In this document: piece after piece, positions 1 through 64,000 of the stretch | Position numbering within the stretch: position 1 is the stretch's first letter | Layout of the letters: each line of letters opens with the position of its first letter | Assembly: GCA_964645605.1 (NCBI GenBank) | Contig: CAZYCE010000004.1 | Coordinates: 3,934-67,933, forward strand | Length of the DNA stretch: 64,000 bases | Direction: 5' to 3' | Source: an uncultured Gammaproteobacteria bacterium | Lineage (GTDB): Bacteria > Patescibacteriota > Microgenomatia > UBA8517 | The notes under the pieces: generated by a model | The model's input: only the letters and a program-made list of their open reading frames with translations | Told to the model about the DNA's origin: nothing | Databases searched by the model: none | Made by a program: the position numbers and the translations under genes

Positions 1-100
1 TTTAACACATCCCATTAGAGAGCTTGTGCCTCTAACGGGACAAAGAAAAACCACTTATTACATCCTAAGGAGTGATCCATCAAATTTCCTAACAAAGGGA

Positions 101-1096
101 TTAAAGGCGGTTTCTAATGGTGATATTCCACTCTTCCCTATGCTTATCGACAAAATTATTAAACTTACCAAATTTTTGATATTTATGTAGTCTCCCCGTA
201 AGAAGTTCATTCACTAAATTTCTGGTTTCTTCGATTCTGCCTTCCAGCTCTTCCGGAGTATCTCCGATAATTCCTATGTAGTCACTAAATAGATGAAACA
301 TATCCCAGGTAACTATTCTTCTTACCAAAAATTTATAAAAACTGTCATTAGAATACTCGGTGCCTCTTCTGGCGATTGGCAAGCCGATTTTATCTCTCAA
401 CTCAAGTTTCTTCTTTTGATCCTCTATTTTTTCCTTTTCTTTGTGGTAACGGTAAAAACGGTCATTTAGTCTTCTACCGACATCCATAATCATTGCTTCC
501 GGATCCTTTTCGGATTTAAGTCTCGACTGATACTCACCCGATTGCCTATTCTGAAACAAATCCGGCTGGACAAAATACTCACCATCTTTCACGGTTTTCT
601 TTGAGTTTCTATGTTTTTTCAATTCGGTAGAAGTGTAAAGCGGATTTTTCTCTGAGTTTCCGCGTCTTAGGGCTATTTCATTCTCTCTGGCAAATATTTT
701 CTTTTCCAATTCGGGATCTTCAGCAACTTTTTTCTCAAATGAAGTAATTTTAGCTTTATACTCTTCACCTAAATCCTCAAATCTCACCCTGCCTAAACGA
801 ATAAGAGCCAAGACCTCTATGGGGCCACCATCCTCAGTTTTGACGGGTTTATCATCCGCCTTTTTGGAATAATTCTCCATCTCTCTATAAACATCATTTC
901 TGAAGTTTTCATTGTCTTCCATAAGTCCCCCGGGGCCATAAAAATTGAGAAACATTCGGTCATTTTCACCCAAATCCTCTTCTTTTATTTTTCCCAGAAG
1001 ACTTAAGGCCACAATTTGTGCGGGGTTTGGTTGGTTGCCCTCGCCCTGACGCTCAGGATTTGCCATATTTTTCTTTCCTGCCCGTATTATAGCCAA
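101..1096 (-). CDS. hypothetical protein, highly charged (K/E/R-rich)
   Basis: Intact 331-aa ORF; no recognisable catalytic motif by eye. Confidence 0.35.
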   Translation of the reverse strand: MAIIRAGKKNMANPERQGEGNQPNPAQIVALSLLGKIKEEDLGENDRMFLNFYGPGGLMEDNENFRNDVYREMENYSKKADDKPVKTEDGGPIEVLALIRLGRVRFEDLGEEYKAKITSFEKKVAEDPELEKKIFARENEIALRRGNSEKNPLYTSTELKKHRNSKKTVKDGEYFVQPDLFQNRQSGEYQSRLKSEKDPEAMIMDVGRRLNDRFYRYHKEKEKIEDQKKKLELRDKIGLPIARRGTEYSNDSFYKFLVRRIVTWDMFHLFSDYIGIIGDTPEELEGRIEETRNLVNELLTGRLHKYQKFGKFNNFVDKHREEWNITIRNRL

Positions 1097-1128
1097 TTTT
1101 TAGGCTAATTCAATTTTTAAAACAAAAA

Positions 1129-1179
1129 ACCGGAGATAACTACATCTTTTAAAAACAAAGATGAAGCTAGAGCTCCGGT
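1129..1179 (-). terminator. hairpin (ACCGGAG...CUCCGGU with inner AUCUU/AAGAU stem) followed by a U-run on the minus strand, downstream of the SLT gene
   Basis: Inverted repeat read directly; the long loop makes a canonical intrinsic terminator uncertain. Confidence 0.35.
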
Positions 1180-1203
1180 ATTTAGAAAAACTTATTTCAA
1201 AAA

Positions 1204-1614
1204 CTATGTATCAGGAGATAAATTCTCCCGAATTGTTAACACCTTATCGGCATATTGGTATCCAACCCCTGATGGTCCATATGCCATTAAGGCGTCCCTT
1301 TCGGATCCATATTTGCCAATTAATCCCGCAAGCATTTTACAGCCAAAATTGACATTAAACTCAGGATCTTTTAGTTCTTCTATACCCGGTCTTCCTGCAA
1401 AACAGGGTCCGTTAATACATTGAAAGGTGGATGCAATTCCATCTTTCGGCATCACTTGCATAAGCCCAACGGCACCTGCAGAGGAAATTACTTCAGGTTG
1501 TCCGCCGGATTCTACAAGTATCAGTGCAGAAACTAGGTATGGATCCAATTCGTATTTATTTGAATACGAATCTATAAGTCCACACCATGACAAAAGTTTC
1601 TCCGGAAGGTCCAT
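1204..1614 (-). CDS. lytic transglycosylase (SLT domain) family protein
   Basis: ES-GG-QP ... GLMQV ... AYG motif spacing typical of SLT/lysozyme-like catalytic domain. Confidence 0.7.
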   Translation of the reverse strand: MDLPEKLLSWCGLIDSYSNKYELDPYLVSALILVESGGQPEVISSAGAVGLMQVMPKDGIASTFQCINGPCFAGRPGIEELKDPEFNVNFGCKMLAGLIGKYGSERDALMAYGPSGVGYQYADKVLTIRENLSPDT

Positions 1615-1676
1615 GGAACAACTTTCGGAAGGACTTCTCGCCTCAACCGATTCTTCAGTCTCTATGGCTGAGGCTC

Positions 1677-2084
1677 CTAAGGTAAAGGGGCTTTTGCTCC
1701 TATAACACCCGAGGCAATATAGGCCGTTTTTCCATCAATACGGGCAAATATTCCACCCACATTTTGCAGTGAGTCGTCATTCGTGAAACACGCCGGTACC
1801 GTAACAGTCTGTCCTGCCAAGGTGCCGTCACCGTAAGAAACAATTGCCTCAATAATAAAAAATTGTTTAGATTCTGCCATGTTTGTCGCCATGGTATTCC
1901 TGACCAACACATACCCCTCTGGCGCCTTACAAGTGATCTCTTTTGTATTAGCTTTAACAAATTGACTCAGGATGCCGATTGCCACCGCTCCTACAATTAA
2001 AGTGGTGATAAACAAACCCCTCCACTTACGGATGCTTGATACGACATCCCTTTCCCTTTCCCTTCCTGTCTCTCTTGAACCCAT
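1677..2084 (-). CDS. hypothetical membrane-anchored protein (single N-terminal TM helix)
   Basis: Hydrophobic segment LFITTLIVGAVAIGIL after a charged N-terminus. Confidence 0.35.
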   Translation of the reverse strand: MGSRETGRERERDVVSSIRKWRGLFITTLIVGAVAIGILSQFVKANTKEITCKAPEGYVLVRNTMATNMAESKQFFIIEAIVSYGDGTLAGQTVTVPACFTNDDSLQNVGGIFARIDGKTAYIASGVIGAKAPLP

Positions 2085-2221
2085 TTCGTCCTCCTTTTAG
2101 ACTTTTTTATAGTTTTTGAAAATTTAATGTGCTAAAACTCACATTCTAAGCGCACGCCTAGATGGGTGGAATTCTAACACTATAGGGACCTTTAGTCAAC
2201 GTTATGGGATATGTTTTTTAA

Positions 2222-3244
2222 CTAACTGGCTACGGGGAACTGCACACAAAATTGACTGCCCTTACCAGGCTGACTTTTAACTTTTATCTCAACACCAAGC
2301 CTGTCTGCAACAGATTTGGCAATCGAAAGCCCTAGACCATAGCCTTCAACCGAGGATTTAGATCGGGCAGTGTCGGCTCTATAAAATCTGTCAAAAATGT
2401 GCGGCAGGTCCTTTTCCGCAATTCCGACTCCAAAATCACGGACTATAAAAGTTCCCTTCTTTGTTGTTGTAACTTCGATTTTTTTGGCCTTGCCCGAATA
2501 TTTAATTGCGTTCTCAACCAAAACACCCGTCAGCTCGGCTATGTATTCTTCATTACCTTTGATATCGACTTTTGAAAGTTTGGTTATAATTTTTATATTT
2601 TTCTGCGCTGCATACGGAGTTTTTTCCTTAACTACTTTGGAAATTACTGAGGCAAGATCCATTTTCTTTAGTTTTATATCCGCATCACCGCTTTCAAACC
2701 TGTGAAGTTTTAGTAGATAATTTGATAATTTTTGCATACTATTTACATCCTCTAGGTTGCTGGCAAGCAAAATTTTTGCATCTTTAACAGTCATTTTTTC
2801 ATCGCGAAGAGCCACCTCAATCTCGGTTTTCAGAGAAGTCAACGGAGTGCGAAGTTCATGGCTGGCATTGCTTATAAACTCCTTTTGTTCTTTGACCATT
2901 TTGGATATGGGATCGAGCGTCAGTCCCGCTAAAAAATATCCTCCAAGACCGGAAACAACCAATATCGCAAGATTCACAATAGCCAGAGAACAAACGATTC
3001 TTTTTCTTGCAAGCGCAAGGCTTTCAAGTCCTTGCGTTTCATTTCCCGGAGGGACAGGTAAACCTTGTTGTATTAGAAAAGTGTTAACCGAATCAACCCT
3101 CAGCTGGCGGATACGTTGGGCATTGTCAAAACGCATAAGCTCTTCGTTTGCGCCCATATAGACAGCCGCGGAAAATCCCAAACTTATGGTCATGATAATG
3201 ACCAAATACCAGCCGGTAAGTTTTAACCTGGCTTCTTCAAACAT
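2222..3244 (-). CDS. two-component sensor histidine kinase (membrane, HisKA + HATPase_c)
   Basis: H-box SNASHELRTPLTSL; N/G-box motifs (VENAIKYS, DFGVGI, GYGLGLSI); N-terminal TM helices; 3-nt gap to the downstream response regulator. Confidence 0.85.
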   Translation of the reverse strand: MFEEARLKLTGWYLVIIMTISLGFSAAVYMGANEELMRFDNAQRIRQLRVDSVNTFLIQQGLPVPPGNETQGLESLALARKRIVCSLAIVNLAILVVSGLGGYFLAGLTLDPISKMVKEQKEFISNASHELRTPLTSLKTEIEVALRDEKMTVKDAKILLASNLEDVNSMQKLSNYLLKLHRFESGDADIKLKKMDLASVISKVVKEKTPYAAQKNIKIITKLSKVDIKGNEEYIAELTGVLVENAIKYSGKAKKIEVTTTKKGTFIVRDFGVGIAEKDLPHIFDRFYRADTARSKSSVEGYGLGLSIAKSVADRLGVEIKVKSQPGKGSQFCVQFPVAS

Positions 3245-3246
3245 TT

Positions 3247-3900
3247 TTACCCCAATCTGTAGCCGAACCCTCGGATGGTTTTTATCAAACCTCCGCCAAT
3301 TTTATCACGAAGGTATCCCACAAAAACCTCAACGGTATTAGGCAAAATGTCCGATTCGTAATCCCACACGTGAGCGATAATATTCTCCTTGGAGACAACC
3401 CTACCCTGATTCCTCATTAAATATTCCAAAAGGGCAAATTCTTTCCTGGAAAGATCAATCACTCTCCCTGCCCTTTTTACCTCAAAAGTATTGGTGTTTA
3501 AAACAAGGTCTTTTACTTTAAGTTCGACGTCTTGGGTCTCTTTTGGTCTTCTGACCAAAGCCCTTACTCTGGCAAGAAGTTCTTCAAATGCGAAGGGTTT
3601 GACAAGATAGTCGTCAGCTCCGCTATTTAAGCCTTCAACCTTGTCGCTAACCTCTCCTCTGGCCGTAAGCATAAGAATCGGCACATGTTTTCCTTCCGCT
3701 CTTAATTTTTTACATATCTCCATGCCGTCCATCTTGGGAAGCATTAAATCAAGAACAATAGCGTCATAATCTTCAGAAGCTGCCAGATCGTATCCTTCCT
3801 CGCCGTCGTAGGCAACGTCAGTTGCCCAGGTCTCCTGTTCAAATCCCTTTTTTATTGAATTTGCAATCTTATGTTCATCCTCGATCACCAGTATTCTCAT
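3247..3900 (-). CDS. OmpR/PhoB-family response regulator (REC + winged-helix)
   Basis: MRILVIEDE...DLMLP...LMLTA REC motifs; C-terminal winged-helix ending GYRLG. Confidence 0.9.
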   Translation of the reverse strand: MRILVIEDEHKIANSIKKGFEQETWATDVAYDGEEGYDLAASEDYDAIVLDLMLPKMDGMEICKKLRAEGKHVPILMLTARGEVSDKVEGLNSGADDYLVKPFAFEELLARVRALVRRPKETQDVELKVKDLVLNTNTFEVKRAGRVIDLSRKEFALLEYLMRNQGRVVSKENIIAHVWDYESDILPNTVEVFVGYLRDKIGGGLIKTIRGFGYRLG

Positions 3901-4015
3901 TACAAAGAATTATTATACTCCCACGCTTAAAATTTGCTGAGGGTCGTTTACATAGCGAATATATATTGTTAAATCAAGTGTTGATTTTATTCTATTTTTT
4001 CGGGATGATTCTAGT

Positions 4016-4339
4016 ATGACAAAGTACAAGGAATACTTCGACAAAATGGTTTCGGAAAACAAAGATGTTTTTGATAAATTCACCCAAGCACATTTTGAGT
4101 ATTCCATCGACCAGAATAAAAACCAGGAAGAATTTAATAAAATCGGCGAAGAAGTACTTAAAATAATCCACGAATGGGAAGACAGGCTTTGTAAACATTC
4201 CGAAAGCGCCGGATTCGGCAAATACACATCAAATTTGGCAGAAAAATTTCAGGCTGAAATCAAAAGTCACTTTCCTCTAATTGATCACGTAGGAATAGTC
4301 ATCGACAAATTTTCAATCAAAAAAATTAAGCTGCATTAA
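4016..4339 (+). CDS. hypothetical small protein, divergent from the two-component operon
   Basis: 107-aa ORF with good coding composition; no motif recognised. Confidence 0.3.
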   Translation: MTKYKEYFDKMVSENKDVFDKFTQAHFEYSIDQNKNQEEFNKIGEEVLKIIHEWEDRLCKHSESAGFGKYTSNLAEKFQAEIKSHFPLIDHVGIVIDKFSIKKIKLH

Positions 4340-4361
4340 TACTCCGACAAATTTGTAAGTT

Positions 4362-5021
4362 TTAGAGTACCAGAAGAATAGACCCGATTATGACCAGTAT
4401 TCCGACTCCCGCGCCAACTATTGTCGGCCAACTGGTGCCTGAAACAGGAATGGGTGCCAGAGTTGCCGAAGGCGTCCCGGTGGGGGTAGCCGTTCCCAAA
4501 GACGGCGAGCCGGAAGGATTTGCTGTCGAGGTTGCCGTGGGGGTTGCGTCGGGGGTATCGGTAGGTGTTGGACTAACGTCCGGAGATTCTGTTGGGCTTG
4601 GGCTAGGCGTCGAGGTTGGGGTTGCTGTGGGAGAGGCACACAGGGTCACATCCGTCGTCCAAGCTGCTCCAAGTGATGGGCAACAATAAGTAGTGCCTCC
4701 ACAATCAGCGGTAGTCAATACATTAGCGATGGTCGAGCAGCTTATATCTTCGGGTGGTTCTCCATTTGCAACCGTGTTGCAACTTCGAAGAAGAGCCGAT
4801 TCCCCGGCTACAGGGCAAGCCTCAGCTGCAGGACAAACTAGGGCTTCCTCCGCTTTTTCTCTGATATCTTGTTGTTGTTTAACCAAATATACTCCTGCAG
4901 GGATACTTATTGCCAAAAACAAAACAATAAGCGCACTTATTATCAAACCGGTTTTACCTCCCTTTTTAGATTTAGTTGTAGTTACAACGCTAAAATTGCT
5001 TTGATTTGCCTGTTGTTCCAT
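4362..5021 (-). CDS. predicted cell-surface protein: N-terminal TM anchor, Cys-rich module, Pro/Thr-rich linker, C-terminal hydrophobic anchor
   Basis: N-terminal helix LIISALIVLFLAISIPAGVYL; nine Cys in about 70 aa; PTATPTSTPSPSPTESPDVSPTPTDTPDATPT linker; C-terminal WPTIVGAGVGILVIIGSILLVL. Confidence 0.5.
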   Translation of the reverse strand: MEQQANQSNFSVVTTTKSKKGGKTGLIISALIVLFLAISIPAGVYLVKQQQDIREKAEEALVCPAAEACPVAGESALLRSCNTVANGEPPEDISCSTIANVLTTADCGGTTYCCPSLGAAWTTDVTLCASPTATPTSTPSPSPTESPDVSPTPTDTPDATPTATSTANPSGSPSLGTATPTGTPSATLAPIPVSGTSWPTIVGAGVGILVIIGSILLVL

Positions 5022-5038
5022 ATCTTAATATTATTATC

Positions 5039-5689
5039 TCACAATTGGTCTATGGCCGCCGGCGTAATTTCCGAAAACCCTTCAACCATAAGATCGGCTT
5101 TAGATAAAGAAGCTTTATCTTTTTCGCTTCCAAAAAGCGCAATTACTTTCATTCCTGCACGTTTGGCAGCGATAACTCCCGCAACGGAATCCTCAATTAT
5201 CAAGCATTTATCTCTGTCCACACCCAATTTATCAGCACTCAGCGTAAAAATGTCCGGATCCGGTTTGTTGTAAACAACCTCCTCGCAGGTAGTCACCGCA
5301 TCAAATACGCCCTGTAGATTGGTGGCACTTAAAATCCTATCGGTTTGTTCCCATGTGTTTGATGTCGCCAGTCCGATTTTTATTCCGCTTTTTTTAAGTT
5401 TATCTAAAAATTCATCAAATCCGGGTCTCACATTTACTTCACTTATCAACTTCAAATATTCTTTCTGTGTTTCGTCCGCGAGCATGAATGAATTTTTCTT
5501 CGTATTTATGGAGTATTTTTTGATAAAAATGTCCCAGTTTTCCTTTATACCGATTCCCCTTTCCTGAGGATACTCGGTTCTTGAATTTACCCCAAGGCTT
5601 CTTAAAACTGTATTAAAAGCCTTGCCGTACTCATCTTCGTCTTCCAAAACGGTACCATTTAAATCAAAGATAACGGCAGAGATTCGCAT
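5039..5689 (-). CDS. HAD-superfamily hydrolase (beta-phosphoglucomutase-like subfamily IA)
   Basis: N-terminal DxNGT motif (VIFDLNGTVL); Rossmannoid HAD signatures (GLATSN, KPDPDIF, EDSVAGV). Confidence 0.7.
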   Translation of the reverse strand: MRISAVIFDLNGTVLEDEDEYGKAFNTVLRSLGVNSRTEYPQERGIGIKENWDIFIKKYSINTKKNSFMLADETQKEYLKLISEVNVRPGFDEFLDKLKKSGIKIGLATSNTWEQTDRILSATNLQGVFDAVTTCEEVVYNKPDPDIFTLSADKLGVDRDKCLIIEDSVAGVIAAKRAGMKVIALFGSEKDKASLSKADLMVEGFSEITPAAIDQL

Positions 5690-5692
5690 AGG

Positions 5693-7051
5693 CTATTTTA
5701 ACTGCTCATCATTAATATTAAAACCCCTGGAGATAATCCGGTCCCGGATTTTGTCGGCTTCTTCAAACTCCCCTTCTTTCCTCAACTGTTCCCTTTTTTG
5801 CATCAATTCCTGGATTTCGTTTGGAATTTGTAATTTTGAACTTGTGATTTCGGACAATTTTAGTCCGAGAATTTCGTCAAAGGTCGCAGCCAAATCATAT
5901 TTATCAGCTGAGGGAATATTACTTTTAAGCATTTTCCAAAGTACCGCCAAAGCTTTAGGGGTACCGAGATCGTCGCTTAATGCCCCTATAAACTCATTGC
6001 GGAATCCCTCGATTTTCTCTTCCTTTTCTTCAGACAACACGGTCCTACTGGTTTCACCTTTCAAGGAATTTACTTGGCTACGGAGCCTCTCCAAAGCGTT
6101 TTGCGCAGCTTGTAGGGAATCCCAGGTAAAATTTATCGTGTCGCGGTAGTGGGCACCCAGGAACAAATATCTGAGAGCTAAAGGATCATATCCTTTTTTA
6201 ACAATATCGTCTATGGTATAGAAATTGCCCAGACTTTTGCTCATCTTTCTACCGTCGACCATCAAAAAAGCCGTATGCAGCCAATATCTTACAAACGGCT
6301 TTTTGCCGGACGATGCTTCCATTTGGGCTATTTCAGCCTCGTGATGCGGAATTATAAGGTCAACTGCTCCTCCATGGATTTCGTATTGAGGCCCGAAAAA
6401 TGTCTCCGCAATCGCAGTGTCTTCGATATGCCATCCAGGCCTACCCTCTCCGATTTCAGTTTTCCATGACGGCTCATCGGGTTTTGAAAACTTCCATAAA
6501 CAAAAATCATTCCAACCCTTCTTTTGCTTGTTTTCATCTATCCGGGAAACCGAGTCGCCCTGTTTGAGTTCGGTTCTACCGGAAAGTTTTCCGTAGTCCG
6601 GAAACTTGGAAATTTCAAAATATATGCCGTCATCAGTAGTGTAGGCGTACCCTTTTTCGATTAGAATCTTAACTTGTTTGACAATCTGTTCTATATAGTC
6701 GGTTGCCCGCGCATATTCCGTAACGGAAGTATTATTGAGCCTCTGCATGTCCTCCATATAAAGTTTTTCGAACTTTTGAGATAGTTCTTTCCACCCGATA
6801 TTCGATTCCTTGGCGCGCGCCAGAATTTTATCGTCAATATCGGTGATGTTCTGAAGATAGAAAACATCAAAACCAACAAATCGCAGAAATCTGACCAAGA
6901 AGTCAAATTGTGTATAGGTTTTTGCGTGCCCGAGGTGGGAATAATCGTAAACCGTAGGTCCGCAAACAAAAAGATTAATCTTTTTGCTATTTATAGGTTC
7001 CAGCCTTTCTTTTTTTCTGCTTAGAGTGTTGGTTAAATAAATGTCAGTCAC
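5693..7051 (-). CDS. cysS: cysteinyl-tRNA synthetase
   Basis: CGPTVYD...HLGHAKTY (HIGH motif) and KMSKSLGN (KMSKS); length and order typical of CysRS; start codon is GTG. Confidence 0.95.
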   Translation of the reverse strand: MTDIYLTNTLSRKKERLEPINSKKINLFVCGPTVYDYSHLGHAKTYTQFDFLVRFLRFVGFDVFYLQNITDIDDKILARAKESNIGWKELSQKFEKLYMEDMQRLNNTSVTEYARATDYIEQIVKQVKILIEKGYAYTTDDGIYFEISKFPDYGKLSGRTELKQGDSVSRIDENKQKKGWNDFCLWKFSKPDEPSWKTEIGEGRPGWHIEDTAIAETFFGPQYEIHGGAVDLIIPHHEAEIAQMEASSGKKPFVRYWLHTAFLMVDGRKMSKSLGNFYTIDDIVKKGYDPLALRYLFLGAHYRDTINFTWDSLQAAQNALERLRSQVNSLKGETSRTVLSEEKEEKIEGFRNEFIGALSDDLGTPKALAVLWKMLKSNIPSADKYDLAATFDEILGLKLSEITSSKLQIPNEIQELMQKREQLRKEGEFEEADKIRDRIISRGFNINDEQLK

Positions 7052-7057
7052 GACCTA

Positions 7058-7086
7058 ATTGTAAGACACTGAGCGTAAAATTCCAA
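7058..7086 (-). promoter_or_regulatory. candidate sigma-70-like promoter for cysS (TTGGAA-17 nt-TACAAT); -10 lies only 6 nt from the GTG start
   Basis: Hexamers read on the minus strand; a leaderless transcript or an alternative start would be implied. Confidence 0.3.
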
Positions 7087-7188
7087 ATTATAAAATTTAA
7101 AGGGATGAAGCGAGGCGGGAGACCCTAACCCGAGCTTGTTGGCCAGCGGAATGGACTTACGGCTACCGAGTGGCAGGACCCTATTGTT

Positions 7189-7707
7189 TTAACCTGACGG
7201 TGGAATTGGTTTTTCAACTCTTGTCTGTTGTTTTTCCGCCTCATGTTTCTGCCCTGCTCCAAACCGGCGGCTGGGTTTACTGTGAATAGCAGGCACATCA
7301 CCCACACCCTCACTATACTGAGCTTCCTGTTTTCGGATTTTGAAAGCTTCCATTTGCGCTTTTAGAACCTGCTTCTCGTCTATAGAAAGCCCAGGATAGT
7401 CTTCAAGCGGAATGTTTTCCCCGCCGGAGATTTTTTTCTGCAAATCTTCAAGCAAACCCTGCTTTCTTATATCTTCGATTTCTTTTTGAAGCGCTCCGTA
7501 TATTCTTTGAGACTTTGCCTCATCCTTTCGGACTTCCTGATCCTGAGGTCCAGGGATATCCTCCTGGGGTTTTACTGCTTCCGTTTGGCCCGATATCTGT
7601 TCACCTGTTTCTTTCAGTATTTCGAAAGGTTCCTCGGCAATCTGTTTAGCTATCGTCCGGGCCAGATCACCCGAGGTCTTACCGGCTTGTTTGGCAGGAT
7701 TATTCAT
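7189..7707 (-). CDS. hypothetical acidic/charged protein
   Basis: 172-aa ORF; Q/E/K-rich with no recognisable domain. Confidence 0.35.
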   Translation of the reverse strand: MNNPAKQAGKTSGDLARTIAKQIAEEPFEILKETGEQISGQTEAVKPQEDIPGPQDQEVRKDEAKSQRIYGALQKEIEDIRKQGLLEDLQKKISGGENIPLEDYPGLSIDEKQVLKAQMEAFKIRKQEAQYSEGVGDVPAIHSKPSRRFGAGQKHEAEKQQTRVEKPIPPSG

Positions 7708-7747
7708 TTAATTTAAATTATTATCACGCACTAATACATCTTAAAAG

Positions 7748-8356
7748 TTATAATTCCCTACGTCCCTCTATTGCTTGAGTTAAAGTAGTCTCGTCAGCAT
7801 ATTCTAAATCGGCCCCCGTCGGAATCCCCATCCCGAGTCTGGTTACCCTCACCTCTTGTCTTTCACCTTTCAACCTTTTCGTAAGATACATTGCTGTTGC
7901 CTCTCCTTCCATTGTCGGATTTGTTGCAATTATTATTTCCCCGACATCATTTTTGCCCTTTTTCACCCGGTCCAGAAGATCCTGAATATAAATTTCATCC
8001 GGCCCGATATTTTCCAGAGGGTTAATGGCTCCGTGCAAAACATGATAAACACCTTTGAACTTGCCAGTTCTTTCAAAAGCCAGAACGTCCAGGGGTTCTT
8101 CAACCACCATAATAACCGAGTGATCTCGGGCCGTATCCGAGCAAATCGAGCAAGGGTCTGTTTCATTTACGTTTTTACAAACCGAGCAAAGAACCGTATC
8201 TTTTTTAAGTCTCGAAATATTCTCCGAAAAATCATCAAGCTGGACTTGGGGTACATGAAGCAGATAGTATGTCAGTCTTTGAGCCGATTTTGGTCCGACT
8301 CCGGGAAGTTTCTGAAAAGACTCGATCAAAGCTGCTATGGGACGGGCAATCTTCAT
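7748..8356 (-). CDS. recR: recombination protein RecR
   Basis: N-terminal HhH (LPGVGPKSAQRL); C4 zinc finger (CSVCKNV...CSICSD); Toprim region; conserved dnaX-ybaB-recR order. Confidence 0.9.
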   Translation of the reverse strand: MKIARPIAALIESFQKLPGVGPKSAQRLTYYLLHVPQVQLDDFSENISRLKKDTVLCSVCKNVNETDPCSICSDTARDHSVIMVVEEPLDVLAFERTGKFKGVYHVLHGAINPLENIGPDEIYIQDLLDRVKKGKNDVGEIIIATNPTMEGEATAMYLTKRLKGERQEVRVTRLGMGIPTGADLEYADETTLTQAIEGRREL

Positions 8357-8406
8357 ACAAGCATTTTAGCAGAATAAACAGATAATCAAATAACCCAATT
8401 GAAGTT

Positions 8407-8685
8407 TTATTTGCCGAGGCCGCCCAAGAGACCGCCCAAACCCCCGCCCATTTCCATCATCTTTTTCGCGGAATCTTTTTGGACTTTCTTCATGGCTTCA
8501 TTAATCAGGTCCGTCAGTTCTTTCATATCTTCCTCACCGTTTTTAATATACCGGATTTTTTGGTCCCCGGTCACGGATACCGTAAAGCCATGCCTTTCTT
8601 CTGTCTCGATTATTTTCTCAAGCTCTTTCTGAAGCTCTTTTGCCTGGCGCTGCATATTTGCCATACCTTTCATTTTGTCAAACAT
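8407..8685 (-). CDS. ybaB: nucleoid-associated protein YbaB/EbfC
   Basis: 92 aa, MANMQRQAKELQKELE..., Gly-rich C-terminus; sits between dnaX and recR. Confidence 0.85.
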   Translation of the reverse strand: MFDKMKGMANMQRQAKELQKELEKIIETEERHGFTVSVTGDQKIRYIKNGEEDMKELTDLINEAMKKVQKDSAKKMMEMGGGLGGLLGGLGK

Positions 8686-8690
8686 ATTTT

Positions 8691-10163
8691 TTAATTACTG
8701 AATATTTCTTCAGCAGCTTTAATTATATCTTTATCTTTTCCCTCAGTCAAAACGCTTTCAATTTTTGCCTCTTCCATGATCTTTTTTGGCGGAGGTTCCA
8801 CCAAAATACAGCAAACCTTGGTCGGGGATTGAAGTACCTTTCCAACCACTTCTTCAAGGATTTTCCTGTGCTTTGCCTCCTCAAGACGCTCTTTATGAAA
8901 CTTATAATAAACCCCAAGAGTAAGGACTTTTCCGTTATAAGACACGGGTTTTGCGGCTCTTAATAGTGCTTCCATCGAAGCGTTAATCGGTTTAACAAGG
9001 GCAAGAATGTTTTTCCAGGCGTCATCCTGCATGGTCATTTCCCCCTCAATAACTACCCGTTCCTGTGTCTGCACGCCCTCTTCTTTAGATTTTTTTTCTT
9101 TCCGAGAATCCACATTCCCCGAACCGCTCTCTATCCGACCATCGCCGCACCAACTAATAAGTGCCAGCTCGAGAGGAAGCTCCTCAATCGGCGAACTGCC
9201 TATTTGCCCGTAAGCGTTATCCAAAAGATCAATGAGGGTGATAAGCTCGTCTTTTGACAAATCTTTTAATAAGTCCTCACCTACTCCGACTTTTGCCAGG
9301 AGTGAGTTTCTCAATCTTTTAATTAAAGATTCCAAAAAAATCTCTATACTTGCACCGTTTGTACAAAGGTTTTCCAGTTCCATCAAAAGCTCTTTTATGT
9401 TTTTACTTATAAGAAGGGATGTAAATTTATCGAGATCGAAGGATTTATTTTTGAATAAAAACTCACCGACAGCATCTTTGGAAAGATTCTTTTCTTCAGA
9501 AACCAACTGTTCCAAAATTTTAATTCCGTCACGGAATGAGCCGTCTGCTGCGGCCGCGATAAGGGAAAGGGACTCATCATCAATTTTAATCTTTTCCCCT
9601 TCGGTAACCCTTTTGAGAGACCTTACCAGCTCCGAGTTTGTGGCTTTTTTAAATTGGATAAGCGTCGTTCTTGAGCGGATTGTGTCGATTAGCCTTTCAG
9701 GGTTGGTGGTTGCCAAAATAAAGACAACGTGCCCAGGAGGTTCTTCCAGAGTTTTTAAGAGGGCATTGCTCGCCTCGGTTGTCAGCATGTGCACCTCGTC
9801 TATTATGTAAACTTTCTTTTTGGCAGAAACCGGAGTAAGTTTAACCGCATCTCTAAGCATCCTGACGTCATCTATTCCGCGATGCGAGGCCGCATCCATT
9901 TCAACAACATCAAGATTTGACCCGTTTGTGATTGCGGTGCACTGTTTGCATTTATCGCAAGGCTTCCCATTCTTGATGTCCTCACAATTTATTATTTTTG
10001 CCAAAATTCTGGCGGCCGAAGTTTTTCCTGTTCCTTTCGGTCCCGCAAACAGGAATGCATGGGGAATAGATTTTCTGGAAACAATTTTTTTTAAAGACTC
10101 ACTGACATCGGCTAAATCCAATTCGTCTAGATTCTTCGGGCGGTATTTAAGATATAAAGTCAT
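8691..10163 (-). CDS. dnaX: DNA polymerase III subunit gamma/tau
   Basis: Walker A (FAGPKGTGKTS); zinc module (CEDIKNGKPCDKCKQC); DEVHML box; SRT sensor motif. Confidence 0.9.
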   Translation of the reverse strand: MTLYLKYRPKNLDELDLADVSESLKKIVSRKSIPHAFLFAGPKGTGKTSAARILAKIINCEDIKNGKPCDKCKQCTAITNGSNLDVVEMDAASHRGIDDVRMLRDAVKLTPVSAKKKVYIIDEVHMLTTEASNALLKTLEEPPGHVVFILATTNPERLIDTIRSRTTLIQFKKATNSELVRSLKRVTEGEKIKIDDESLSLIAAAADGSFRDGIKILEQLVSEEKNLSKDAVGEFLFKNKSFDLDKFTSLLISKNIKELLMELENLCTNGASIEIFLESLIKRLRNSLLAKVGVGEDLLKDLSKDELITLIDLLDNAYGQIGSSPIEELPLELALISWCGDGRIESGSGNVDSRKEKKSKEEGVQTQERVVIEGEMTMQDDAWKNILALVKPINASMEALLRAAKPVSYNGKVLTLGVYYKFHKERLEEAKHRKILEEVVGKVLQSPTKVCCILVEPPPKKIMEEAKIESVLTEGKDKDIIKAAEEIFSN

Positions 10164-10598
10164 TTATTCTTTGTGATGAATTCCCATTAAATGCATTGCT
10201 CCGTGTTCTACTAATTCATATATTCTCTCGTCAATCAAGACGTCCTCGTCAATTGCCTCTTTTACGGCCAGAGGGTAACAAACGGCAATTTCACCCAGCC
10301 TGATTTTACCGTCCGGCGGGTAGATAAACTCCTTTTTTTCTTCCTCCGTAACAAATGACAAAACATTATGGAGTTTGCCGTCCTTTAAAAACTTATCCCC
10401 TATCTCCATCATTTTTTTCTCTCCAACAATTGCCACTGAAACCTCCGCATCGGAAACTATACCCTGCTTTTTAAAAAAATCTGATAATCTTTTTTTAATA
10501 GCCGGGGTTTTAACAGGATAATTAGACTGTTTGGTGATCAGAACTTTAACCATTAAGTTTTTCTCTAACCAACTGGGCAATTTTTCCTCCGTCTGCAT
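10164..10598 (-). CDS. ybeY: rRNA maturation endoribonuclease YbeY
   Basis: C-terminal H..H.....H zinc motif (HGAMHLMGIHH). Confidence 0.8.
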   Translation of the reverse strand: MQTEEKLPSWLEKNLMVKVLITKQSNYPVKTPAIKKRLSDFFKKQGIVSDAEVSVAIVGEKKMMEIGDKFLKDGKLHNVLSFVTEEEKKEFIYPPDGKIRLGEIAVCYPLAVKEAIDEDVLIDERIYELVEHGAMHLMGIHHKE

Positions 10599-10986
10599 TG
10601 GGGGCTTTTCCTTTCACAAAGCCTATGACTTTCCCCATATCAGCCAGACCGACGGGTTTAATTTCAGCAACAGCTTTCTCAACAAGCTTGGCTATGTCTT
10701 CATCGCTCATTTCGGGCGGCAAAAATTCAGAAAGAATAGATAACTCCGCTTTTTCTTTTTCCGACAAATCGGCTCTTCCGGCCTTGTCATAAGCCTCAAT
10801 CGAATCGCGCCTTTGCTTAACTTGTTTGCGGATCACCGCAATTTCTTCATCATTAGTTAAGTCATGCTGCAGGGCAATCTGTTCATAATTAAAAGCCGAC
10901 AAAAGAAGCCGTAAGGTTGAAACTCTAGTCTCATCATGTGCTTTCATCGCCTCCCCGATTTTCGCCTGTAAAGTTTGAGTTATCAT
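10546..10986 (-). CDS. GatB/YqeY-domain protein
   Basis: Overall similarity pattern to YqeY (LLLSAF...EIAVIRKQVKQRRDSIEAY...). Confidence 0.7.
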   Translation of the reverse strand: MITQTLQAKIGEAMKAHDETRVSTLRLLLSAFNYEQIALQHDLTNDEEIAVIRKQVKQRRDSIEAYDKAGRADLSEKEKAELSILSEFLPPEMSDEDIAKLVEKAVAEIKPVGLADMGKVIGFVKGKAPNADGGKIAQLVREKLNG

Positions 10987-11477
10987 GATTTATAACCAAT
11001 ATTTCTCAAAAATTGTTTTCTGTCATTCACATCCTTGTCCGTTTCTATCCCCGCCGGAATTTTACCATCAACAACCCCAATAACACTTCTGCCCTTTTCG
11101 GTTTCCGCTATCAAAACCTGAGTGTCATTTGAGGTTGCACAAAAAACATTTACCACCTCGGCTACCGATTGTATTTTTTTCAAAACATTCACCGGATAAA
11201 ATCCTTCCCCGAGAAAAATAATAAAACTGTGGCCCACCGAAATCATTTGGATATTTTTTTGGGCAAGTTTAATCATTTCTCTATCTGTTCCGGAAAATCT
11301 GATTAGCCTAGGACCCGATGCTTCACAAAAAGCCAGTCCGAATTTAATTCCCGGTACCGCAGTTATCAGCGCCTCGTGAATGTCCTCGACCGTTTTAATA
11401 AAATGGCTCTGACCCAATATGAAGTTAACATTCTCGGGCTTTTTTATGTCTATGGCCTCAATTTTAATATTTGGCAT
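10983..11477 (-). CDS. conserved hypothetical protein
   Basis: 164-aa ORF, start overlapping the upstream gene by 4 nt; possibly adenosine-specific-kinase-like (PF04008), recalled from memory and untested. Confidence 0.35.
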   Translation of the reverse strand: MPNIKIEAIDIKKPENVNFILGQSHFIKTVEDIHEALITAVPGIKFGLAFCEASGPRLIRFSGTDREMIKLAQKNIQMISVGHSFIIFLGEGFYPVNVLKKIQSVAEVVNVFCATSNDTQVLIAETEKGRSVIGVVDGKIPAGIETDKDVNDRKQFLRNIGYKS

Positions 11478-11574
11478 AATGGAACCAGTATAGTTTTTTC
11501 ACGAAAAATAGACAAGTAGTGTAAATTATATCAAATGGTTGGGTGGTAATTTTTAATACTCCAAAGCGGAGCAA

Positions 11575-12813
11575 CTATTTTAATCTTTTGAGTAACTCTT
11601 CAAAATCGAGAAATTCAATTTTTTCGGAATTTCTTTCCTTCCACTCAATTTTTTCTCCGTTTCTTTCGGACACAACAAGTCTGACGGGAATACCAATAAG
11701 ATCACTGTCTGCAAATTTTTCTCCAGCGGGAACATCTCGATCGTCCCACAAAACATCTACACCGGCATTGCTCAATTTATGATAAATTTCGCTCGCTGGA
11801 GTTTCCGCTTTCCAATTTCCAATTTTCAATAAATGCACCCGAAACGGGGCTACAGCTTTCGGCCAAATAATTCCGCGGTCATCATGAGAAACTTCCACCA
11901 AAGTTCCCATAACTCTTGTAGACCCAATTCCGTAGCTTGCAAACCAAACCGGTTTTTTCAAACCTTTTTCGTCTGTGTAGTAAACATGCATGCGCTCCGA
12001 ATACCATGTTCCCAACGGAAAAATATTCCCGACCTCTACAGTTTTTTCCAGTTTTTTGATTTTTCCTTCTTTACAGACTGGACATTTTTCTCCCACATTT
12101 CCATCAAATATTTCCTTATTTACGGCATAATCACATATGTCACATATGTAGATCGTATCTTCCCCATTTGCGTTTAATACTTGGAATTCGTGCGTGTGCC
12201 TTTCGGTAAATACGCCTCCTGAGGCCTCAACTATCTTAAAATCGAAGCCGAGACGCTTAAAAATCTTTATATATGCTCCTTTTACTTTCTCGTAATATTC
12301 CATCATATCCTGCTCCGTCGTGTGGGCCGAATAAAGATCTTTCATCATGAATTCCCTACCCCGGAGTATGCCGCTTTTCGCTCTGGGCTCATTTCTGAAT
12401 TTTGTTGAAAAGTGATAAAAGGCAACCGGCAAATCCTGATAGCTTTTGATGTTTTTGCGCAGGAGATCCATTACAATTTCTTCGTGTGTGAATGAAAGAA
12501 CATATTCTTTCTTCCTGGCATCGGCAAGCTTATACATAATCTCGTCCACCTTGTCCCACCTGCCTGTTTCACTCCAAATTTCCTTAGGATGAAGGAGCGG
12601 CATGAGCATTTCCTGGCCGCCAACGGCATTAATTTCTTCTCTTATTATTTGATTAATTTTTGTTATAACCCGAAGTCCCAGCGGTAAAAGTGTCCAGCTA
12701 CCTGACATCAGCTGATCTATATATCCTGCTCTCACAAGAAGTTTATGATTAACACTCTCTGCATCCTTAGGTGCCTCTTTTCTTGTCTTAGGAAAAAGTT
12801 GCGATTGTCTCAT
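11575..12813 (-). CDS. proS: prolyl-tRNA synthetase, short form without editing insertion
   Basis: Class II aaRS motifs (LLVRAGYIDQL...GLRVITKI...EMLMPLLHPKEIW); C-terminal anticodon-binding region. Confidence 0.8.
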   Translation of the reverse strand: MRQSQLFPKTRKEAPKDAESVNHKLLVRAGYIDQLMSGSWTLLPLGLRVITKINQIIREEINAVGGQEMLMPLLHPKEIWSETGRWDKVDEIMYKLADARKKEYVLSFTHEEIVMDLLRKNIKSYQDLPVAFYHFSTKFRNEPRAKSGILRGREFMMKDLYSAHTTEQDMMEYYEKVKGAYIKIFKRLGFDFKIVEASGGVFTERHTHEFQVLNANGEDTIYICDICDYAVNKEIFDGNVGEKCPVCKEGKIKKLEKTVEVGNIFPLGTWYSERMHVYYTDEKGLKKPVWFASYGIGSTRVMGTLVEVSHDDRGIIWPKAVAPFRVHLLKIGNWKAETPASEIYHKLSNAGVDVLWDDRDVPAGEKFADSDLIGIPVRLVVSERNGEKIEWKERNSEKIEFLDFEELLKRLK

Positions 12814-12851
12814 TTTTACCTTGGCAGTACTCCAAGCTCAAGCTTATTGTA

Positions 12852-13973
12852 TCATTTCACCATCGAGTTGATGAAGCCATCTATTCCTCCGGTTGAAATA
12901 AGTCTCCCCGCGTCGCCGACCGTAACAATCAAGAGCAAAGCCATCAAAAGAAGAAAGCCAATATTGTTAACCAACGCCTCGACTTTGGTAGAAATTTTTT
13001 TTCTGGTTACCGCTTCAATACCAATAAAAAGGAGTCTTCCCCCATCAAGCGCCGGGAAAGGAATAATATTTAAAATTGCTAAATTTACGGAAAGAATTCC
13101 TATAAAGTTAATCAAAGCTATAACTCCACCGCGTGATGCTTGAGTTGTTATGGCGTAAATCCCAATCGGTCCTGAAACACCCTGAAGGGCTTCCCCTTTA
13201 AAAATGCCCGATACCAGTCCTCCCAGACCCGTCAGTATAGTTTTTCCCCAGAAAATACCGTCTTTAAACCCGTAATATATTCCATAAAAAGGCCTGAGAT
13301 AGACCGGTGGATAAAAAAGTTCCATCGTACTGATTGTTACTCCTACCGGTCCTTGACCTTCGGGCGGGTTTTGTCTCGGTATTAAAGATATTTCCATAAA
13401 TTGAGTTTGTCCTTCAACTTCCCTTTGAACTTCATAGATGACTGTTTTTCCGGCAGACTTTGCGGTAAGTGCAATAAATGTATCGGATGAGGCAGCTGTC
13501 TCTCCGTTAACTTTTGTAATTGTGTCTCCGGCTACGATTCCTGCCTCTTGAGCGGGAGAGTCGGCTGCCACGTCGACAACTTTCACCTTTCCCGTATCTC
13601 TCGGAATTCCCGAAAAAGAATATACGATCGCGAAAGCAAGAATCGCCAAAACGAAATTCATGACAACTCCAGCAATAACAACAAGGGATCTGACCTTTTT
13701 GCTTTTATGGAGAAAGGAACGCTCTGTGTCCGTTTTGGAATCCTCTTCCTGTTCACCATGCAATCTAACAAAACCGCCGAAGGGAAGGGCATTTATCGAA
13801 TAAATTGTGTCCCCAACCTTTTTGCCCCAAATACGTGGAGGGAGCCCAAATCCGAATTCTTCAACTTTAATTCCCGACCTTCTGGCAACGATAAAATGGC
13901 CGAATTCATGGCTTAAAACCAATATTGAAAGAACTAATATAAATATGAGGATTGAGCCAAACATTGAAAACAA
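12852..13973 (-). CDS. rseP: RIP metalloprotease RseP (M50 site-2 protease with PDZ domain)
   Basis: HEFGH zinc motif in the first TM helix; central PDZ; C-terminal LDGG motif. Confidence 0.85.
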   Translation of the reverse strand: MFSMFGSILIFILVLSILVLSHEFGHFIVARRSGIKVEEFGFGLPPRIWGKKVGDTIYSINALPFGGFVRLHGEQEEDSKTDTERSFLHKSKKVRSLVVIAGVVMNFVLAILAFAIVYSFSGIPRDTGKVKVVDVAADSPAQEAGIVAGDTITKVNGETAASSDTFIALTAKSAGKTVIYEVQREVEGQTQFMEISLIPRQNPPEGQGPVGVTISTMELFYPPVYLRPFYGIYYGFKDGIFWGKTILTGLGGLVSGIFKGEALQGVSGPIGIYAITTQASRGGVIALINFIGILSVNLAILNIIPFPALDGGRLLFIGIEAVTRKKISTKVEALVNNIGFLLLMALLLIVTVGDAGRLISTGGIDGFINSMVK

Positions 13974-14009
13974 GTATAACCTAAATAGCGTTAACTATGA
14001 AGTAGAAAA

Positions 14010-14579
14010 TTAAATTTGTAAAAGCTCCGTTTTCTTCTTCTCGCCTATTTCGTCAATTTTATCTATAAACTCATCGGTAATTTCCTGAAGTTTTTTTTCA
14101 AAACCAAATTTATCATCCTCAGTGATTTCTTTTGCCTCGAATTTGGTTTTAATATCATGCATTTCATCTGCTCTAACCTGACGTATTGCTACTTTTCCAT
14201 TTTCAAGTTTTCCCGAAAGAAGTTTTACGTATTTTTCTCTGTCTTCTGTGGTCATTTGAGGAATAACAATTCTAATTATTTCTCCATCTATTGAGGGGTT
14301 TAGACCGACTCCTGCCTCGACAATTCCCTTCCTAATATCTCCGATTATTGATTTATCCCAAGGATTAATAACGATCTGGCCAGGATCAGGGACGGAAATT
14401 GTTGCAAGTTCCATTACACGAAGCCTCTGGGTCCCTCCATACGCGGGACAAATTATGTTTTCGACAAGCGCTGAGGTTGCACGACCTGTTCTGATTGTCC
14501 CAATATCGGAGGCAACAGCATCGAGGGTTAACTGCATTTTAGATCGTATTGAGGATTCGTCCATAAATATAATTACCAA
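14010..14579 (-). CDS. frr: ribosome recycling factor
   Basis: Characteristic Frr sequence; about 185 aa; follows tsf directly with no pyrH between. Confidence 0.9.
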   Translation of the reverse strand: MVIIFMDESSIRSKMQLTLDAVASDIGTIRTGRATSALVENIICPAYGGTQRLRVMELATISVPDPGQIVINPWDKSIIGDIRKGIVEAGVGLNPSIDGEIIRIVIPQMTTEDREKYVKLLSGKLENGKVAIRQVRADEMHDIKTKFEAKEITEDDKFGFEKKLQEITDEFIDKIDEIGEKKKTELLQI

Positions 14580-14684
14580 GCAGTAATTATCAATTTACAA
14601 TAAATTTATAATTTATCAATAACCAAGTTTTCAAAAATTTTCAAAGTAATAATTTAATGAAAATTGGAGCTTGAAAATTGGAAA

Positions 14685-15176
14685 TTACTGTTTCCCAAGT
14701 TCTATTCTAACCATCCTCCCGAGTTTGATGTTCTCCCCGGTTTTGGCAATAAGTTCCTTGACTAAATCAGAAACCTTTTTACTGGAGTCTTTGATAAAAT
14801 CTTGATTTTCAAAATCCTTTTCCCCCATCGACGCCACCTGCATCGCCAGATCTTTTCCCAAAGCCTCAAAAAGCTCGGTTTTCGCAACAAAATCCGTCTC
14901 ACAGAGAAGTTCAACAATTCCTACTACTTTGCCTGTGTGATGAGCATACACAAATACTTTACCCTCAGAAGTTTCCCTATCTTCTCTTTTTGAAGCCTTT
15001 TCCAAACTTTCTTTCTTAAGAATTTCCAGAGCTTTTTTTTCGTCCCCCTCCACATCCTCCAAAACTTCACGAATTCTGATAATGGCAACTCCGGTTTTTT
15101 CCCTAAGTTTTTTAATTAAATTTATGTCTATTTTTGTCATTTGTGTAATAGGTTTAACACTAAGTCTATCTCCCAA
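14685..15176 (-). CDS. tsf: elongation factor Ts (short form)
   Basis: N-terminal UBA-like LIKKLREKTGVAIIRIREVLE; probable true start at internal MTKIDIN near 15140. Confidence 0.8.
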   Translation of the reverse strand: MGDRLSVKPITQMTKIDINLIKKLREKTGVAIIRIREVLEDVEGDEKKALEILKKESLEKASKREDRETSEGKVFVYAHHTGKVVGIVELLCETDFVAKTELFEALGKDLAMQVASMGEKDFENQDFIKDSSKKVSDLVKELIAKTGENIKLGRMVRIELGKQ

Positions 15177-15225
15177 GGAACTTGTTTACATAAACTCCTG
15201 ACAGAATTTTATATTAATAAAATGT

Positions 15226-15912
15226 TTATTTCCCTGAAATCGCTTTTGCGACCAATTCAAGAATATACTCCAGGGCCTTGCTGGCATCGTCGTTCATCGG
15301 AATCGGATAATCTATGGGGTCTGGATCGGCGTTGCTGTCGACTACTCCGACAACAGGAATCTTTTTTGTATTTGCTTCATGAACCGCAGCCGTCTCCCTT
15401 TTAGTATCAATTACAAAAAGCACATCCGGTGTGCCAGTGAGATTTTTAATACCGCCGAAAAATTTCTCAAGACGGGCAATCTCGCGATCTATTAACAGTC
15501 TTTCTTTTTTAGTGTACTTATTATATGTTCCGTCAAGAAGATTCTGCTTCATCTCTTCCATTCTGTCTATTGAACGCTTCATTTGACTAAAATTTGAGAT
15601 TGTTCCACCAAGCCATCTTTCGTTAACGTAGGGAACACCTGCCCTTTCGGCGATTTCGGCAACTTTATCCTTGATCTGCTTTTTGGTGCCAAGAATGAGA
15701 ATTTTTTTACCTTCTTTTGCGGATTTTGCCAAAAAATCCAAAGCTTCCTCGATCATGGATTTTGTTTTAATTAAATCAAAAATATGAACGCCACCTTCCT
15801 GACCATAAAGATATTCCTCCATTTTTGGATTCCAACGCTTGGTTTGATGCCCAAAATGAGCACCAGCATCCATCAAATCTTCGAGTGAAACATTAATCTT
15901 TGGCATTGACAA
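15226..15912 (-). CDS. rpsB: 30S ribosomal protein S2
   Basis: MLDAGAHFGHQTKRWNPKM signature. Confidence 0.95.
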   Translation of the reverse strand: MSMPKINVSLEDLMDAGAHFGHQTKRWNPKMEEYLYGQEGGVHIFDLIKTKSMIEEALDFLAKSAKEGKKILILGTKKQIKDKVAEIAERAGVPYVNERWLGGTISNFSQMKRSIDRMEEMKQNLLDGTYNKYTKKERLLIDREIARLEKFFGGIKNLTGTPDVLFVIDTKRETAAVHEANTKKIPVVGVVDSNADPDPIDYPIPMNDDASKALEYILELVAKAISGK

Positions 15913-15932
15913 TATTTTTGTTTCCTTAGTCC

Positions 15933-15972
15933 TCCGCAGGTTGGAAGCAATCCAGGAAACATAACCTGCGTG
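15933..15972 (-). promoter_or_regulatory. stem-loop in the rpsB 5' leader (8-bp stem CGCAGGUU/AACCUGCG) just upstream of the GGAGGA Shine-Dalgarno
   Basis: Inverted repeat read on the minus strand; position matches known S2 autoregulatory leaders. Confidence 0.35.
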
Positions 15973-15984
15973 TGTAAGTGTATT

Positions 15985-16794
15985 CTAACAGGCGCTGATC
16001 AGGTTTTCAAGTAGACAGCTAATGGTCACGGGGCCTACCCCCCCGGGAACAGGCGTAAAAAATCCTGCCTTATCGGATACGGCCGGATCTACATCCCCCT
16101 TTGGTGAACCTACATCGATAACAACAGCACCCGGCTTTATCATGCCTGGTTTAATAAGTCCCGGTACGCCGGTTGCACTAATAACTACATCGGCAGATTT
16201 TGTGATTTTACCCAAACCAGTGGTCTTTTCGTTAGCTCCATATACACGGTAGCCTTCAGCCTTAAGTTCTTTTACAAGAGGGGCTCCAACCATCCCGGTG
16301 GCACCAACAACAGCCACTGTACAAGACCGGGTCTTGTATGATAGTCGCAGAATTTTTTCGGCTTCGTGGAGTATGTCCATAACCGCCTTTGATGTCGGAT
16401 GTAAAAACTCGCTACCGGGTCTTAGTCCGTCTACATCTTTTTTGGGATCGATTGCGTTAATTATGTAATCTTCGTGTTTGGCAAACTCGCCGGGAAGCGG
16501 AAGCTGAATCATTATTCCGTTGAAGGCATCATCGGTGTTCAACGTATCTATAAGTAAAATCAGATCGTCAACTTTTGTGCTCATATTTATAAAGTAGACG
16601 TCCACTTCTGCCCCGACTCTTTCTGCCGCCTTCTTTTTCAAATTTACGTAGAGCTTACTGGCCGGGTCGTCACCAACCAAAATTGAAGCCAGTTTAGGGT
16701 AAACTCCGCGGGCCTTAAGACCTATTATTCGAAGTCCTAGTGAGGATTCTTTTTCTGCCGCAAAAGCGCGACCGTCAAAAATAATTGTCTTCAT
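15985..16794 (-). CDS. folD: bifunctional methylenetetrahydrofolate dehydrogenase/cyclohydrolase
   Basis: ILVGDDPAS...YV..K; Rossmann GxGxxVG; 269 aa. Confidence 0.9.
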   Translation of the reverse strand: MKTIIFDGRAFAAEKESSLGLRIIGLKARGVYPKLASILVGDDPASKLYVNLKKKAAERVGAEVDVYFINMSTKVDDLILLIDTLNTDDAFNGIMIQLPLPGEFAKHEDYIINAIDPKKDVDGLRPGSEFLHPTSKAVMDILHEAEKILRLSYKTRSCTVAVVGATGMVGAPLVKELKAEGYRVYGANEKTTGLGKITKSADVVISATGVPGLIKPGMIKPGAVVIDVGSPKGDVDPAVSDKAGFFTPVPGGVGPVTISCLLENLISAC

Positions 16795-16826
16795 ATGCGT
16801 ATTCTACTACAAGTTGAGGCTAAAAA

Positions 16827-18131
16827 CTATTTAGGGGTGGGGAAATTTGCGCAAAACGTTTTTACACTGGAGGCAATACTGCTTAAAAATTCATCCTTTT
16901 CAATTTTTGCGCGGAAAACCTTCATAAATTCACCCCTTTTTTCCTTGTCAGCGGGAAGAATATCGCCTTTAATATGATCAATTACTTTAATAATCCAGCC
17001 GGCAATTATTTTCATTTCAGCCTCTTTCATTCCCCTGGTTGTAACACTGGGAGTGCCAAGTCTAATTCCTGAAGGATAAAATGGCGGTGCAGGATCGTTT
17101 GGTACCGAGTTTTTATTCACAACAATACCGGCTTTTTCTAGAGCCTCTGCCGCCACATTTCCGGATAGTCCAAGAGGTCTCAAGTCGATAACTATTAAAT
17201 GGCACTCTGTTCCGCCGGCAACCAATGTTAGACCTTCTTTTTGAAGTTCTTCAGCAAAAGTTTTGGCATTTTTAACAATCTGTTCTCCGTATTTCCTAAA
17301 CCCGTTCGTGTCCGCCTCTATTAAAGCTTGGGCGATGCCGGCAGTGGTGTTATCGTGGGGACCTCCCTGAAGACCCGGAAAAACCGCTTTATCTATTTTT
17401 ACCGAAACTTCGGCATCTTTTTCAATTCCCTTTTTTGTAACCATTATCATTGCCCCCCTTGGGCCTCTTAAGGTTTTGTGGGTTGTGGTCGTAATGACAT
17501 GGGCAAAAGGAACCGGTGACGGATATTCGCCAGCCAGAACCAGACCTGAAACATGGGAAATATCGGCAACCAACCACGCGCCAATTTCGTCGGCAATTTT
17601 TCCAAAACGCTCCCAATCAAGAATCCGGGGGTACGCCGTAGTTCCGATTATCATTAGCTTTGGCTTTTCCTCCATCGCTAGTTTTTCCACTTCATCGTAA
17701 TCGATTATTCCGTCATTTTTTGTTCCGAATTGAATCGATTTGTAAAACCTACCGGAGAAGGTAATGTCGGGGTGTCCGTGCGTCAAATGACCCCCCGAAG
17801 AAAGCTTTAGCCCCATTATTGTGTTGCCGGGATTGACTAATGCAAAAAGGACTTCAGAATTCGCTGGAGAGCCGGAGTACGGTTGGACATTTACATGTTC
17901 AACTTTAAAAAGTTCTTTTGCTTTCTCAATTGCAAAAGTCTCAATTTCATCAACAATTCCATTTCCCCGATAATAACGCCTACCGGGATACCCCTCGGAA
18001 TATTTATTCATTAGTTTTGACCCCACGGCTTCCCTGACTGCCTTTGAGGCATAATTTTCGGAAGGGATCATCATCAGAGTTTCCTCCTGGCGTTTTTCTT
18101 CCTCTTTGATCATCTTTTGGACATTTATCAT
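16827..18131 (-). CDS. glyA: serine hydroxymethyltransferase
   Basis: MIPSENY..., PLP-lysine region TTTTHKTLRGPRG. Confidence 0.95.
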   Translation of the reverse strand: MINVQKMIKEEEKRQEETLMMIPSENYASKAVREAVGSKLMNKYSEGYPGRRYYRGNGIVDEIETFAIEKAKELFKVEHVNVQPYSGSPANSEVLFALVNPGNTIMGLKLSSGGHLTHGHPDITFSGRFYKSIQFGTKNDGIIDYDEVEKLAMEEKPKLMIIGTTAYPRILDWERFGKIADEIGAWLVADISHVSGLVLAGEYPSPVPFAHVITTTTHKTLRGPRGAMIMVTKKGIEKDAEVSVKIDKAVFPGLQGGPHDNTTAGIAQALIEADTNGFRKYGEQIVKNAKTFAEELQKEGLTLVAGGTECHLIVIDLRPLGLSGNVAAEALEKAGIVVNKNSVPNDPAPPFYPSGIRLGTPSVTTRGMKEAEMKIIAGWIIKVIDHIKGDILPADKEKRGEFMKVFRAKIEKDEFLSSIASSVKTFCANFPTPK

Positions 18132-18763
18132 TTTTGGAGATTTCTTAATATTGCTTCCTTTATTCTACCATGCACTTGTTCTATCGAGCCATTTGAATCA
18201 ACCACAATCCATCCTTTTTCTTGGGCCAGAAGTTCATGAATTTTTCTATTCTTTTCCCAACCGTTGCTCTGTTCATGTAAATGATCTCTCTCAATCCCGG
18301 AAGTAAATCTCTCGCCAATCATGCAAAGCGCCAAATCTTCTTTTAGTAAACCTTTGTTGATTTTCTCTAACTCCTTTTTAGGGACACCGAACGTCATACC
18401 CCATGCAATACCTGTTCCTTTATAATCCTCAGCAACTACCCACTCTCCATCATTGAGCCTTGAGCGTAAAATCGGTTCGTAGTCTATTCGGTTTTGAGCA
18501 AAAATTTTCTGTGTTTCCAGCGGAGGCAGGATTTCTATATGGTGCCGTAAGATGCCGTTCAATCTTGGCCCTGTAGGTTCCAAGTCATACACTGGATATT
18601 TTAAATACGAAGCATTAATTCCTTCCTCTTTCAACCAACTGACAATTTTATTTACTTGAGTCGTTTTACCGATATTGTTGGGTCCGTAGACAACAATAAA
18701 TTTTCCTCTTTCGCTCATCTTCGTAATCTTGTTGCTAACTTCCAAGCCCGGGTGTGTGGTCAT
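18128..18763 (-). CDS. thymidylate kinase-like P-loop kinase
   Basis: Walker A (YGPNNIGKTTQ) and overall Tmk-like spacing; likely true start at internal MSERGKF near 18718. Confidence 0.55.
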   Translation of the reverse strand: MTTHPGLEVSNKITKMSERGKFIVVYGPNNIGKTTQVNKIVSWLKEEGINASYLKYPVYDLEPTGPRLNGILRHHIEILPPLETQKIFAQNRIDYEPILRSRLNDGEWVVAEDYKGTGIAWGMTFGVPKKELEKINKGLLKEDLALCMIGERFTSGIERDHLHEQSNGWEKNRKIHELLAQEKGWIVVDSNGSIEQVHGRIKEAILRNLQK

Positions 18764-19475
18764 AATTTACGGAAAGCTCCGGCGGACTAATGTTTGGCAA
18801 TTTAAACTTCGCATCCGCTCCAAACTCCCGACAGATGTAGCTTTCAATTCTATCAGCAATCTGGTGCACACCGGACGAGACCCCAGTGCCTGACGTATTA
18901 GCAATAAATTTATAGGAGTTTTTTTCTTCTTTTTCCCCCCATTCATCTACCGACTCCGTAAGTTTCTCCAAATATTCCGGGTAGTTTTTAAGTATCCACA
19001 TTTCATATTTCCTATCTCTTTGAATTATTCTCTGCTTGAGGTCGCTTTGATCGGCTGTAACAATAATGTGCATATTCGGATATGGCAGATTTCTTTTTGT
19101 AATGGCATAAAAAACATTTTGATATAAATTCCATTCGTTCTCACTCATCCAACCCATTTTGAAGTGCGTTTTTGCATAGATAAAATCCATATTCAATGCA
19201 GGATCGATTAGAGCTACCTTATTTCTGTCGATACTTTTAAGCTGATTAACTTTTGAGGTTAAAAAAAAGATTTGGGATTTAAAACTGTATTCGGGAGGGT
19301 CTTCGTAAAATTTTTCCAAAAACGGATTTGCAGGATAGTTTTCCTGAATCGGCATGATTCCCCATCTTTGTCCCAGCTCCTCAGAAAGGGTTGTTTTCCC
19401 GCTGGCCAGGCAGCCAACCAAGCCTATTACCAAAGGTCTTTTTTCTAATGTTTCTCTTCTTTCTATTTCCTGCAT
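18735..19475 (-). CDS. deoxynucleoside kinase (dAK/dGK/dCK family)
   Basis: P-loop GCLASGKTT; ENYPANPFLEKFYEDP and FSFQ-like dNK motifs. Confidence 0.7.
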   Translation of the reverse strand: MQEIERRETLEKRPLVIGLVGCLASGKTTLSEELGQRWGIMPIQENYPANPFLEKFYEDPPEYSFKSQIFFLTSKVNQLKSIDRNKVALIDPALNMDFIYAKTHFKMGWMSENEWNLYQNVFYAITKRNLPYPNMHIIVTADQSDLKQRIIQRDRKYEMWILKNYPEYLEKLTESVDEWGEKEEKNSYKFIANTSGTGVSSGVHQIADRIESYICREFGADAKFKLPNISPPELSVNYDHTPGLGS

Positions 19476-19538
19476 ATGCTTACAGTCTTACACGAAATCT
19501 CCCCTTTTATTCTTATTGTTTATATTTTATTATCCTAA

Positions 19539-20486
19539 GTGATGTCAACTGGTAAAGTTGCAACAAATTCTGCAGACAAAGTATACCTTGAGCTTTTAAA
19601 AGACGTTCTCAAAAATGGAGTCAAAAGCGACGACCGGACCGGAACCGGAACGATAAAAGTTTTTGGACGGATGCTAAAGTTTGACCTCTCCCAAGGCTTT
19701 CCGCTCCTGACAACCAAAAAAGTATGGTTCCATGGTGTAAAAGAAGAACTTCTCTGGTTCATCCGCGGTGAAAGAAATTTAAGGGCCTTGGTTTTAAAAA
19801 ACGTTGGCATTTGGAACGAATGGCCGTATCAAAGATATTTAGCTGCCAACGGTTTGGAAAAAAAGTATCCTAAATATACTCCCTCGTGGGAGGAAAAAAT
19901 GAAGGAGTTCATAGAAAAAATTAAAACCGATGAAAAATTTGCTAAACGGTACGGGGACCTAGGACCTGTATATGGATACAAATGGAGAAACTGGAAAGGC
20001 GGAAACGGAAAGGAAGTTGATCAACTCGCGGTTGCCATTAAAGATATTAAAGGGAACCCTAATTCCAGAAGAATCATTGTCACGGCATGGGATCCTTCTG
20101 TTCTTGATGAAGTCGCGCTTCCTCCGTGTCACATGGAGTATCAATTCCAAGTGGTGGGGAAAAAACTCAATTGTTTTATGGTTCAAAGGTCCGTCGACAC
20201 ATTTTTAGGACTTCCTTTTAACATAGCTTCTTACGCTCTACTCACCTGCATCGTTGCAAGAGTCACTGGAAAAATTCCCGGAACATTAACAATGGCACTT
20301 GCCGATACACATATTTATTTAAACCACATAAAACAGGCAAAGGAACAAATTGCCAGAAAACCTAAGTCCCTGCCAAAACTCAGACTTAGTTCAAAACTGA
20401 AAAATATCGACCACATTGAATCTGACTGGATAAATGTCGTAGGATACGATCCGCACCCGGCCATTAAGGCACCTATTTCCGTCTAA
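19539..20486 (+). CDS. thyA: thymidylate synthase (ThyA), long form
   Basis: DRTGTGT motif; catalytic LPPCH...FQF; stop overlaps the folA start (TAATG). Confidence 0.9.
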   Translation: MMSTGKVATNSADKVYLELLKDVLKNGVKSDDRTGTGTIKVFGRMLKFDLSQGFPLLTTKKVWFHGVKEELLWFIRGERNLRALVLKNVGIWNEWPYQRYLAANGLEKKYPKYTPSWEEKMKEFIEKIKTDEKFAKRYGDLGPVYGYKWRNWKGGNGKEVDQLAVAIKDIKGNPNSRRIIVTAWDPSVLDEVALPPCHMEYQFQVVGKKLNCFMVQRSVDTFLGLPFNIASYALLTCIVARVTGKIPGTLTMALADTHIYLNHIKQAKEQIARKPKSLPKLRLSSKLKNIDHIESDWINVVGYDPHPAIKAPISV

Positions 20487-20968
20487 TGAAAATTTCTATA
20501 ATAGTGGCCGTTTCAAAAAATAATGTTATCGGACAAGGCAAAAAACTTCTCTGGCACATATCTCCCGATATGAAACATTTCAGAAAAATTACGATGGGTC
20601 ACCATATATTGATGGGAAAAACCACCTTTGAATCGATCGGTATGCCACTCCCTGGAAGAACAAATATTATTCTTTCATCAGATAGAGACTTTAAAGTTCC
20701 CGGCGCTTTTGTATTCCAAAATGAAGAAGATGCAATAAAGTTTGCAAAAAAAAGGGGTGAAGAAGAACTTATGATTATCGGGGGCGGGACTATTTATAAA
20801 CTGTTCTTCCCCAGCGTCGACAAGATATACTTAACCAAGGTCTTGAAAGAATATAAAGGTGATGTCAAATTCCCGAAAATTGATATGGAGGACTGGCAGG
20901 TATCCACAAAAGAACCGCACCCAGAGAGCGACCCACCTTTTGAGTTCATAGAACTTGCAAGAAAATGA
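20486..20968 (+). CDS. folA: dihydrofolate reductase
   Basis: ISIIVAVSKNNVIGQGKKLLWH...MGKTTFESIG; 160 aa; ends with TGA. Confidence 0.85.
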   Translation: MKISIIVAVSKNNVIGQGKKLLWHISPDMKHFRKITMGHHILMGKTTFESIGMPLPGRTNIILSSDRDFKVPGAFVFQNEEDAIKFAKKRGEEELMIIGGGTIYKLFFPSVDKIYLTKVLKEYKGDVKFPKIDMEDWQVSTKEPHPESDPPFEFIELARK

Positions 20969-21366
20969 TTATCTATTGTCTCCGTCTCCATGAAGTTTGC
21001 CGCGTACTTTTCTTGAGGCAAGTTTTTCCAAATTTCCGGCTGCCACATCCGAGAATTTTATCCCGAGCTCTTTCGAAAGCTGAGCCAAATACCAAAGCAC
21101 ATCGCCCAGCTCTTTTTTAATTTCTTCCCTTTTTTCGGAAGTTAACTTTCCGCCTTCGTCCCTAAAAACCTTTTTTATTTTCTCGGAAACTTCACCAGTT
21201 TCTCCCTGAAGACCCAAAAGCGGGTAAACAAATTTTCTCCGACTTTAGGATAGACGGCAGTCTTCCCACACTCCTCTTGATATTTATCAAAATCTGAAAA
21301 AGACATAACAGTTTCAAGGATACCACGAATCTTTAATTCGTGGAGGAATTGAACCTGAAATATCAT
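20969..21366 (-). pseudogene. MazG-like nucleotide pyrophosphohydrolase split by a frameshift near 21225-21245
   Basis: Upstream frame encodes MSFSDFDKYQEE...AVYP; downstream frame encodes (F)VYPLLGLQGETGEVSE...ELGDVLWYLAQL (EExGDxLwyL MazG core); the two frames overlap at 21175-21217. Confidence 0.5.
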
Positions 21367-21448
21367 CCTTCCTCAGGGAAAACCGTAAACTTTGGTTTAC
21401 GGAGGATGTTATTGCAAAAGATTCTAACACATATATATTAATTACTAA

Positions 21449-22000
21449 ATGTTAACCATCGGCATTACCGGAACAATTGGCGCCGGCAAAGGAACTGTTG
21501 TTGATTACCTCGTTAGTCAAAAAGGGTTCAAACATTACTCAGTATCCGGGTATTTGATGGAGGAACTTCTCAAACAGAAGAGATCAACCGACAGAAATGG
21601 TATGCGGGAAATTGCCAATGAAATCAGAACCAAATTCGGTCCAGATTACATAACTAAAATTCTATTTGATAAGGCACAGAACGAAGGTAGCAATGCTATT
21701 ATCGAAAGTATAAGGAATCCAAAAGAAGCAGAATTTATTAAAAATCACGGAGGTTTTCTTTTGGCAGTCGATGCCGATCAAAAATTAAGATTTGAAAGAA
21801 TTTGCTCCCGCGGATCAGGAAAAGACAATGTCTCTTTTGAGGAATTTAAGAAGCAGGAAGAGTTGGAATCCAAAACCACCGACCCCAATACACAAAATCT
21901 TCCGAAATGCATATTGATGGCGGATTATAAATTTGATAACAATGGTTCTATAAAAGATTTATATGAACAAGTCGAAAAAGTCATCAAAAAAATCAGCTAA
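21449..22000 (+). CDS. P-loop nucleotide/nucleoside kinase (dNMP- or CoaE-like)
   Basis: GITGTIGAGKGT Walker A at the N-terminus; 183 aa; 3' end overlaps the dCMP deaminase gene by 38 nt. Confidence 0.5.
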   Translation: MLTIGITGTIGAGKGTVVDYLVSQKGFKHYSVSGYLMEELLKQKRSTDRNGMREIANEIRTKFGPDYITKILFDKAQNEGSNAIIESIRNPKEAEFIKNHGGFLLAVDADQKLRFERICSRGSGKDNVSFEEFKKQEELESKTTDPNTQNLPKCILMADYKFDNNGSIKDLYEQVEKVIKKIS

Positions 22001-22493
22001 AAAATATATCGACGGCCGACCTTCATGGGACGATTATTTCACTGATATTGTTAAAGCTGTATCAACCCGCGGCACATGCGACCGGGGTCATGCGGCTTGC
22101 GTATTCGTTAAAGAAAAACAAATTTTAGTCACGGGCTATGCCGGATCACCCGCAGGCTTTCCCCACTGCGATGAAGTCGGACATGATCTAAGAAAAACTT
22201 TAAACGACGACGGAAGCATCTCCTTACACTGCGTCCGTACAGTGCATGCCGAACAAAATGCAATATGCCAGGCCGCAAAACGCGGAGTTGCGATTGGCGG
22301 GGCTACGGTTTACGTAAACATGACGCCTTGCAGAACATGTGCAATGCTTCTCATCAACTCAGGCGTCGAAAGGGTTTACGCCGAAAGAAAATATTACGCA
22401 GGAAAGGAAACCGAACAAATGTTTAAAAAGGCCGGCATAAAACTTGATTACAAATACAAAGAGGTGGTTAAATACAAAGATCAAAAATCCTAA
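21963..22493 (+). CDS. deoxycytidylate (dCMP) deaminase
   Basis: HAEQNAI and PCRTCA zinc-binding motifs of the cytidine/dCMP deaminase fold. Confidence 0.85.
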   Translation: MNKSKKSSKKSAKKYIDGRPSWDDYFTDIVKAVSTRGTCDRGHAACVFVKEKQILVTGYAGSPAGFPHCDEVGHDLRKTLNDDGSISLHCVRTVHAEQNAICQAAKRGVAIGGATVYVNMTPCRTCAMLLINSGVERVYAERKYYAGKETEQMFKKAGIKLDYKYKEVVKYKDQKS

Positions 22494-24439
22494 CTTTGTT
22501 TCTCTTCTTTTTTAGGGCTTCTCCAACTTGCCCACTTACACTCCGGATATCTTGAGCACCCAAAGAAGTTTCTGCCTTTTCCCGTCTTTTTTACAATTAC
22601 ATCTCCAACTTTACACTCGGGGCATTTTACTCCAAGTTTTTCCAAATATTTTTCCGTATGTTTACAATCCGGGAATCTCGAGCAGGATATAAATTTACCA
22701 AACCTTCCAATTCTTATAACAAGTTCTCCCTTTTTACATTCGGGACATTTTTTTCCTAATTTTTCAACCTCAATTTTTACTCTTTTAGCTTCTTTATCAA
22801 CTATTTTAAGCTTACTCGCAAAGGGTTTATAAAAACCGTTTATTACTTCTTTCCATTCACCTTCTCCGTTGGCAATTTTATCAAGACCACTCTCCATGTC
22901 GGCAGTAAATTTATATTCAAAAACATTGGGAAAATTAGTAATCAAAAAGTCATTTACCGCTTCACCCACAGTCGTCGGAGCAAACTTACCTTCTGACTTT
23001 TCAACATAGTTTCTGATCTGTATGGTGGAAATAGTCGGCGCATAAGTTGAAGGTCTGCCTATTCCCAATTTCTCCAAAGTCTTAATGAGAGAGGCCTCGT
23101 TATACCTTGCAGGGGCTTGGGTGAATTTCTGTTCTCCCCAAGTTTTGATAAGTTTTAACTCTTCGTCTTTCGAAACCTCGGGAAGTCTAACTGCCTCCTC
23201 TGTCTCAAGTCTTGCCGGAATAACTTTTCTCCAACCGTCAAACTTCATTATTTGTCCTCCAGCTCTAAGTAAGTACTTTGTACCGGCTTCTACATCAATT
23301 ATTGTTTCGTCATACAAACTCGGGTTCATCTGACAAGCAACAAATCTTGACCAAATAAGTTTATAAAGCGTTTCTTCATCGTGTCCCCATTTACCTCCTG
23401 ACGCCTCAAATTTATGATTTACATTGGTCGGCCTGATTGCCTCATGCGCCTCTTGAGCGACTTTTGATTGGGTTTTATAAAACCTGGGTGAAGCCGGTAA
23501 ATATGTCTCACCAAACTCTTTACCTATGTATTTTCTGGCAGCATCAACTGCCTGTTTAGAAAGATTGAAAGAATCTGTCCTATGGTAAGTGATAAGACCC
23601 TCCTCATAGAGTTTCTGGGCTATAGACATTGTCCTTTTTGATGACCAGCCAAAAATTCTTGCTCCCGCCTGCGTCATAGTGGATGTTGTAAATGGGGGGT
23701 AAGGATTTTTTAAAACTTCTTTTTTTCTGACATCAAAAACCGTATATTTGGCCTTCTCCAAATCTGAAATAATTTTATCCGCATCTTTTTTGTTTTTGAC
23801 TACAGCAGTTTTTCCGTCAACTTTGACAAGTTGGACAGTAAACTCACCCGTATTCCTAACCTTAGAGAATATTTCCCAATATTCGTCGGCCTTAAATGCC
23901 TTAATCTCACGTTCTCTTTCCACAATCAGGCGGACGGCAACCGATTGGACTCTACCTGCAGAAAGACCGCGTCTGACTTTCTTCCACAATAACGGTGAAA
24001 GTTTATAACCTACCAGTCTATCCAGTACCCTTCTGGCAATCTGGGCATTAACTAAATGCTTGTCGATCTCTCTGGGGCTTTTGATAGCCTCTTCAACTGC
24101 ATCCTTTGTAATTTCATGAAAAGCGATGCGTTTTATTTTGGAATCCGCTTTTAAAACTTCGGCAACATGCTGGGCAATTGCCTCCCCCTCACGGTCAGGG
24201 TCGGTTGCCAAATAAATTACCTCCGCCTTTTTGCCGTTTGTCTTCAGGCTTTTGATAATATCTTTTTTCTTCGGAATATCGGTAAAGTCAGGTTTGAAAC
24301 CATTTTCCACATCAATTCCCAATTTGCTTTTTGGCAAGTCTTTAATGTGTCCGGCAGTTGCCTCTACGGCGTATTTACTTCCTAAAAATCTTCCCAAAGT
24401 TCTGGCCTTGGTCGGAGACTCAACTATAATTAATTGCAT
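22490..24439 (-). CDS. topA: DNA topoisomerase I with C-terminal Zn ribbons
   Basis: Toprim N-terminus (LIIVESPTKA); type IA core; CPECK...C zinc fingers at the C-terminus. Confidence 0.95.
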   Translation of the reverse strand: MQLIIVESPTKARTLGRFLGSKYAVEATAGHIKDLPKSKLGIDVENGFKPDFTDIPKKKDIIKSLKTNGKKAEVIYLATDPDREGEAIAQHVAEVLKADSKIKRIAFHEITKDAVEEAIKSPREIDKHLVNAQIARRVLDRLVGYKLSPLLWKKVRRGLSAGRVQSVAVRLIVEREREIKAFKADEYWEIFSKVRNTGEFTVQLVKVDGKTAVVKNKKDADKIISDLEKAKYTVFDVRKKEVLKNPYPPFTTSTMTQAGARIFGWSSKRTMSIAQKLYEEGLITYHRTDSFNLSKQAVDAARKYIGKEFGETYLPASPRFYKTQSKVAQEAHEAIRPTNVNHKFEASGGKWGHDEETLYKLIWSRFVACQMNPSLYDETIIDVEAGTKYLLRAGGQIMKFDGWRKVIPARLETEEAVRLPEVSKDEELKLIKTWGEQKFTQAPARYNEASLIKTLEKLGIGRPSTYAPTISTIQIRNYVEKSEGKFAPTTVGEAVNDFLITNFPNVFEYKFTADMESGLDKIANGEGEWKEVINGFYKPFASKLKIVDKEAKRVKIEVEKLGKKCPECKKGELVIRIGRFGKFISCSRFPDCKHTEKYLEKLGVKCPECKVGDVIVKKTGKGRNFFGCSRYPECKWASWRSPKKEEKQS

Positions 24440-24666
24440 TTTTTGTATTTTCCTTCCCTTAAATTTTTAACCAACCCTTTCATTTCCATGATTGTCAGTC
24501 TAGCAGAAATTTCAGGAGTTTTGTTACCTGTTATTCTAACAAGCCCGTCAAGATATAGGGCTTTATTCTCCAAAAGGTCTATTGTTTTTGTCTCCTCGAG
24601 CCCGGTTGGCAAGATATTTTCCATTCTTTCCTTATCGACTTTCAGATCCGTATCCATTTCATCCAC
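24430..24666 (-). CDS. stand-alone DprA C-terminal winged-helix domain (dprA remnant)
   Basis: TIDLLENKALYLDGLVRITGNKTPEISARLTIMEMKGLVKNLREGKYK matches the DprA C-terminal WH pattern; only about 70 nt separate it from the upstream PBP2 gene, so the Rossmann domain is absent. Confidence 0.45.
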   Translation of the reverse strand: MDEMDTDLKVDKERMENILPTGLEETKTIDLLENKALYLDGLVRITGNKTPEISARLTIMEMKGLVKNLREGKYKKCN

Positions 24667-24734
24667 GATGTTTTTAACTCTATTGCCATTTTTGCCCCGT
24701 TTTTGAGCAAAAAGAAAGGTCTACCCAGAAAGAG

Positions 24735-26369
24735 TTAGTTTGCAAACGAGGCAAAATAAAAATCCGCAATTTTACGGGCGATGGGGCCGGCAACAGAAGA
24801 ACCCTCTCCTCCCTTTTCAACCAAGACAGTTGCGATAATTTGCGGTTTTTCTGCCGGAGCAAAAAAGGTAAACCATGCATGGGGGATTCCGTCCGTGCCC
24901 ACCTCGGCAGTTCCGGTTTTACAGGCAACATTGATCCCCTCATGCTTCCCAGCAAAATCAAAAAAGGTAAAAGCCGTCCCCCCTTGACTACACGCCTGGC
25001 TCATTCCTTCCTTAACCAAATCAAGGTTGGTTTGCGAAACGTTTATTTTACGGCATACCGGATTTTTATCCATATTAAATCTTGGTTGACAAAGACTTCC
25101 CCCAGCGGCAATGGCCGAAATATACGTATTTATTTCAATAGGAGTCACTGAAACATCGCCCTGACCGATCGACATGTGATAGGTGTTTCCCAAAAACCAT
25201 GATTCGTTTTTTGTTTGCTCTTTCCACTCAGGGGTTGGAATCAAGCCCTTTACTTCCCCCGGAATGTCTATTCCCGTTTCCCGGTTTAAACCGAATAGGT
25301 CCGCCCATTTTGCGATTTTATCAGGACCAACCATTTGGCCAATGGTATAGAAAAAGGTGTCCGTTGATCTGGCAATAGCTTTTGTAAGTCCGATAGCCCC
25401 CTCCGTCCTTCCGTATTCGGTGAAGTACCAATTATTGTATGAATAATCTCCGACTGTAATCACACCCTGATCTGTATATATGAAATTTTTATCAATTGCC
25501 CCTTCTTCAAGTGCTGAAATTGCAACCACCGGTTTAAAAACAGACCCGGGATGAAACGTTCCGCTAATAACCCTATTGAAAAACGGCAAGTTTTCATCAG
25601 TTAATAGAGAGCTGATTTGCTCACTATTGCCTTTCTTTATAAAAATATTCGGGTCAAAGCTTGGATAAGAATATAGAGCCAGAATCTGCCCGGTAACGTC
25701 AGTAACTATCACAGCACCTTTCTTGCCGGCCATTTGGGACGCAATTTCACCTTGAATTCCCAAATCTATTGATGTCCGCAAATCCCGGCCCGGAACTGGA
25801 TCTTTTTTACCAAGAATTCTTACTTTATGGCCTTCGGCATCCACCTCGATAATGCTTTCACCTGAGGTTCCGGACAGAAGACATTCATAAGATTCCTCAA
25901 GGCCTGTTTTGCCAACCATTGCATCGGAAGCTCTCGGTCCCTTTTCGGGACAGTCTGAATTTATCTTGCCTATTTCATCTTCGTTAACCTTAGCTAAATA
26001 TCCCAAAGCATGTGAGAATTTATCTTCCATGGGGTAATAACGTTCAAAATCCGTCACAATTTCTTCTTCTGTTGCCCCTGTTAGGTCTTCAGAAAGAATA
26101 AAGCCGTTTGATTCTGTAAATACTATCCGCTTTTTAACCTCAGTGTTTCCGGCCAGAATTTCGCCTCCTTTCGCCAAAATTCTGCCGCGAGGCGCCGGGA
26201 TCGTAACCCGTCTTATCCTATTTTCCTCAGAAAGATTTCTGAAATAATTTCCTTTAATAATTTGAACTTCAAATAACTTCGCACCGAGAATTAAAAAAAC
26301 AAGTATCAGAACTCCTCTCAAAAACCAAGAAAGCCACGACTGCGAATCGGCGGAAGATAAAGAATGCAT
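24735..26369 (-). CDS. mrdA: penicillin-binding protein 2 (class B transpeptidase)
   Basis: N-terminal TM; SVFKP (SxxK), SYNNW (SxN), KTGTA (KTG) motifs; immediately downstream of mreB. Confidence 0.85.
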   Translation of the reverse strand: MHSLSSADSQSWLSWFLRGVLILVFLILGAKLFEVQIIKGNYFRNLSEENRIRRVTIPAPRGRILAKGGEILAGNTEVKKRIVFTESNGFILSEDLTGATEEEIVTDFERYYPMEDKFSHALGYLAKVNEDEIGKINSDCPEKGPRASDAMVGKTGLEESYECLLSGTSGESIIEVDAEGHKVRILGKKDPVPGRDLRTSIDLGIQGEIASQMAGKKGAVIVTDVTGQILALYSYPSFDPNIFIKKGNSEQISSLLTDENLPFFNRVISGTFHPGSVFKPVVAISALEEGAIDKNFIYTDQGVITVGDYSYNNWYFTEYGRTEGAIGLTKAIARSTDTFFYTIGQMVGPDKIAKWADLFGLNRETGIDIPGEVKGLIPTPEWKEQTKNESWFLGNTYHMSIGQGDVSVTPIEINTYISAIAAGGSLCQPRFNMDKNPVCRKINVSQTNLDLVKEGMSQACSQGGTAFTFFDFAGKHEGINVACKTGTAEVGTDGIPHAWFTFFAPAEKPQIIATVLVEKGGEGSSVAGPIARKIADFYFASFAN

Positions 26370-26376
26370 TTTACAA

Positions 26377-27432
26377 TTATAGCCCTTTTGTAACCCTTAT
26401 CTTTTTCAAAAGACTGTTGTCTTCAAGACATTTTCCACATCCGCGGACAACGCAGGTTAATGGATCATCGGCGATCCATACGGGCATTTTTGCGGCTTCG
26501 GAGATGGCTTTATCTATACCACTAATTAAAGATCCGCCCCCCGCAAGAACTATACCCTTTTCCATGATATCGCTGGTCAACTCCGGAGGGGTTTCTTCAA
26601 GGGTATCAACAATACTGCCTATAATTTCCTGAAGGATGGGACTTAACGCCTCCTGAACCTCTTCACTGGTTAATTTAATTGATTTTGGAAGCCCGGTCTC
26701 TAAATCTCTACCGCGGACTACCGCAAACTTCTGCTCTGAGACCTTGACTCCTCCGATCCCTATTTTTACCGATTCAGCCGTGGGTTGACCCAAAAGGAGT
26801 GAGTATTTGAGCCTTACATAATTAACAATCGCTTCATCCATTTCGTCTCCGGCAATCCTTATACTCCTGCCAAGCACAATTCCCCCCAAAGAAATTACGG
26901 CAATTTCGCTGGTTCCGCCGCCAATATCTACAATAAAATTGCCCTCCGGACCTTCTATGGGAAGACCCGCCCCGATCGCCGCCGCCATTGGTTCTTCAAT
27001 CAAATTTGCCTCCCTGGCACCAGCATCGAGTGCCGCCTCCGCAACGGCTCTTCTCTCTACTTCTGTAACTCCGGATGGGATCCCAATTACTACTTTTGGT
27101 CGCGGAATTTGGGGAAAAGTACTCCCTGTTTCATGAACTTTTTTAATATAATGGGAAAGCATGGCGGCTGTGGCATCAAAATCGGCAATTACACCATCCC
27201 TAAGGGGTCTTATAACATCGATTGATGCGGGAGCTCTTCCCACCATTTTTTTGGCCGACATACCGATTGCTAAAATTTCCTTCGTTTTTTTGTGTCTGGC
27301 AACAGCCGAAGGTTCTCTTATTACAACTCCTTTTCCGCGCACATACACCAAAGTATTTGCCGTTCCCAAGTCGATTCCAATATCGTGAGAGAACATTCCA
27401 AGGAGTCCGTCGATTGGGTTTATAAATTTCAT
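26377..27432 (-). CDS. mreB: rod-shape protein MreB
   Basis: IGIDLGTANTLVYV ... VIREPSAVA actin-fold motifs; 351 aa. Confidence 0.95.
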   Translation of the reverse strand: MKFINPIDGLLGMFSHDIGIDLGTANTLVYVRGKGVVIREPSAVARHKKTKEILAIGMSAKKMVGRAPASIDVIRPLRDGVIADFDATAAMLSHYIKKVHETGSTFPQIPRPKVVIGIPSGVTEVERRAVAEAALDAGAREANLIEEPMAAAIGAGLPIEGPEGNFIVDIGGGTSEIAVISLGGIVLGRSIRIAGDEMDEAIVNYVRLKYSLLLGQPTAESVKIGIGGVKVSEQKFAVVRGRDLETGLPKSIKLTSEEVQEALSPILQEIIGSIVDTLEETPPELTSDIMEKGIVLAGGGSLISGIDKAISEAAKMPVWIADDPLTCVVRGCGKCLEDNSLLKKIRVTKGL

Positions 27433-27442
27433 AATATTATAG

Positions 27443-29596
27443 TTGCAACAGGAGTATAGCTATTTGCCAAAAAGATGCAAAGGGTCAGTCCGTACATGTG
27501 CTACAATTTGTATTGTGAAATCACTTCAAAAAACAATCCAGATATTATTCGGCGTTTTATTGTTTCTTGTTCCTTTAGTTTTATGGCCTTTTACTTCTGA
27601 GCTTTTTGAGTTCAATAAAATGATTCTTGTTTATCTGATTACAGTAGCCATCGTTTTTGTTTGGGGTGCCAGAATGATATACGAGAAAAAATTTATCTTT
27701 CGTCGCACAATACTAGATATCCCGTTCATAGTCTTTCTGGGATCCCAGCTAATTTCTACTCTGCTTTCGATCGATCCTCTAACTTCCTGGCTCGGATATT
27801 ATTCCAGATTCAATGGCGGACTTCTCTCATCAATCTGCTACATACTTCTATATTGGGCTTTTGTATCAAACATCGACCGGAGAGGGGTTATAAAGCTTAT
27901 CAAAACAACTTTAGTTTCTGCCGTAATTGTTTCTATCTACGGAGTTTTGGAACGTCTCGGAATTGATAAAAATATTTGGCAACAGGATGTTCAGCACAGG
28001 GTCTTCTCTACTCTTGGGCAACCAAATTGGCTTTCCGCCTGGCTGGTAGCCCTAATTCCCTTATCCTGGGCATTTATGCCTAAAGGAGACGAAAAAATTA
28101 CCAAACAAAATGCTTTTGGTTATATTCTTCCCTATTTTTTAAGCTTTCTTTTCTTTACCACCATCCTTTTTACGGGCTCACGTTCAGGACTCCTTGGCTT
28201 TGCGGTAGCTGATCTTTGTTTCTGGGCAATGGCATTTTGGAAATATAAAAGTAGGTCGCTTAAACCTTTCCTTATATCCAATTCCCTTGCCGTTGTGGCA
28301 ATCTTACTTTTTGGCACCCAATGGATAGGAAGTTTGATTGCCGGCAACCAGATACCTATTATTTCCAAGCTATTCACTAAATCCCAAACAACAAATGCCA
28401 TAGCTACTCAAGCCGGTGGTACGGCTTTGGAAAACGGCGGTACGGAGTCGGGAGAAATCCGTAAAATTGTCTGGCAAGGGGCTATCGATATCTGGAAAAA
28501 CTACCCGATTTTTGGAACTGGTGTGGAAACTTTTGCATATTCTTACTACCTCTTTCGTCCCGCTGCCCACAATATGACTTCCGAGTGGGATTTCATTTAC
28601 AACAAAGCTCATAATGAATATCTTAATTTCATGGCTAATACCGGAACTTTCGGGATACTAGCCTATCTTGCCATGATTGGTTTTGCGCTTTATTTAATGG
28701 TTAGGGGTTTTTGGATCGACTCCGGCAAATCAGAAAATGGCCACACCCTAATTTCCGCCGCATTTATTTCGGGATACCTGTCAATTCTGGTTACAAACTA
28801 TTTTGGATTTTCGGTTGTGCCAATACAAATTCTTTTCTTTCTCTATCCTGCCTTTTCAAACACTCTCGACAGGGAAAACCTCACCACAGATCAACAGAAG
28901 GTAAGGCTTAACGGCCACCAAAAGTTTGGCATAATCACACTTTTATCCTTTAGTATCTTTCTTCTTTTTACGATCTGCCGATATTGGTATGCGGACGTCC
29001 TTTATGCAAGTGGATTAAATTACAACAGAGCAAATAGGCAGGATCTGGCATTACCGTATTTGGAGAAAGCAACAAAACTTGAACCGAAACAGCCGCTGTT
29101 TTATTCAGAAATTTCGAGATCATACACAGCCCTCGCCCTTGCTTACTCGGAGGCAAATCAGGCAACCGTCTCCGCACAACTAGCCGAATTGGCTATTAAT
29201 AATTCCATCAAATCCGTTGATCTTTCTCCCGCCAACGTAAATTTTAAAAGAGTTGAATTTGGGGTTTTCATAATGCTCGCCTCAACTGACCCCAATTATC
29301 TTTTAGATGCAAGAGACGTGCTAATTACAGCAATTAAGCAGGCCCCAACCGACGCGAAAATATTTTACAATCTAGGTCTTACCTATATCCGGCTTGGACA
29401 AAACGATCTAGCCATGGAAACACTTAAAAAAACAGTTGACCTTAAACCAAACTACGCGGATGCCCGGCTCGCCTATGCAGCTCTTTTAGCTAATGAGGGG
29501 GAAGCCTCCTCTGCGCGTGAACAGGCTGAATATGTCCTTAAGTATATAGACCCCAAAAACCCCCAAGCAAAACAGTTTTTGGAAAATTCCAACTAG
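27443..29596 (+). CDS. O-antigen ligase (Wzy_C)-domain polytopic membrane protein with C-terminal TPR repeats
   Basis: At least 10 TM helices; GSRSGLLG ligase-like loop; periplasmic loop; C-terminal TPR-like helices (ALPYLEKATKLEP..., YNLGLTYIRLGQNDLA...). Confidence 0.7.
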   Translation: MQQEYSYLPKRCKGSVRTCATICIVKSLQKTIQILFGVLLFLVPLVLWPFTSELFEFNKMILVYLITVAIVFVWGARMIYEKKFIFRRTILDIPFIVFLGSQLISTLLSIDPLTSWLGYYSRFNGGLLSSICYILLYWAFVSNIDRRGVIKLIKTTLVSAVIVSIYGVLERLGIDKNIWQQDVQHRVFSTLGQPNWLSAWLVALIPLSWAFMPKGDEKITKQNAFGYILPYFLSFLFFTTILFTGSRSGLLGFAVADLCFWAMAFWKYKSRSLKPFLISNSLAVVAILLFGTQWIGSLIAGNQIPIISKLFTKSQTTNAIATQAGGTALENGGTESGEIRKIVWQGAIDIWKNYPIFGTGVETFAYSYYLFRPAAHNMTSEWDFIYNKAHNEYLNFMANTGTFGILAYLAMIGFALYLMVRGFWIDSGKSENGHTLISAAFISGYLSILVTNYFGFSVVPIQILFFLYPAFSNTLDRENLTTDQQKVRLNGHQKFGIITLLSFSIFLLFTICRYWYADVLYASGLNYNRANRQDLALPYLEKATKLEPKQPLFYSEISRSYTALALAYSEANQATVSAQLAELAINNSIKSVDLSPANVNFKRVEFGVFIMLASTDPNYLLDARDVLITAIKQAPTDAKIFYNLGLTYIRLGQNDLAMETLKKTVDLKPNYADARLAYAALLANEGEASSAREQAEYVLKYIDPKNPQAKQFLENSN

Positions 29597-29621
29597 CCCG
29601 ATTTTTTGGTATAATCTGAGC

Positions 29622-30155
29622 ATGATTAGAAAAATCCTGCTTTCAAGCGATCCGGTTTTAAGAAAAAAATCCAAGCCTGTAATCAATGTAGACAAAAAGG
29701 TCAAAGAATTAATAAAGGATTTAAAAGATACTTTAAGTACTCAAAAAGACCCTGAGGGCGTTGGGCTTGCAGCTCCCCAGATAGGTAAAAACTTGAGAGT
29801 TTTTGTGGCCAAGTACGGCAAATTTGAAAGAGTTGTCATTAACCCTGAAATTATTGAAATAGTAAAAATAACCAAAAGCGGAGCAAAAAAAACCGGTAAA
29901 AAAGAAATTCTTGAAGGCTGTTTGTCCCTTCCCTATTATTACGGCCCTTTAAAAAGGGCCGCAAAAATCACAATTAAATATCTGGATGAGACAGGAAAAA
30001 CCCAAATAGAGACTTTTGAAGGATTCTACGCTCAAATAATCATGCATGAGATAGACCATCTTGAAGGAATTCTTTTTATAGACCATCTGATAGGCGAGAG
30101 GCAACCTCTTTACAAAATCAAGGGGGATGAATGGGAGGAAGTAGAGCTGGCATAA
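29622..30155 (+). CDS. def: peptide deformylase
   Basis: GVGLAAPQIG, EGCLS, HEIDHLEG metal-binding motifs. Confidence 0.9.
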   Translation: MIRKILLSSDPVLRKKSKPVINVDKKVKELIKDLKDTLSTQKDPEGVGLAAPQIGKNLRVFVAKYGKFERVVINPEIIEIVKITKSGAKKTGKKEILEGCLSLPYYYGPLKRAAKITIKYLDETGKTQIETFEGFYAQIIMHEIDHLEGILFIDHLIGERQPLYKIKGDEWEEVELA

Positions 30156-30200
30156 GCTAGCGGCATCCCGAGACTGTAAATCGAGGGACTATATAATTAT

Positions 30201-31082
30201 ATGAAAATAGTTTTTTTTGGCACACCGGAATATGTTTTACCAGTCCTGACTGCAGTTCATAGAAAATTTGTAACAGGTCCCGGAAAATCCCCTATTGCTG
30301 CTGTCGTTACCCAACCGCCAAGACCCATAGGAAGAAAACAGATTCCTTCATTTTCACCCATCGACAGGTGGGCACATAAGCACAAAATTCCGATCTACTA
30401 TTCTGCAGATGATCTAATCGAAAATCCGCCCGACGCTACTATTGGGATACTCGCCTCATATGGTGAAATTATCAGAAAAGACGTCATCAACCTTTTCCCC
30501 CAGGGAATATTAGTAATTCACCCGTCACTCCTGCCTAAATATAGAGGCGCATCCCCGGTTCCCGCCGCAATCGCAAGCGGAGAAACTGAAACGGGTGTTT
30601 CGATAATCAAAATGGACGAAAAAATGGATCACGGACCGATTATTTGCCAAGCAAAAGAAGAAATTTTGCCAGATGACACAGCCGAAACTTTAAGAAACCG
30701 TCTTTTTGAAAAATCGGCCGGAATGTTGCTGGAGATGTTGCCTGCCTATATTCAGGGAAAAATTCACCTGAAAAAACAAGATGACGAAAAAGCCACATTT
30801 ACCAAATTAATGAAACGGGAAGACGGAAAAATTGACATCAAAGGAAAGAGTCCCGTAGAAACGGAACGATTTATCAGAGCCATGACCCCATGGCCGGGCG
30901 CTTGGACTCTGGTCAAATTAAACCCAACTGATACAGCCAAAAAAAGAATTAAGCTCATTAAATCACACATTGAGGATGAAAAGTTAGTTTTGGACGAAGT
31001 CCAGCTTGAAGGCAAAGAGCCTGTTTCCTGGAAACAATTTAAAGAAGGTTATAAAGATGCGACTTTCGCAACGGAAGCTTGA
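30201..31082 (+). CDS. fmt: methionyl-tRNA formyltransferase
   Basis: N-terminal formyltransferase fold (IVFFGTPE..., HPSLLPKYRG); follows def. Confidence 0.9.
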   Translation: MKIVFFGTPEYVLPVLTAVHRKFVTGPGKSPIAAVVTQPPRPIGRKQIPSFSPIDRWAHKHKIPIYYSADDLIENPPDATIGILASYGEIIRKDVINLFPQGILVIHPSLLPKYRGASPVPAAIASGETETGVSIIKMDEKMDHGPIICQAKEEILPDDTAETLRNRLFEKSAGMLLEMLPAYIQGKIHLKKQDDEKATFTKLMKREDGKIDIKGKSPVETERFIRAMTPWPGAWTLVKLNPTDTAKKRIKLIKSHIEDEKLVLDEVQLEGKEPVSWKQFKEGYKDATFATEA

Positions 31083-31312
31083 GGTTTTTTAATCTTCCCC
31101 AATTTTCTGAATCTTGAAATGCAACTTGCACAAAGCCTCATTTGCACACTTTTACCATTAACCATAACGGCAATCTTTTGAAGATTAGGTTTAAATAAAC
31201 GCGGAGTTTTTTGAGCCCTTTTTTTCCAACGCTTACCGGCAACACCTCTGTGGTGCGTGCTTTGACGTCCGTGTACAATCCCTTTTCCGCAATTATCACA
31301 AATATATGCCAT
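31049..31312 (-). CDS. rpmB: 50S ribosomal protein L28
   Basis: MAYICDNCGKG...PNLQK...CASC pattern of L28. Confidence 0.8.
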   Translation of the reverse strand: MAYICDNCGKGIVHGRQSTHHRGVAGKRWKKRAQKTPRLFKPNLQKIAVMVNGKSVQMRLCASCISRFRKLGKIKKPQASVAKVASL

Positions 31313-31363
31313 ATTTTTATTTTTAGCTTGCGTAGATTATACTATTAACTACTTTAAACCGCA

Positions 31364-32014
31364 ATGGATGTATTAATTTTTTTTATCGGTGTTTTAGGAT
31401 TTGTTTTTGCAATTATAATTCACGAGGTTGCACACGGACTTGTGGCTGAGCGCCTTGGAGACCCAACTGCAAGACTTAAGGGCAGGCTCACACTAAACCC
31501 AATTCCACATATAGACATTTTGGGAAGTATTATTTTGCCTTTAACATTATTTTTGTTCCGTTCGCCTTTTCTTTTTGGCTGGGCAAAGCCCGTCCCGATT
31601 GATCCTTATAACCTTCAACATCCAAAAAAGGATTTGGCCGTAATTTCTCTTGCAGGGCCTGCCGCAAATATACTTTTAGCTATTATTCTATCCATGTTTT
31701 TAAGAATTATTCTATTAATATTCCCAAACACTGGAATATTTACAATGTTTTTTTACGTTATAGGATTTAATGTGGTGCTGGCGGTATTTAATCTTATTCC
31801 CATTGGACCTCTTGACGGGGCGAAAGTTCTTGCGGGAGTATTGTCGGATAAAAGCGCGAGGGCTTTTAATTCATTTCTAAATACGTTTGGCATGATACTA
31901 ATTTTGGCCTTTATATTCCCTATTTTCGGAGGAAACTCCTTGGCTACCATAATCATTAGTCCGATAATTTCATTTTTACTAAAACTCCTGATACCTGGTT
32001 TTAACACAATCTAG
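31364..32014 (+). CDS. M50-family site-2 protease (SpoIVFB-like), multi-TM
   Basis: HEVAHG zinc motif in TM1; LDG motif later (GPLDGAKV). Confidence 0.75.
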   Translation: MDVLIFFIGVLGFVFAIIIHEVAHGLVAERLGDPTARLKGRLTLNPIPHIDILGSIILPLTLFLFRSPFLFGWAKPVPIDPYNLQHPKKDLAVISLAGPAANILLAIILSMFLRIILLIFPNTGIFTMFFYVIGFNVVLAVFNLIPIGPLDGAKVLAGVLSDKSARAFNSFLNTFGMILILAFIFPIFGGNSLATIIISPIISFLLKLLIPGFNTI

Positions 32015-32059
32015 GCGTTTTTGTGATTGACGTTTTATGGTATTATTAAACTGACCCTG

Positions 32060-32215
32060 TCGATAGAAGACCGGTCTAAATTTCCTGATCAAATTAATTT
32101 GCATCGGGAAGGCGGAGTCCGACTGAGGCCTTTGTGCCAAGGGAGGCAGCCCACCCACCTGGGTCATCCAGGAATGCAACCGGACTTTTTGAGGCAGGGT
32201 CCTTTTTTATTCAAA
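32060..32215. ncRNA. candidate structured ncRNA of unknown family: GC-rich island with several local hairpins in a noncoding gap
   Basis: GC content well above flanks; hairpins CCUGG-GUCAU-CCAGG, UGCC-AAGGGA-GGCA, AGUCCG/CGGACU pairing; only short conflicting ORFs; strand undetermined. Confidence 0.3.
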
Positions 32216-32321
32216 ACTTCAAAAATCGTGTGAAGTGTCATTAAAGCAGATATTGAGATTGGGATCCGTAGTGCATAACCTTTAGGCACCGAATCGTGAG
32301 TAAGGCACGAGTTATATCAAG

Positions 32322-32406
32322 TGCTGAGGTCAGGATTCGAACCTGAGTAGCCCTTTCGGACGCGAGATTTACAGTCTCGTACGTTTGACCGCTCCGTCAC
32401 CTCAGC
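32322..32406 (-). tRNA. tRNA-Tyr (anticodon GTA), long variable arm, no encoded CCA
   Basis: Manual cloverleaf: acceptor GCUGAGG/CCUCAGC; anticodon loop CUGUAAA; T-loop UUCGAAU; close to E. coli tRNA-Tyr. Confidence 0.85.
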
Positions 32407-32660
32407 AAAATTAATTTCTAAAATACCCTATCTTTCTCCAAAGTCTACCATTTTCTTTATTCAAATTTCTAAAATTTGCACTTAGAGAATGACAATTCGG
32501 ACAAACTAATCTTAAATTGATCCCCTTATTATTCTTGGAATTGCCATCTATATAGTCAAAGCATCTTTTATCAGACTAGCACTTACTAGAACAATAGTTA
32601 TTAGAACTTCTTTTATTTTTCTTGCCACACAATAGACAATAACGACTTTTATATATTTTG

Positions 32661-32732
32661 AGCCGAGGAGAGGATTCGAACCCCCAACCTTCGCTTTACA
32701 AAAGCGCTGCTCAACCGTTGAGCTACCCCGGC
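32661..32732 (-). tRNA. tRNA-Thr (anticodon TGT)
   Basis: Manual cloverleaf: acceptor GCCGGGG/CCUCGGC (one G-U); anticodon loop UUUGUAA; T-loop UUCGAAU; architecture matches E. coli tRNA-Thr. Confidence 0.8.
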
Positions 32733-32778
32733 AAGCACCCTGTATTATATCTTATTTCGAGCGTATAATTCCATTGAA

Positions 32779-33840
32779 ATGAAAACCTCACTGTTCGACT
32801 ACTCTCTTTCTAACTTACTCATTGCCAACTCCCCCGCAAGCCCCCGGGATCATTCCCGTCTTATGATAATTAACCGAAAAAACGGCAAGATTGAAAATCA
32901 TATTTTTTATGAAATCGAAGAATATCTGGAATCGGGTGATGTTTTAGTCCTTAATAAAACAAAGGTTTTTCCGGCCAGGATAATCGGCAAAAAGGAAACG
33001 GGAGGAAAAGTGGAAATCTTGCTTCACAAAAATATTGATAAATACACATGGGAAGCTTTGACCAAACCGGGTTTGAAGACTGGCCAAAAAGTAATAATGC
33101 AAGGGCTGTCCCTGAGTGTAATCGAAAGAGACGGTAAAGTTTCAATTATCAGGTTCAATATTGGGAAAGATACATTAATCAAGAAGTTGCAAAAGGCTGG
33201 TATTACACCGCTTCCACCCTACATCCATTCATCTGATTCGGAAAAAAACTTGAGGCGCAAATATCAGACAGTTTATGCCGAACGGGTCGGCTCTGTAGCG
33301 GCTCCTACGGCGGGATTCCATTTTACAAAATCTCTACTAAACAAATTAAAGGCCAAGGGCGTTCAGATTGAATACATAACCCTTCATGTCGGTATGGGAA
33401 CTTTTGCACCTGTTAAAGCCAAAAACATTGAAGACCATCCTATGCACTTCGAGGAATATTTTATTGAAAAAAATACGGCAAAAAGATTAAATAAAGCCAA
33501 AGCTGACGGAAAAAGAATAATTTCAGTCGGAACCACGTCGGCACGTACCCTCGAATCGATCTCAAATAACAAAGGGTTGCTTAACCTCAAAAAAATTCAT
33601 GGGTCAACAAATATTTTTATTTACCCAGGATACAAATTTCAATCCATCGATGGATTGATAACTAATTTTCATCTGCCCAAATCTACTCTACTGGCCATGG
33701 TTTCGGCATTTGTGAGCCACCCGAATACGAACAAAAAATTCAAAAGTTTTAAATTGTCTTTAATGGGAAAGGCATACAGCGAAGCTATAAAGGAAAATTA
33801 TCGTTTTTATTCTTTCGGAGACGCGTGCTTTATCGTGTAA
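32779..33840 (+). CDS. queA: S-adenosylmethionine:tRNA ribosyltransferase-isomerase
   Basis: LFDYSLSNLLIANSPASPRDHSRLM N-terminus; VGTTSARTLES; 353 aa. Confidence 0.9.
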   Translation: MKTSLFDYSLSNLLIANSPASPRDHSRLMIINRKNGKIENHIFYEIEEYLESGDVLVLNKTKVFPARIIGKKETGGKVEILLHKNIDKYTWEALTKPGLKTGQKVIMQGLSLSVIERDGKVSIIRFNIGKDTLIKKLQKAGITPLPPYIHSSDSEKNLRRKYQTVYAERVGSVAAPTAGFHFTKSLLNKLKAKGVQIEYITLHVGMGTFAPVKAKNIEDHPMHFEEYFIEKNTAKRLNKAKADGKRIISVGTTSARTLESISNNKGLLNLKKIHGSTNIFIYPGYKFQSIDGLITNFHLPKSTLLAMVSAFVSHPNTNKKFKSFKLSLMGKAYSEAIKENYRFYSFGDACFIV

Positions 33841-33873
33841 ACGTAAATACATATCTGATATAATTAGCTTCGC

Positions 33874-33945
33874 GCCTGGGTAGCTCAGTGGTAGAGCACG
33901 TACTTGGTAAGTACGGGGTCGTGAGTTCAATCCTCACCTCAGGCT
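33874..33945 (+). tRNA. tRNA-Thr (anticodon GGT)
   Basis: Manual cloverleaf: acceptor GCCUGGG/CUCAGGC; D GCUC/GAGC; anticodon stem CGUAC/GUACG with loop UUGGUAA; T GUGAG-UUCAAUC-CUCAC. Confidence 0.85.
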
Positions 33946-33985
33946 CACTCTTTATCTTTTTTCCCTTTCATGGTAGAATGCTCGC

Positions 33986-34177
33986 ATGGCTAAAAAAGGT
34001 GCCCGGGAAATTGTTGCTTTAATATGTACTGCTTGTAAAAATCAGAATTACATTACCACCAGAAACAAGGTAAACATGGAGCTGAAGGATAAGAAAGGCT
34101 CCAAACTTGAACTTAAAAAATACTGCTCTCATTGCCGCAAAGTTCAAATCCACAAGGAGACCTCCAAATTGAAGTAA
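33986..34177 (+). CDS. rpmG: 50S ribosomal protein L33
   Basis: Two CxxC pairs (CTACKNQNY...CSHCRKV); Lys-rich; 63 aa. Confidence 0.85.
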
Positions 34178-34190
34178 TTAATCCCGGTTT

Positions 34191-34643
34191 TTAAGGTTCT
34201 GTAAGGACTATGCGTTCTACAACTGTGCGGATAAAGTTCATATTTTTTTCAACTTCAGAGTCAATTTTGTTTTCGAAGTACTCATCAAGATTAGAGCTTA
34301 AAAATGTGTACAGCTTTTCATCGGGCAATTTTTCCTCCTTAATCGAAAACGCATTGCAAATATTTTTTTTCAGGTCTTCAAACATTACGGTAGAGCCGCT
34401 TTGATAAAAAGAAACCACTCTATCCAAAACAATCACATCCAGGTGACTTCTGACATTCTGAGGTTTTTTAGACAAATCCTGAATATATTCCTTCTTTTCG
34501 TCTACTAAATTTGAAGCGTATTCTATTGCATTTCCAAAAATAGAATTTTTTTCCTCATCCGTCAGATCTTTGCCGGATAGGAATTTTTTACCGATTGATT
34601 CATAGTAAATTTTTGGCCTTGATTCAATCTCTATATTATTCAT
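34191..34643 (-). CDS. hypothetical protein
   Basis: 150-aa ORF; no motif recognised. Confidence 0.3.
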   Translation of the reverse strand: MNNIEIESRPKIYYESIGKKFLSGKDLTDEEKNSIFGNAIEYASNLVDEKKEYIQDLSKKPQNVRSHLDVIVLDRVVSFYQSGSTVMFEDLKKNICNAFSIKEEKLPDEKLYTFLSSNLDEYFENKIDSEVEKNMNFIRTVVERIVLTEP

Positions 34644-34655
34644 TGATTTGGCCCA

Positions 34656-34982
34656 TTGTATACCATCGAAGCATATTTCAAAAACATCCTCGCAAGGATT
34701 AAGGCTTATGTTTTTGATAAATTATCAATAAATTCTATCAGTAAAATAAAACTAAACCAGGAACTTTACAAACTCCTTTGTTCTTTCCTCTTCTGGATTG
34801 AAGGAGGAATATCAAATGATAGTTACGTCTATTTTACTAATTCAGGTCCAAAGATGGTGGCAACTTTTGTTAAACTTCTGAGGAGTTTCTATTACGAATT
34901 AGATGAAAAAAGTTTAGGGCAATGGTATCTATTCATGAATATTATATTGAAAAAGATGTCAAAAAAATTTGGTCACAAGTAA
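34656..34982 (+). CDS. hypothetical protein (weak)
   Basis: 108-aa ORF in a region with no competing frame; unusual composition. Confidence 0.2.
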   Translation: MYTIEAYFKNILARIKAYVFDKLSINSISKIKLNQELYKLLCSFLFWIEGGISNDSYVYFTNSGPKMVATFVKLLRSFYYELDEKSLGQWYLFMNIILKKMSKKFGHK

Positions 34983-35137
34983 CAAATTTACCCATTGCTC
35001 AATTTTCAAAAGGCTAAAAAACCTAACACCGGCAAAAGAATTCGGGACAACTATATGGGAACCATAAGGATAAGATATTATGATTATAAAATTGCCCTCG
35101 AGCTCCGTTCGCTTTATAATACCTTTGTTAGGATCGT

Positions 35138-35208
35138 AGGGCTGTAGGTAAGTGGTATACCAGGTGTCTCCAAAACATCTATCGGGGGTTCGATTCCCTC
35201 CAGCCCTG
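35138..35208 (+). tRNA. tRNA-Trp (anticodon CCA)
   Basis: Manual cloverleaf: acceptor AGGGCUG/CAGCCCU; anticodon stem GGUGU/ACAUC with loop CUCCAAA; T GGGGG-UUCGAUU-CCCUC. Confidence 0.85.
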
Positions 35209-35225
35209 CTAACTACGTATCAACC

Positions 35226-35879
35226 ATGAAAGATAACGCAAAAAATACCGGTCTATTGGTTGTTATAACAGGAGCTTCCGGGGCCGGGAAAGATGCCGTA
35301 ATGGACGGTATTTTTAAAGATCCGCAGGTAGCGGGATTAAATCTACAAAGGGTGGTCACCTGTGCCGACAGGAGTCCCCGACCCGGAGAGACAGACGGGG
35401 TCCAATACCATTTTGTCAACCGCAATAAATTAAGGGAAATGGCTAAAAACGGAGAGCTTGTTGAACCCATCACTCCTTTCGGAACTTCCAACAAAGCTAC
35501 CCCATCATTCGAAATAAAAAGGATGCTTAATGGGGAAAACCTTGTCTGGAGAATCGATCCTTCACGGGCAGCTGAAGTAGCTTCGCATAAATTCTTTCAA
35601 AAGAGTTTCCCGAAAAATTCCAAAATAATGGACTCGCATACAATTGTTTTAAATGTTATCGCTCCCAGAGAGGAAATTGTTCAAAGGCGGATGAAAAGGG
35701 ACAATCAAAATTACGACCCAAATGAATATGTCGTGCGCGACAATTGTGAGGCACCCTATCTTAAAATTCTTGAAGAATATGCCGTAAATATTGAGAATCT
35801 TAACGGACAACTAGATAAAGCTATTAAATCCGCCTCAGGTGCTATACTTCGATTCTATGGGAAAACCAAAAACGGTTAA
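35226..35879 (+). CDS. gmk: guanylate kinase-like protein
   Basis: P-loop ITGASGAGKD; RSPRPGETDGVQYHFV resembles the TTRxPRxGExDGxDYxF GMP-binding motif. Confidence 0.7.
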   Translation: MKDNAKNTGLLVVITGASGAGKDAVMDGIFKDPQVAGLNLQRVVTCADRSPRPGETDGVQYHFVNRNKLREMAKNGELVEPITPFGTSNKATPSFEIKRMLNGENLVWRIDPSRAAEVASHKFFQKSFPKNSKIMDSHTIVLNVIAPREEIVQRRMKRDNQNYDPNEYVVRDNCEAPYLKILEEYAVNIENLNGQLDKAIKSASGAILRFYGKTKNG

Positions 35880-36291
35880 CAAAGTTCTGGTTGGCGGTGT
35901 TTTTGACATTCTTCACTACGGACATGTGTACTTCCTAAAGAGTGCAAAGACTTTGGGAGACTACTTAATTGTAGCGATAGAATCCGATAAAAACGTCAAA
36001 AAACTTAAAGGTGAAAGCCGTCCAATCCATTCAGAAGAACAAAGGAAAGAAGTCCTTGAGTCATTAAAGTTTGTCGACGAAGTTATTATTTTGAAAGACA
36101 AAATGACCGACAAGGATTATTCCGATCTTGTTGCTAAAATCAACCCTGCGGTAATTGCGCTTACGGAAGGCGATCCGATTCTTGAAAAAAAGCGGCAACA
36201 GGCAAAAACGATCGGCGCAAAAGTAGTAAAAATACCAAAAACCAAAGTTTCTTCAACCAGCCGGATTGCCAAGATTTTGGAAATTGAGTAA
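35839..36291 (+). CDS. cytidylyltransferase-family nucleotidyltransferase (HxGH)
   Basis: GGVFDILHYGH motif of the CTP/ATP-transferase fold (TagD/RfaE-II/RibL-like); likely true start at MGKPKT near 35857. Confidence 0.7.
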   Translation: MLYFDSMGKPKTVNKVLVGGVFDILHYGHVYFLKSAKTLGDYLIVAIESDKNVKKLKGESRPIHSEEQRKEVLESLKFVDEVIILKDKMTDKDYSDLVAKINPAVIALTEGDPILEKKRQQAKTIGAKVVKIPKTKVSSTSRIAKILEIE

Positions 36292-36460
36292 GTCTTGCTG
36301 GAGTTAACCCTTTAAAGATTGATTAAGATTCTATAATTACAAAAAGGTTATCATGGATGGAGTTATAAAACATTTTGGCATCACTAGTAAAAAGAGTGGC
36401 TACACAAGAGAAGTGTATTGGGGTTAATAATTTACTAAAAATTAATATTTCACCTTCAGT

Positions 36461-37486
36461 TTACTTTAATCTTGCAATTTGGGCATCAACCATAAGGTGA
36501 ACCAATTCCTTGAATGTAGTTTTGGGAGTCCAACCAAGAATCTTTTTTGCTTTTGCAGGATTGGCAACTAAGGGCCCTGTTTCCGTGGGGCGGATAAATC
36601 TGTCATCAACTACAACATAATCTTTCCAATTAAGTCCGGCGTAGCTGTAAGATTCCTCACAAAGATCCTGAATTGTGTGAGTTTCACCTGTTCCGATTAC
36701 AAAATCGTCCGCTTTTTCCTGCTGTAACATAAGCCACATTGCCTCAACATAGTCCCCGGCAAATCCCCAATCACGTTTTGCCTGGAGATTTCCGAGAGCA
36801 ACTTTTCCATTTTTAACGATTGGTTCACCCTCTTCATTTAGGTGTTCGGAACTTTTAATTCCAAGCTTGGCACAGGCTGCTGCATAGGTAACTTTTTGAG
36901 TCACAAAGCCCAAATGTCTTCTCGGAGACTCATGATTAAAAAGAATTCCGTTTGCGGCGAACATATGGTAGCTTTCTCTGTAAATTTTGGTCATTGCGTG
37001 TGCATAAAGTTTTGAAGCGGCATAGGGGTTGGCTGGATTAAAAGGAGTGTCCTCATTTTGGGGAATTTCCCTCACCCATCCGAACATCTCGGAAGAACTG
37101 GCCTGGTAAAATTTTGCTTTAGGAACAACGTCAAGGGTCGCATCAAGAACCCTGTGGGCACCGATTGCCGTTATTTCTGCCGTATGAATCGGCTGCCTGA
37201 AGCTTTCTGCGGGATGAGATTGTGACGCCAAATTGTAAACCTCGTCGGGTTTAACCTTTTGCAATGCTTCCCTGATTGAAATCGGATCAAGTAAATCCGC
37301 CTGGATTAAATTTAACTCCTCCTGAATATGACCAATATTTTGGTAAGCCATGTTACTGGTCTTTCTGACCAGTCCCGCAACACTGTATCCTTTTTTAAGA
37401 AGAAATTCGGCCAGATAGCTTCCGTCCTGGCCAGTAATACCCGTGATTAGAGCTGTCTTTTTCGCCATTACAAGAAATAATAACAT
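36461..37486 (-). CDS. gmd: GDP-mannose 4,6-dehydratase
   Basis: ALITGITGQDGSYLAEFLL N-terminus; YAASK catalytic motif; true start MAKKTALITG near 37468. Confidence 0.9.
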   Translation of the reverse strand: MLLFLVMAKKTALITGITGQDGSYLAEFLLKKGYSVAGLVRKTSNMAYQNIGHIQEELNLIQADLLDPISIREALQKVKPDEVYNLASQSHPAESFRQPIHTAEITAIGAHRVLDATLDVVPKAKFYQASSSEMFGWVREIPQNEDTPFNPANPYAASKLYAHAMTKIYRESYHMFAANGILFNHESPRRHLGFVTQKVTYAAACAKLGIKSSEHLNEEGEPIVKNGKVALGNLQAKRDWGFAGDYVEAMWLMLQQEKADDFVIGTGETHTIQDLCEESYSYAGLNWKDYVVVDDRFIRPTETGPLVANPAKAKKILGWTPKTTFKELVHLMVDAQIARLK

Positions 37487-37532
37487 ATGTTAAAATTACA
37501 AGCTAGTACCAGGAAGGAAGGAGGCGATTTAT

Positions 37533-37727
37533 GTGTTTATAATTAAAAAGAAAAAAGGAGAAAGCGATGACAAGCTTATTGCCCGCTTTCGCAAAAAAAC
37601 CATAACTGAGGGCGTGATGCAGGAGTATCGCGACCGCGAACACTACAAAAAACCGTCCGAAAGAAGGAAAGAGGACAAGTACCGCATCGCCCACTCTATC
37701 GAGCTTGAGAAGAAGAGAAGCTACTGA
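37533..37727 (+). CDS. rpsU: 30S ribosomal protein S21
   Basis: 64 aa, basic; EHYKKPSERRKE matches the S21 C-terminus. Confidence 0.75.
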   Translation: MFIIKKKKGESDDKLIARFRKKTITEGVMQEYRDREHYKKPSERRKEDKYRIAHSIELEKKRSY

Positions 37728-38541
37728 GCCAAGTTCCCACAAATTTTTTTCTGTGAAGTCTTGTTGACCCGTATTTTTTTATGGCTTCCCGATGTATTTT
37801 TGTACCGTAACCTTTATTTATATCCCAATGATATTTTCCGTACTTGAGTTTTTTAGACAGATTAGTCATTAACTTATCCCTATAAACCTTTGCAATAATT
37901 GAGGCTGCCGCGATCGAGAGGGATTTAGTATCCCCTTTTATTATTGGGGTCTGATTTTTGCGTCTTAATCCCCTTACGTAAGGTACATAAAAGGCATCTA
38001 TCAAAAGATAATCTATACGCCTATTGCAATTTTTTATTGCCCGTCTGAAAGCCGTTTCTGTGGCTTTTTTAATTCCAAACTTATTAATTTCGCCTACACT
38101 CGCCTTCCCGATTCCGTAGCAAAGCGCGTTTCTTTTTATCCAAAATGAAGAAATCTCCCTCTGTGCCGGATTCATTTTTTTGGAGTCATTGATAATTATC
38201 TGCGGCGGGTCCTGCCGCTCGTCAACCCCAAGTCCCTTCCGCCGCCTAACAAGCTTGGGGTCCCTTACTTGGGGCTCCCCGACTCGCGTCACCCGCTCAA
38301 TTTTCGATTTACTGAAAATTGATTGATAATTGTTAATTTGAGCGAAGGCTACTGCCGCAGCAACCACAGGTCCCGCAAAAGAACCTCTTCCAACCTCATC
38401 AACACCGGCAACTACACCATAACCTTTCTTGTGAGCTTTATTTTCAAAGGAAAAATCAGGGGACTCATTTTTTAATCCTTTTTTTATATTTTTCCGGGTA
38501 GTTATCATAAAGGAAGATTGACAGGCTATCGGCAATTTCAT
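37696..38541 (-). CDS. rnhB: ribonuclease HII with an about 30-aa GC-rich in-frame insertion
   Basis: VAGVDEVGRGSFAGPVVAAAV catalytic motif; DSKK and AASIIAK motifs; extra segment RVGEPQVRDPKLVRRRKGLGVDERQDPPQ encoded by GC-rich DNA. Confidence 0.8.
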   Translation of the reverse strand: MKLPIACQSSFMITTRKNIKKGLKNESPDFSFENKAHKKGYGVVAGVDEVGRGSFAGPVVAAAVAFAQINNYQSIFSKSKIERVTRVGEPQVRDPKLVRRRKGLGVDERQDPPQIIINDSKKMNPAQREISSFWIKRNALCYGIGKASVGEINKFGIKKATETAFRRAIKNCNRRIDYLLIDAFYVPYVRGLRRKNQTPIIKGDTKSLSIAAASIIAKVYRDKLMTNLSKKLKYGKYHWDINKGYGTKIHREAIKKYGSTRLHRKKFVGTWLSSFSSSQAR

Positions 38542-38860
38542 CCCTATCTCTAGTGGACATTACACCAAGACCTACGCTAGTTCTTATTTGTGAATTACTT
38601 TCTACTACTTTTCTGGCCAAAGTTAGATGTCCGATTCCGGCCAAATAGTACTGAAAGCAAGCCTCTTTCAAATTCATCGTGGCTTTTTCCTCAATTTGCT
38701 CCCAGTAATCTGTATCCGAAACACCAAACACGTCTTCGGGATATGTGCTTTTTAAACCTACTAAAACAGACTCCCAAGAGCCCTCTGCGAGCCTAAATCT
38801 GGGTTTCTTTTCATTTTCAAATCTGGTGCGTCTTTCTCCCTTTTCTGCCGTCATGGCCAA
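38465..38860 (-). CDS. hypothetical protein
   Basis: 131-aa ORF whose 3' end overlaps the annotated rnhB N-terminus; function unknown. Confidence 0.3.
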   Translation of the reverse strand: MAMTAEKGERRTRFENEKKPRFRLAEGSWESVLVGLKSTYPEDVFGVSDTDYWEQIEEKATMNLKEACFQYYLAGIGHLTLARKVVESNSQIRTSVGLGVMSTRDRDEIADSLSIFLYDNYPEKYKKRIKK

Positions 38861-38924
38861 TTATAACATTCAAATACAATATATCTTGTGCGCTCAGGAA
38901 TAATTTGATACAATTCACATCTAG

Positions 38925-39110
38925 ATGAAATCCGTAGTTACTTTCTTTTCAGAAGTAAAAAGCGAACTTTCCAAAGTTACCTGGCCAAAGAAAGACGAAG
39001 CCGTAAGGCTTACGAGCATTGTTATTCTAGTCTCTGTGATAGTCGGATTGTATGTAGGCGGATTTGATTATCTGTTTACAACCCTATTAACAAAATTATT
39101 AACTAAATGA
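38925..39110 (+). CDS. secE: preprotein translocase subunit SecE
   Basis: 61 aa with a single C-terminal TM helix; EVKSELSKVTWP motif; 4-nt overlap with nusG. Confidence 0.8.
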   Translation: MKSVVTFFSEVKSELSKVTWPKKDEAVRLTSIVILVSVIVGLYVGGFDYLFTTLLTKLLTK

Positions 39111-39736
39111 ACGACGACGCAAAACAGCCTGAAAATGTAGCAGGAGTTGCCGAACGCGGCATTGGAGGCAAAAAAATCCAAGGCCACATGGTCATCTCTC
39201 AAACCACCGATCCCAAGGCTAAATGGTATGTGGTTCACACATCTTCAGGGCATGAGGTTCGCGTCATGGATACTCTCAGGCAGAGGGTTGAAACAATGAA
39301 TTTGGAAGGCAGGGTTTTCGAGATGCTTGTGCCAACCCAAGACAGAGTCATCATCAGGAGCGGCAAAAAGGCTACAATCAAAGAGAAAATTTTCCCCGGG
39401 TACCTGCTTGTCAAAATGATATTGGATGACCCGACCTGGCTGGCGGTAAGGACCACGGCCGGAATTACAGGATTCGTCGGAGCAGGAAATAAACCCACAC
39501 CCCTATCTGAAGCGGAAGTTGCCAATATTCAAAAGTTTATAAGCTCCCCGGCCCCGAGATTTAAAACTAAATTCAGTATTGGTGAAGCCGTTAAAATAGT
39601 CGACGGTCCTTTTTCCGATTTTCTTGGAACGATCCATGAAATGGATGAAGAAAAAGGCAAGGTTAAAGTCTTGGTTTCCATTTTCGGGCGAGAAACTCCG
39701 GTAGAGCTGGATTTCTTACAAATACAAAAAGTTTAA
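39107..39736 (+). CDS. nusG: transcription termination/antitermination factor NusG
   Basis: NGN domain (KWYVVHTSSGHE); C-terminal KOW (GEAVKIVDGPFSDFLGTI). Confidence 0.9.
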   Translation: MNDDAKQPENVAGVAERGIGGKKIQGHMVISQTTDPKAKWYVVHTSSGHEVRVMDTLRQRVETMNLEGRVFEMLVPTQDRVIIRSGKKATIKEKIFPGYLLVKMILDDPTWLAVRTTAGITGFVGAGNKPTPLSEAEVANIQKFISSPAPRFKTKFSIGEAVKIVDGPFSDFLGTIHEMDEEKGKVKVLVSIFGRETPVELDFLQIQKV

Positions 39737-39790
39737 TGACTTTTTGACCTTAAAGGGTGATAAAAGGTTTAACAATTTCCATAAATTAAA

Positions 39791-39991
39791 ATGCAAGAAC
39801 GAGATCTAGCAGACAGAAGTATTTTAGAAATTTACTATCAACTTGGAAAAGTCTCCTCCCATAGCGGTATAAAACCTATCGAAGCAATTCAAGAAATAAT
39901 AAAGTCGGATCCGGAAAAACAAGCCGTATTTTTGGAAGGTGCCGCCGAAGGACAAAGGTTAAAAGAGGAAGAGGAATTTCAAGGAAAGTAA
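39791..39991 (+). CDS. hypothetical small protein
   Basis: 66-aa ORF only. Confidence 0.2.
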   Translation: MQERDLADRSILEIYYQLGKVSSHSGIKPIEAIQEIIKSDPEKQAVFLEGAAEGQRLKEEEEFQGK

Positions 39992-40002
39992 CGAAAGAAC
40001 AA

Positions 40003-40659
40003 TCACTTCAAATCAACAGCCCTGCTGTCACAAACGTAGCCCTGTATGTGGAACATATTGTTCTCCAATATACCAACCGCCAATCCTTGCCCAAATTTAG
40101 ACACACTTAGTGAATTATTTTTCGAATAATTTTTATTCTCTTCTAACGGAGGATTATCTATTCCATAATTTTGTGCAGCACGACCGTTTACAATTACTTT
40201 TATGGCGTAAAGCCTATTAGAGGTACCCAGATCTTCTCTCCCGGAATCGTTAATTAGATTTCCGTTTGTTGTTGGGTATACTCCAACTCTAATTTCTTCA
40301 TTTAAGATTTCACTCTTACCCTCAACTTTATAAAGAGTTGGGTCGGTTATTTCCCCCAATATTCTTACAACTTCGGCCCCTTCTTCAAACGGCTTAACAA
40401 CTTGATCCTCACCTCTTTTGCGTATTTGCAATTTGTCCGTAAACTCAGTTGGATAGACAATCACAATTTCTTTTGCCTCTCCGCTAATGTTTAGTGGAAC
40501 CTTATCGTAATTACCAACTTCTTTAAATGATAACTCCGGTTTTTTCGAAGACTCCGGAGCACAGGCCGACAGTGCGGTAGCCGTCGCACCAATGCCTAAA
40601 AGTCTTAAAAACCCCCTTCTGGTCATTTTTGTTGGTTCGTTGTTTACTCCTTCCGACAT
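40003..40659 (-). CDS. Tat-signal lipoprotein of unknown function
   Basis: Twin-arginine motif TRRGFLRLLGIGATATA followed by lipobox LSAC; mature part about 190 aa with no known domain. Confidence 0.55.
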   Translation of the reverse strand: MSEGVNNEPTKMTRRGFLRLLGIGATATALSACAPESSKKPELSFKEVGNYDKVPLNISGEAKEIVIVYPTEFTDKLQIRKRGEDQVVKPFEEGAEVVRILGEITDPTLYKVEGKSEILNEEIRVGVYPTTNGNLINDSGREDLGTSNRLYAIKVIVNGRAAQNYGIDNPPLEENKNYSKNNSLSVSKFGQGLAVGILENNMFHIQGYVCDSRAVDLK

Positions 40660-40660
40660 A

Positions 40661-40879
40661 TTATTTGCTCTTTTCCTGAGGCGCAGGCATACCCGTAACG
40701 ACTACTTTATAGACATCCGCCACTGTTTGGCCTTTCTCATTCTTTCTTAAATTGTCCAGCGAAATACCCTTTTGTTCCGCCGCCTTTATGAGATTTAAGG
40801 TTGGGGTTGCACCTATAACCGCACCTTTTGCCACGGGGAGAACCCAATTGACTTTCTCCGCTTTTCCTTCTTCAGACAT
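40661..40879 (-). CDS. hypothetical small protein, co-oriented with the Tat lipoprotein (2-nt gap)
   Basis: 72-aa ORF; no motif. Confidence 0.3.
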   Translation of the reverse strand: MSEEGKAEKVNWVLPVAKGAVIGATPTLNLIKAAEQKGISLDNLRKNEKGQTVADVYKVVVTGMPAPQEKSK

Positions 40880-41041
40880 GCTTTTATTCTACACACAGTT
40901 CTCACTTTACTCAACTGCGATTCTCTTATATAATACTCATACCTCGGTTAATCTGAGGCAGACTGACCAAGTCGAAAGCTTCGCAACAAGTTACTCTCTT
41001 TCGCTTGGAATTTCTAAATTCTAATTTCTGATAACCAAAGT

Positions 41042-41464
41042 ATGGCAAAAAAAGTTAAAACAGTAGTCAAAATTAATCTTAAGGCAGCCGAGGCTACACC
41101 TGCTCCTCCGGTAGGAACAGCATTGGGACAGCACGGTGTCGCCATCATGGATTTTGTAAAGCAGTATAATGACAAAACTGCCGAAATGAAGGGTCAGATT
41201 GTTCCCGCAGTCATTACCATTTACGAAGACAGAAGCTTTGACTTTATTATTAAAAAAGCTCCCGTATCGGACATGATTAAAAAGACTTTAGGTATAGAAA
41301 AAGGTTCGGGAAAAATGCCCGCAGAAGTCGCCGGAACCCTGACTCGTGACCAGGTTAGAAAAATTGCCGAGGAAAAATTGGTTGATTTAAATACCGCAAA
41401 TGTTGAGGCGGCCATGAAAATTGTTGAAGGTACTGCCAGAAGCATGGGAGTAAAGGTGGAATAA
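41042..41464 (+). CDS. rplK: 50S ribosomal protein L11
   Basis: MAKKV...INLKAAEATPAPPVGTALGQHGV signature. Confidence 0.95.
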   Translation: MAKKVKTVVKINLKAAEATPAPPVGTALGQHGVAIMDFVKQYNDKTAEMKGQIVPAVITIYEDRSFDFIIKKAPVSDMIKKTLGIEKGSGKMPAEVAGTLTRDQVRKIAEEKLVDLNTANVEAAMKIVEGTARSMGVKVE

Positions 41465-41542
41465 AAATCATATAAAATTCTGCAGAAAATGTTAAACGAT
41501 TCGAAGAATCTCTAAGAATGAATTTCATATAACATTAAAAAT

Positions 41543-42340
41543 ATGGGAAAAATGAAAACCGCCATTGTTGGCGAAAGCAAAAACCAAGAAAAACACGACA
41601 AAGCCCACAAAGCCGATGCCGAAAAAGTCCATATAGCAGGACTTAAGGGTGGCGAGCGCGTAAAAATCGTTGAGGCTGCACCTACCGAAGAATCTCCGAT
41701 AGTGGAAGAAGGCGAAATTGGAAAAGTCTCACAAAAAACCAAGAAAATTGAAAGAGTTAGGGGAAAAAAATATGTTGAGGCAAAAAGTAAACTTGACCAC
41801 GAAAAGTTTCACAAAATATCCGAGGCCGTAAAGCTTGTAAAAGAAACCTCATATTCGAAATTTGACGGAACGATGGAGCTTCATATTGTTGTTAAAAAAA
41901 TCGGAACTTCAGTACAGGTCACACTTCCCCATCAAGCCGGAAAATCCAAAAAGGTCGAGGTTGCCAATGACGACACAATCGCAAAACTAAAGACCGGGAA
42001 AATTGATTTTGACATACTGGTTGCAAGCCCCGATATGATGCCCAAACTTGTTCCTTTTGCAAGACTTCTCGGGCCAAAGGGACTTATGCCTAACCCCAAA
42101 AACGGTACTTTGGTAAATGATCCAAAAAAACTTAAATCATTTTCGGCTGCAACGGTTACATTAAAAACGGAAAGAGAAGCCCCTCTTATTCACACGGTTG
42201 TCGGTAAGGTTAGCCAAAAGGACGAAGAAATTATAGAAAATATAGAGTCTATCATTAGGGCTCTTGGCGGAGACAAGGGAATTGTCCGAGCCTTTCTGAA
42301 AGCAACAATGAGTCCAGTAGCAAAAATTAGTCTAAAATAA
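41543..42340 (+). CDS. rplA: 50S ribosomal protein L1 with an about 60-aa Lys/Glu-rich N-terminal extension
   Basis: The L1 core begins around KKYVEAKSKLDHEKF; preceding residues have no counterpart in canonical L1. Confidence 0.85.
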   Translation: MGKMKTAIVGESKNQEKHDKAHKADAEKVHIAGLKGGERVKIVEAAPTEESPIVEEGEIGKVSQKTKKIERVRGKKYVEAKSKLDHEKFHKISEAVKLVKETSYSKFDGTMELHIVVKKIGTSVQVTLPHQAGKSKKVEVANDDTIAKLKTGKIDFDILVASPDMMPKLVPFARLLGPKGLMPNPKNGTLVNDPKKLKSFSAATVTLKTEREAPLIHTVVGKVSQKDEEIIENIESIIRALGGDKGIVRAFLKATMSPVAKISLK

Positions 42341-42344
42341 TAGC

Positions 42345-42605
42345 ATGCCTGAAAATTCGGCAAGTTTACCAAAGCCCCAGTGGATGGATCACGAGAAAGA
42401 AAGGCTTTCTAACCTCGATAATAAAGTTCCCCCCAGGCCTAAGCGCCCCACAACGGAAGAGACGGCTCTAAAACAGTTGAAAAGCTATGTAATAAAAAAC
42501 CATTTGGATAGCGATCCCAAGCTTGTTCCCGATAGTTTTGATGGGCCGGATAAAGTAAATAGAGAAACGATTCATAGGATCATTGAAAAAGTTAATCGAA
42601 TCTGA
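42345..42605 (+). CDS. hypothetical protein inserted between rplA and rplJ
   Basis: 86-aa ORF starting 5 nt after rplA; Pro/charged-rich; no motif. Confidence 0.3.
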   Translation: MPENSASLPKPQWMDHEKERLSNLDNKVPPRPKRPTTEETALKQLKSYVIKNHLDSDPKLVPDSFDGPDKVNRETIHRIIEKVNRI

Positions 42606-42699
42606 TCCTTGATTGAAAGAATGATTGGTTATATAATTGCGCTTACCTAAGAAAGTACGCATACAATTAAGTCGTACCGAGGAATAAACGCTTTGAAAC

Positions 42700-42728
42700 A
42701 AGCGCCCTCGATGGGCGCGTTTTTTTTA
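42700..42728 (+). promoter_or_regulatory. rplJ (L10) leader attenuator/terminator-like hairpin GCGCCC-ucgau-GGGCGC followed by U8
   Basis: Perfect 6-bp GC stem plus T-run, 12 nt before the rplJ start. Confidence 0.5.
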
Positions 42729-42739
42729 GGTAGAAAAAC

Positions 42740-43264
42740 ATGTTGAAAGCAGAAAAAGTATTTTTTGTAGATAACTTAAAGGCAGAATTAAAAGACGCTA
42801 AATCAGTCGTCTTGGTTAACTATGCAGGACTTGCCGTTAAGCCCCAACAGGAACTTAAAAGAAGACTCTCCGAAGTCGGCGGAAAAATGATTGTAGTTAA
42901 AAACACACTTCTCTCACGAGCGGCAGAAACAGCCGGTTTTAATAACAAAGATTTGAAGGAAGGTATTTTGACAGGACAAACTGCCTTAATCATTGCAACT
43001 GACGATCCTATCGCCCCAATCCAAATTCTCGGTAAATTTGCAAAAGAATTTGAAGTACCGAAATTCAAAGTTGGAATGGTTGATGGGTCATTCCAAGATT
43101 CTGCCTCTCTATCTCAAATATCAAATCTCCCCAACCGAGATGCTCTTTTGGGGCAGTTCCTTGGAACTTTGATGGGAGCTCAATATGGACTTGTCGGAAC
43201 ATTGAATGCAAATTTACAAAAATTAGTATATGTCCTTAGCGAGGCAAGCAAGAAAAAACAGTGA
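42740..43264 (+). CDS. rplJ: 50S ribosomal protein L10
   Basis: L10 family similarity (KVFFVDNLKAELKDAKSVVLVNYAGL...). Confidence 0.9.
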   Translation: MLKAEKVFFVDNLKAELKDAKSVVLVNYAGLAVKPQQELKRRLSEVGGKMIVVKNTLLSRAAETAGFNNKDLKEGILTGQTALIIATDDPIAPIQILGKFAKEFEVPKFKVGMVDGSFQDSASLSQISNLPNRDALLGQFLGTLMGAQYGLVGTLNANLQKLVYVLSEASKKKQ

Positions 43265-43345
43265 GGAGGCTTGCCTCTCCGAAGCCCGAATGGATTACCA
43301 TCCTTCGCTAACGGCCTCGGAAAGGCGAAGGGAGGTGAATAAATA

Positions 43346-43753
43346 ATGACGCAAGATTCAAAAAAAGCATCAGAAAAAGTTGAGAAAATAGTTGAGGATG
43401 TATCCAAACTTTCCGTTTTGGAACTTTCTGAACTGGTCGCATCTTTGCAGGACAAACTTGGTGTGACAGCCTCTATGCCGGTTGCAGCAGCAGCTCCGGT
43501 GGCAGCGGCAGGAGAAGCCCCGGCAGAAGACACAGGAAGTGCCAACAAAACAGTTGTCATGATCGATTCCGGTGCAAATAAAATTGCAGTTATTAAGGCT
43601 TTAAGGGAGATTGATCCCAACTTAACCTTGATGGATGCAAAAGGTATGACCGATACGGTACCCGCTGAAGTTTTGAAAGATGCTAAAGCAGAAGATGCTA
43701 AGGCAGCTTCCGATAAACTTGTAGCTGCAGGTGCTAAAGTGGAACTCAAATAA
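43346..43753 (+). CDS. rplL: 50S ribosomal protein L7/L12
   Basis: N-terminal dimerisation helix; Ala/Pro-rich hinge; C-terminal domain KVVEL-like. Confidence 0.9.
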   Translation: MTQDSKKASEKVEKIVEDVSKLSVLELSELVASLQDKLGVTASMPVAAAAPVAAAGEAPAEDTGSANKTVVMIDSGANKIAVIKALREIDPNLTLMDAKGMTDTVPAEVLKDAKAEDAKAASDKLVAAGAKVELK

Positions 43754-43783
43754 AAGTTTAATTTTACTGAGCTCTACAACAGA

Positions 43784-43812
43784 GAATCCCGCTTAAAGAG
43801 CGGGATTTTTTG
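43784..43812 (+). terminator. intrinsic terminator after rplL (AAUCCCGCU-uaaag-AGCGGGAUU + U6)
   Basis: 9-bp perfect stem plus T-run; could also terminate the convergent minus-strand ATP-grasp operon. Confidence 0.7.
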
Positions 43813-43946
43813 TTAGACATTAAGCGACACTTCGTAAAATATTCGGAGTGTGAAAAGTTAGATAATAATCTGACAGCGAGAACATAAAAAAGACTCGAAA
43901 AGTATATTTTATACCGCAAATACGAATCAAAAACTGGTTGTATATT

Positions 43947-44891
43947 TTATTGATTAAGTTTACTTTTAAAACTTTTTATTAGAGCCTGTAAAAAAACATC
44001 CCTATTTTTCATTTCCCATTTTGGAAAACCCATTTGATCATTTATTTCGAATATGCGCGGTTTCCCGGTCTTATCGACTCCAAAATCTAAGCTATAAATC
44101 GGGTTATTAAACCTTTCGGAAAAGACTGACGATACTTCGTTTACAGCCTTTTTGATAGACGTGGGCACCCTTTCATAATCAATTTCAGTAAGACTCCCGC
44201 CCTGCGCAGCATTGGCCAATAAACTACCGGACGCCGGCACTCTCACATGGCACCAGACGGGCTTGCCATTGACTATTACAACGCGTAAATCGTGCGTTCC
44301 AGGAGCAATGCCGGGTATTCCCCCGCTGGTATCAATAAACTCTTGAGCAATGTAGTGTGAATATTTTTCATCAAACTTAAAGCTTAAAGCTTCCTGTTTT
44401 GATCCGATAAAAATACCCAGTCCTTTCAGACCGTTTAAAGGTTTGAGCACTGCGAGATCACTTTTTATTTGTGAAAGGATTTTTGGCAATTCTTTTTTGT
44501 CGTCAATGATAAAAGTTTGAGGTGTGTACTCGCCAATTAGCTTAGATGTTGCCCATTTATCCCAGGCAAGAATTTTAAATTCACGTTCGTTGACAACAAG
44601 GAGGTTGTCATCAGGAATCGGAAAGGAAATGCCGCCGGTTCTGTCATAAACCAGATCCAGTTTGACAGGCTCAAATATTTGAATGTATTCCCTATTTTTA
44701 AAACGCCAGACCCCTTTAAAAATTCCGTTTCCGTTATAGGTTTTTCTGGTTAAAACATATGTTTCCCAACCCTGAGACGCACAAAGTTCCAAGAGCCGTT
44801 CATACACGGGATACTTAGCGCCGATGTGCCCAAGTGGAGTAATCCCCGAGAAATCTCTGGAGAACACTATTCCAACTTTTTTTACCATCAT
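43947..44891 (-). CDS. ATP-grasp superfamily amidoligase (YheC/D- or RimK-related)
   Basis: ATP-grasp core motifs: VLKPLNGLKGLGI (P-loop-like), AQEFID, DLRVVIVNGKPV, FEINDQMGFP; stop/start overlap (ATGA) with the upstream gene. Confidence 0.65.
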   Translation of the reverse strand: MMVKKVGIVFSRDFSGITPLGHIGAKYPVYERLLELCASQGWETYVLTRKTYNGNGIFKGVWRFKNREYIQIFEPVKLDLVYDRTGGISFPIPDDNLLVVNEREFKILAWDKWATSKLIGEYTPQTFIIDDKKELPKILSQIKSDLAVLKPLNGLKGLGIFIGSKQEALSFKFDEKYSHYIAQEFIDTSGGIPGIAPGTHDLRVVIVNGKPVWCHVRVPASGSLLANAAQGGSLTEIDYERVPTSIKKAVNEVSSVFSERFNNPIYSLDFGVDKTGKPRIFEINDQMGFPKWEMKNRDVFLQALIKSFKSKLNQ

Positions 44892-45802
44892 TATTTTTCC
44901 AGTTCCTCCCTAAAATATTTTGCAATCTGATCGGGTTCTGTCGATCCTTCCGCCTCAAAACTAAAACCCGGCCCCCTGTTTACCTCAATCAGATAATACT
45001 TACCGGACTCAAAGTCCCGTGCGATATCAACACCGGCGATTTGAAGATTGAGTTTAACGGCTGCATCAATGGCTATCTTAGCAAGATCGGACGGAATTTT
45101 ATCTAACTCCAGAAATTCCTCTTTTGCTCCCAGAGAGACATTGTGCCTAAACTCTCCTTTAACTGTTAGGATCTTTTTCTCCCAAACTCCAACCTTTTGT
45201 CCCAAAACTAAAACTCTATATTCTTCTCCTAAGTTTTTATATTCCTGAAACAGAAATTGGTTGTCGGAACCGCTGTTACTTTTTGCAGGAAGATCTGCAA
45301 ATCCCTCAACCGAGTTGATTTTATAAACACCTTTTCCTTTTTGCATAGAAAGTTCTTTAGCTATGAGCGGAAAGCCCAGTTCCCTTGCTATTCGTTCTTT
45401 ATACTTATCTATTTGTTTCTGACGAACATAAATACTGTTGATTATTGGAAGTCCTAAGACGCTAAGCTTAACTAAAGATGTAAATTTACTTCCCAAAGGT
45501 CCTATTTCTCCCCAAGAAGTATCAATGAACTTGATCTTTTTGGCTTTTAGACAAATGGCCAGAGTAGCAGCCATAATAGAGAAACCCCCTCCAGCTCGTC
45601 TGAAGTATACCAAATCATAATCCGTAATCGGATTTCCACCTATTTCTACATAAATATCTTTATCGGAAATAGAAAAATATAAATCGGAAAATTCTGCCAA
45701 ATCGACATCAACATTTTTCCCCAACCTCCGGGACATTTCTCTAACAAATATTTCCTTTTTGAGTCCCCTTGTTCCGACAAGAACCAGTATTTTTTTCATC
45801 AT
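44891..45802 (-). CDS. RimK-like ATP-grasp alpha-L-glutamate-ligase family protein
   Basis: LIAKELSMQKGKGV, FLFQEY, YRVLVLG, AGVDI, YLIEVNRGPG: order and spacing as in RimK. Confidence 0.75.
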   Translation of the reverse strand: MMKKILVLVGTRGLKKEIFVREMSRRLGKNVDVDLAEFSDLYFSISDKDIYVEIGGNPITDYDLVYFRRAGGGFSIMAATLAICLKAKKIKFIDTSWGEIGPLGSKFTSLVKLSVLGLPIINSIYVRQKQIDKYKERIARELGFPLIAKELSMQKGKGVYKINSVEGFADLPAKSNSGSDNQFLFQEYKNLGEEYRVLVLGQKVGVWEKKILTVKGEFRHNVSLGAKEEFLELDKIPSDLAKIAIDAAVKLNLQIAGVDIARDFESGKYYLIEVNRGPGFSFEAEGSTEPDQIAKYFREELEK

Positions 45803-45819
45803 TTTTTGTAAACGCCAAC

Positions 45820-47118
45820 CTAAATTTCTCTTGCTCGATCGTCCACCTTAACCAAAAATCCTTGCAAATCTCGTCTTCCAATTATAAATACCTTCTTTAA
45901 TCCTTTACGGTTTGAAACTGAAGCAATCGTATTTATCCTTCTTCCGGCTAGAATGAAGCTAATGTTAATTACGGGTCTTTCTTCAGATCCTAAAGCACTT
46001 TTAAAAACCTTACTCCAAAGTATGTTATTTTTAATCAAAAGCCCGTTATCCTCTGCAAATGTTTTATCTATTGAGCTTCTCCAAGCCCCTGTATCAATTT
46101 TCGCCATAACTTCCACTTTGCGTTTATTGGGAAGAACTATTTTTATCATCTCTTCATTGTTAATGGTTTTTATCCCTGCCTCGATAGCCTTTTTATTCTT
46201 AAATCTGCCTGCAAAAAGGGCCTTTGCGATTCTTATTCCATGTTCCGCATCGGTTACCTCAAGGTCTTCAACTCTTTCAAGCCGTCTTTTTAATCCTTCA
46301 CCGTTAGCAAGTTGTATCTGAAGTCCGGGCTGGGCATTAAGTTCCAACACCATCGGACCCTTTTCCGGATGGACCACTATGTCTACTCCCAAATAACCCA
46401 AATGTGAGGCTTCCTGAGCCTTGACCGCAGTTTCCAAAATCAGATTCCAGTCGGGTATTTTTATCCCTCGTAAGACCCTCTCCGTACCGGGCCTGAACAC
46501 AATTTCCTCCCCATGCCAAATCGCCCTGGTGGTAATCCCCGTTGCAATGTCCACTCCTACCCCAATTGCACCCTGATGCAAATTGGCACGACCCCCCGAC
46601 TCCCGAGTGGGAAGCCTAAGCATAGCCATAATCGGGATTTTATTAAAAACGATTATACGAACATCAGGAGTACCCCGATATGCCCACCTTCGGAAAACTT
46701 CGGCTCTACCCACATACTCCTGAATGAAAGCGACATCCGGAATATTACCCATTGAATATGCACCCTCCAGAATGTCTAGGGTGTGGAGTTTAAGATCGTC
46801 CATCATTATCTTTTCCTTCTGCGTGGTTAACCAGCCACCGTCCTTAAGGCGTCTTTTAACAACAATTATGCCTTCTCCTCCCATTCCGCGGCTGGGTTTT
46901 AAGGCAAATTTCGGAGGAAGACTGTTCCAATCAAATTCAAGAACATCTCTAGGATCTGTAAATTTTTTGTAAATCTTTGGGTGGGCAACCTTAGCTTTTC
47001 TCAAAATTCTAGCTGTCTGGATTTTTGAATCGGCAATGTTTTTGCCGCTTTTGGTATTGTATCTGTAAGCAAATAATTGGCTTCTAGCATTTAGACCAAG
47101 AATAGATGAGGCTTTCAT
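45820..47118 (-). CDS. ATP-grasp ligase fused to a C-terminal retropepsin-like (RimB/PF05618-like) domain
   Basis: N-terminal LKPSRGMGGEGI, IQEYV, GRANLHQGAIG, LGVDIV...LELNAQPG; C-terminal 130 aa with the aspartic-protease-type AKIDTGAWRSS (D-T-G-A) motif. Confidence 0.65.
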   Translation of the reverse strand: MKASSILGLNARSQLFAYRYNTKSGKNIADSKIQTARILRKAKVAHPKIYKKFTDPRDVLEFDWNSLPPKFALKPSRGMGGEGIIVVKRRLKDGGWLTTQKEKIMMDDLKLHTLDILEGAYSMGNIPDVAFIQEYVGRAEVFRRWAYRGTPDVRIIVFNKIPIMAMLRLPTRESGGRANLHQGAIGVGVDIATGITTRAIWHGEEIVFRPGTERVLRGIKIPDWNLILETAVKAQEASHLGYLGVDIVVHPEKGPMVLELNAQPGLQIQLANGEGLKRRLERVEDLEVTDAEHGIRIAKALFAGRFKNKKAIEAGIKTINNEEMIKIVLPNKRKVEVMAKIDTGAWRSSIDKTFAEDNGLLIKNNILWSKVFKSALGSEERPVINISFILAGRRINTIASVSNRKGLKKVFIIGRRDLQGFLVKVDDRAREI

Positions 47119-47130
47119 TTCGAAACAGGC

Positions 47131-48042
47131 CTAAGACCTGATAAGCTTTCTAAAACGATAAAACTCCATTACCCGCAACCCGGTATACTTTCCGAGAATC
47201 AAATCGGCAACCGCAACCAGAATAAGGGATATTTCGGGATTTAAAAGAACATAGGCCCTTAAAGGCTGTAGCGTTAAAAATAGATATGAGATCGCCGAGA
47301 GGATCAATGTCTCAAAAGTCAAGTTGACCGCTGTTTTTGCGCTTTTCCCAAGTTGTACTCGACTAAAGTCCTCCGCCAAAAGAATTAATATTAAAACCGC
47401 GAATATCGAAACGTTCGCGAGTGCGGGAAAATTAAGCAAGGGAGCCATAAAAAGTACTCCCAAAACTCCAAGAACCACCGCCCAAAGAATAAAAGACATT
47501 TTGGGAAGATACTGCAGTTTAAGCTTAAGTTTACGGAGAAGTAAACGGACTGCGGTTGACACGGTAACAATAACCAGGAAAAGTCCGATTCCGACAACGG
47601 GGCCCGTTGCCACAAACACAACGGAAAGAGCCGCCGGCAGGAAAATTCCAAATCCGCGGATTCCAACAACATTCCTGGAAAATGCGATAACGAAGGTTAC
47701 TATTGGTAAAAGTAGAAGAAGAACAATAGTATTTACAGGAACTCCGGAAGCAACCGCTCCCCGGATAGCATACTTAATAGGATTAAACGGCCAAGTGGGA
47801 CCAAGTTTTTGATTTTTTAATATCAGCTCCAACGGACCCAGGGATTCCAGGCTTTTTTGTGTAATATCGATAGGCGCCGCTACCGGAGTTAATGCCGGCG
47901 TTGCCGAAGCTGTAGCCTCAGCTGAGGCTGTGGCAGTAGGTTCAGGAGTAAAAGTTTTGGCCGCGACAGCGACAGGCCTTAAGAGGCTAATTACGGCAAC
48001 CATAACAAGCAATAATGATAGTATTTTTCGCATGGGATCCAA
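47131..48042 (-). CDS. secreted-N-terminus 7TM membrane protein (signal peptide, Ala/Thr/Pro linker, seven TM helices)
   Basis: Signal-like ILSLLLVMVAVISLL...AVAA; linker TFTPEPTATASAEATASATPALTPVAAP; seven hydrophobic 16-22-aa segments; 12-nt gap to the downstream ATP-grasp gene. Confidence 0.6.
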   Translation of the reverse strand: MDPMRKILSLLLVMVAVISLLRPVAVAAKTFTPEPTATASAEATASATPALTPVAAPIDITQKSLESLGPLELILKNQKLGPTWPFNPIKYAIRGAVASGVPVNTIVLLLLLPIVTFVIAFSRNVVGIRGFGIFLPAALSVVFVATGPVVGIGLFLVIVTVSTAVRLLLRKLKLKLQYLPKMSFILWAVVLGVLGVLFMAPLLNFPALANVSIFAVLILILLAEDFSRVQLGKSAKTAVNLTFETLILSAISYLFLTLQPLRAYVLLNPEISLILVAVADLILGKYTGLRVMEFYRFRKLIRS

Positions 48043-48198
48043 TTTTTGGAAAGTGCGTATATTTTACCACAAGGAATGCAAAATTCCGAGTGGCAAGATC
48101 TTTTTGCGAAGCAAAAAGTAGACTTAACACAAATAAGGCCAAAGGTCCCTTAAAAAGTGATTGTGTATTTTTTAAAAAAATCAGCTAGAATTAGGCTT

Positions 48199-48235
48199 CG
48201 CCGCCAAATATTTCCCCCAAGGGGGATTTTCGGCG
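48199..48235 (+). promoter_or_regulatory. palindromic element CGCCG-N10-CCCCCAAGGGGG-N5-CGGCG in the divergent promoter region, 10 nt upstream of the ABC transporter start
   Basis: Perfect 12-nt palindrome nested in a 5-nt outer inverted repeat; operator or 5'-UTR hairpin candidate. Confidence 0.35.
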
Positions 48236-48244
48236 TTCAAAAAT

Positions 48245-49975
48245 ATGTTTAAAACACTGAAGATTTTTTTTAGGTTTATTTTTCGTAAAAAACTGGTTTA
48301 CATACTGGTTATTGCCCTTGTGGTTATAACCTCAATTCTCCAAAGCATTACTCCCTATTTTCTAAAACTCTTTGTAGACACGATACCCGAGCTCAATTAT
48401 CAAAGTTTACTCAATATTCTATTTGTATATATTGCCGTTGTGGCAGGCTCCCTCATCACTGACGTTGCAAGCGGATGGCTGGGAGATGTAGTGCTCCTTG
48501 ACGCGGCAAGGGATGCAAGAACAGAAATTTTTAAACATGTGCAGGATCTGGATTTCGGATTCCACTCGGGAAAATCCACCGGGAGTCTTATTTCCGCCTT
48601 CAAACGCGGAGACGGAGCATTCTTTGACTTATTTCAAACTCTACATTTCAATCTTTTGAGTGTAATCGTAACAACCTGCGTTATGGTCTTTTTCTTTACA
48701 AAAGTAAATCTCTATATTGCGATTTTGATGCTTGGTGCCGTTACTCTAACCGTAATTGCAACCAGATTTTTGATTATGAATAACGTCAGAAGACGGAATG
48801 AGTTTAACAATGTGGAGGATGTCGTTTCCGGAATCATTACCGACAATATGATTAATTACGAGACCGTAAAGCTTTTTGCCAAAGAAAAATGGGAGGTCAC
48901 AAGGTTAAAAGACGCATTTAAAAACTGGACAAAAAAACTTTGGGGTTATGCAAACTCATTCAGATATATCGATATCACACTGGGAATAATCATTAACACA
49001 AGCACATTTTTAGTAATGTTTATAATGCTTTCTCTTACCGCCAAAGGAACTATAAATGTAGGTGATTTTGTATTGATTGTTGGGTTTATCGGGATATTTT
49101 TTCCGAAACTCTGGAATTTGGTCTGGAGCACCAGAAATATCGCCAAAAACTACGCGGACTTGGAAAAATACTTCGGCCTTCTTGATGAAGCTATCGAGGT
49201 CGAAGATCCGAAAAATCCGGTCGTTATCGATCATGTATATGGTGAAATTGCTTTTAAAAATGTCAACTTTGCATACAAAAACAGGTCTAGGAACGCCATT
49301 AACAGACTCACCCTCAAGATTGAACAAGGCCAATCCGTTGCGCTTGTCGGTAGAAGCGGTTCCGGAAAAACCACGCTAGTTAAACTCTTAATGAGATTTT
49401 ATGACGTCACAAGTGGTGAAATCACAATTGATGGAATTAATATTAAAGACTTTACAAAAGATACATTGAGAGGATTTATCGGCATGGTTCCCCAGGAACC
49501 GATCCTTTTTAACAACACGATTGCATACAACATCGGCTATGGAAAAAATCATGCCAAACTAAAGGAGATTCGAGAAGCCGCAAAAATTGCCAATATTGAC
49601 GATTTTATTCAGAGTTTGCCAAAAAAGTACGAAACTGAGGTTGGCGAACGCGGAGTCAAACTTTCCGGGGGCCAAAAACAGCGCCTGGCTATTGCCCGCA
49701 TGATCCTAAGCGATCCCGATATTGTCATTTTTGACGAGGCAACAAGCCAGCTTGACAGTGAATCAGAAAAACTTATACAGGACGCTTTCTGGAAAGCCAG
49801 GGCCGGAAAAACCACTATTATTGTTGCCCACAGGCTTTCGACCATAATGCGCGCCGATAAAATTGTGGTCATGGAAAAAGGCAAAATTAAGGAAATTGGA
49901 ACTCACAAGAGCTTACTCGCCAAAAAGGATTCCCTTTACTCACATTTTTGGAATTTACAAATTAAATTGGACTAG
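48245..49975 (+). CDS. ABC transporter, fused permease/ATPase (MsbA/exporter type)
   Basis: Six-helix N-terminal TMD; NBD with Walker A GRSGSGKTT, signature LSGGQKQRLAIAR, Walker B IVIFDEATS, H-loop. Confidence 0.9.
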   Translation: MFKTLKIFFRFIFRKKLVYILVIALVVITSILQSITPYFLKLFVDTIPELNYQSLLNILFVYIAVVAGSLITDVASGWLGDVVLLDAARDARTEIFKHVQDLDFGFHSGKSTGSLISAFKRGDGAFFDLFQTLHFNLLSVIVTTCVMVFFFTKVNLYIAILMLGAVTLTVIATRFLIMNNVRRRNEFNNVEDVVSGIITDNMINYETVKLFAKEKWEVTRLKDAFKNWTKKLWGYANSFRYIDITLGIIINTSTFLVMFIMLSLTAKGTINVGDFVLIVGFIGIFFPKLWNLVWSTRNIAKNYADLEKYFGLLDEAIEVEDPKNPVVIDHVYGEIAFKNVNFAYKNRSRNAINRLTLKIEQGQSVALVGRSGSGKTTLVKLLMRFYDVTSGEITIDGINIKDFTKDTLRGFIGMVPQEPILFNNTIAYNIGYGKNHAKLKEIREAAKIANIDDFIQSLPKKYETEVGERGVKLSGGQKQRLAIARMILSDPDIVIFDEATSQLDSESEKLIQDAFWKARAGKTTIIVAHRLSTIMRADKIVVMEKGKIKEIGTHKSLLAKKDSLYSHFWNLQIKLD

Positions 49976-50120
49976 TAAAATTCCAAATAACAAATTACAA
50001 GTTCCAAACAATAAACAATCTAAAAATTACAATTTTATTTTGGATGCCAACATTTGTGATTTATAATTTTTGTCCCCTTTGTTTGTAATTTGGGTTCTTG
50101 GAATTTGGAATTTTTGAAGT

Positions 50121-50339
50121 TTATTCTTCCTTGGCCTGCATTCCGAGAAGCCAAAGGACAGCTTCCTTTTTGTATCTTCGATCTCCCCTGGAGTTAATGC
50201 GGATAGCCGGGAGCTTGCCACGTTTTCCCCATCTTTTGATGGTTAGGGGCGAAACACGGAGCAAATCGCTGACTTCACGAACCGTGAGTAAATCCGGGAG
50301 ATCTTCCAACTTGATTTTCTTTTTAGTATTTTGATCCAT
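50121..50339 (-). CDS. excisionase/Xis-family (HTH_17-like) DNA-binding protein
   Basis: LLTVREVSDLLRVSPLTIKRWGKRGKLPAIRI...GDRRYKKEAV: the helix-turn-helix pattern of excisionase-family binders. Confidence 0.55.
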   Translation of the reverse strand: MDQNTKKKIKLEDLPDLLTVREVSDLLRVSPLTIKRWGKRGKLPAIRINSRGDRRYKKEAVLWLLGMQAKEE

Positions 50340-50439
50340 TTATATATTGTCCCCTGCCTAAGACCTAACTATCTTAGTCAGAATATATCGAAGAGGTTCA
50401 CCACTGTCAATAGGGAATTTGTGGTTTAATGGCTGGTGA

Positions 50440-51060
50440 TTAAATACTGCCTATTATCACTTCCCCATCATGGAAAGTTTTAAATGGAATATTGTTCTTT
50501 TTGTAATAAAAAACCTCCTTACCCACTCCAGCGGATTCAGGGTGATCGGATTCAAAATGAGGCACAAACATATAATCTAAAATTCCCAAACCGTCCCAAA
50601 TAATTCCAGGGTCATATCCGGAACTTAAAACTTTCGGATCATCAACTATTTCCATACCCTTTAGGCCTGGAGAAAGTACGCAACATCCGGCACTATAGCC
50701 TGCATAGACAAAGTCAGGCTCGTCTTTTTGACCTATAAGCCATTTATCAAATTCGCTTTGGGAGAAAGCTCTTCGAAGTAAAAACACATTTCCGCCCCGG
50801 ACATAAATAGCTTTAAATTCGGATATTTTCTCTTTCAATTCCTCGGGCTTGCCAAAATATTTGCGTAAATCAATTTCGGCAGGGCTTAGTCCAGTTGATT
50901 TTAACTCCTTGTAGTTTTCCTGTATTCTCTCTTCCCTCAGCTCAACATCTAAAAAATCTATTGCATTGCCGATAACGGCAATTTTATTACCGTGTCCAAC
51001 CATTTCTGCCAATTTTTCCGGATGATTCCCAAGCCTGTATGAAGAAAGATAAAGTTTCAT
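50440..51060 (-). CDS. peptidase family S51 (dipeptidase E / cyanophycinase-like)
   Basis: IYVRGGNVFLLRRAF and YAGYSAGCCVLSP (nucleophile Ser region) typical of S51; 206 aa. Confidence 0.65.
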   Translation of the reverse strand: MKLYLSSYRLGNHPEKLAEMVGHGNKIAVIGNAIDFLDVELREERIQENYKELKSTGLSPAEIDLRKYFGKPEELKEKISEFKAIYVRGGNVFLLRRAFSQSEFDKWLIGQKDEPDFVYAGYSAGCCVLSPGLKGMEIVDDPKVLSSGYDPGIIWDGLGILDYMFVPHFESDHPESAGVGKEVFYYKKNNIPFKTFHDGEVIIGSI

Positions 51061-51221
51061 TTAAAGAAATTTCTCGTAAACTACAAAACTCCGCTTAAAG
51101 TGGTGTTTTGAGTATAACACTTGTTTCTTATTTTAATGAACAATCATTTATCATATTTTCATTGTTTCGTACTCTTACCTGTAATTGCTTGCAAGATCCG
51201 GTCTTAAACTATTATTTAATA

Positions 51222-51653
51222 ATGCCATCAAAATACTCCATTAGAACTCATGCTGAAAATACTACTTACCACATCTATAATTGTGGAGTTGAATAAAGAA
51301 AAATATTTTTAGATGAGCAAGATTATAAAGTTTTCTTAGGTTATTTAAAAGAATACTTATCCCCACCGGTAAAACCGGGGGACGTAAACAAAAAGGTATT
51401 CCGCTTGCGAGACCGGATCTTTGAAGCAGTACCGCAACTGCCCAATTATTACTTTAGCCAAATAGATTTACTCGCCTATTGTTTGATGCCAAACCATATA
51501 CATCTTCTAATTAAACAGAATGACGATAAAGTTTTAATCTACCGAAAAGCAGGAATAGCGATTCTTTATAGACCAAGTGAAAATAAAATTATAAACATTG
51601 CGCCTGTATCCAACACTTCCGTATCAGCAACACCAACGGTACAAGAAATTTAA
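51222..51653 (+). mobile_element. IS200/IS605-family (Y1 HUH) transposase remnant, frameshifted and C-terminally degenerate
   Basis: Frame A: MPSKYSIRTHAENTTYHIYNCGVE-stop; frame B continues KIFLDEQDYKVFLGYLKEY...IDLLAYCLMPNHIHLLI (HuH motif); no catalytic-Tyr region follows. Confidence 0.55.
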
Positions 51654-51735
51654 CCCATAACTGAACCCACAACTACTCCAACCGTTAAACCAACCATAGT
51701 TCCGGAAACCACGCCACAAGCAATCCCGTAAGAGA

Positions 51736-53010
51736 TTAGGCTACACGTTCTTTTAAAGCTGAGTAATACTTTTGAAGATAATCTTCTGCCCTGTCCCAAT
51801 GTTCCTCCCCCATACCGGCAAGTGCCAGATTCTTTTCCACGCCGGCCAATACTCTCAAACGTGCCGCCTTTGTAGCCTGAAGAAGCGAAATCCTATACAG
51901 TTCCGCCAAATGTTCGCACGCCAATTCTTCGGCATCAGCAGCCGCTTTAAAGGTATCTTTGCCCTTCATCTTTTTGGCAAAATCAACTTCCATTGAAGCG
52001 GCGATCTTGGGTTCAAAAGCAAGCTTTATCTCACCTTTTATAAGTTCGTAAAACTTTTTCATTTTTTCCTTTGCTTTATCCCATTTTTCATCATTTTCTT
52101 CAATTAATGCCTCAACTAAATATTTAACCGCTTCTTTTGCTAATTTCTTCGAAATTCCGTACTGTTCAATTAAATGATCAATTGCATAGTCCCTGAATCT
52201 GACACCTTCAGGAATTTTACTAAGCCTCCACCAGGAAAGCTCAAGTTTAGCGGTTAGTTTGGGGTCAAAAACAAAATGTGTAGCGCTATCATTCCCCCCA
52301 AACCTGCGCCTACGTCTTGAATAATCAAGCACAACATCGGCAAGTTTTCTTGGAGTCATGTCGGGAAGATTGGACTGCTCCCAATAATATTCCGCATAAT
52401 TCAGCTGCCAGGGCATAAAACCGCTGGTTCTTTGTTCTCCTGATGTCCTCAAAAAAAGATCAACGTACGGATAAGGCTGATCCCCTGTATCAAGATAGGA
52501 AGCAAAAAGCTTCTCGTCAATCTTATCCGCAGGTATTTTGTCGGTTGCAATTTTTTTGACGGCCCGGAGAATCTCATCGTGTCCGCCGTAGTCCAAAGCC
52601 ACATTGAAAATGTGGTTTTTGTTGTTCTTAGTTTTTTCTTCAACTTCTCTTATATATTTAACCAAATTTTCCGGTAGCCTATCTTTCCTGCCTAAATGAA
52701 CAAAGCGGACATCGTCGTCTTTGGCCTCATCCTCAACCACTTTAACCATCTTTTTAAAAAGTTTAAAAAGGTAAGATATTTCTTCTTGTGAGCGATCCCA
52801 ATTTTCGGTGGAAAATCCCCAAACCGTGAATGTATGAACCCCCCACTCCCGTGATGCCCTGGCCATTGCCATACCGGCATCAAAACCGGCCTTATGGCCT
52901 GATAAGGTAGGTAGTCCGCGGGCCCTGGCCCAACGCCTATTACCATCCAGAATTATTGCGATGTGGTTCGGAACAATCGTTCCTTTAGGAAGAGTAACTT
53001 TATCCTGCAT
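51736..53010 (-). CDS. uppS: undecaprenyl-diphosphate synthase (cis-prenyltransferase) with an about 170-aa helical C-terminal extension
   Basis: HIAIILDGNRRWA and SGFMPWQ motifs in the first 250 aa; remaining 170 aa is Lys/Glu/Ala-rich with no known domain. Confidence 0.8.
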   Translation of the reverse strand: MQDKVTLPKGTIVPNHIAIILDGNRRWARARGLPTLSGHKAGFDAGMAMARASREWGVHTFTVWGFSTENWDRSQEEISYLFKLFKKMVKVVEDEAKDDDVRFVHLGRKDRLPENLVKYIREVEEKTKNNKNHIFNVALDYGGHDEILRAVKKIATDKIPADKIDEKLFASYLDTGDQPYPYVDLFLRTSGEQRTSGFMPWQLNYAEYYWEQSNLPDMTPRKLADVVLDYSRRRRRFGGNDSATHFVFDPKLTAKLELSWWRLSKIPEGVRFRDYAIDHLIEQYGISKKLAKEAVKYLVEALIEENDEKWDKAKEKMKKFYELIKGEIKLAFEPKIAASMEVDFAKKMKGKDTFKAAADAEELACEHLAELYRISLLQATKAARLRVLAGVEKNLALAGMGEEHWDRAEDYLQKYYSALKERVA

Positions 53011-53677
53011 AACTTTTGATTATACCAGCAATGTCATCTCTGTTCACAATTTTCCAACCTTTTTCTTTTGCAATAGCCTTCAGTCGCGAGTTAGGTTCCA
53101 TTGCAAGAGGAAAATCTACCTTATTAAGCATGTCCGCATCGTTTTCTGAATCACCCACTGCAATCGAACCCACTTTTCCATACTTGGATATCAAATCAGA
53201 CACTATTCCTTTATTACCCCCCAAACTACGTTTCACTATTCCGGTAAACAGGCCATCTTTTACCTCCGCTATCGACGAAAGGTATTTTTTAACTCCAAAA
53301 ATGTTTCCCAAAGCTTCACACATAAACTGGAAATTGGTTGTTACAAAATAAATATCATAGGCGTTTTTAATTTTAAAGGTAACTTCTTCGAAATATGGAA
53401 AAAATTTGTCTTTATTGCGGATTAAAAGATCAGCAATATCCTTAAGTATGGTATCGTAGGTTTTTCCTTTAACTGCCTGAGCGTAAACATCAAGCATCCC
53501 ATCCGCCATCTGTTTGTAATTTTTTTTACCTGATTTATATTCGTTCAACTCAAAAAGAATTTTATCCCAGGTTCCCTTTGGAACTACTCTCCTCCTTTCT
53601 TGGTCCCGAATTTGATCAAAAATGGTATGCCCGTCATAAATTACTCCGTCTATGTCAAAAAGCGCCAGTTTTTTCAC
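53000..53677 (-). CDS. HAD-superfamily phosphatase (PSP/HAD-IB-like)
   Basis: LALFDIDGVIY (DxDG motif I); C-terminal GDSENDADM (motif IV). Confidence 0.6.
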   Translation of the reverse strand: MKKLALFDIDGVIYDGHTIFDQIRDQERRRVVPKGTWDKILFELNEYKSGKKNYKQMADGMLDVYAQAVKGKTYDTILKDIADLLIRNKDKFFPYFEEVTFKIKNAYDIYFVTTNFQFMCEALGNIFGVKKYLSSIAEVKDGLFTGIVKRSLGGNKGIVSDLISKYGKVGSIAVGDSENDADMLNKVDFPLAMEPNSRLKAIAKEKGWKIVNRDDIAGIIKSYAG

Positions 53678-54180
53678 AGTCTTTCCAATATTATTTTAAA
53701 CCAGGGTGTGTATTTTTTAGGATTTTTCTTTAAATCTTTCTCCAATTCTTTGATTCCTACCCATTCAAACCCTGCTACTTCATCAGGGTTGGGCTTGATG
53801 GGACCGTCATAAAACCCTAAAAAAACATGGTCTATTTCGTGTTCTCCCCAAACTTTGTTATCCATCTTAGCCTCGTATGTGAAGCCAAAAACTTCGGTAA
53901 GAGGGGTCTTAAAGCCCAATTCCTCGAAAATACGTCTTTCGGCAGCTTTTTGATAGGTTTCTTTCAGGTAAGGATGCGAACAAACCGCGTTGCTCCAGGA
54001 TCCACCCCAGGTGGGTTTGGTGAATGCCCGTTTTGCTATAAGCATCTTCTTTTTATCCGGACTAAGTATTACTATGGATATAGCCCTGTGAAGTGCGACA
54101 GGGATTTTGTGGGTAGCAAATTTCTCCTTAAATCCTAAAACATTATCTTTGTCATCCACCAGGACCATGGGTTTTTCCAT
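53674..54180 (-). CDS. idi: isopentenyl-diphosphate delta-isomerase type 1 (Nudix)
   Basis: LHRAISIVIL...WGGSWSNAVCSHP...RRIFEELG matches IDI-1 motifs, including the catalytic Cys. Confidence 0.8.
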   Translation of the reverse strand: MEKPMVLVDDKDNVLGFKEKFATHKIPVALHRAISIVILSPDKKKMLIAKRAFTKPTWGGSWSNAVCSHPYLKETYQKAAERRIFEELGFKTPLTEVFGFTYEAKMDNKVWGEHEIDHVFLGFYDGPIKPNPDEVAGFEWVGIKELEKDLKKNPKKYTPWFKIILERL

Positions 54181-54184
54181 AAAT

Positions 54185-55156
54185 TTATTCTATTATACGG
54201 GTTCCGGCCGAAACTTTGTTTACAATCACGCTTTTGAGTCCTCTTATTTCCTTAAGTCTTCTCTTAATACCAGTGACATTTTTTCCCTCGCAAATAATAT
54301 GGACATTCGGCCCCGCATCAATTGTAAAATACGCCTCAACACCCTTTTCTCTTAAGCCCGCAACCAATCTCATAACCTCAAGCGTTCCGGGAAGCCAATA
54401 ATATAAAGGCGGCTTACTTGTCATCATTACCGCATGCATATTAATTGCCTCCGCCTCGATTATTTCGCCGAATTTCGTAAAATCCTTATTTTTTAATGCT
54501 GATTTTATCTCTTTAACTTTTTTAGGCATTCCGGCAATTCTAGCCCGATAAAAAGGACTGCCGGCAGCCAGTGCGTGCCCCTCGCTTGAGCTGACTTTTT
54601 TATCTTTATTACCGATAACTGCAATAACATCACGGATATCCCAATACCCTGTTGGGTAAAGGCAGCGGGCATATGATTCTTTACCGGTCTTGCCAAACTT
54701 CCATTCAACGATTCCGTCCGGAATCGATCGGCAGGCAGAGCCCGACCCAAGTCTTGCCAAAATCGAAAGCTCTCTTTCGGAGAGATCAAGTCCTGCCGCA
54801 GCGGCTCCGGCCGCAGTCAGTGCGGCAAATCCGGATGCCGAAGAGGCCATTCCGGCTCCCTTCGGAAAGCTATTTTTACTTACTACACGGGCAAAAGTAT
54901 TTATTCCGGCTTCTTTTCTTATAATACCGAGGTGGTTGACCACCCTTGCCTCCTCTATTCCGGCCGCTTTTTTGCCGTTTATAACTACCAGATCTTTTTT
55001 AAGATTTTTGTCGAATTCTACGGATGTGGTGGTATAGGCTTCCGATAAATTCATCGAAATGGATGAGTTTGCGGGAAGCCTTAGTTCTTCATTTATCTTT
55101 CCCCAATACTTTATAAAGGCGATGTTTGCTGGGGCCACGGCTACTTTTTTCATCAT
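54185..55156 (-). CDS. mvaD: (di)phosphomevalonate decarboxylase (GHMP family)
   Basis: APANIAFIKYWGK N-terminal motif; LGSGSACRS. Confidence 0.8.
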   Translation of the reverse strand: MMKKVAVAPANIAFIKYWGKINEELRLPANSSISMNLSEAYTTTSVEFDKNLKKDLVVINGKKAAGIEEARVVNHLGIIRKEAGINTFARVVSKNSFPKGAGMASSASGFAALTAAGAAAAGLDLSERELSILARLGSGSACRSIPDGIVEWKFGKTGKESYARCLYPTGYWDIRDVIAVIGNKDKKVSSSEGHALAAGSPFYRARIAGMPKKVKEIKSALKNKDFTKFGEIIEAEAINMHAVMMTSKPPLYYWLPGTLEVMRLVAGLREKGVEAYFTIDAGPNVHIICEGKNVTGIKRRLKEIRGLKSVIVNKVSAGTRIIE

Positions 55157-55157
55157 C

Positions 55158-56132
55158 TTATTCTATTTTGACTCCTTCCGCATTGGATTTTACATCAAGA
55201 AACGTTCCGCCTGATTTTGTGATGGCCTTTTTAATAAGGTTAGTCAGGATTGGGTCGGCAATAGCAATCATACAATCCCCTCCTCCGGCGCCGGAAAGTT
55301 TTGCTCCGTATGCACCTGACCCGACCGCGGCGGCAATCAAGCCGTCGAGTTTCTCACTACTAACCCCGATTTGAGCCAAAAGCTTCTGGTTTTCATTCAT
55401 TAGTGCTCCCAACTTTCTGAAATCCGATGTTTCCAGGAGGCTTACCGCTTTCTCGGAAATTTTTCCGATAGAGTCAAAAATTTTATCAACATGCTTTTTA
55501 TCACCTTTCCTTAATTTGGCAACTTGCCGGACCAAAATTGTGGTATCCGCTTTAATACCAGTATAGCCAACAATCAAGGGGAGGTTCTTTATTTTGACCG
55601 GCCTAACCGTCTTTCCGCCGAAAGTATAATATAAGGTTCCTCCCCAAATTGCCGCCGCCAAATCAAACCCTGACCCCACCCCCTGGATATCCAATACAGT
55701 TTTATATGCTATATCAAACAATGATTTATTACTAACTTGTATATCAAACACTACCGATAACGCTTTTACCGTACACACCGTTACGGCTGAAGAACTACCA
55801 AAACCGAACTGACTTGAAAATTCGCTTTCGACTTCTATTTTAAGACCTGAGGATACCTTGTATTTTTTGAAAAAATTCTCAATAGCCTTTAATACAAATT
55901 TCACTTCTTTCGGATAACCGGCTTTTCCCAATTCGGAGATTTTAAAGGAGAAGTTCTCTATCCCGACTTCCGGGGCATTGATAACTATTAAATTCCCCGC
56001 CGTTTTTTCAACATATATATACATTCTCTGATTAACCGCAGTCACAATGCACGGCCTGCCGTAGATAACGGCATGTTCGCCAAAAAGCATAAGTTTTCCC
56101 GGAGCCGAAACTGTTACTGAAAGTTTACTCAT
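55158..56132 (-). CDS. mvk: mevalonate kinase (GHMP kinase)
   Basis: APGKLMLFGEHAVIYG N-terminal motif; GHMP ATP motif GFGSSSAV; C-terminal SGAGGG. Confidence 0.75.
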   Translation of the reverse strand: MSKLSVTVSAPGKLMLFGEHAVIYGRPCIVTAVNQRMYIYVEKTAGNLIVINAPEVGIENFSFKISELGKAGYPKEVKFVLKAIENFFKKYKVSSGLKIEVESEFSSQFGFGSSSAVTVCTVKALSVVFDIQVSNKSLFDIAYKTVLDIQGVGSGFDLAAAIWGGTLYYTFGGKTVRPVKIKNLPLIVGYTGIKADTTILVRQVAKLRKGDKKHVDKIFDSIGKISEKAVSLLETSDFRKLGALMNENQKLLAQIGVSSEKLDGLIAAAVGSGAYGAKLSGAGGGDCMIAIADPILTNLIKKAITKSGGTFLDVKSNAEGVKIE

Positions 56133-56566
56133 GGTTCATCTAGATCTCGGAATATCAGTTCATTTTTAAAAGTTACATTTGACAGCCTCACCGCTTCATC
56201 TAAAACACTGAATCCGATAATTCCGTCCGGGTCCGCAGTGTCTTTTAGTAATTTTGAAGCCGCAGTAACCGCCTCCGTCTCACTCACCAAACTCCGGGAA
56301 AGCCCTTCCGTAATTAAATCTAATTTCCCAAAAAGATCGGCCCGGCTGCAATTCCATAATTTACAAGTTTCCGGCTTTCCTTTTTGGTGCAAACTGCACC
56401 CTTCCCCCATTGCACTAAGATTCGGGCATGGTGAATTTGCAGGTTTACCCACCGAAACAATCGTTCCTTCGAGTTCAATATCGGGCAAAATGCAGCAGGC
56501 ATTGCACAATTTTCCGCTCGGAAGCTCGCATCCTTCCTTACCCCAAATATTTAATCTTTCCGCCAT
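56129..56566 (-). CDS. Cys-rich hypothetical protein, translationally coupled to mvk
   Basis: 8 Cys in the first 75 aa (C-x7-C-x2-CC ... C-x9-C-x10-C-x4-C); 4-nt overlap with the mvk start. Confidence 0.35.
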   Translation of the reverse strand: MAERLNIWGKEGCELPSGKLCNACCILPDIELEGTIVSVGKPANSPCPNLSAMGEGCSLHQKGKPETCKLWNCSRADLFGKLDLITEGLSRSLVSETEAVTAASKLLKDTADPDGIIGFSVLDEAVRLSNVTFKNELIFRDLDEP

Positions 56567-56619
56567 TTGCGCATATTATAATCCAATCCGAACTTAATGA
56601 TATATAATTAGTCTTAAGT

Positions 56620-57159
56620 ATGAAGAAAAGTCCACGATATGGACCCGCTCCGAAGTCGTTTGTAGCGGCTTATAATGAACTGCTGCTCCCCCTGACTAAA
56701 TTTGTTATTAAAAGAATGGGTGTGGGGGAAGATGAGGCTGAAGAAATCGTAGAAGAAACTTTTGTTGCGGCATGGCGTGGCTGGAATGCATTTGAGCACA
56801 AAAGCAGTTATTTTACCTGGCTTTGCAGGATTGCTTTGAATAAAATTTCCGATTACTACCGCGACCAAGTGCATCATAAATCCAGAATTGTAGTTCCCCT
56901 AATAGAAGCACTAACCGAAACAGACAATAAATCCCTTTCTCCCGATGAAGCCTTGGCTCTCAAAGAGTTAAAAAAATCTGTAAACAAATGCCTTGATTCA
57001 ATGTCCCCTGAAAAGCGCCGGCTTTTACAATACCGATACTGGTACGATCTGTCCTATGCCGAGATAGGTAAAATTTTAAATCTAAGTGAGCGTGCGGTTG
57101 AAGGACAGATTTATCGCGCCAAAGAAGAATTCGCCAAAATATGGTCTTCAACTAAATAA
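56620..57159 (+). CDS. ECF-type RNA polymerase sigma factor (sigma-70 regions 2 and 4)
   Basis: Region 2 (FVAAWRGWNAF...WLCRIALNK); region 4 HTH (LSYAEIGKILNLSERAVEGQIYRA). Confidence 0.75.
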   Translation: MKKSPRYGPAPKSFVAAYNELLLPLTKFVIKRMGVGEDEAEEIVEETFVAAWRGWNAFEHKSSYFTWLCRIALNKISDYYRDQVHHKSRIVVPLIEALTETDNKSLSPDEALALKELKKSVNKCLDSMSPEKRRLLQYRYWYDLSYAEIGKILNLSERAVEGQIYRAKEEFAKIWSSTK

Positions 57160-57517
57160 CTTATTTACAAAACATCAGCGATCGTGAAGTTTTTGTAAAG
57201 CCATTAACACTTTTTCCCGCTTCCAATTGTCTGAACAGATTTCAACCGACAGCTCCAAACCGATTCCTGAAGTTGTCCAAAACCCAATTCTTTTAGTTTT
57301 GGTCTTAAAACATCTCTTTTATATCAATCCTTTTCTTTTATATCAAAAGCAACAATCACAAAATTTTGAATATAAAACTATATACAATTACTACACGACC
57401 GTGGAAAATTTGTAAAGTTAAATAAAATAGATCAACAAATATTGGAGGGTTATTTATATCTATATCTATATCATCTATTTTTGTATTTATATTTTTTTAT
57501 TTTGTTTAAATTATAAA

Positions 57518-57540
57518 AGATCTTTCCTATCAAAGATCTA
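57518..57540 (-). terminator. hairpin AGAUCUUU-gauagg-AAAGAUCU + U-rich tail at the stop codon of the glycosyltransferase gene
   Basis: 8-bp inverted repeat read directly; AU-rich stem, so weak. Confidence 0.3.
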
Positions 57541-58323
57541 CTTCAATAACTTACTTTGAAAAACTTTCAAAGGAAAAATTATCACTGCTCTAAAGATCCG
57601 ACCTATGCGCATGGGCTCAGTTAAACCTCTCCAAAGCCACTCAAGACCGGCCTGGGACATCCATTTGGGAGGAAGCTTGGAATTGCCTGCAATATAACGG
57701 AAAGTGCCCCCTACGGCCATTGCGCCGCCCACATTGAGCCTTGAGAGGTTCTTTTCAATCCAAATCTCCTGTTTGGGGTTGCCGAAAGCCACAAAAAGGA
57801 GTTGGGGATTAAATTTATTAATTTGATCGATAACTTCCTTTTCCAACTTTCTATCATTTTCCGATACCGGATTACCTTCTTTGTCGAGAGTTGGGCCCCT
57901 TGCGCTTTCAATTTTCAATGCACAATTTTTATTTTTCATCGAATTTTCAATTTTCAGTTTTGCAAGTTTTGCTTCTTCTCCCAATCCTCCAAGCAAAAAC
58001 ACCTTCCAATGTCTTCTATTACTCAGTTTGACAAGTTCCCCAAAAAACTCTCTGCCTTTAATAATCCGAAGTGAAGGAATGGCAACTTTAAGTCCTATAC
58101 CGTCCGGAATTGAAATGGCGGCATTATCAAGGGCTTTTTTGAGCTTTTTATTAGTTTGGGCCATTAAAATGAGCTCAGGGTTGGGAGTAACTATATAAAA
58201 TCGTTGATTATGGGATAAAAGGTACTCCACTCGTGTTAGCAGTGACGCGACCGATGTGCTATTTACATTAATTTCCATGATTTTGCCGAATTCATGGGAT
58301 TTGTCATTTATTTTTCTGTTCAT
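57538..58323 (-). CDS. WecB/TagA/CpsF-family (GT26) glycosyltransferase
   Basis: VTPNPE, FLLGG, LLFVAFGNPKQE, VGG.F, EWLWRGLTEP: the canonical GT26 motif series. Confidence 0.75.
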   Translation of the reverse strand: MNRKINDKSHEFGKIMEINVNSTSVASLLTRVEYLLSHNQRFYIVTPNPELILMAQTNKKLKKALDNAAISIPDGIGLKVAIPSLRIIKGREFFGELVKLSNRRHWKVFLLGGLGEEAKLAKLKIENSMKNKNCALKIESARGPTLDKEGNPVSENDRKLEKEVIDQINKFNPQLLFVAFGNPKQEIWIEKNLSRLNVGGAMAVGGTFRYIAGNSKLPPKWMSQAGLEWLWRGLTEPMRIGRIFRAVIIFPLKVFQSKLLK

Positions 58324-58722
58324 TTTTACGTAAAAAGACTTCTACTTTTTCCTATAATTATTCAGACAATTTAGATTTGCCTCACTTTTTCCGCAGACGA
58401 TTTATCCTATATTTAGTTATGGTATTTTACTTTAGTTTTGTAAATTTTTATAAATACTACAGGTGTACTGCAAGGCTTTTCGATAACTCTTATTTGGTTC
58501 GATTGTGCATATTTATTATCCAATATCCAGCCTACTCGTACCACCACTTATCCTCAATCGGCCAACAATTTATTTTACTTTTTGATTTCAATACTAACGG
58601 GTATATTTTCCAGCTCAATTTTATCTATAAAAAATATTTTTCAAATTAATATTCAATAAGAATTCCTATACCCTATAAAGTGCGAATGGTCTATTTATTT
58701 ATATTACCCTATAATAAACAAG

Positions 58723-59730
58723 CTATCCCTTTGTCGTAACGCTTCTTTTCCAAAGTTCAATATTTTCCAATACTAATCCGGTACCCCTAACTACGCAAAG
58801 TAACGGCTCGTCCGCAACATGTGCAGGGACACCGGTTTCCTCCGTCATCAGTTTATCAAATCCCCTAAGAAGAGAGCTTCCCCCGCTCATAACGATTCCT
58901 TTATCAATAATGTCAGCCGCCAACTCCGGTGGCGTATCTTCCAAAACAGCTTTTACGGCACCAATTATTTGTGTCAGTATCGGTTTTATGGCCTCTGTCA
59001 CCTCACCCGATGTCAATACCACCGTCCTGGGCAATCCAAAAACCAAATCCCTGCCTGAAATCTCCAATTTCTCAGATTTGACAAGTGGAACTGCCGATCC
59101 TATTTTAAGCTTAATATCTTCCGCCGTTTGATCCCCTATTATCAAATTGTGCTTCTTTTTAAGGAAATTTTGGATTGATTCGTCAATTTTATTACCTGCA
59201 ACACGTACGGATTTATGAATAACTACCCCTCCGAGTGATATAACGGCGGCTTCGGTTGAGCCCCCTCCTATATCTACTATCATGTGCCCGGAAGGGGCGG
59301 AAACGGGGATTTGAGCTCCGATTGCGGCGGCTAGAGGCTCATCTATAAGGTAAGCATGAGACGCTCCGGCGGAGAGTGTGGCGTCAAGCGCAGCCCGTCT
59401 CTCCACCTGAGTACACCCGGCAGGTACGCAAACCATTACATCAGGCTTAAAAAACTGAAAACGCCCGACAACCTTTCCAATAAAGTAGCGAAGCATTGCT
59501 TCCGTGACCTGATAGTCGGCAATAACCCCGTCTCTCATTGGACGGCTGGCGATTAGGGCCTCGGGAGTTCTTCCAAGCATTTGTTTAGCATCCTCTCCCA
59601 CAGCCACAACTTTGCTGTCGTCAGACGAAATAGCCACAACCGTAGGCTCGTTTACAACCAAACCCTCCCCAGCCACCCACACTAATGTATTGGCCGTACC
59701 CAAATCTATAGCTATATTTTTGCGAAGCAT
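58723..59730 (-). CDS. second MreB-family actin homologue (MreB/Mbl paralog)
   Basis: IAIDLGTANTLVWV..., EPLAAAIGA, DIGGGSTE motifs; 335 aa; clearly distinct from the copy at 26377-27432. Confidence 0.85.
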   Translation of the reverse strand: MLRKNIAIDLGTANTLVWVAGEGLVVNEPTVVAISSDDSKVVAVGEDAKQMLGRTPEALIASRPMRDGVIADYQVTEAMLRYFIGKVVGRFQFFKPDVMVCVPAGCTQVERRAALDATLSAGASHAYLIDEPLAAAIGAQIPVSAPSGHMIVDIGGGSTEAAVISLGGVVIHKSVRVAGNKIDESIQNFLKKKHNLIIGDQTAEDIKLKIGSAVPLVKSEKLEISGRDLVFGLPRTVVLTSGEVTEAIKPILTQIIGAVKAVLEDTPPELAADIIDKGIVMSGGSSLLRGFDKLMTEETGVPAHVADEPLLCVVRGTGLVLENIELWKRSVTTKG

Positions 59731-59769
59731 ACGTGAGTAGATTATAATATATCATAGCTAAATTAACAC

Positions 59770-60972
59770 ATGACAAAAGTTAGGGTCATTTTTTTCGTTA
59801 TTACATTAATACTTGTCGGAGGTTTGGGCATATTTGCCACTTTTTATGCCCGAGGCTATAAATTTGATTTAAAAACACTTGCTTTTTTGCCTAATGGCAT
59901 TTTGGTATTAAAGTCCGAGCCTGACGGAGCCTCGGTTTTTATTAACGGCGAGCTCAAAGCGGCCACCAATGCCAACCTTCCCCTTTCCCCCGGAACTTAC
60001 GACATTGAAGTCAAAAAAGACGGATATTTTAGCTGGTACAAAAGGCTGGCCATTGAAAAAGAGATAGTAACTCAAGCAAACGTCTCGCTTTTTAAGACCG
60101 TTCCTTCCCTTTCTCCTGTTACATCCTTTGGCGCAGTCAATCCGGTTATGTCAGAGGACGGATCTAAAATTGTTTTCAGCGTGTTACCTGCCAAAAACCT
60201 GACCGATGACAAAGTTGGTCTTTGGGCACTTGATACATATAGTCTCCCTCTGGGATTTGGTTCCGGACCAAAAAGAATTACCGATGGCGATATGACGAAT
60301 GCTACCTACACTTTCTCACCGGACGGAAGACAACTACTTTTAAAGGTATCAAACGGCATATTTCTGATTGATACCGGATCATTTACTGCTCAAAACCAAA
60401 GAGTAAATATCGCGTCTCAGACGGATGAAATTATCGCCGGATGGAAAACACAGAAGGATAATATCAATAGAAGCCTCATCCAAAATTTGCCTCCGGAACT
60501 TTCCGATGTTCTTTTCAGAAAATCATCCGCTTTTATCTTTTCGCCCGACGACAACATGATTCTCTACTCTGCCAGCTCCTCCGCAACCCTCCCTGATAAT
60601 TTGATCAAACCGCTACCCGGAGCCTCAACTCAAACTCAAGAAAGAGGGATTGTCCCAGGGCACACTTATGTATACGACGTTAAAGAAGATAGAAATTTTC
60701 TTATAACGGACCAGCCTGTAACCATAAATAATGTAGATGACCCTAAAATTCCCGCCCTCAGATGGATGTCCTCAAGCCGTCACTTACTTCTGGCGGGTCC
60801 GACGCAGATTGTAATCGTTGATTATGACGGGACTAATAGACAAACCGTATACTCAGGCTCGTACACAATGCCGTCAGCATTCCCGTTCTCAAACACATCT
60901 AAACTTTTGATCCTGACAAATCTTGGAGCTCCATCTGGAAGTCCCAATCTCTACACACTAACGGTTAAATAA
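59770..60972 (+). CDS. membrane-anchored PEGA-domain protein with a C-terminal beta-propeller-like region
   Basis: N-terminal TM; PEGA motif SEPDGASVFINGELKAATNANLPLSPGTYDIEVKKDGYFSW; TolB-like repeats downstream. Confidence 0.6.
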   Translation: MTKVRVIFFVITLILVGGLGIFATFYARGYKFDLKTLAFLPNGILVLKSEPDGASVFINGELKAATNANLPLSPGTYDIEVKKDGYFSWYKRLAIEKEIVTQANVSLFKTVPSLSPVTSFGAVNPVMSEDGSKIVFSVLPAKNLTDDKVGLWALDTYSLPLGFGSGPKRITDGDMTNATYTFSPDGRQLLLKVSNGIFLIDTGSFTAQNQRVNIASQTDEIIAGWKTQKDNINRSLIQNLPPELSDVLFRKSSAFIFSPDDNMILYSASSSATLPDNLIKPLPGASTQTQERGIVPGHTYVYDVKEDRNFLITDQPVTINNVDDPKIPALRWMSSSRHLLLAGPTQIVIVDYDGTNRQTVYSGSYTMPSAFPFSNTSKLLILTNLGAPSGSPNLYTLTVK

Positions 60973-61234
60973 TTCTTTGAATAAAGCATACCAGTCCTAG
61001 TGACGTTTGATGTTTAGTATGTTAACTTTATTTGTGGCCAGGAGAATCCCAATAGAAAAAATTAACCTCATAAAAAAACTCAGATCAGAAGGCTGAAGTC
61101 TGCCCGAAATCCATAAGAAACTAGGCTTTGGTTATGGATCAATTTTCAGATATGTCAAAGGTGTACAAATATCTCCAAAATACATAGATAAATGGCGGGG
61201 TAAATGGGGCGGTAGCATTAAAAGAAAAGAAAAA

Positions 61235-61657
61235 TTGGAAGCAGATGCTTGCGAGAAGGCAAAGAAGGAAATTATAAGTCTTAATAGAAAAGAAAAATTG
61301 TTATTTATGACTGCTCTATATTGGGGTGAGGGCGGAAAAGGAGATTTTAATTTTACCAATTCTAATCCTGAAATGATAAAAATTTTTGTAAATGGGCTGA
61401 GAGAAATACTAAAGATTGATCAAAAAGATATAAGGGCGTCTATAAGAATTTATGAGGACTTGGATAGAAATATATTCCTAAATCATTGGTCTAAAATTAC
61501 TGAAATACCAGTTAAAGAATTTGCAAATGTAGATGTGCTAAAAGGCAAGAAGTCGGGAAAACTAGCTTACGGATTATGCAGAATCAGGATTAAAAAGGGC
61601 GGTAATATGCTAAAATACCTCTTAGCCCTAGACAGAAGGGTATCAGAAATTTTCTGA
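61235..61657 (+). CDS. hypothetical; possible degenerate homing-endonuclease-like ORF whose frame extends upstream through an in-frame TGA
   Basis: ALYWGEGGKGDF resembles a degenerate LAGLIDADG motif; the upstream same-frame segment (61019-61234) encodes an HTH-like IEKINLIKKLRSEG-TGA-SLPEIHKKLGFGYGSIFRYVKG. Confidence 0.3.
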   Translation: MEADACEKAKKEIISLNRKEKLLFMTALYWGEGGKGDFNFTNSNPEMIKIFVNGLREILKIDQKDIRASIRIYEDLDRNIFLNHWSKITEIPVKEFANVDVLKGKKSGKLAYGLCRIRIKKGGNMLKYLLALDRRVSEIF

Positions 61658-61677
61658 AATGTCCCTTAAAGATATCA

Positions 61678-61749
61678 GTCCCTATAGTTCAACGGATAGA
61701 ACAAGGGTTTCCTAAACCCTAAATCCAGGTTCGATTCCCGGTGGGGACA
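61678..61749 (+). tRNA. tRNA-Arg (anticodon CCT), one A-C mismatch in the T-stem
   Basis: Manual cloverleaf: acceptor GUCCCUA/UGGGGAC; anticodon stem AGGGU/ACCCU with loop UUCCUAA; T-loop UUCGAUU. Confidence 0.7.
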
Positions 61750-61761
61750 CTGGAAATTAAA

Positions 61762-61833
61762 CGGAGTGTAGTGAATCGGTATCACGCTACGTTCGGGACG
61801 TAGAGACACTGGGTTCAATTCCCAGCACTCCGA
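61762..61833 (+). tRNA. tRNA-Pro (anticodon CGG)
   Basis: Manual cloverleaf: acceptor CGGAGUG/CACUCCG; anticodon stem CUACG/CGUAG with loop UUCGGGA (G37); T CUGGG-UUCAAUU-CCCAG. Confidence 0.85.
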
Positions 61834-61844
61834 CAAAAGTCGGA

Positions 61845-62306
61845 TTATAATTCTTCTTTGGAGTAAATAAGGAGGTCTGTTACGCTGTCGTAGTCAAAAA
61901 TTTCGTCTCCGTTAAAGATAAGTCCCAATTCTTTATCGGCGGATTCCGGAGAATCGGATGCATGAATTATATTTTGTGAGCCGCTCATACCAAAGTCTCC
62001 CCTGATTGAACCTGCCTCAGCCTCTCTTGCTTTAGTAACTCCGACGATCTTCCTGACGGCAGAAATAGCTTCAATCCCCTCCCAAACCATAGCTACAACG
62101 GGAGTCCATTCCATGAAGCTTTTGAGTGTTGCAAAAAACGGTTTGTCTTTGTGATGAGCATACCAATTATCCAGTATTTCGTCAGTTAGCCTGATCATTT
62201 TTATTCCGACAAGTTTGAGGCCTTTTCTCTCAAATCTGTGCATTATCTCTCCCACAAGTCCTCTTTGAAGCCCGTCCGGTTTGATTAAAACTACTGTTCT
62301 TTCCAT
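61845..62306 (-). CDS. ndk: nucleoside diphosphate kinase
   Basis: ERTVVLIKPDG...NIIHASDS active-site His motif. Confidence 0.9.
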   Translation of the reverse strand: MERTVVLIKPDGLQRGLVGEIMHRFERKGLKLVGIKMIRLTDEILDNWYAHHKDKPFFATLKSFMEWTPVVAMVWEGIEAISAVRKIVGVTKAREAEAGSIRGDFGMSGSQNIIHASDSPESADKELGLIFNGDEIFDYDSVTDLLIYSKEEL

Positions 62307-62360
62307 TTATTTGATCAATTTTACAACACATTCCTTTTAAAAGAAATGGAGTGCCAAAAA

Positions 62361-63647
62361 TTATTTTATTATTTTTACAAATTTTTCTCCATCTTTAAAA
62401 GGACCAATTATTGCCAGGTTTAAGCGTTCCGGTACAAAAAGCTTTTTAGCTTCAAAATAGATGTCATCGAGAGTAACTTTATCAACTTTTTTACAAATCT
62501 CTTCCGGTGTCAGGACTTTTAATCCGAAAAGCTCCTGTTCGCCAAAAAATCCGCTGACACTTTTGGTGTCTTCCAGAGCTAATGCTAAACTACCCTTCAG
62601 ATAGCCTTTTGCCTTTTCCAATTCTTTTTGGGTAATCGGATATTTTTTGCCAGCAACTCCATAACATTGATCCAAAATAACTTTTATGGCTTCATCGGTC
62701 TTTTGAAGATTAACACCTGCATAAGTTCCCATATACCCCACTTCCTCGTATCTATCCATACTTGTTCTGACTGAATAGGCCAGACCCCTCCTTTCCCTAA
62801 CTTCAATAAACATCCTGGAACTCATTCCGCCACCCAAAATCACAGCAAGGACATTTTGGGCAAATTTACCCTCATAATGCCTCCCCTCACCCGTAAATCC
62901 CATGATTAGGTGCGCCTGTTCGCTCTCTTTAGCTTGAAGTTTAAATTTCGGCTTCGTCTGCGTTGCCTTAAACTGGATATCGGGTTTTGGCTCGGTTGTT
63001 GTTATGTGGGCTTTTCCGAAATATTTTTCTGCAAGCTTTACGGCACTTGCCTCGGAAACCCCTCCCGCTATCGTTACCATCATATTTTCCGGGCAATAAT
63101 GGGCCTTACGATAGTTTACAAAGTCACTTCTAGTAATTGCTTTAACAGTCTTTTCCGTTCCGGCAGTGTCCCAACCGAGAGGATTTCCTTCAAAAATAAG
63201 CTCCTCAAAAATGTCGCCTATATGCATCATCGGAGTATCTTCGTACATTCTGATTTCCTGGATTATAGTTCCTTTTTCTCTTTCAATTTCATCGGACTTC
63301 ATTAGAGGGTTTAAAACCATGTCCGACAGAATATCCGTGGCTGTTTCAAGATTCCCCTTTGCGGATTTAATATAAAAATTCGTCAAATCCTTTGAAGTAC
63401 CTGCATTAAACTCCCCTCCCATAGCATCTACTGCCTGGGAAATTTCCCGCGCACTGGGTCGTTTTTTGCTACCTTTGAAGACAATATGTTCTAAAAAGTG
63501 GCTGATTCCCCCTACTTCAGGGTTTTCATTACGGCTTCCAGTTTTAACCCAAATCGTGACGGTTACAGATTCAAGCGAAGGCATGGGCATGGTCATAAGA
63601 CGAAGTCCTGAACTTAATTTATGAAGTTTGTATTCCATTCGTACCAA
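62361..63647 (-). CDS. M16-family zinc peptidase (insulinase-like)
   Basis: Inverted zincin motif HFLEHIVFKGS (HxxEH) near the N-terminus; about 420 aa. Confidence 0.8.
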   Translation of the reverse strand: MVRMEYKLHKLSSGLRLMTMPMPSLESVTVTIWVKTGSRNENPEVGGISHFLEHIVFKGSKKRPSAREISQAVDAMGGEFNAGTSKDLTNFYIKSAKGNLETATDILSDMVLNPLMKSDEIEREKGTIIQEIRMYEDTPMMHIGDIFEELIFEGNPLGWDTAGTEKTVKAITRSDFVNYRKAHYCPENMMVTIAGGVSEASAVKLAEKYFGKAHITTTEPKPDIQFKATQTKPKFKLQAKESEQAHLIMGFTGEGRHYEGKFAQNVLAVILGGGMSSRMFIEVRERRGLAYSVRTSMDRYEEVGYMGTYAGVNLQKTDEAIKVILDQCYGVAGKKYPITQKELEKAKGYLKGSLALALEDTKSVSGFFGEQELFGLKVLTPEEICKKVDKVTLDDIYFEAKKLFVPERLNLAIIGPFKDGEKFVKIIK

Positions 63648-63709
63648 AGCATTGTAGTTCAGTTTTGGACAATCTTCAATACCTCGCTTAGAAGTTGTAG
63701 AATGAATTA

Positions 63710-64000
63710 ATGCCGCTAAATCACACCAAAAGATCCCACCGTATAATAAGAAGTTTTGAGGCCGAAGCTCTTAAAAAAAGGCCGTTTATTGTAAAAGTCG
63801 CCGATCTTTTAACGTCCGGGTTTGGGACCGTAACCTTTCTTTTGGGCAATATCATTGTTTACGGAGTTTGGATTTTGATAAATACGGGGAGAGTTCCGGG
63901 TATTCCCGTAATTGACCCTTATCCCTACTCTTTTATGAATTCATTTATCTCAATTGAAGCTATTATCCTCGCCATTATTGTTTTGATGAGTCAAAACCGA
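63710..64000 (+). CDS. DUF1003-like membrane protein, 3'-truncated by the window end
   Basis: FGTVTFLLGNIIVYGVWILINTG...DPYPYSFMNSFISIEAIILAIIVLMSQNR resembles the DUF1003 signature ending ...QNRQ. Confidence 0.45.
   Translation, partial: MPLNHTKRSHRIIRSFEAEALKKRPFIVKVADLLTSGFGTVTFLLGNIIVYGVWILINTGRVPGIPVIDPYPYSFMNSFISIEAIILAIIVLMSQNR

What the first reader, a model, noticed from the sequence alone, without database searches (positions are those of the whole stretch)
43947..48042. Operon of a signal-peptide 7TM membrane protein plus three ATP-grasp amidoligases, one fused to a retropepsin/RimB-like domain
Four co-directional minus-strand genes with 0-18 nt gaps or overlaps: 47131-48042 (cleavable-looking signal peptide, Ala/Thr/Pro linker, seven TM helices); 45820-47118 (ATP-grasp fused to a 130-aa C-terminal domain carrying AKIDTGAWRSS, a D-T-G-A aspartic-protease-type motif); 44891-45802 (RimK-like); 43947-44891 (third ATP-grasp). 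RimK-family ATP-grasps add amino acids such as poly-alpha-Glu to protein C-termini or build peptide polymers. The pairing of a RimK-like ligase with a retropepsin-like protein (RimB-type) and a 7TM module has been noted in comparative genomics as a predicted peptide-tagging or peptide-synthesis system, but three ligases with an in-cis ligase-protease fusion and a 7TM protein lacking a transglutaminase head looks like an unstudied variant. The operon is convergent with rplKAJL and shares its terminator. It is divergent from an ABC exporter and lies about 2.4 kb from an S51 (PepE/cyanophycinase-family) peptidase. Hypothesis: a membrane-associated machine that makes, and perhaps turns over, a poly-amino-acid tail or peptide on or near the 7TM protein.
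Basis: partly seen in the sequence, partly recalled or inferred. Interest (0 to 1): 0.85.

Follow-up and report, generated by a model that had tools for sequence, protein, structure and literature searches.

The report
Headless Rlo-like peptide ligase operon
This is a four-gene operon from an uncultured Woesebacteria (candidate phyla radiation, CPR) genome: a membrane protein, a peptide ligase fused to a retropepsin-like protease, and two more ligases. It is an unstudied variant of the Rlo/RimK systems of Pseudomonas, which make and trim poly-glutamate.

Summary
Four tightly packed minus-strand genes sit at the stated coordinates:
- a signal-peptide 7TM_transglut protein with no transglutaminase head;
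- a RimK-like ligase;
- a glutathione-synthetase-like ligase.

The closest described system is RloABC of Pseudomonas aeruginosa (2025). It differs in three ways: the 7TM protein is headless, the protease is cytoplasmic and fused to the ligase rather than secreted, and there are extra ligases.

The 7TM + ligase-protease core recurs across CPR lineages (31 of 32 loci). In one Saccharibacteria locus it is a single 689-aa protein. The ligase domain is about as conserved as ribosomal protein L11.

The downstream ligases form a variable island of 0-3 ligases, sometimes with a methyltransferase, or with a MATCAP peptidase nearby. The S51 peptidase is not a conserved neighbour. The ABC exporter is a frequent but not obligate one.

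The most likely function is membrane-coupled synthesis, trimming and probably export of an anionic peptide based on poly-alpha-glutamate. This is inferred, not shown.

Verdict: a new variant of a known kind, of moderate interest.

The parts
47131..48033 (-). Headless RloB-like 7TM membrane protein (300 aa from the ATG at 48033; the first in-frame start is the TTG at 48042).
   Evidence: PF14402 7TM_transglut, E = 3.9e-27, residues 107-300. It aligns to positions 312-507 of the 508-position NCBIfam RloB model. The top 120 homologs are 267-337 aa and carry PF14402 only.
47962..48033 (-). Predicted cleavable signal peptide (MRK, hydrophobic core, A-V-A).
   Evidence: Hydropathy maximum 3.1 over residues 1-26. 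The n/h/c pattern with AxA is conserved in 45 homologs. SignalP was not available, so this is a heuristic call.
47737..47868 (-). Conserved ~45-aa extracytoplasmic segment (DITQKS.E.LGPLE..L..Q.LG..WPFNP.KYAIRG). It follows a variable Pro/Thr/Ala/Ser linker and sits where RloB carries its transglutaminase head.
   Evidence: Invariant columns in alignment A2. No Pfam match in this stretch.
47194..47736 (-). Seven-helix membrane core.
   Evidence: AF2 helices at 100-123, 128-143, 145-168, 175-200, 205-225, 232-254 and 256-280 (low pLDDT, so only the secondary structure was used). Hydropathy segments agree. K+R count is 16 in the predicted cytoplasmic loops and 1 outside, which gives N-out/C-in.
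47134..47193 (-). Conserved basic cytoplasmic tail, GKYTGLRVMEFYRFRKL....
   Evidence: Invariant in A2. In relatives this end is fused directly to the ATP-grasp ligase: P0258, P0256 and the L021 689-aa protein.
46219..47118 (-). RloC-type (TIGR02291 / ATPgrasp_ST) ATP-grasp amidoligase domain of the fusion protein (residues 1-300).
45838..46170 (-). RimB/RloA-type retropepsin-like aspartic peptidase domain (residues 317-427), joined to the ligase by a disordered linker (305-316).
46084..46095 (-). Catalytic D-T-G-A motif (D342-A345). The second retropepsin motif, IIGRRD, lies at residues 412-417.
   Evidence: DTGA is present in 120/120 close homologs. D38, T39, G40, A41, G110, R111 and D113 are invariant in A1. 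K340, R381 and R404 align with the poly-Glu-binding residues K46, R114 and R137 of RloA.
44891..45802 (-). Accessory ligase 1: RimK-family ATP-grasp.
   Evidence: PF08443, E = 2.7e-15. TIGR00768, E = 1.2e-19, below its cut-off. Best solved relative is Pseudomonas RimK 7qyr, E = 9e-9. The K / D-x-R / N / D / E-x-N motifs are present.
43947..44891 (-). Accessory ligase 2: glutathione-synthetase-like / RimK-related ATP-grasp.
   Evidence: GSH-S_ATP, E = 3e-11, and ATPgrasp_ST, E = 3.1e-11. Best solved relative is E. coli GshB 1gsa, E = 1.6e-6. Catalytic motifs are present.
48034..48244 (.). Divergent intergenic region between the operon and the ABC exporter gene. It presumably holds the promoter; a TGgTAAAAT extended -10-like element lies about 30 nt upstream of the ATG.
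   Evidence: Read directly from the sequence. The consensus scan reported no site here. No credible small ORF.
43785..43807 (.). GC-rich hairpin between the convergent rplL and the last ligase gene. It is the rplL terminator and may act in both directions.
   Evidence: The T-run is good on the + side only.
48245..49975 (+). MsbA-like ABC exporter. It is a frequent but not obligate divergent neighbour and is not counted as core.
   Evidence: ABC_membrane + ABC_tran. It is found upstream of the cassette in L004, L005, L008, L011, L012, L014, L016 and L017, and is absent in L001, L003, L009, L015 and L029.

Best explanation
The locus is a CPR (Woesebacteria) version of the Rlo system, a membrane-coupled machine that makes a peptide without the ribosome.

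Shown:
- The domain identities.
- The conserved linkage of the 7TM protein and the ligase, including fusions of the two in relatives.
- The N-out/C-in topology.
- Intact catalytic motifs in all four enzymatic domains.

Inferred mechanism:
- The RloC-type ATP-grasp ligase docks on the basic cytoplasmic face of the 7TM protein. It extends a peptide C-terminus one amino acid per ATP, as RimK and LysX do. The product is most likely poly-alpha-L-glutamate or a glutamate-rich anionic chain.
- The retropepsin domain fused to the ligase keeps the three basic residues that bind poly-Glu in RloA. Acting as a homodimer, it would cut the growing chain in the cytoplasm. This would set chain length and create new acceptor ends, as RimB does for RimK.
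- The two accessory ligases, which vary in number and type between lineages, would add other residues or branches.
- The 7TM protein would hand the product to the outer face of the membrane. This last step is inferred from Pseudomonas, where the cognate protease is periplasmic and loss of RloB or RloC suppresses loss of the proteases.
For: Domain assignments:
- Pfam and NCBIfam.
- Profile search against PDB for the C-terminal domain.
- AF2 model of the fusion, pLDDT 87.4.

Active-site conservation:
- DTGA in 120/120 homologs.
- K340, R381 and R404 align with RloA K46, R114 and R137, whose mutation abolishes poly-Glu cleavage.
- K74, D246, E259 and N261 are invariant in the ligase, and all three ligases keep the ATP-grasp motifs.

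Physical coupling:
- The 7TM gene lies immediately upstream of the fusion gene in 31/32 loci.
- Relatives fuse 7TM to the ligase (P0258), transglutaminase + 7TM to the ligase (P0256), and 7TM + ligase + retropepsin in one 689-aa Saccharibacteria protein.
- The two accessory ligases are fused into one 613-aa protein in L003.

Topology: positive-inside count 16 versus 1.

Constraint: the ligase domain is 70-86% identical across Woesebacteria-type loci, tracking L11 (71-84%). The 7TM protein is 63-81% identical, tracking L10 and L7/L12.

Biochemistry and genetics of relatives:
- RimK makes poly-alpha-Glu, and RimB both cleaves it and stimulates synthesis fourfold (PMC11957791).
- RloA cleaves runs of 8 or more Glu.
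- Deletion of rloB or rloC suppresses the triple rloA1-3 deletion (PMC12239564).
Against: - No product, substrate or activity has been measured for any RloC-type ligase, here or in Pseudomonas. The amino-acid specificity of all three ligases is unknown.
- Export by the 7TM protein is purely inferential. Its AF2 model was poor (pLDDT 59.6), so no transporter-like fold could be tested. The conserved intramembrane residues are acidic (E221, E241, E267, D277), which is odd for a polyanion path.
- A ligase and a protease for the same polymer on one polypeptide would form a futile cycle unless regulated.
- In this variant the protease is cytoplasmic, so the Pseudomonas argument for a periplasmic product does not transfer directly.
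- The fusion scores below the curated TIGR02291 cut-off (273 versus 314 bits).
Confidence: 0.45

Rival explanations
1. Sensor-gated cytoplasmic glutamate/poly-glutamate buffer. The 7TM protein is a membrane or osmotic sensor, not an exporter. It switches the attached ligase-protease between polymerising free glutamate (lowering osmolarity) and hydrolysing the polymer (raising it). The product never leaves the cell.
For: - Ligase and protease are on one cytoplasmic polypeptide.
- 7TM modules fused to cytoplasmic output domains are typical of sensors, and such fusions exist here.
- The Pseudomonas Rlo phenotypes are hypo-osmotic.
- Glutamate is a known osmolyte, and Lormand et al. raise glutamate/poly-glutamate homeostasis as a possibility.
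- Levybacteria loci carry only the 7TM + fusion pair.
Against: - The variable tailoring genes (extra ligases, methyltransferase, glycosyltransferase, MATCAP) suit a decorated product better than a simple osmolyte store.
- In Pseudomonas the protease is secreted, which implies an extracytoplasmic substrate.
- No ligand-binding ectodomain is present here, only a 45-aa conserved segment.
Confidence: 0.2
2. Reversible C-terminal tagging of a specific protein (RimK/S6-like or LysX/LysW-like). The ligases would be writers and the retropepsin an eraser. The target could be a ribosomal protein of the adjacent rplKAJL operon or a membrane-associated client held by the 7TM protein.
For: - The closest solved folds (ArgX/LysX, RimK) all act on a protein's C-terminal Glu.
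- Relatives carry MATCAP-type carboxypeptidases, the eraser of tubulin tyrosination.
- Adjacency to rplKAJL holds in two orientations, in Woesebacteria and in a Dojkabacteria locus.
Against: - No small carrier or acid-tailed ORF lies in or beside the operon.
- L7/L12 and L10 end in ...VELK and ...KKKQ, not in Glu.
- The obligate 7TM partner has no role in ribosome modification.
- The 7TM protein's own C-terminus cannot be the acceptor, because it is fused to the ligase in relatives.
- The rpl adjacency is absent in the Levy-, Moranii- and Saccharibacteria loci, so it is probably inherited synteny.
Confidence: 0.15
3. Cell-envelope glycopolymer or peptidoglycan decoration. The ligases would add amino acids to a lipid-linked sugar or muropeptide precursor, with the 7TM protein binding or flipping the lipid carrier.
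For: - Pfam names PF14397 'sugar-transfer associated'.
- Neighbours in relatives include a GT1 glycosyltransferase (L020) and a class A PBP plus a GNAT (L018).
- An undecaprenyl-diphosphate-synthase-like gene lies 2-6 kb upstream in the window and in L001, L005, L012 and L015.
- Pseudomonas rlo mutants have altered cell shape and beta-lactam sensitivity.
Against: - A poly-Glu-type endopeptidase with conserved Glu-binding arginines has no obvious role in single-residue decoration.
- The glycosyltransferase and PBP neighbours are each seen in only one locus.
- The core pair occurs without any sugar-related gene in most loci.
Confidence: 0.12
4. Graspetide or other RiPP maturation, or cyanophycin-like storage polymer synthesis with the nearby S51 peptidase as the degrading enzyme.
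For: - ATP-grasp ligases with weak similarity to cyanophycin synthetase (Foldseek hits to 7wac/7wae).
- An S51 family peptidase lies 2.4 kb away.
Against: - No precursor-peptide ORF is present.
- The S51 gene is absent from all 31 related loci.
- The cyanophycin synthetase models score far below their cut-offs (31 versus 850 bits).
Confidence: 0.03

Closest known systems
RloABC operon of Pseudomonas aeruginosa (Lormand et al., mBio 2025, PMC12239564)
   Same: - Same three protein families in one operon: a PF14402 7TM protein, a TIGR02291/PF14397 ATP-grasp ligase, and a PF05618 retropepsin-like peptidase with DTG.
- The poly-Glu-binding K/R/R residues of RloA are conserved in the fused domain.
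   Different: - The 7TM protein lacks the inactive transglutaminase head.
- The peptidase has no signal peptide. It is fused to the C-terminus of the cytoplasmic ligase instead of being a secreted stand-alone enzyme.
- Two extra ATP-grasp ligases are present.
- The host is a CPR bacterium, whereas the paper reports 96% of RloB sequence hits in Proteobacteria.
- The ligase scores below the curated family cut-off.
RimK/RimB and the RimBK hybrid (Little et al., JBC 2025, PMC11957791)
   Same: - A cytoplasmic ATP-grasp glutamate ligase is paired with, or fused to, a retropepsin-like poly-Glu endopeptidase.
- RimB both trims and stimulates poly-alpha-Glu synthesis, which is the likely logic of the fusion here.
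- The third gene of the operon is RimK-family.
   Different: - RimBK has the protease at the N-terminus of a true RimK. Here it is at the C-terminus of an RloC-clade ligase.
- Rim systems have no membrane partner and target ribosomal protein S6.
LysX/ArgX-LysW amino-group carrier system
   Different: There is no LysW-like carrier gene, no lysine or arginine biosynthesis context, and no membrane or protease partner in LysX systems.
Tubulin TTL/TTLL ligases with MATCAP carboxypeptidase (eukaryotes)
   Same: This is also an ATP-grasp writer paired with a peptidase eraser. Relatives of the fusion carry a MATCAP domain in cis (about 800-aa proteins), or MATCAP is encoded as a separate gene in the same cluster (L020).
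   Different: The window itself has no MATCAP. The resemblance is one of system logic, not orthology.
Poly-gamma-glutamate synthase PgsBCA/CapBCA (own knowledge)
   Same: A membrane-associated complex that makes and exports an anionic poly-glutamate in monoderm bacteria.
   Different: It uses a Mur-ligase-family enzyme (PgsB), not an ATP-grasp, makes gamma linkages, and has unrelated membrane subunits. No homology was detected here.

Membership tests
RloABC system | ATP-grasp ligase of the RloC type (Pfam PF14397; NCBIfam TIGR02291) | tested here: inconclusive
   PF14397 is met: 217 bits against a gathering score of 31.4. TIGR02291 aligns over positions 8-297 of 317 with E = 2.5e-81, but its 273 bits fall below the curated 314 cut-off.
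RloABC system | RloB: 7TM_transglut membrane domain | tested here: met
   PF14402, 95.8 bits against a gathering score of 25. It aligns to RloB model positions 312-507 of 508.
RloABC system | RloB: periplasmic inactive transglutaminase head | tested here: not met
   No Transglut_core hit. Only about 75 residues lie between the signal peptide and TM1. The top 120 homologs also carry PF14402 alone. The Bacteroidales locus L030 and P0256 do carry the head.
RloABC system | RloA: retropepsin fold with catalytic DTG and basic poly-Glu-binding residues | tested here: met
RloABC system | RloA: stand-alone, signal-peptide-bearing, secreted peptidase | tested here: not met
   The domain is the C-terminal part of a 432-aa protein whose N-terminus is an ATP-dependent ligase. 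In L021 it follows 7TM and ligase on one chain, which places it in the cytoplasm.
RloABC system | Genes co-located in one operon | tested here: met
   Gaps of 12 nt, 17 nt and -1 nt. The order is conserved in 31/32 loci.
RloABC system | Role in hypo-osmotic tolerance and envelope integrity; loss of the ligase or 7TM protein suppresses loss of the protease | not testable with these tools
   This needs genetics. CPR bacteria are uncultured, so a heterologous test would be required.
RimK / RimBK | RimK-family alpha-L-glutamate ligase (TIGR00768, cut-off 143 bits) | tested here: not met
   Scores against TIGR00768 are 70.8 bits for the third gene, 54.6 for the fourth and 45 for the fusion, all below the cut-off. 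The Pfam RimK domain is met for the third gene (56.9 versus 21 bits).
RimK / RimBK | Hybrid with RimB N-terminal to RimK | tested here: not met
   The domain order is reversed and the ligase belongs to a different clade.
RimK / RimBK | Poly-alpha-glutamylation of ribosomal protein S6 | not testable with these tools
   rpsF is not in the window, and no activity data exist.
Clan AA retropepsin-like peptidases (PF05618 / DUF785) | hydrophobic-hydrophobic-D-T/S-G-A motif plus a G-R-D/N motif on a ~100-aa beta fold that dimerises | tested here: met
   AKIDTGA and IIGRRD are present and invariant. The fold is confirmed. Dimerisation was not tested.
Cyanophycin synthetase / cyanophycinase | CphA architecture (ATP-grasp + Mur-ligase-like domains) with a linked S51 cyanophycinase | tested here: not met
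   The CphA models score 31 and 15 bits against cut-offs of 850 or more. The S51 gene is not conserved near the cassette.
Graspetide (RiPP) ATP-grasp macrocyclases | Adjacent precursor peptide gene and a MdnB/C-type ligase | tested here: not met
   No small ORF. Structural similarity is weaker than to RimK and LysX.

The most novel reading that the evidence does not exclude
CPR bacteria use this cassette to build and export an anionic heteropeptide that varies between lineages. It would have a glutamate-rich backbone from the core ligase, be cut to length by the fused retropepsin, and be decorated by a swappable set of accessory ligases and methyltransferases. The polymer would act as a peptide counterpart of teichoic acid or capsule on the monoderm CPR envelope, and might matter for osmotic survival or for attachment to hosts. 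That would be a previously unrecognised class of non-ribosomal, non-NRPS envelope polymer. It would also suggest what product RloBC makes in Pseudomonas.
Probability: 0.2. Interest if true: 0.8.

Novelty: new variant of a known kind. Interest (0 to 1): 0.5.

Why it matters
The biochemical job of the Rlo system is still unknown, although it affects antibiotic tolerance, biofilm and cell shape in Pseudomonas. The CPR variant lays out the wiring more plainly.
- Fusions show that the 7TM protein, the ligase and the protease form one physical unit with the catalytic parts in the cytoplasm.
- The core is about as conserved as ribosomal proteins in genomes of only about 1 Mb, which argues for an important envelope or osmotic function in a large uncultured radiation.
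- The compact two-gene core (7TM + fusion), or the single-chain Saccharibacteria version, would be a convenient construct for finding the product by heterologous expression.
- The variable ligase island suggests that the product differs between lineages.

Tried and rejected
- AF2 model of the 7TM protein from 45 homologs gave pLDDT 59.6. That is too poor for a fold search, so only its helix positions were used, and no transporter or sensor fold comparison was attempted.
- Iyer et al. 2009 (PMC3268129), which first described these amidoligase contexts, is not held. The claim that it 'has been noted in comparative genomics' rests on the Pfam/NCBIfam family names and the 2025 papers.
- A PADLOC scan found no defence-system match.
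- Rfam found only tRNAs in the window, with no leader or riboswitch near the operon.
- A search for a small carrier or precursor ORF in both flanking intergenic regions found nothing credible.
- The S51 peptidase as a partner was rejected: no hit in any of 31 related loci.
- The ABC exporter as a core part was rejected: it is present in only about 7-8 of 13 assessable Woesebacteria-type loci and absent in other CPR lineages. Its match to the cyanophycin-associated ABC model is generic (352 versus 880 bits).
- A full-text literature search for PF14402, PF14397 and TIGR02291 found no paper on these families. No paper links CPR with this system.
- The third homolog search, the metagenome scan and the third fold search were not used, because they would not have changed the verdict.

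Full report
**1. Observation**

- 47131-48042, 303 aa
- 45820-47118, 432 aa
- 44891-45802, 303 aa
- 43947-44891, 314 aa

The gaps between them are 12 nt, 17 nt and a 1-nt overlap, so an operon is the natural reading. They are convergent with nusG-rplKAJL (39107-43753) and divergent from an ABC exporter gene (48245-49975).

A GC-rich hairpin at 43785-43807 follows rplL. It lies about 140 nt beyond the last ligase's stop codon and has a good T-run on the plus side only. A 'shared terminator' is therefore possible but not shown.

The 7TM gene most likely starts at the ATG at 48033, because homologs align from MRK.

**2. Identity of the parts**

*7TM protein.*
- It matches PF14402 7TM_transglut (E = 3.9e-27) and the C-terminal half (positions 312-507 of 508) of the NCBIfam model for RloB.
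- No transglutaminase core is detected.
- The N-terminus reads as a signal peptide (MRK, a 15-residue hydrophobic core, A-V-A). A variable Pro/Thr/Ala/Ser linker follows, and then an invariant ~45-residue segment (DITQKS.E.LGPLE...WPFNP.KYAIRG).
- Seven hydrophobic helices follow.
- Counting K+R gives 16 in the loops predicted to be cytoplasmic and 1 outside. This implies N-out/C-in.
- Relatives confirm this independently: their 7TM C-terminus is fused directly to the ATP-dependent ligase.

*Fusion protein.*
- Residues 13-284 match PF14397 ATPgrasp_ST (217 bits) and TIGR02291 'alpha-L-glutamate ligase-like' (E = 2.5e-81, though 273 bits is below the curated 314).
- Residues ~317-427 are a RimB/RloA-type retropepsin domain. 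The domain alone passes the PF05618 gathering score, and all 30 aligned homologs match.
- A profile of the domain hits the solved Pseudomonas Rlo-type peptidases 9g59 and 9g58 and Legionella Lpg0085.
- DTGA is present in 120 of 120 close homologs. The second retropepsin motif, IIGRRD, is invariant.
- Through the 9g58 alignment, whose numbering is offset by exactly 20, fusion residues K340, R381 and R404 correspond to RloA K46, R114 and R137. Those residues coordinate poly-glutamate, and their mutation abolishes cleavage and complementation. The fused protease therefore probably also cuts an acidic, Glu-rich chain.

*Accessory ligases.*
- The third gene is RimK-family. Its best solved relative is Pseudomonas RimK 7qyr (E = 9e-9).
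- The fourth is closest to glutathione synthetase (1gsa, E = 1.6e-6).
- The three ATP-grasp domains are only distantly related to one another (pairwise BLASTP E about 1e-3). All keep the Lys, Asp and Glu-x-Asn catalytic and Mg-binding motifs.

**3. Organism and conservation**

The nearest relatives are Woesebacteria and other Microgenomates (Patescibacteria/CPR). The window's own proteins are in NCBI without names. Homologs are annotated only generically, as 'alpha-L-glutamate ligase-like protein', '7TM domain-containing protein' or 'hypothetical'.

The fusion family is large. More than 5,400 sequences have E <= 1e-5, and 408 clusters at 50% identity have E < 1e-30.

I mapped 32 loci by tblastn. 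The 7TM gene lies immediately upstream of the ligase gene in 31 of them, and the retropepsin domain is fused in about 27. These loci span Woesebacteria, Levybacteria, Moraniibacteria, Saccharibacteria, Dojkabacteria and Paceibacterota.

Across nine Woesebacteria-type loci the percent identities to the window are:

| Component | Identity | Ribosomal comparator | Identity |
|---|---|---|---|
| Ligase domain | 70-86% | L11 | 71-84% |
| 7TM protein | 63-81% | L10 | 51-87% |
| | | L7/L12 | 55-75% |
| Retropepsin domain | 48-81% | | |
| Accessory ligases | 24-67% | | |

**4. Modularity**

The core is the 7TM protein plus the ligase-protease fusion.
- Levybacteria loci have only this pair.
- A Saccharibacteria locus encodes 7TM + ligase + retropepsin as one 689-aa protein, followed by a 613-aa ATP-grasp protein.

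The stretch between the fusion gene and rplL in Woesebacteria is a variable island. It holds:
- one to three RimK-type ligases;
- a tandem-ATP-grasp 613-aa protein in L003;
- a class I methyltransferase in L008 and L012;
- an IS200 transposase in L014.

Elsewhere the following were seen:
- the ligase-protease is followed by a RimK-like ligase, a grasp3-like ligase, a GT1 glycosyltransferase and a MATCAP-like peptidase (L020);
- it is followed by a ligase, a GNAT and a class A PBP (L018);
- it is fused in cis to MATCAP (about 800 aa), to YdjC, or to a second ATP-grasp (926 aa).

A Bacteroidales locus (L030) and P0256 show the classical form, with a transglutaminase-headed 7TM protein and an unfused ligase.

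The S51 peptidase never recurs near the cassette. The ABC exporter recurs in about 7-8 of 13 assessable Woesebacteria-type loci.

**5. What is known**

Lormand et al. (mBio 2025, PMC12239564) named the Pseudomonas operon rloABC.
- RloA is a secreted retropepsin that cleaves runs of 8 or more Glu.
- RloB is an inactive-transglutaminase 7TM protein.
- RloC is a cytoplasmic ATP-grasp protein.
- Deleting rloB or rloC suppresses the hypo-osmotic lethality of the triple protease mutant.
- The product is unknown.
- The paper reports 96% of RloB hits in Proteobacteria and mentions neither fusions nor CPR.

Little et al. (JBC 2025, PMC11957791) studied RimB and RimK.
- RimB cleaves poly-Glu and stimulates RimK's poly-alpha-Glu synthesis fourfold.
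- They characterised a RimBK hybrid with the protease at the N-terminus of RimK.

No paper mentions PF14402, PF14397 or TIGR02291, or links this system to CPR.

**6. Mechanism**

Shown:
- the domain identities;
- intact active sites;
- obligate 7TM-ligase linkage and fusions;
- the N-out/C-in topology;
- the cytoplasmic location of the protease domain.

Inferred:
- The RloC-type ligase, docked on the very basic cytoplasmic face of the 7TM protein, extends a peptide C-terminus with glutamate or similar residues.
- The in-cis retropepsin, as a dimer, cuts the chain. This sets its length and multiplies acceptor ends, following the RimB/RimK precedent.
- The accessory ligases add further residues.
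- The 7TM protein passes the product outward. The Pseudomonas genetics and the periplasmic RloA imply an extracytoplasmic product there.

I put about 0.45 on this full chain. I put about 0.9 on the narrower statement that the locus is an Rlo-related ligase/protease/7TM system.

Rivals:
- a sensor-gated cytoplasmic glutamate/poly-glutamate buffer (0.2);
- reversible protein C-terminal tagging (0.15);
- decoration of a lipid-linked envelope precursor (0.12);
- RiPP or cyanophycin-type chemistry (0.03).

That C-terminus is basic, and in relatives it is covalently continued by the ligase.

**7. Verdict**

The finding is real and correctly read at the domain level. It is not categorically new. The association of these three families is encoded in the curated family names, and the proteobacterial version now has genetics and protease biochemistry.

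It is an undescribed variant in four respects:
- the 7TM protein is headless;
- the protease is cytoplasmic and fused to the C-terminus of an RloC-type ligase, the reverse of RimBK and in a different ligase clade;
- the accessory-ligase island is variable;
- the core is widely conserved across CPR genomes at a level similar to ribosomal proteins.

Interest is moderate (0.5). A specialist would not be very surprised. The variant does offer compact constructs, and a clear topology, for finding out what Rlo systems make.

Noticed in passing
Relatives P0126, P0134, P0151 and other fusion proteins of 700 aa or more (not in the window): When a MATCAP-type metallopeptidase is fused downstream of the ligase-retropepsin unit, the retropepsin DTG motif is usually degenerate (NPNI, NLAH, EPGK, DLKE and others). 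It is kept as DTGA in most 430-480-aa fusions. This suggests that the aspartic protease becomes a scaffold once another peptidase is present.
   Followed up: partly
L027 (Dojkabacteria) 1425-5924; window 39107-48033: The cassette sits next to nusG-rplKAJL in two orientations. It is convergent in all Woesebacteria-type loci, and co-directional and immediately downstream of rplL in a Dojkabacteria locus. This may be inherited synteny or a functional or regulatory link; it is unresolved.
   Followed up: partly
window 42345-42605 (+): An 86-aa ORF lies between rplA and rplJ, where the L10 leader normally sits. Relatives have unrelated ORFs of 105-181 aa with no Pfam hit at the same position (L001 12373-12918, L003 12401-12718). 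The window ORF has no tblastn hit in 32 loci, and no Rfam leader was found.
   Followed up: partly
window 41543-42340 (+): Ribosomal protein L1 is 265 aa and carries an N-terminal Lys/Glu-rich stretch. The long form is also called in relatives (264-280 aa). That bacterial L1 is usually about 230 aa is my own knowledge.
   Followed up: no
window 51736-53010 (-): The undecaprenyl-diphosphate-synthase-like gene is 424 aa. A 408-aa homolog in L001 carries only the Prenyltransf domain. The gene keeps a position 2-6 kb upstream of the cassette in several Woesebacteria loci. That UppS is usually about 250 aa, which would imply a ~170-aa helical C-terminal extension, is my own knowledge.
   Followed up: no
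window 40003-40659 (-): A 218-aa ORF begins with a twin-arginine-like motif followed by a lipobox-like sequence (TRRGFLRLLGIGATATALSAC). It may be a Tat-exported lipoprotein, lying between nusG and rplK.
   Followed up: no
L004, L010, L015, L026, L028 (record titles); L014: Several MAG records are titled 'uncultured Gammaproteobacteria' and one 'Woesearchaeota archaeon'. All but L014 have accessions beginning CAZ, and two of those have isolate names containing 'binchicken'. L004, L010, L014 and L015 carry this cassette with Woesebacteria-like rpl genes at 64-84% identity to the fusion, so those organism names are probably wrong.
   Followed up: no
L008 9173-9784, L012 9092-9715, L014 5478-6158: In some Woesebacteria the accessory-ligase island also carries a class I SAM methyltransferase, and in one case an IS200-type transposase. 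This fits a tailoring region that turns over quickly.
   Followed up: partly
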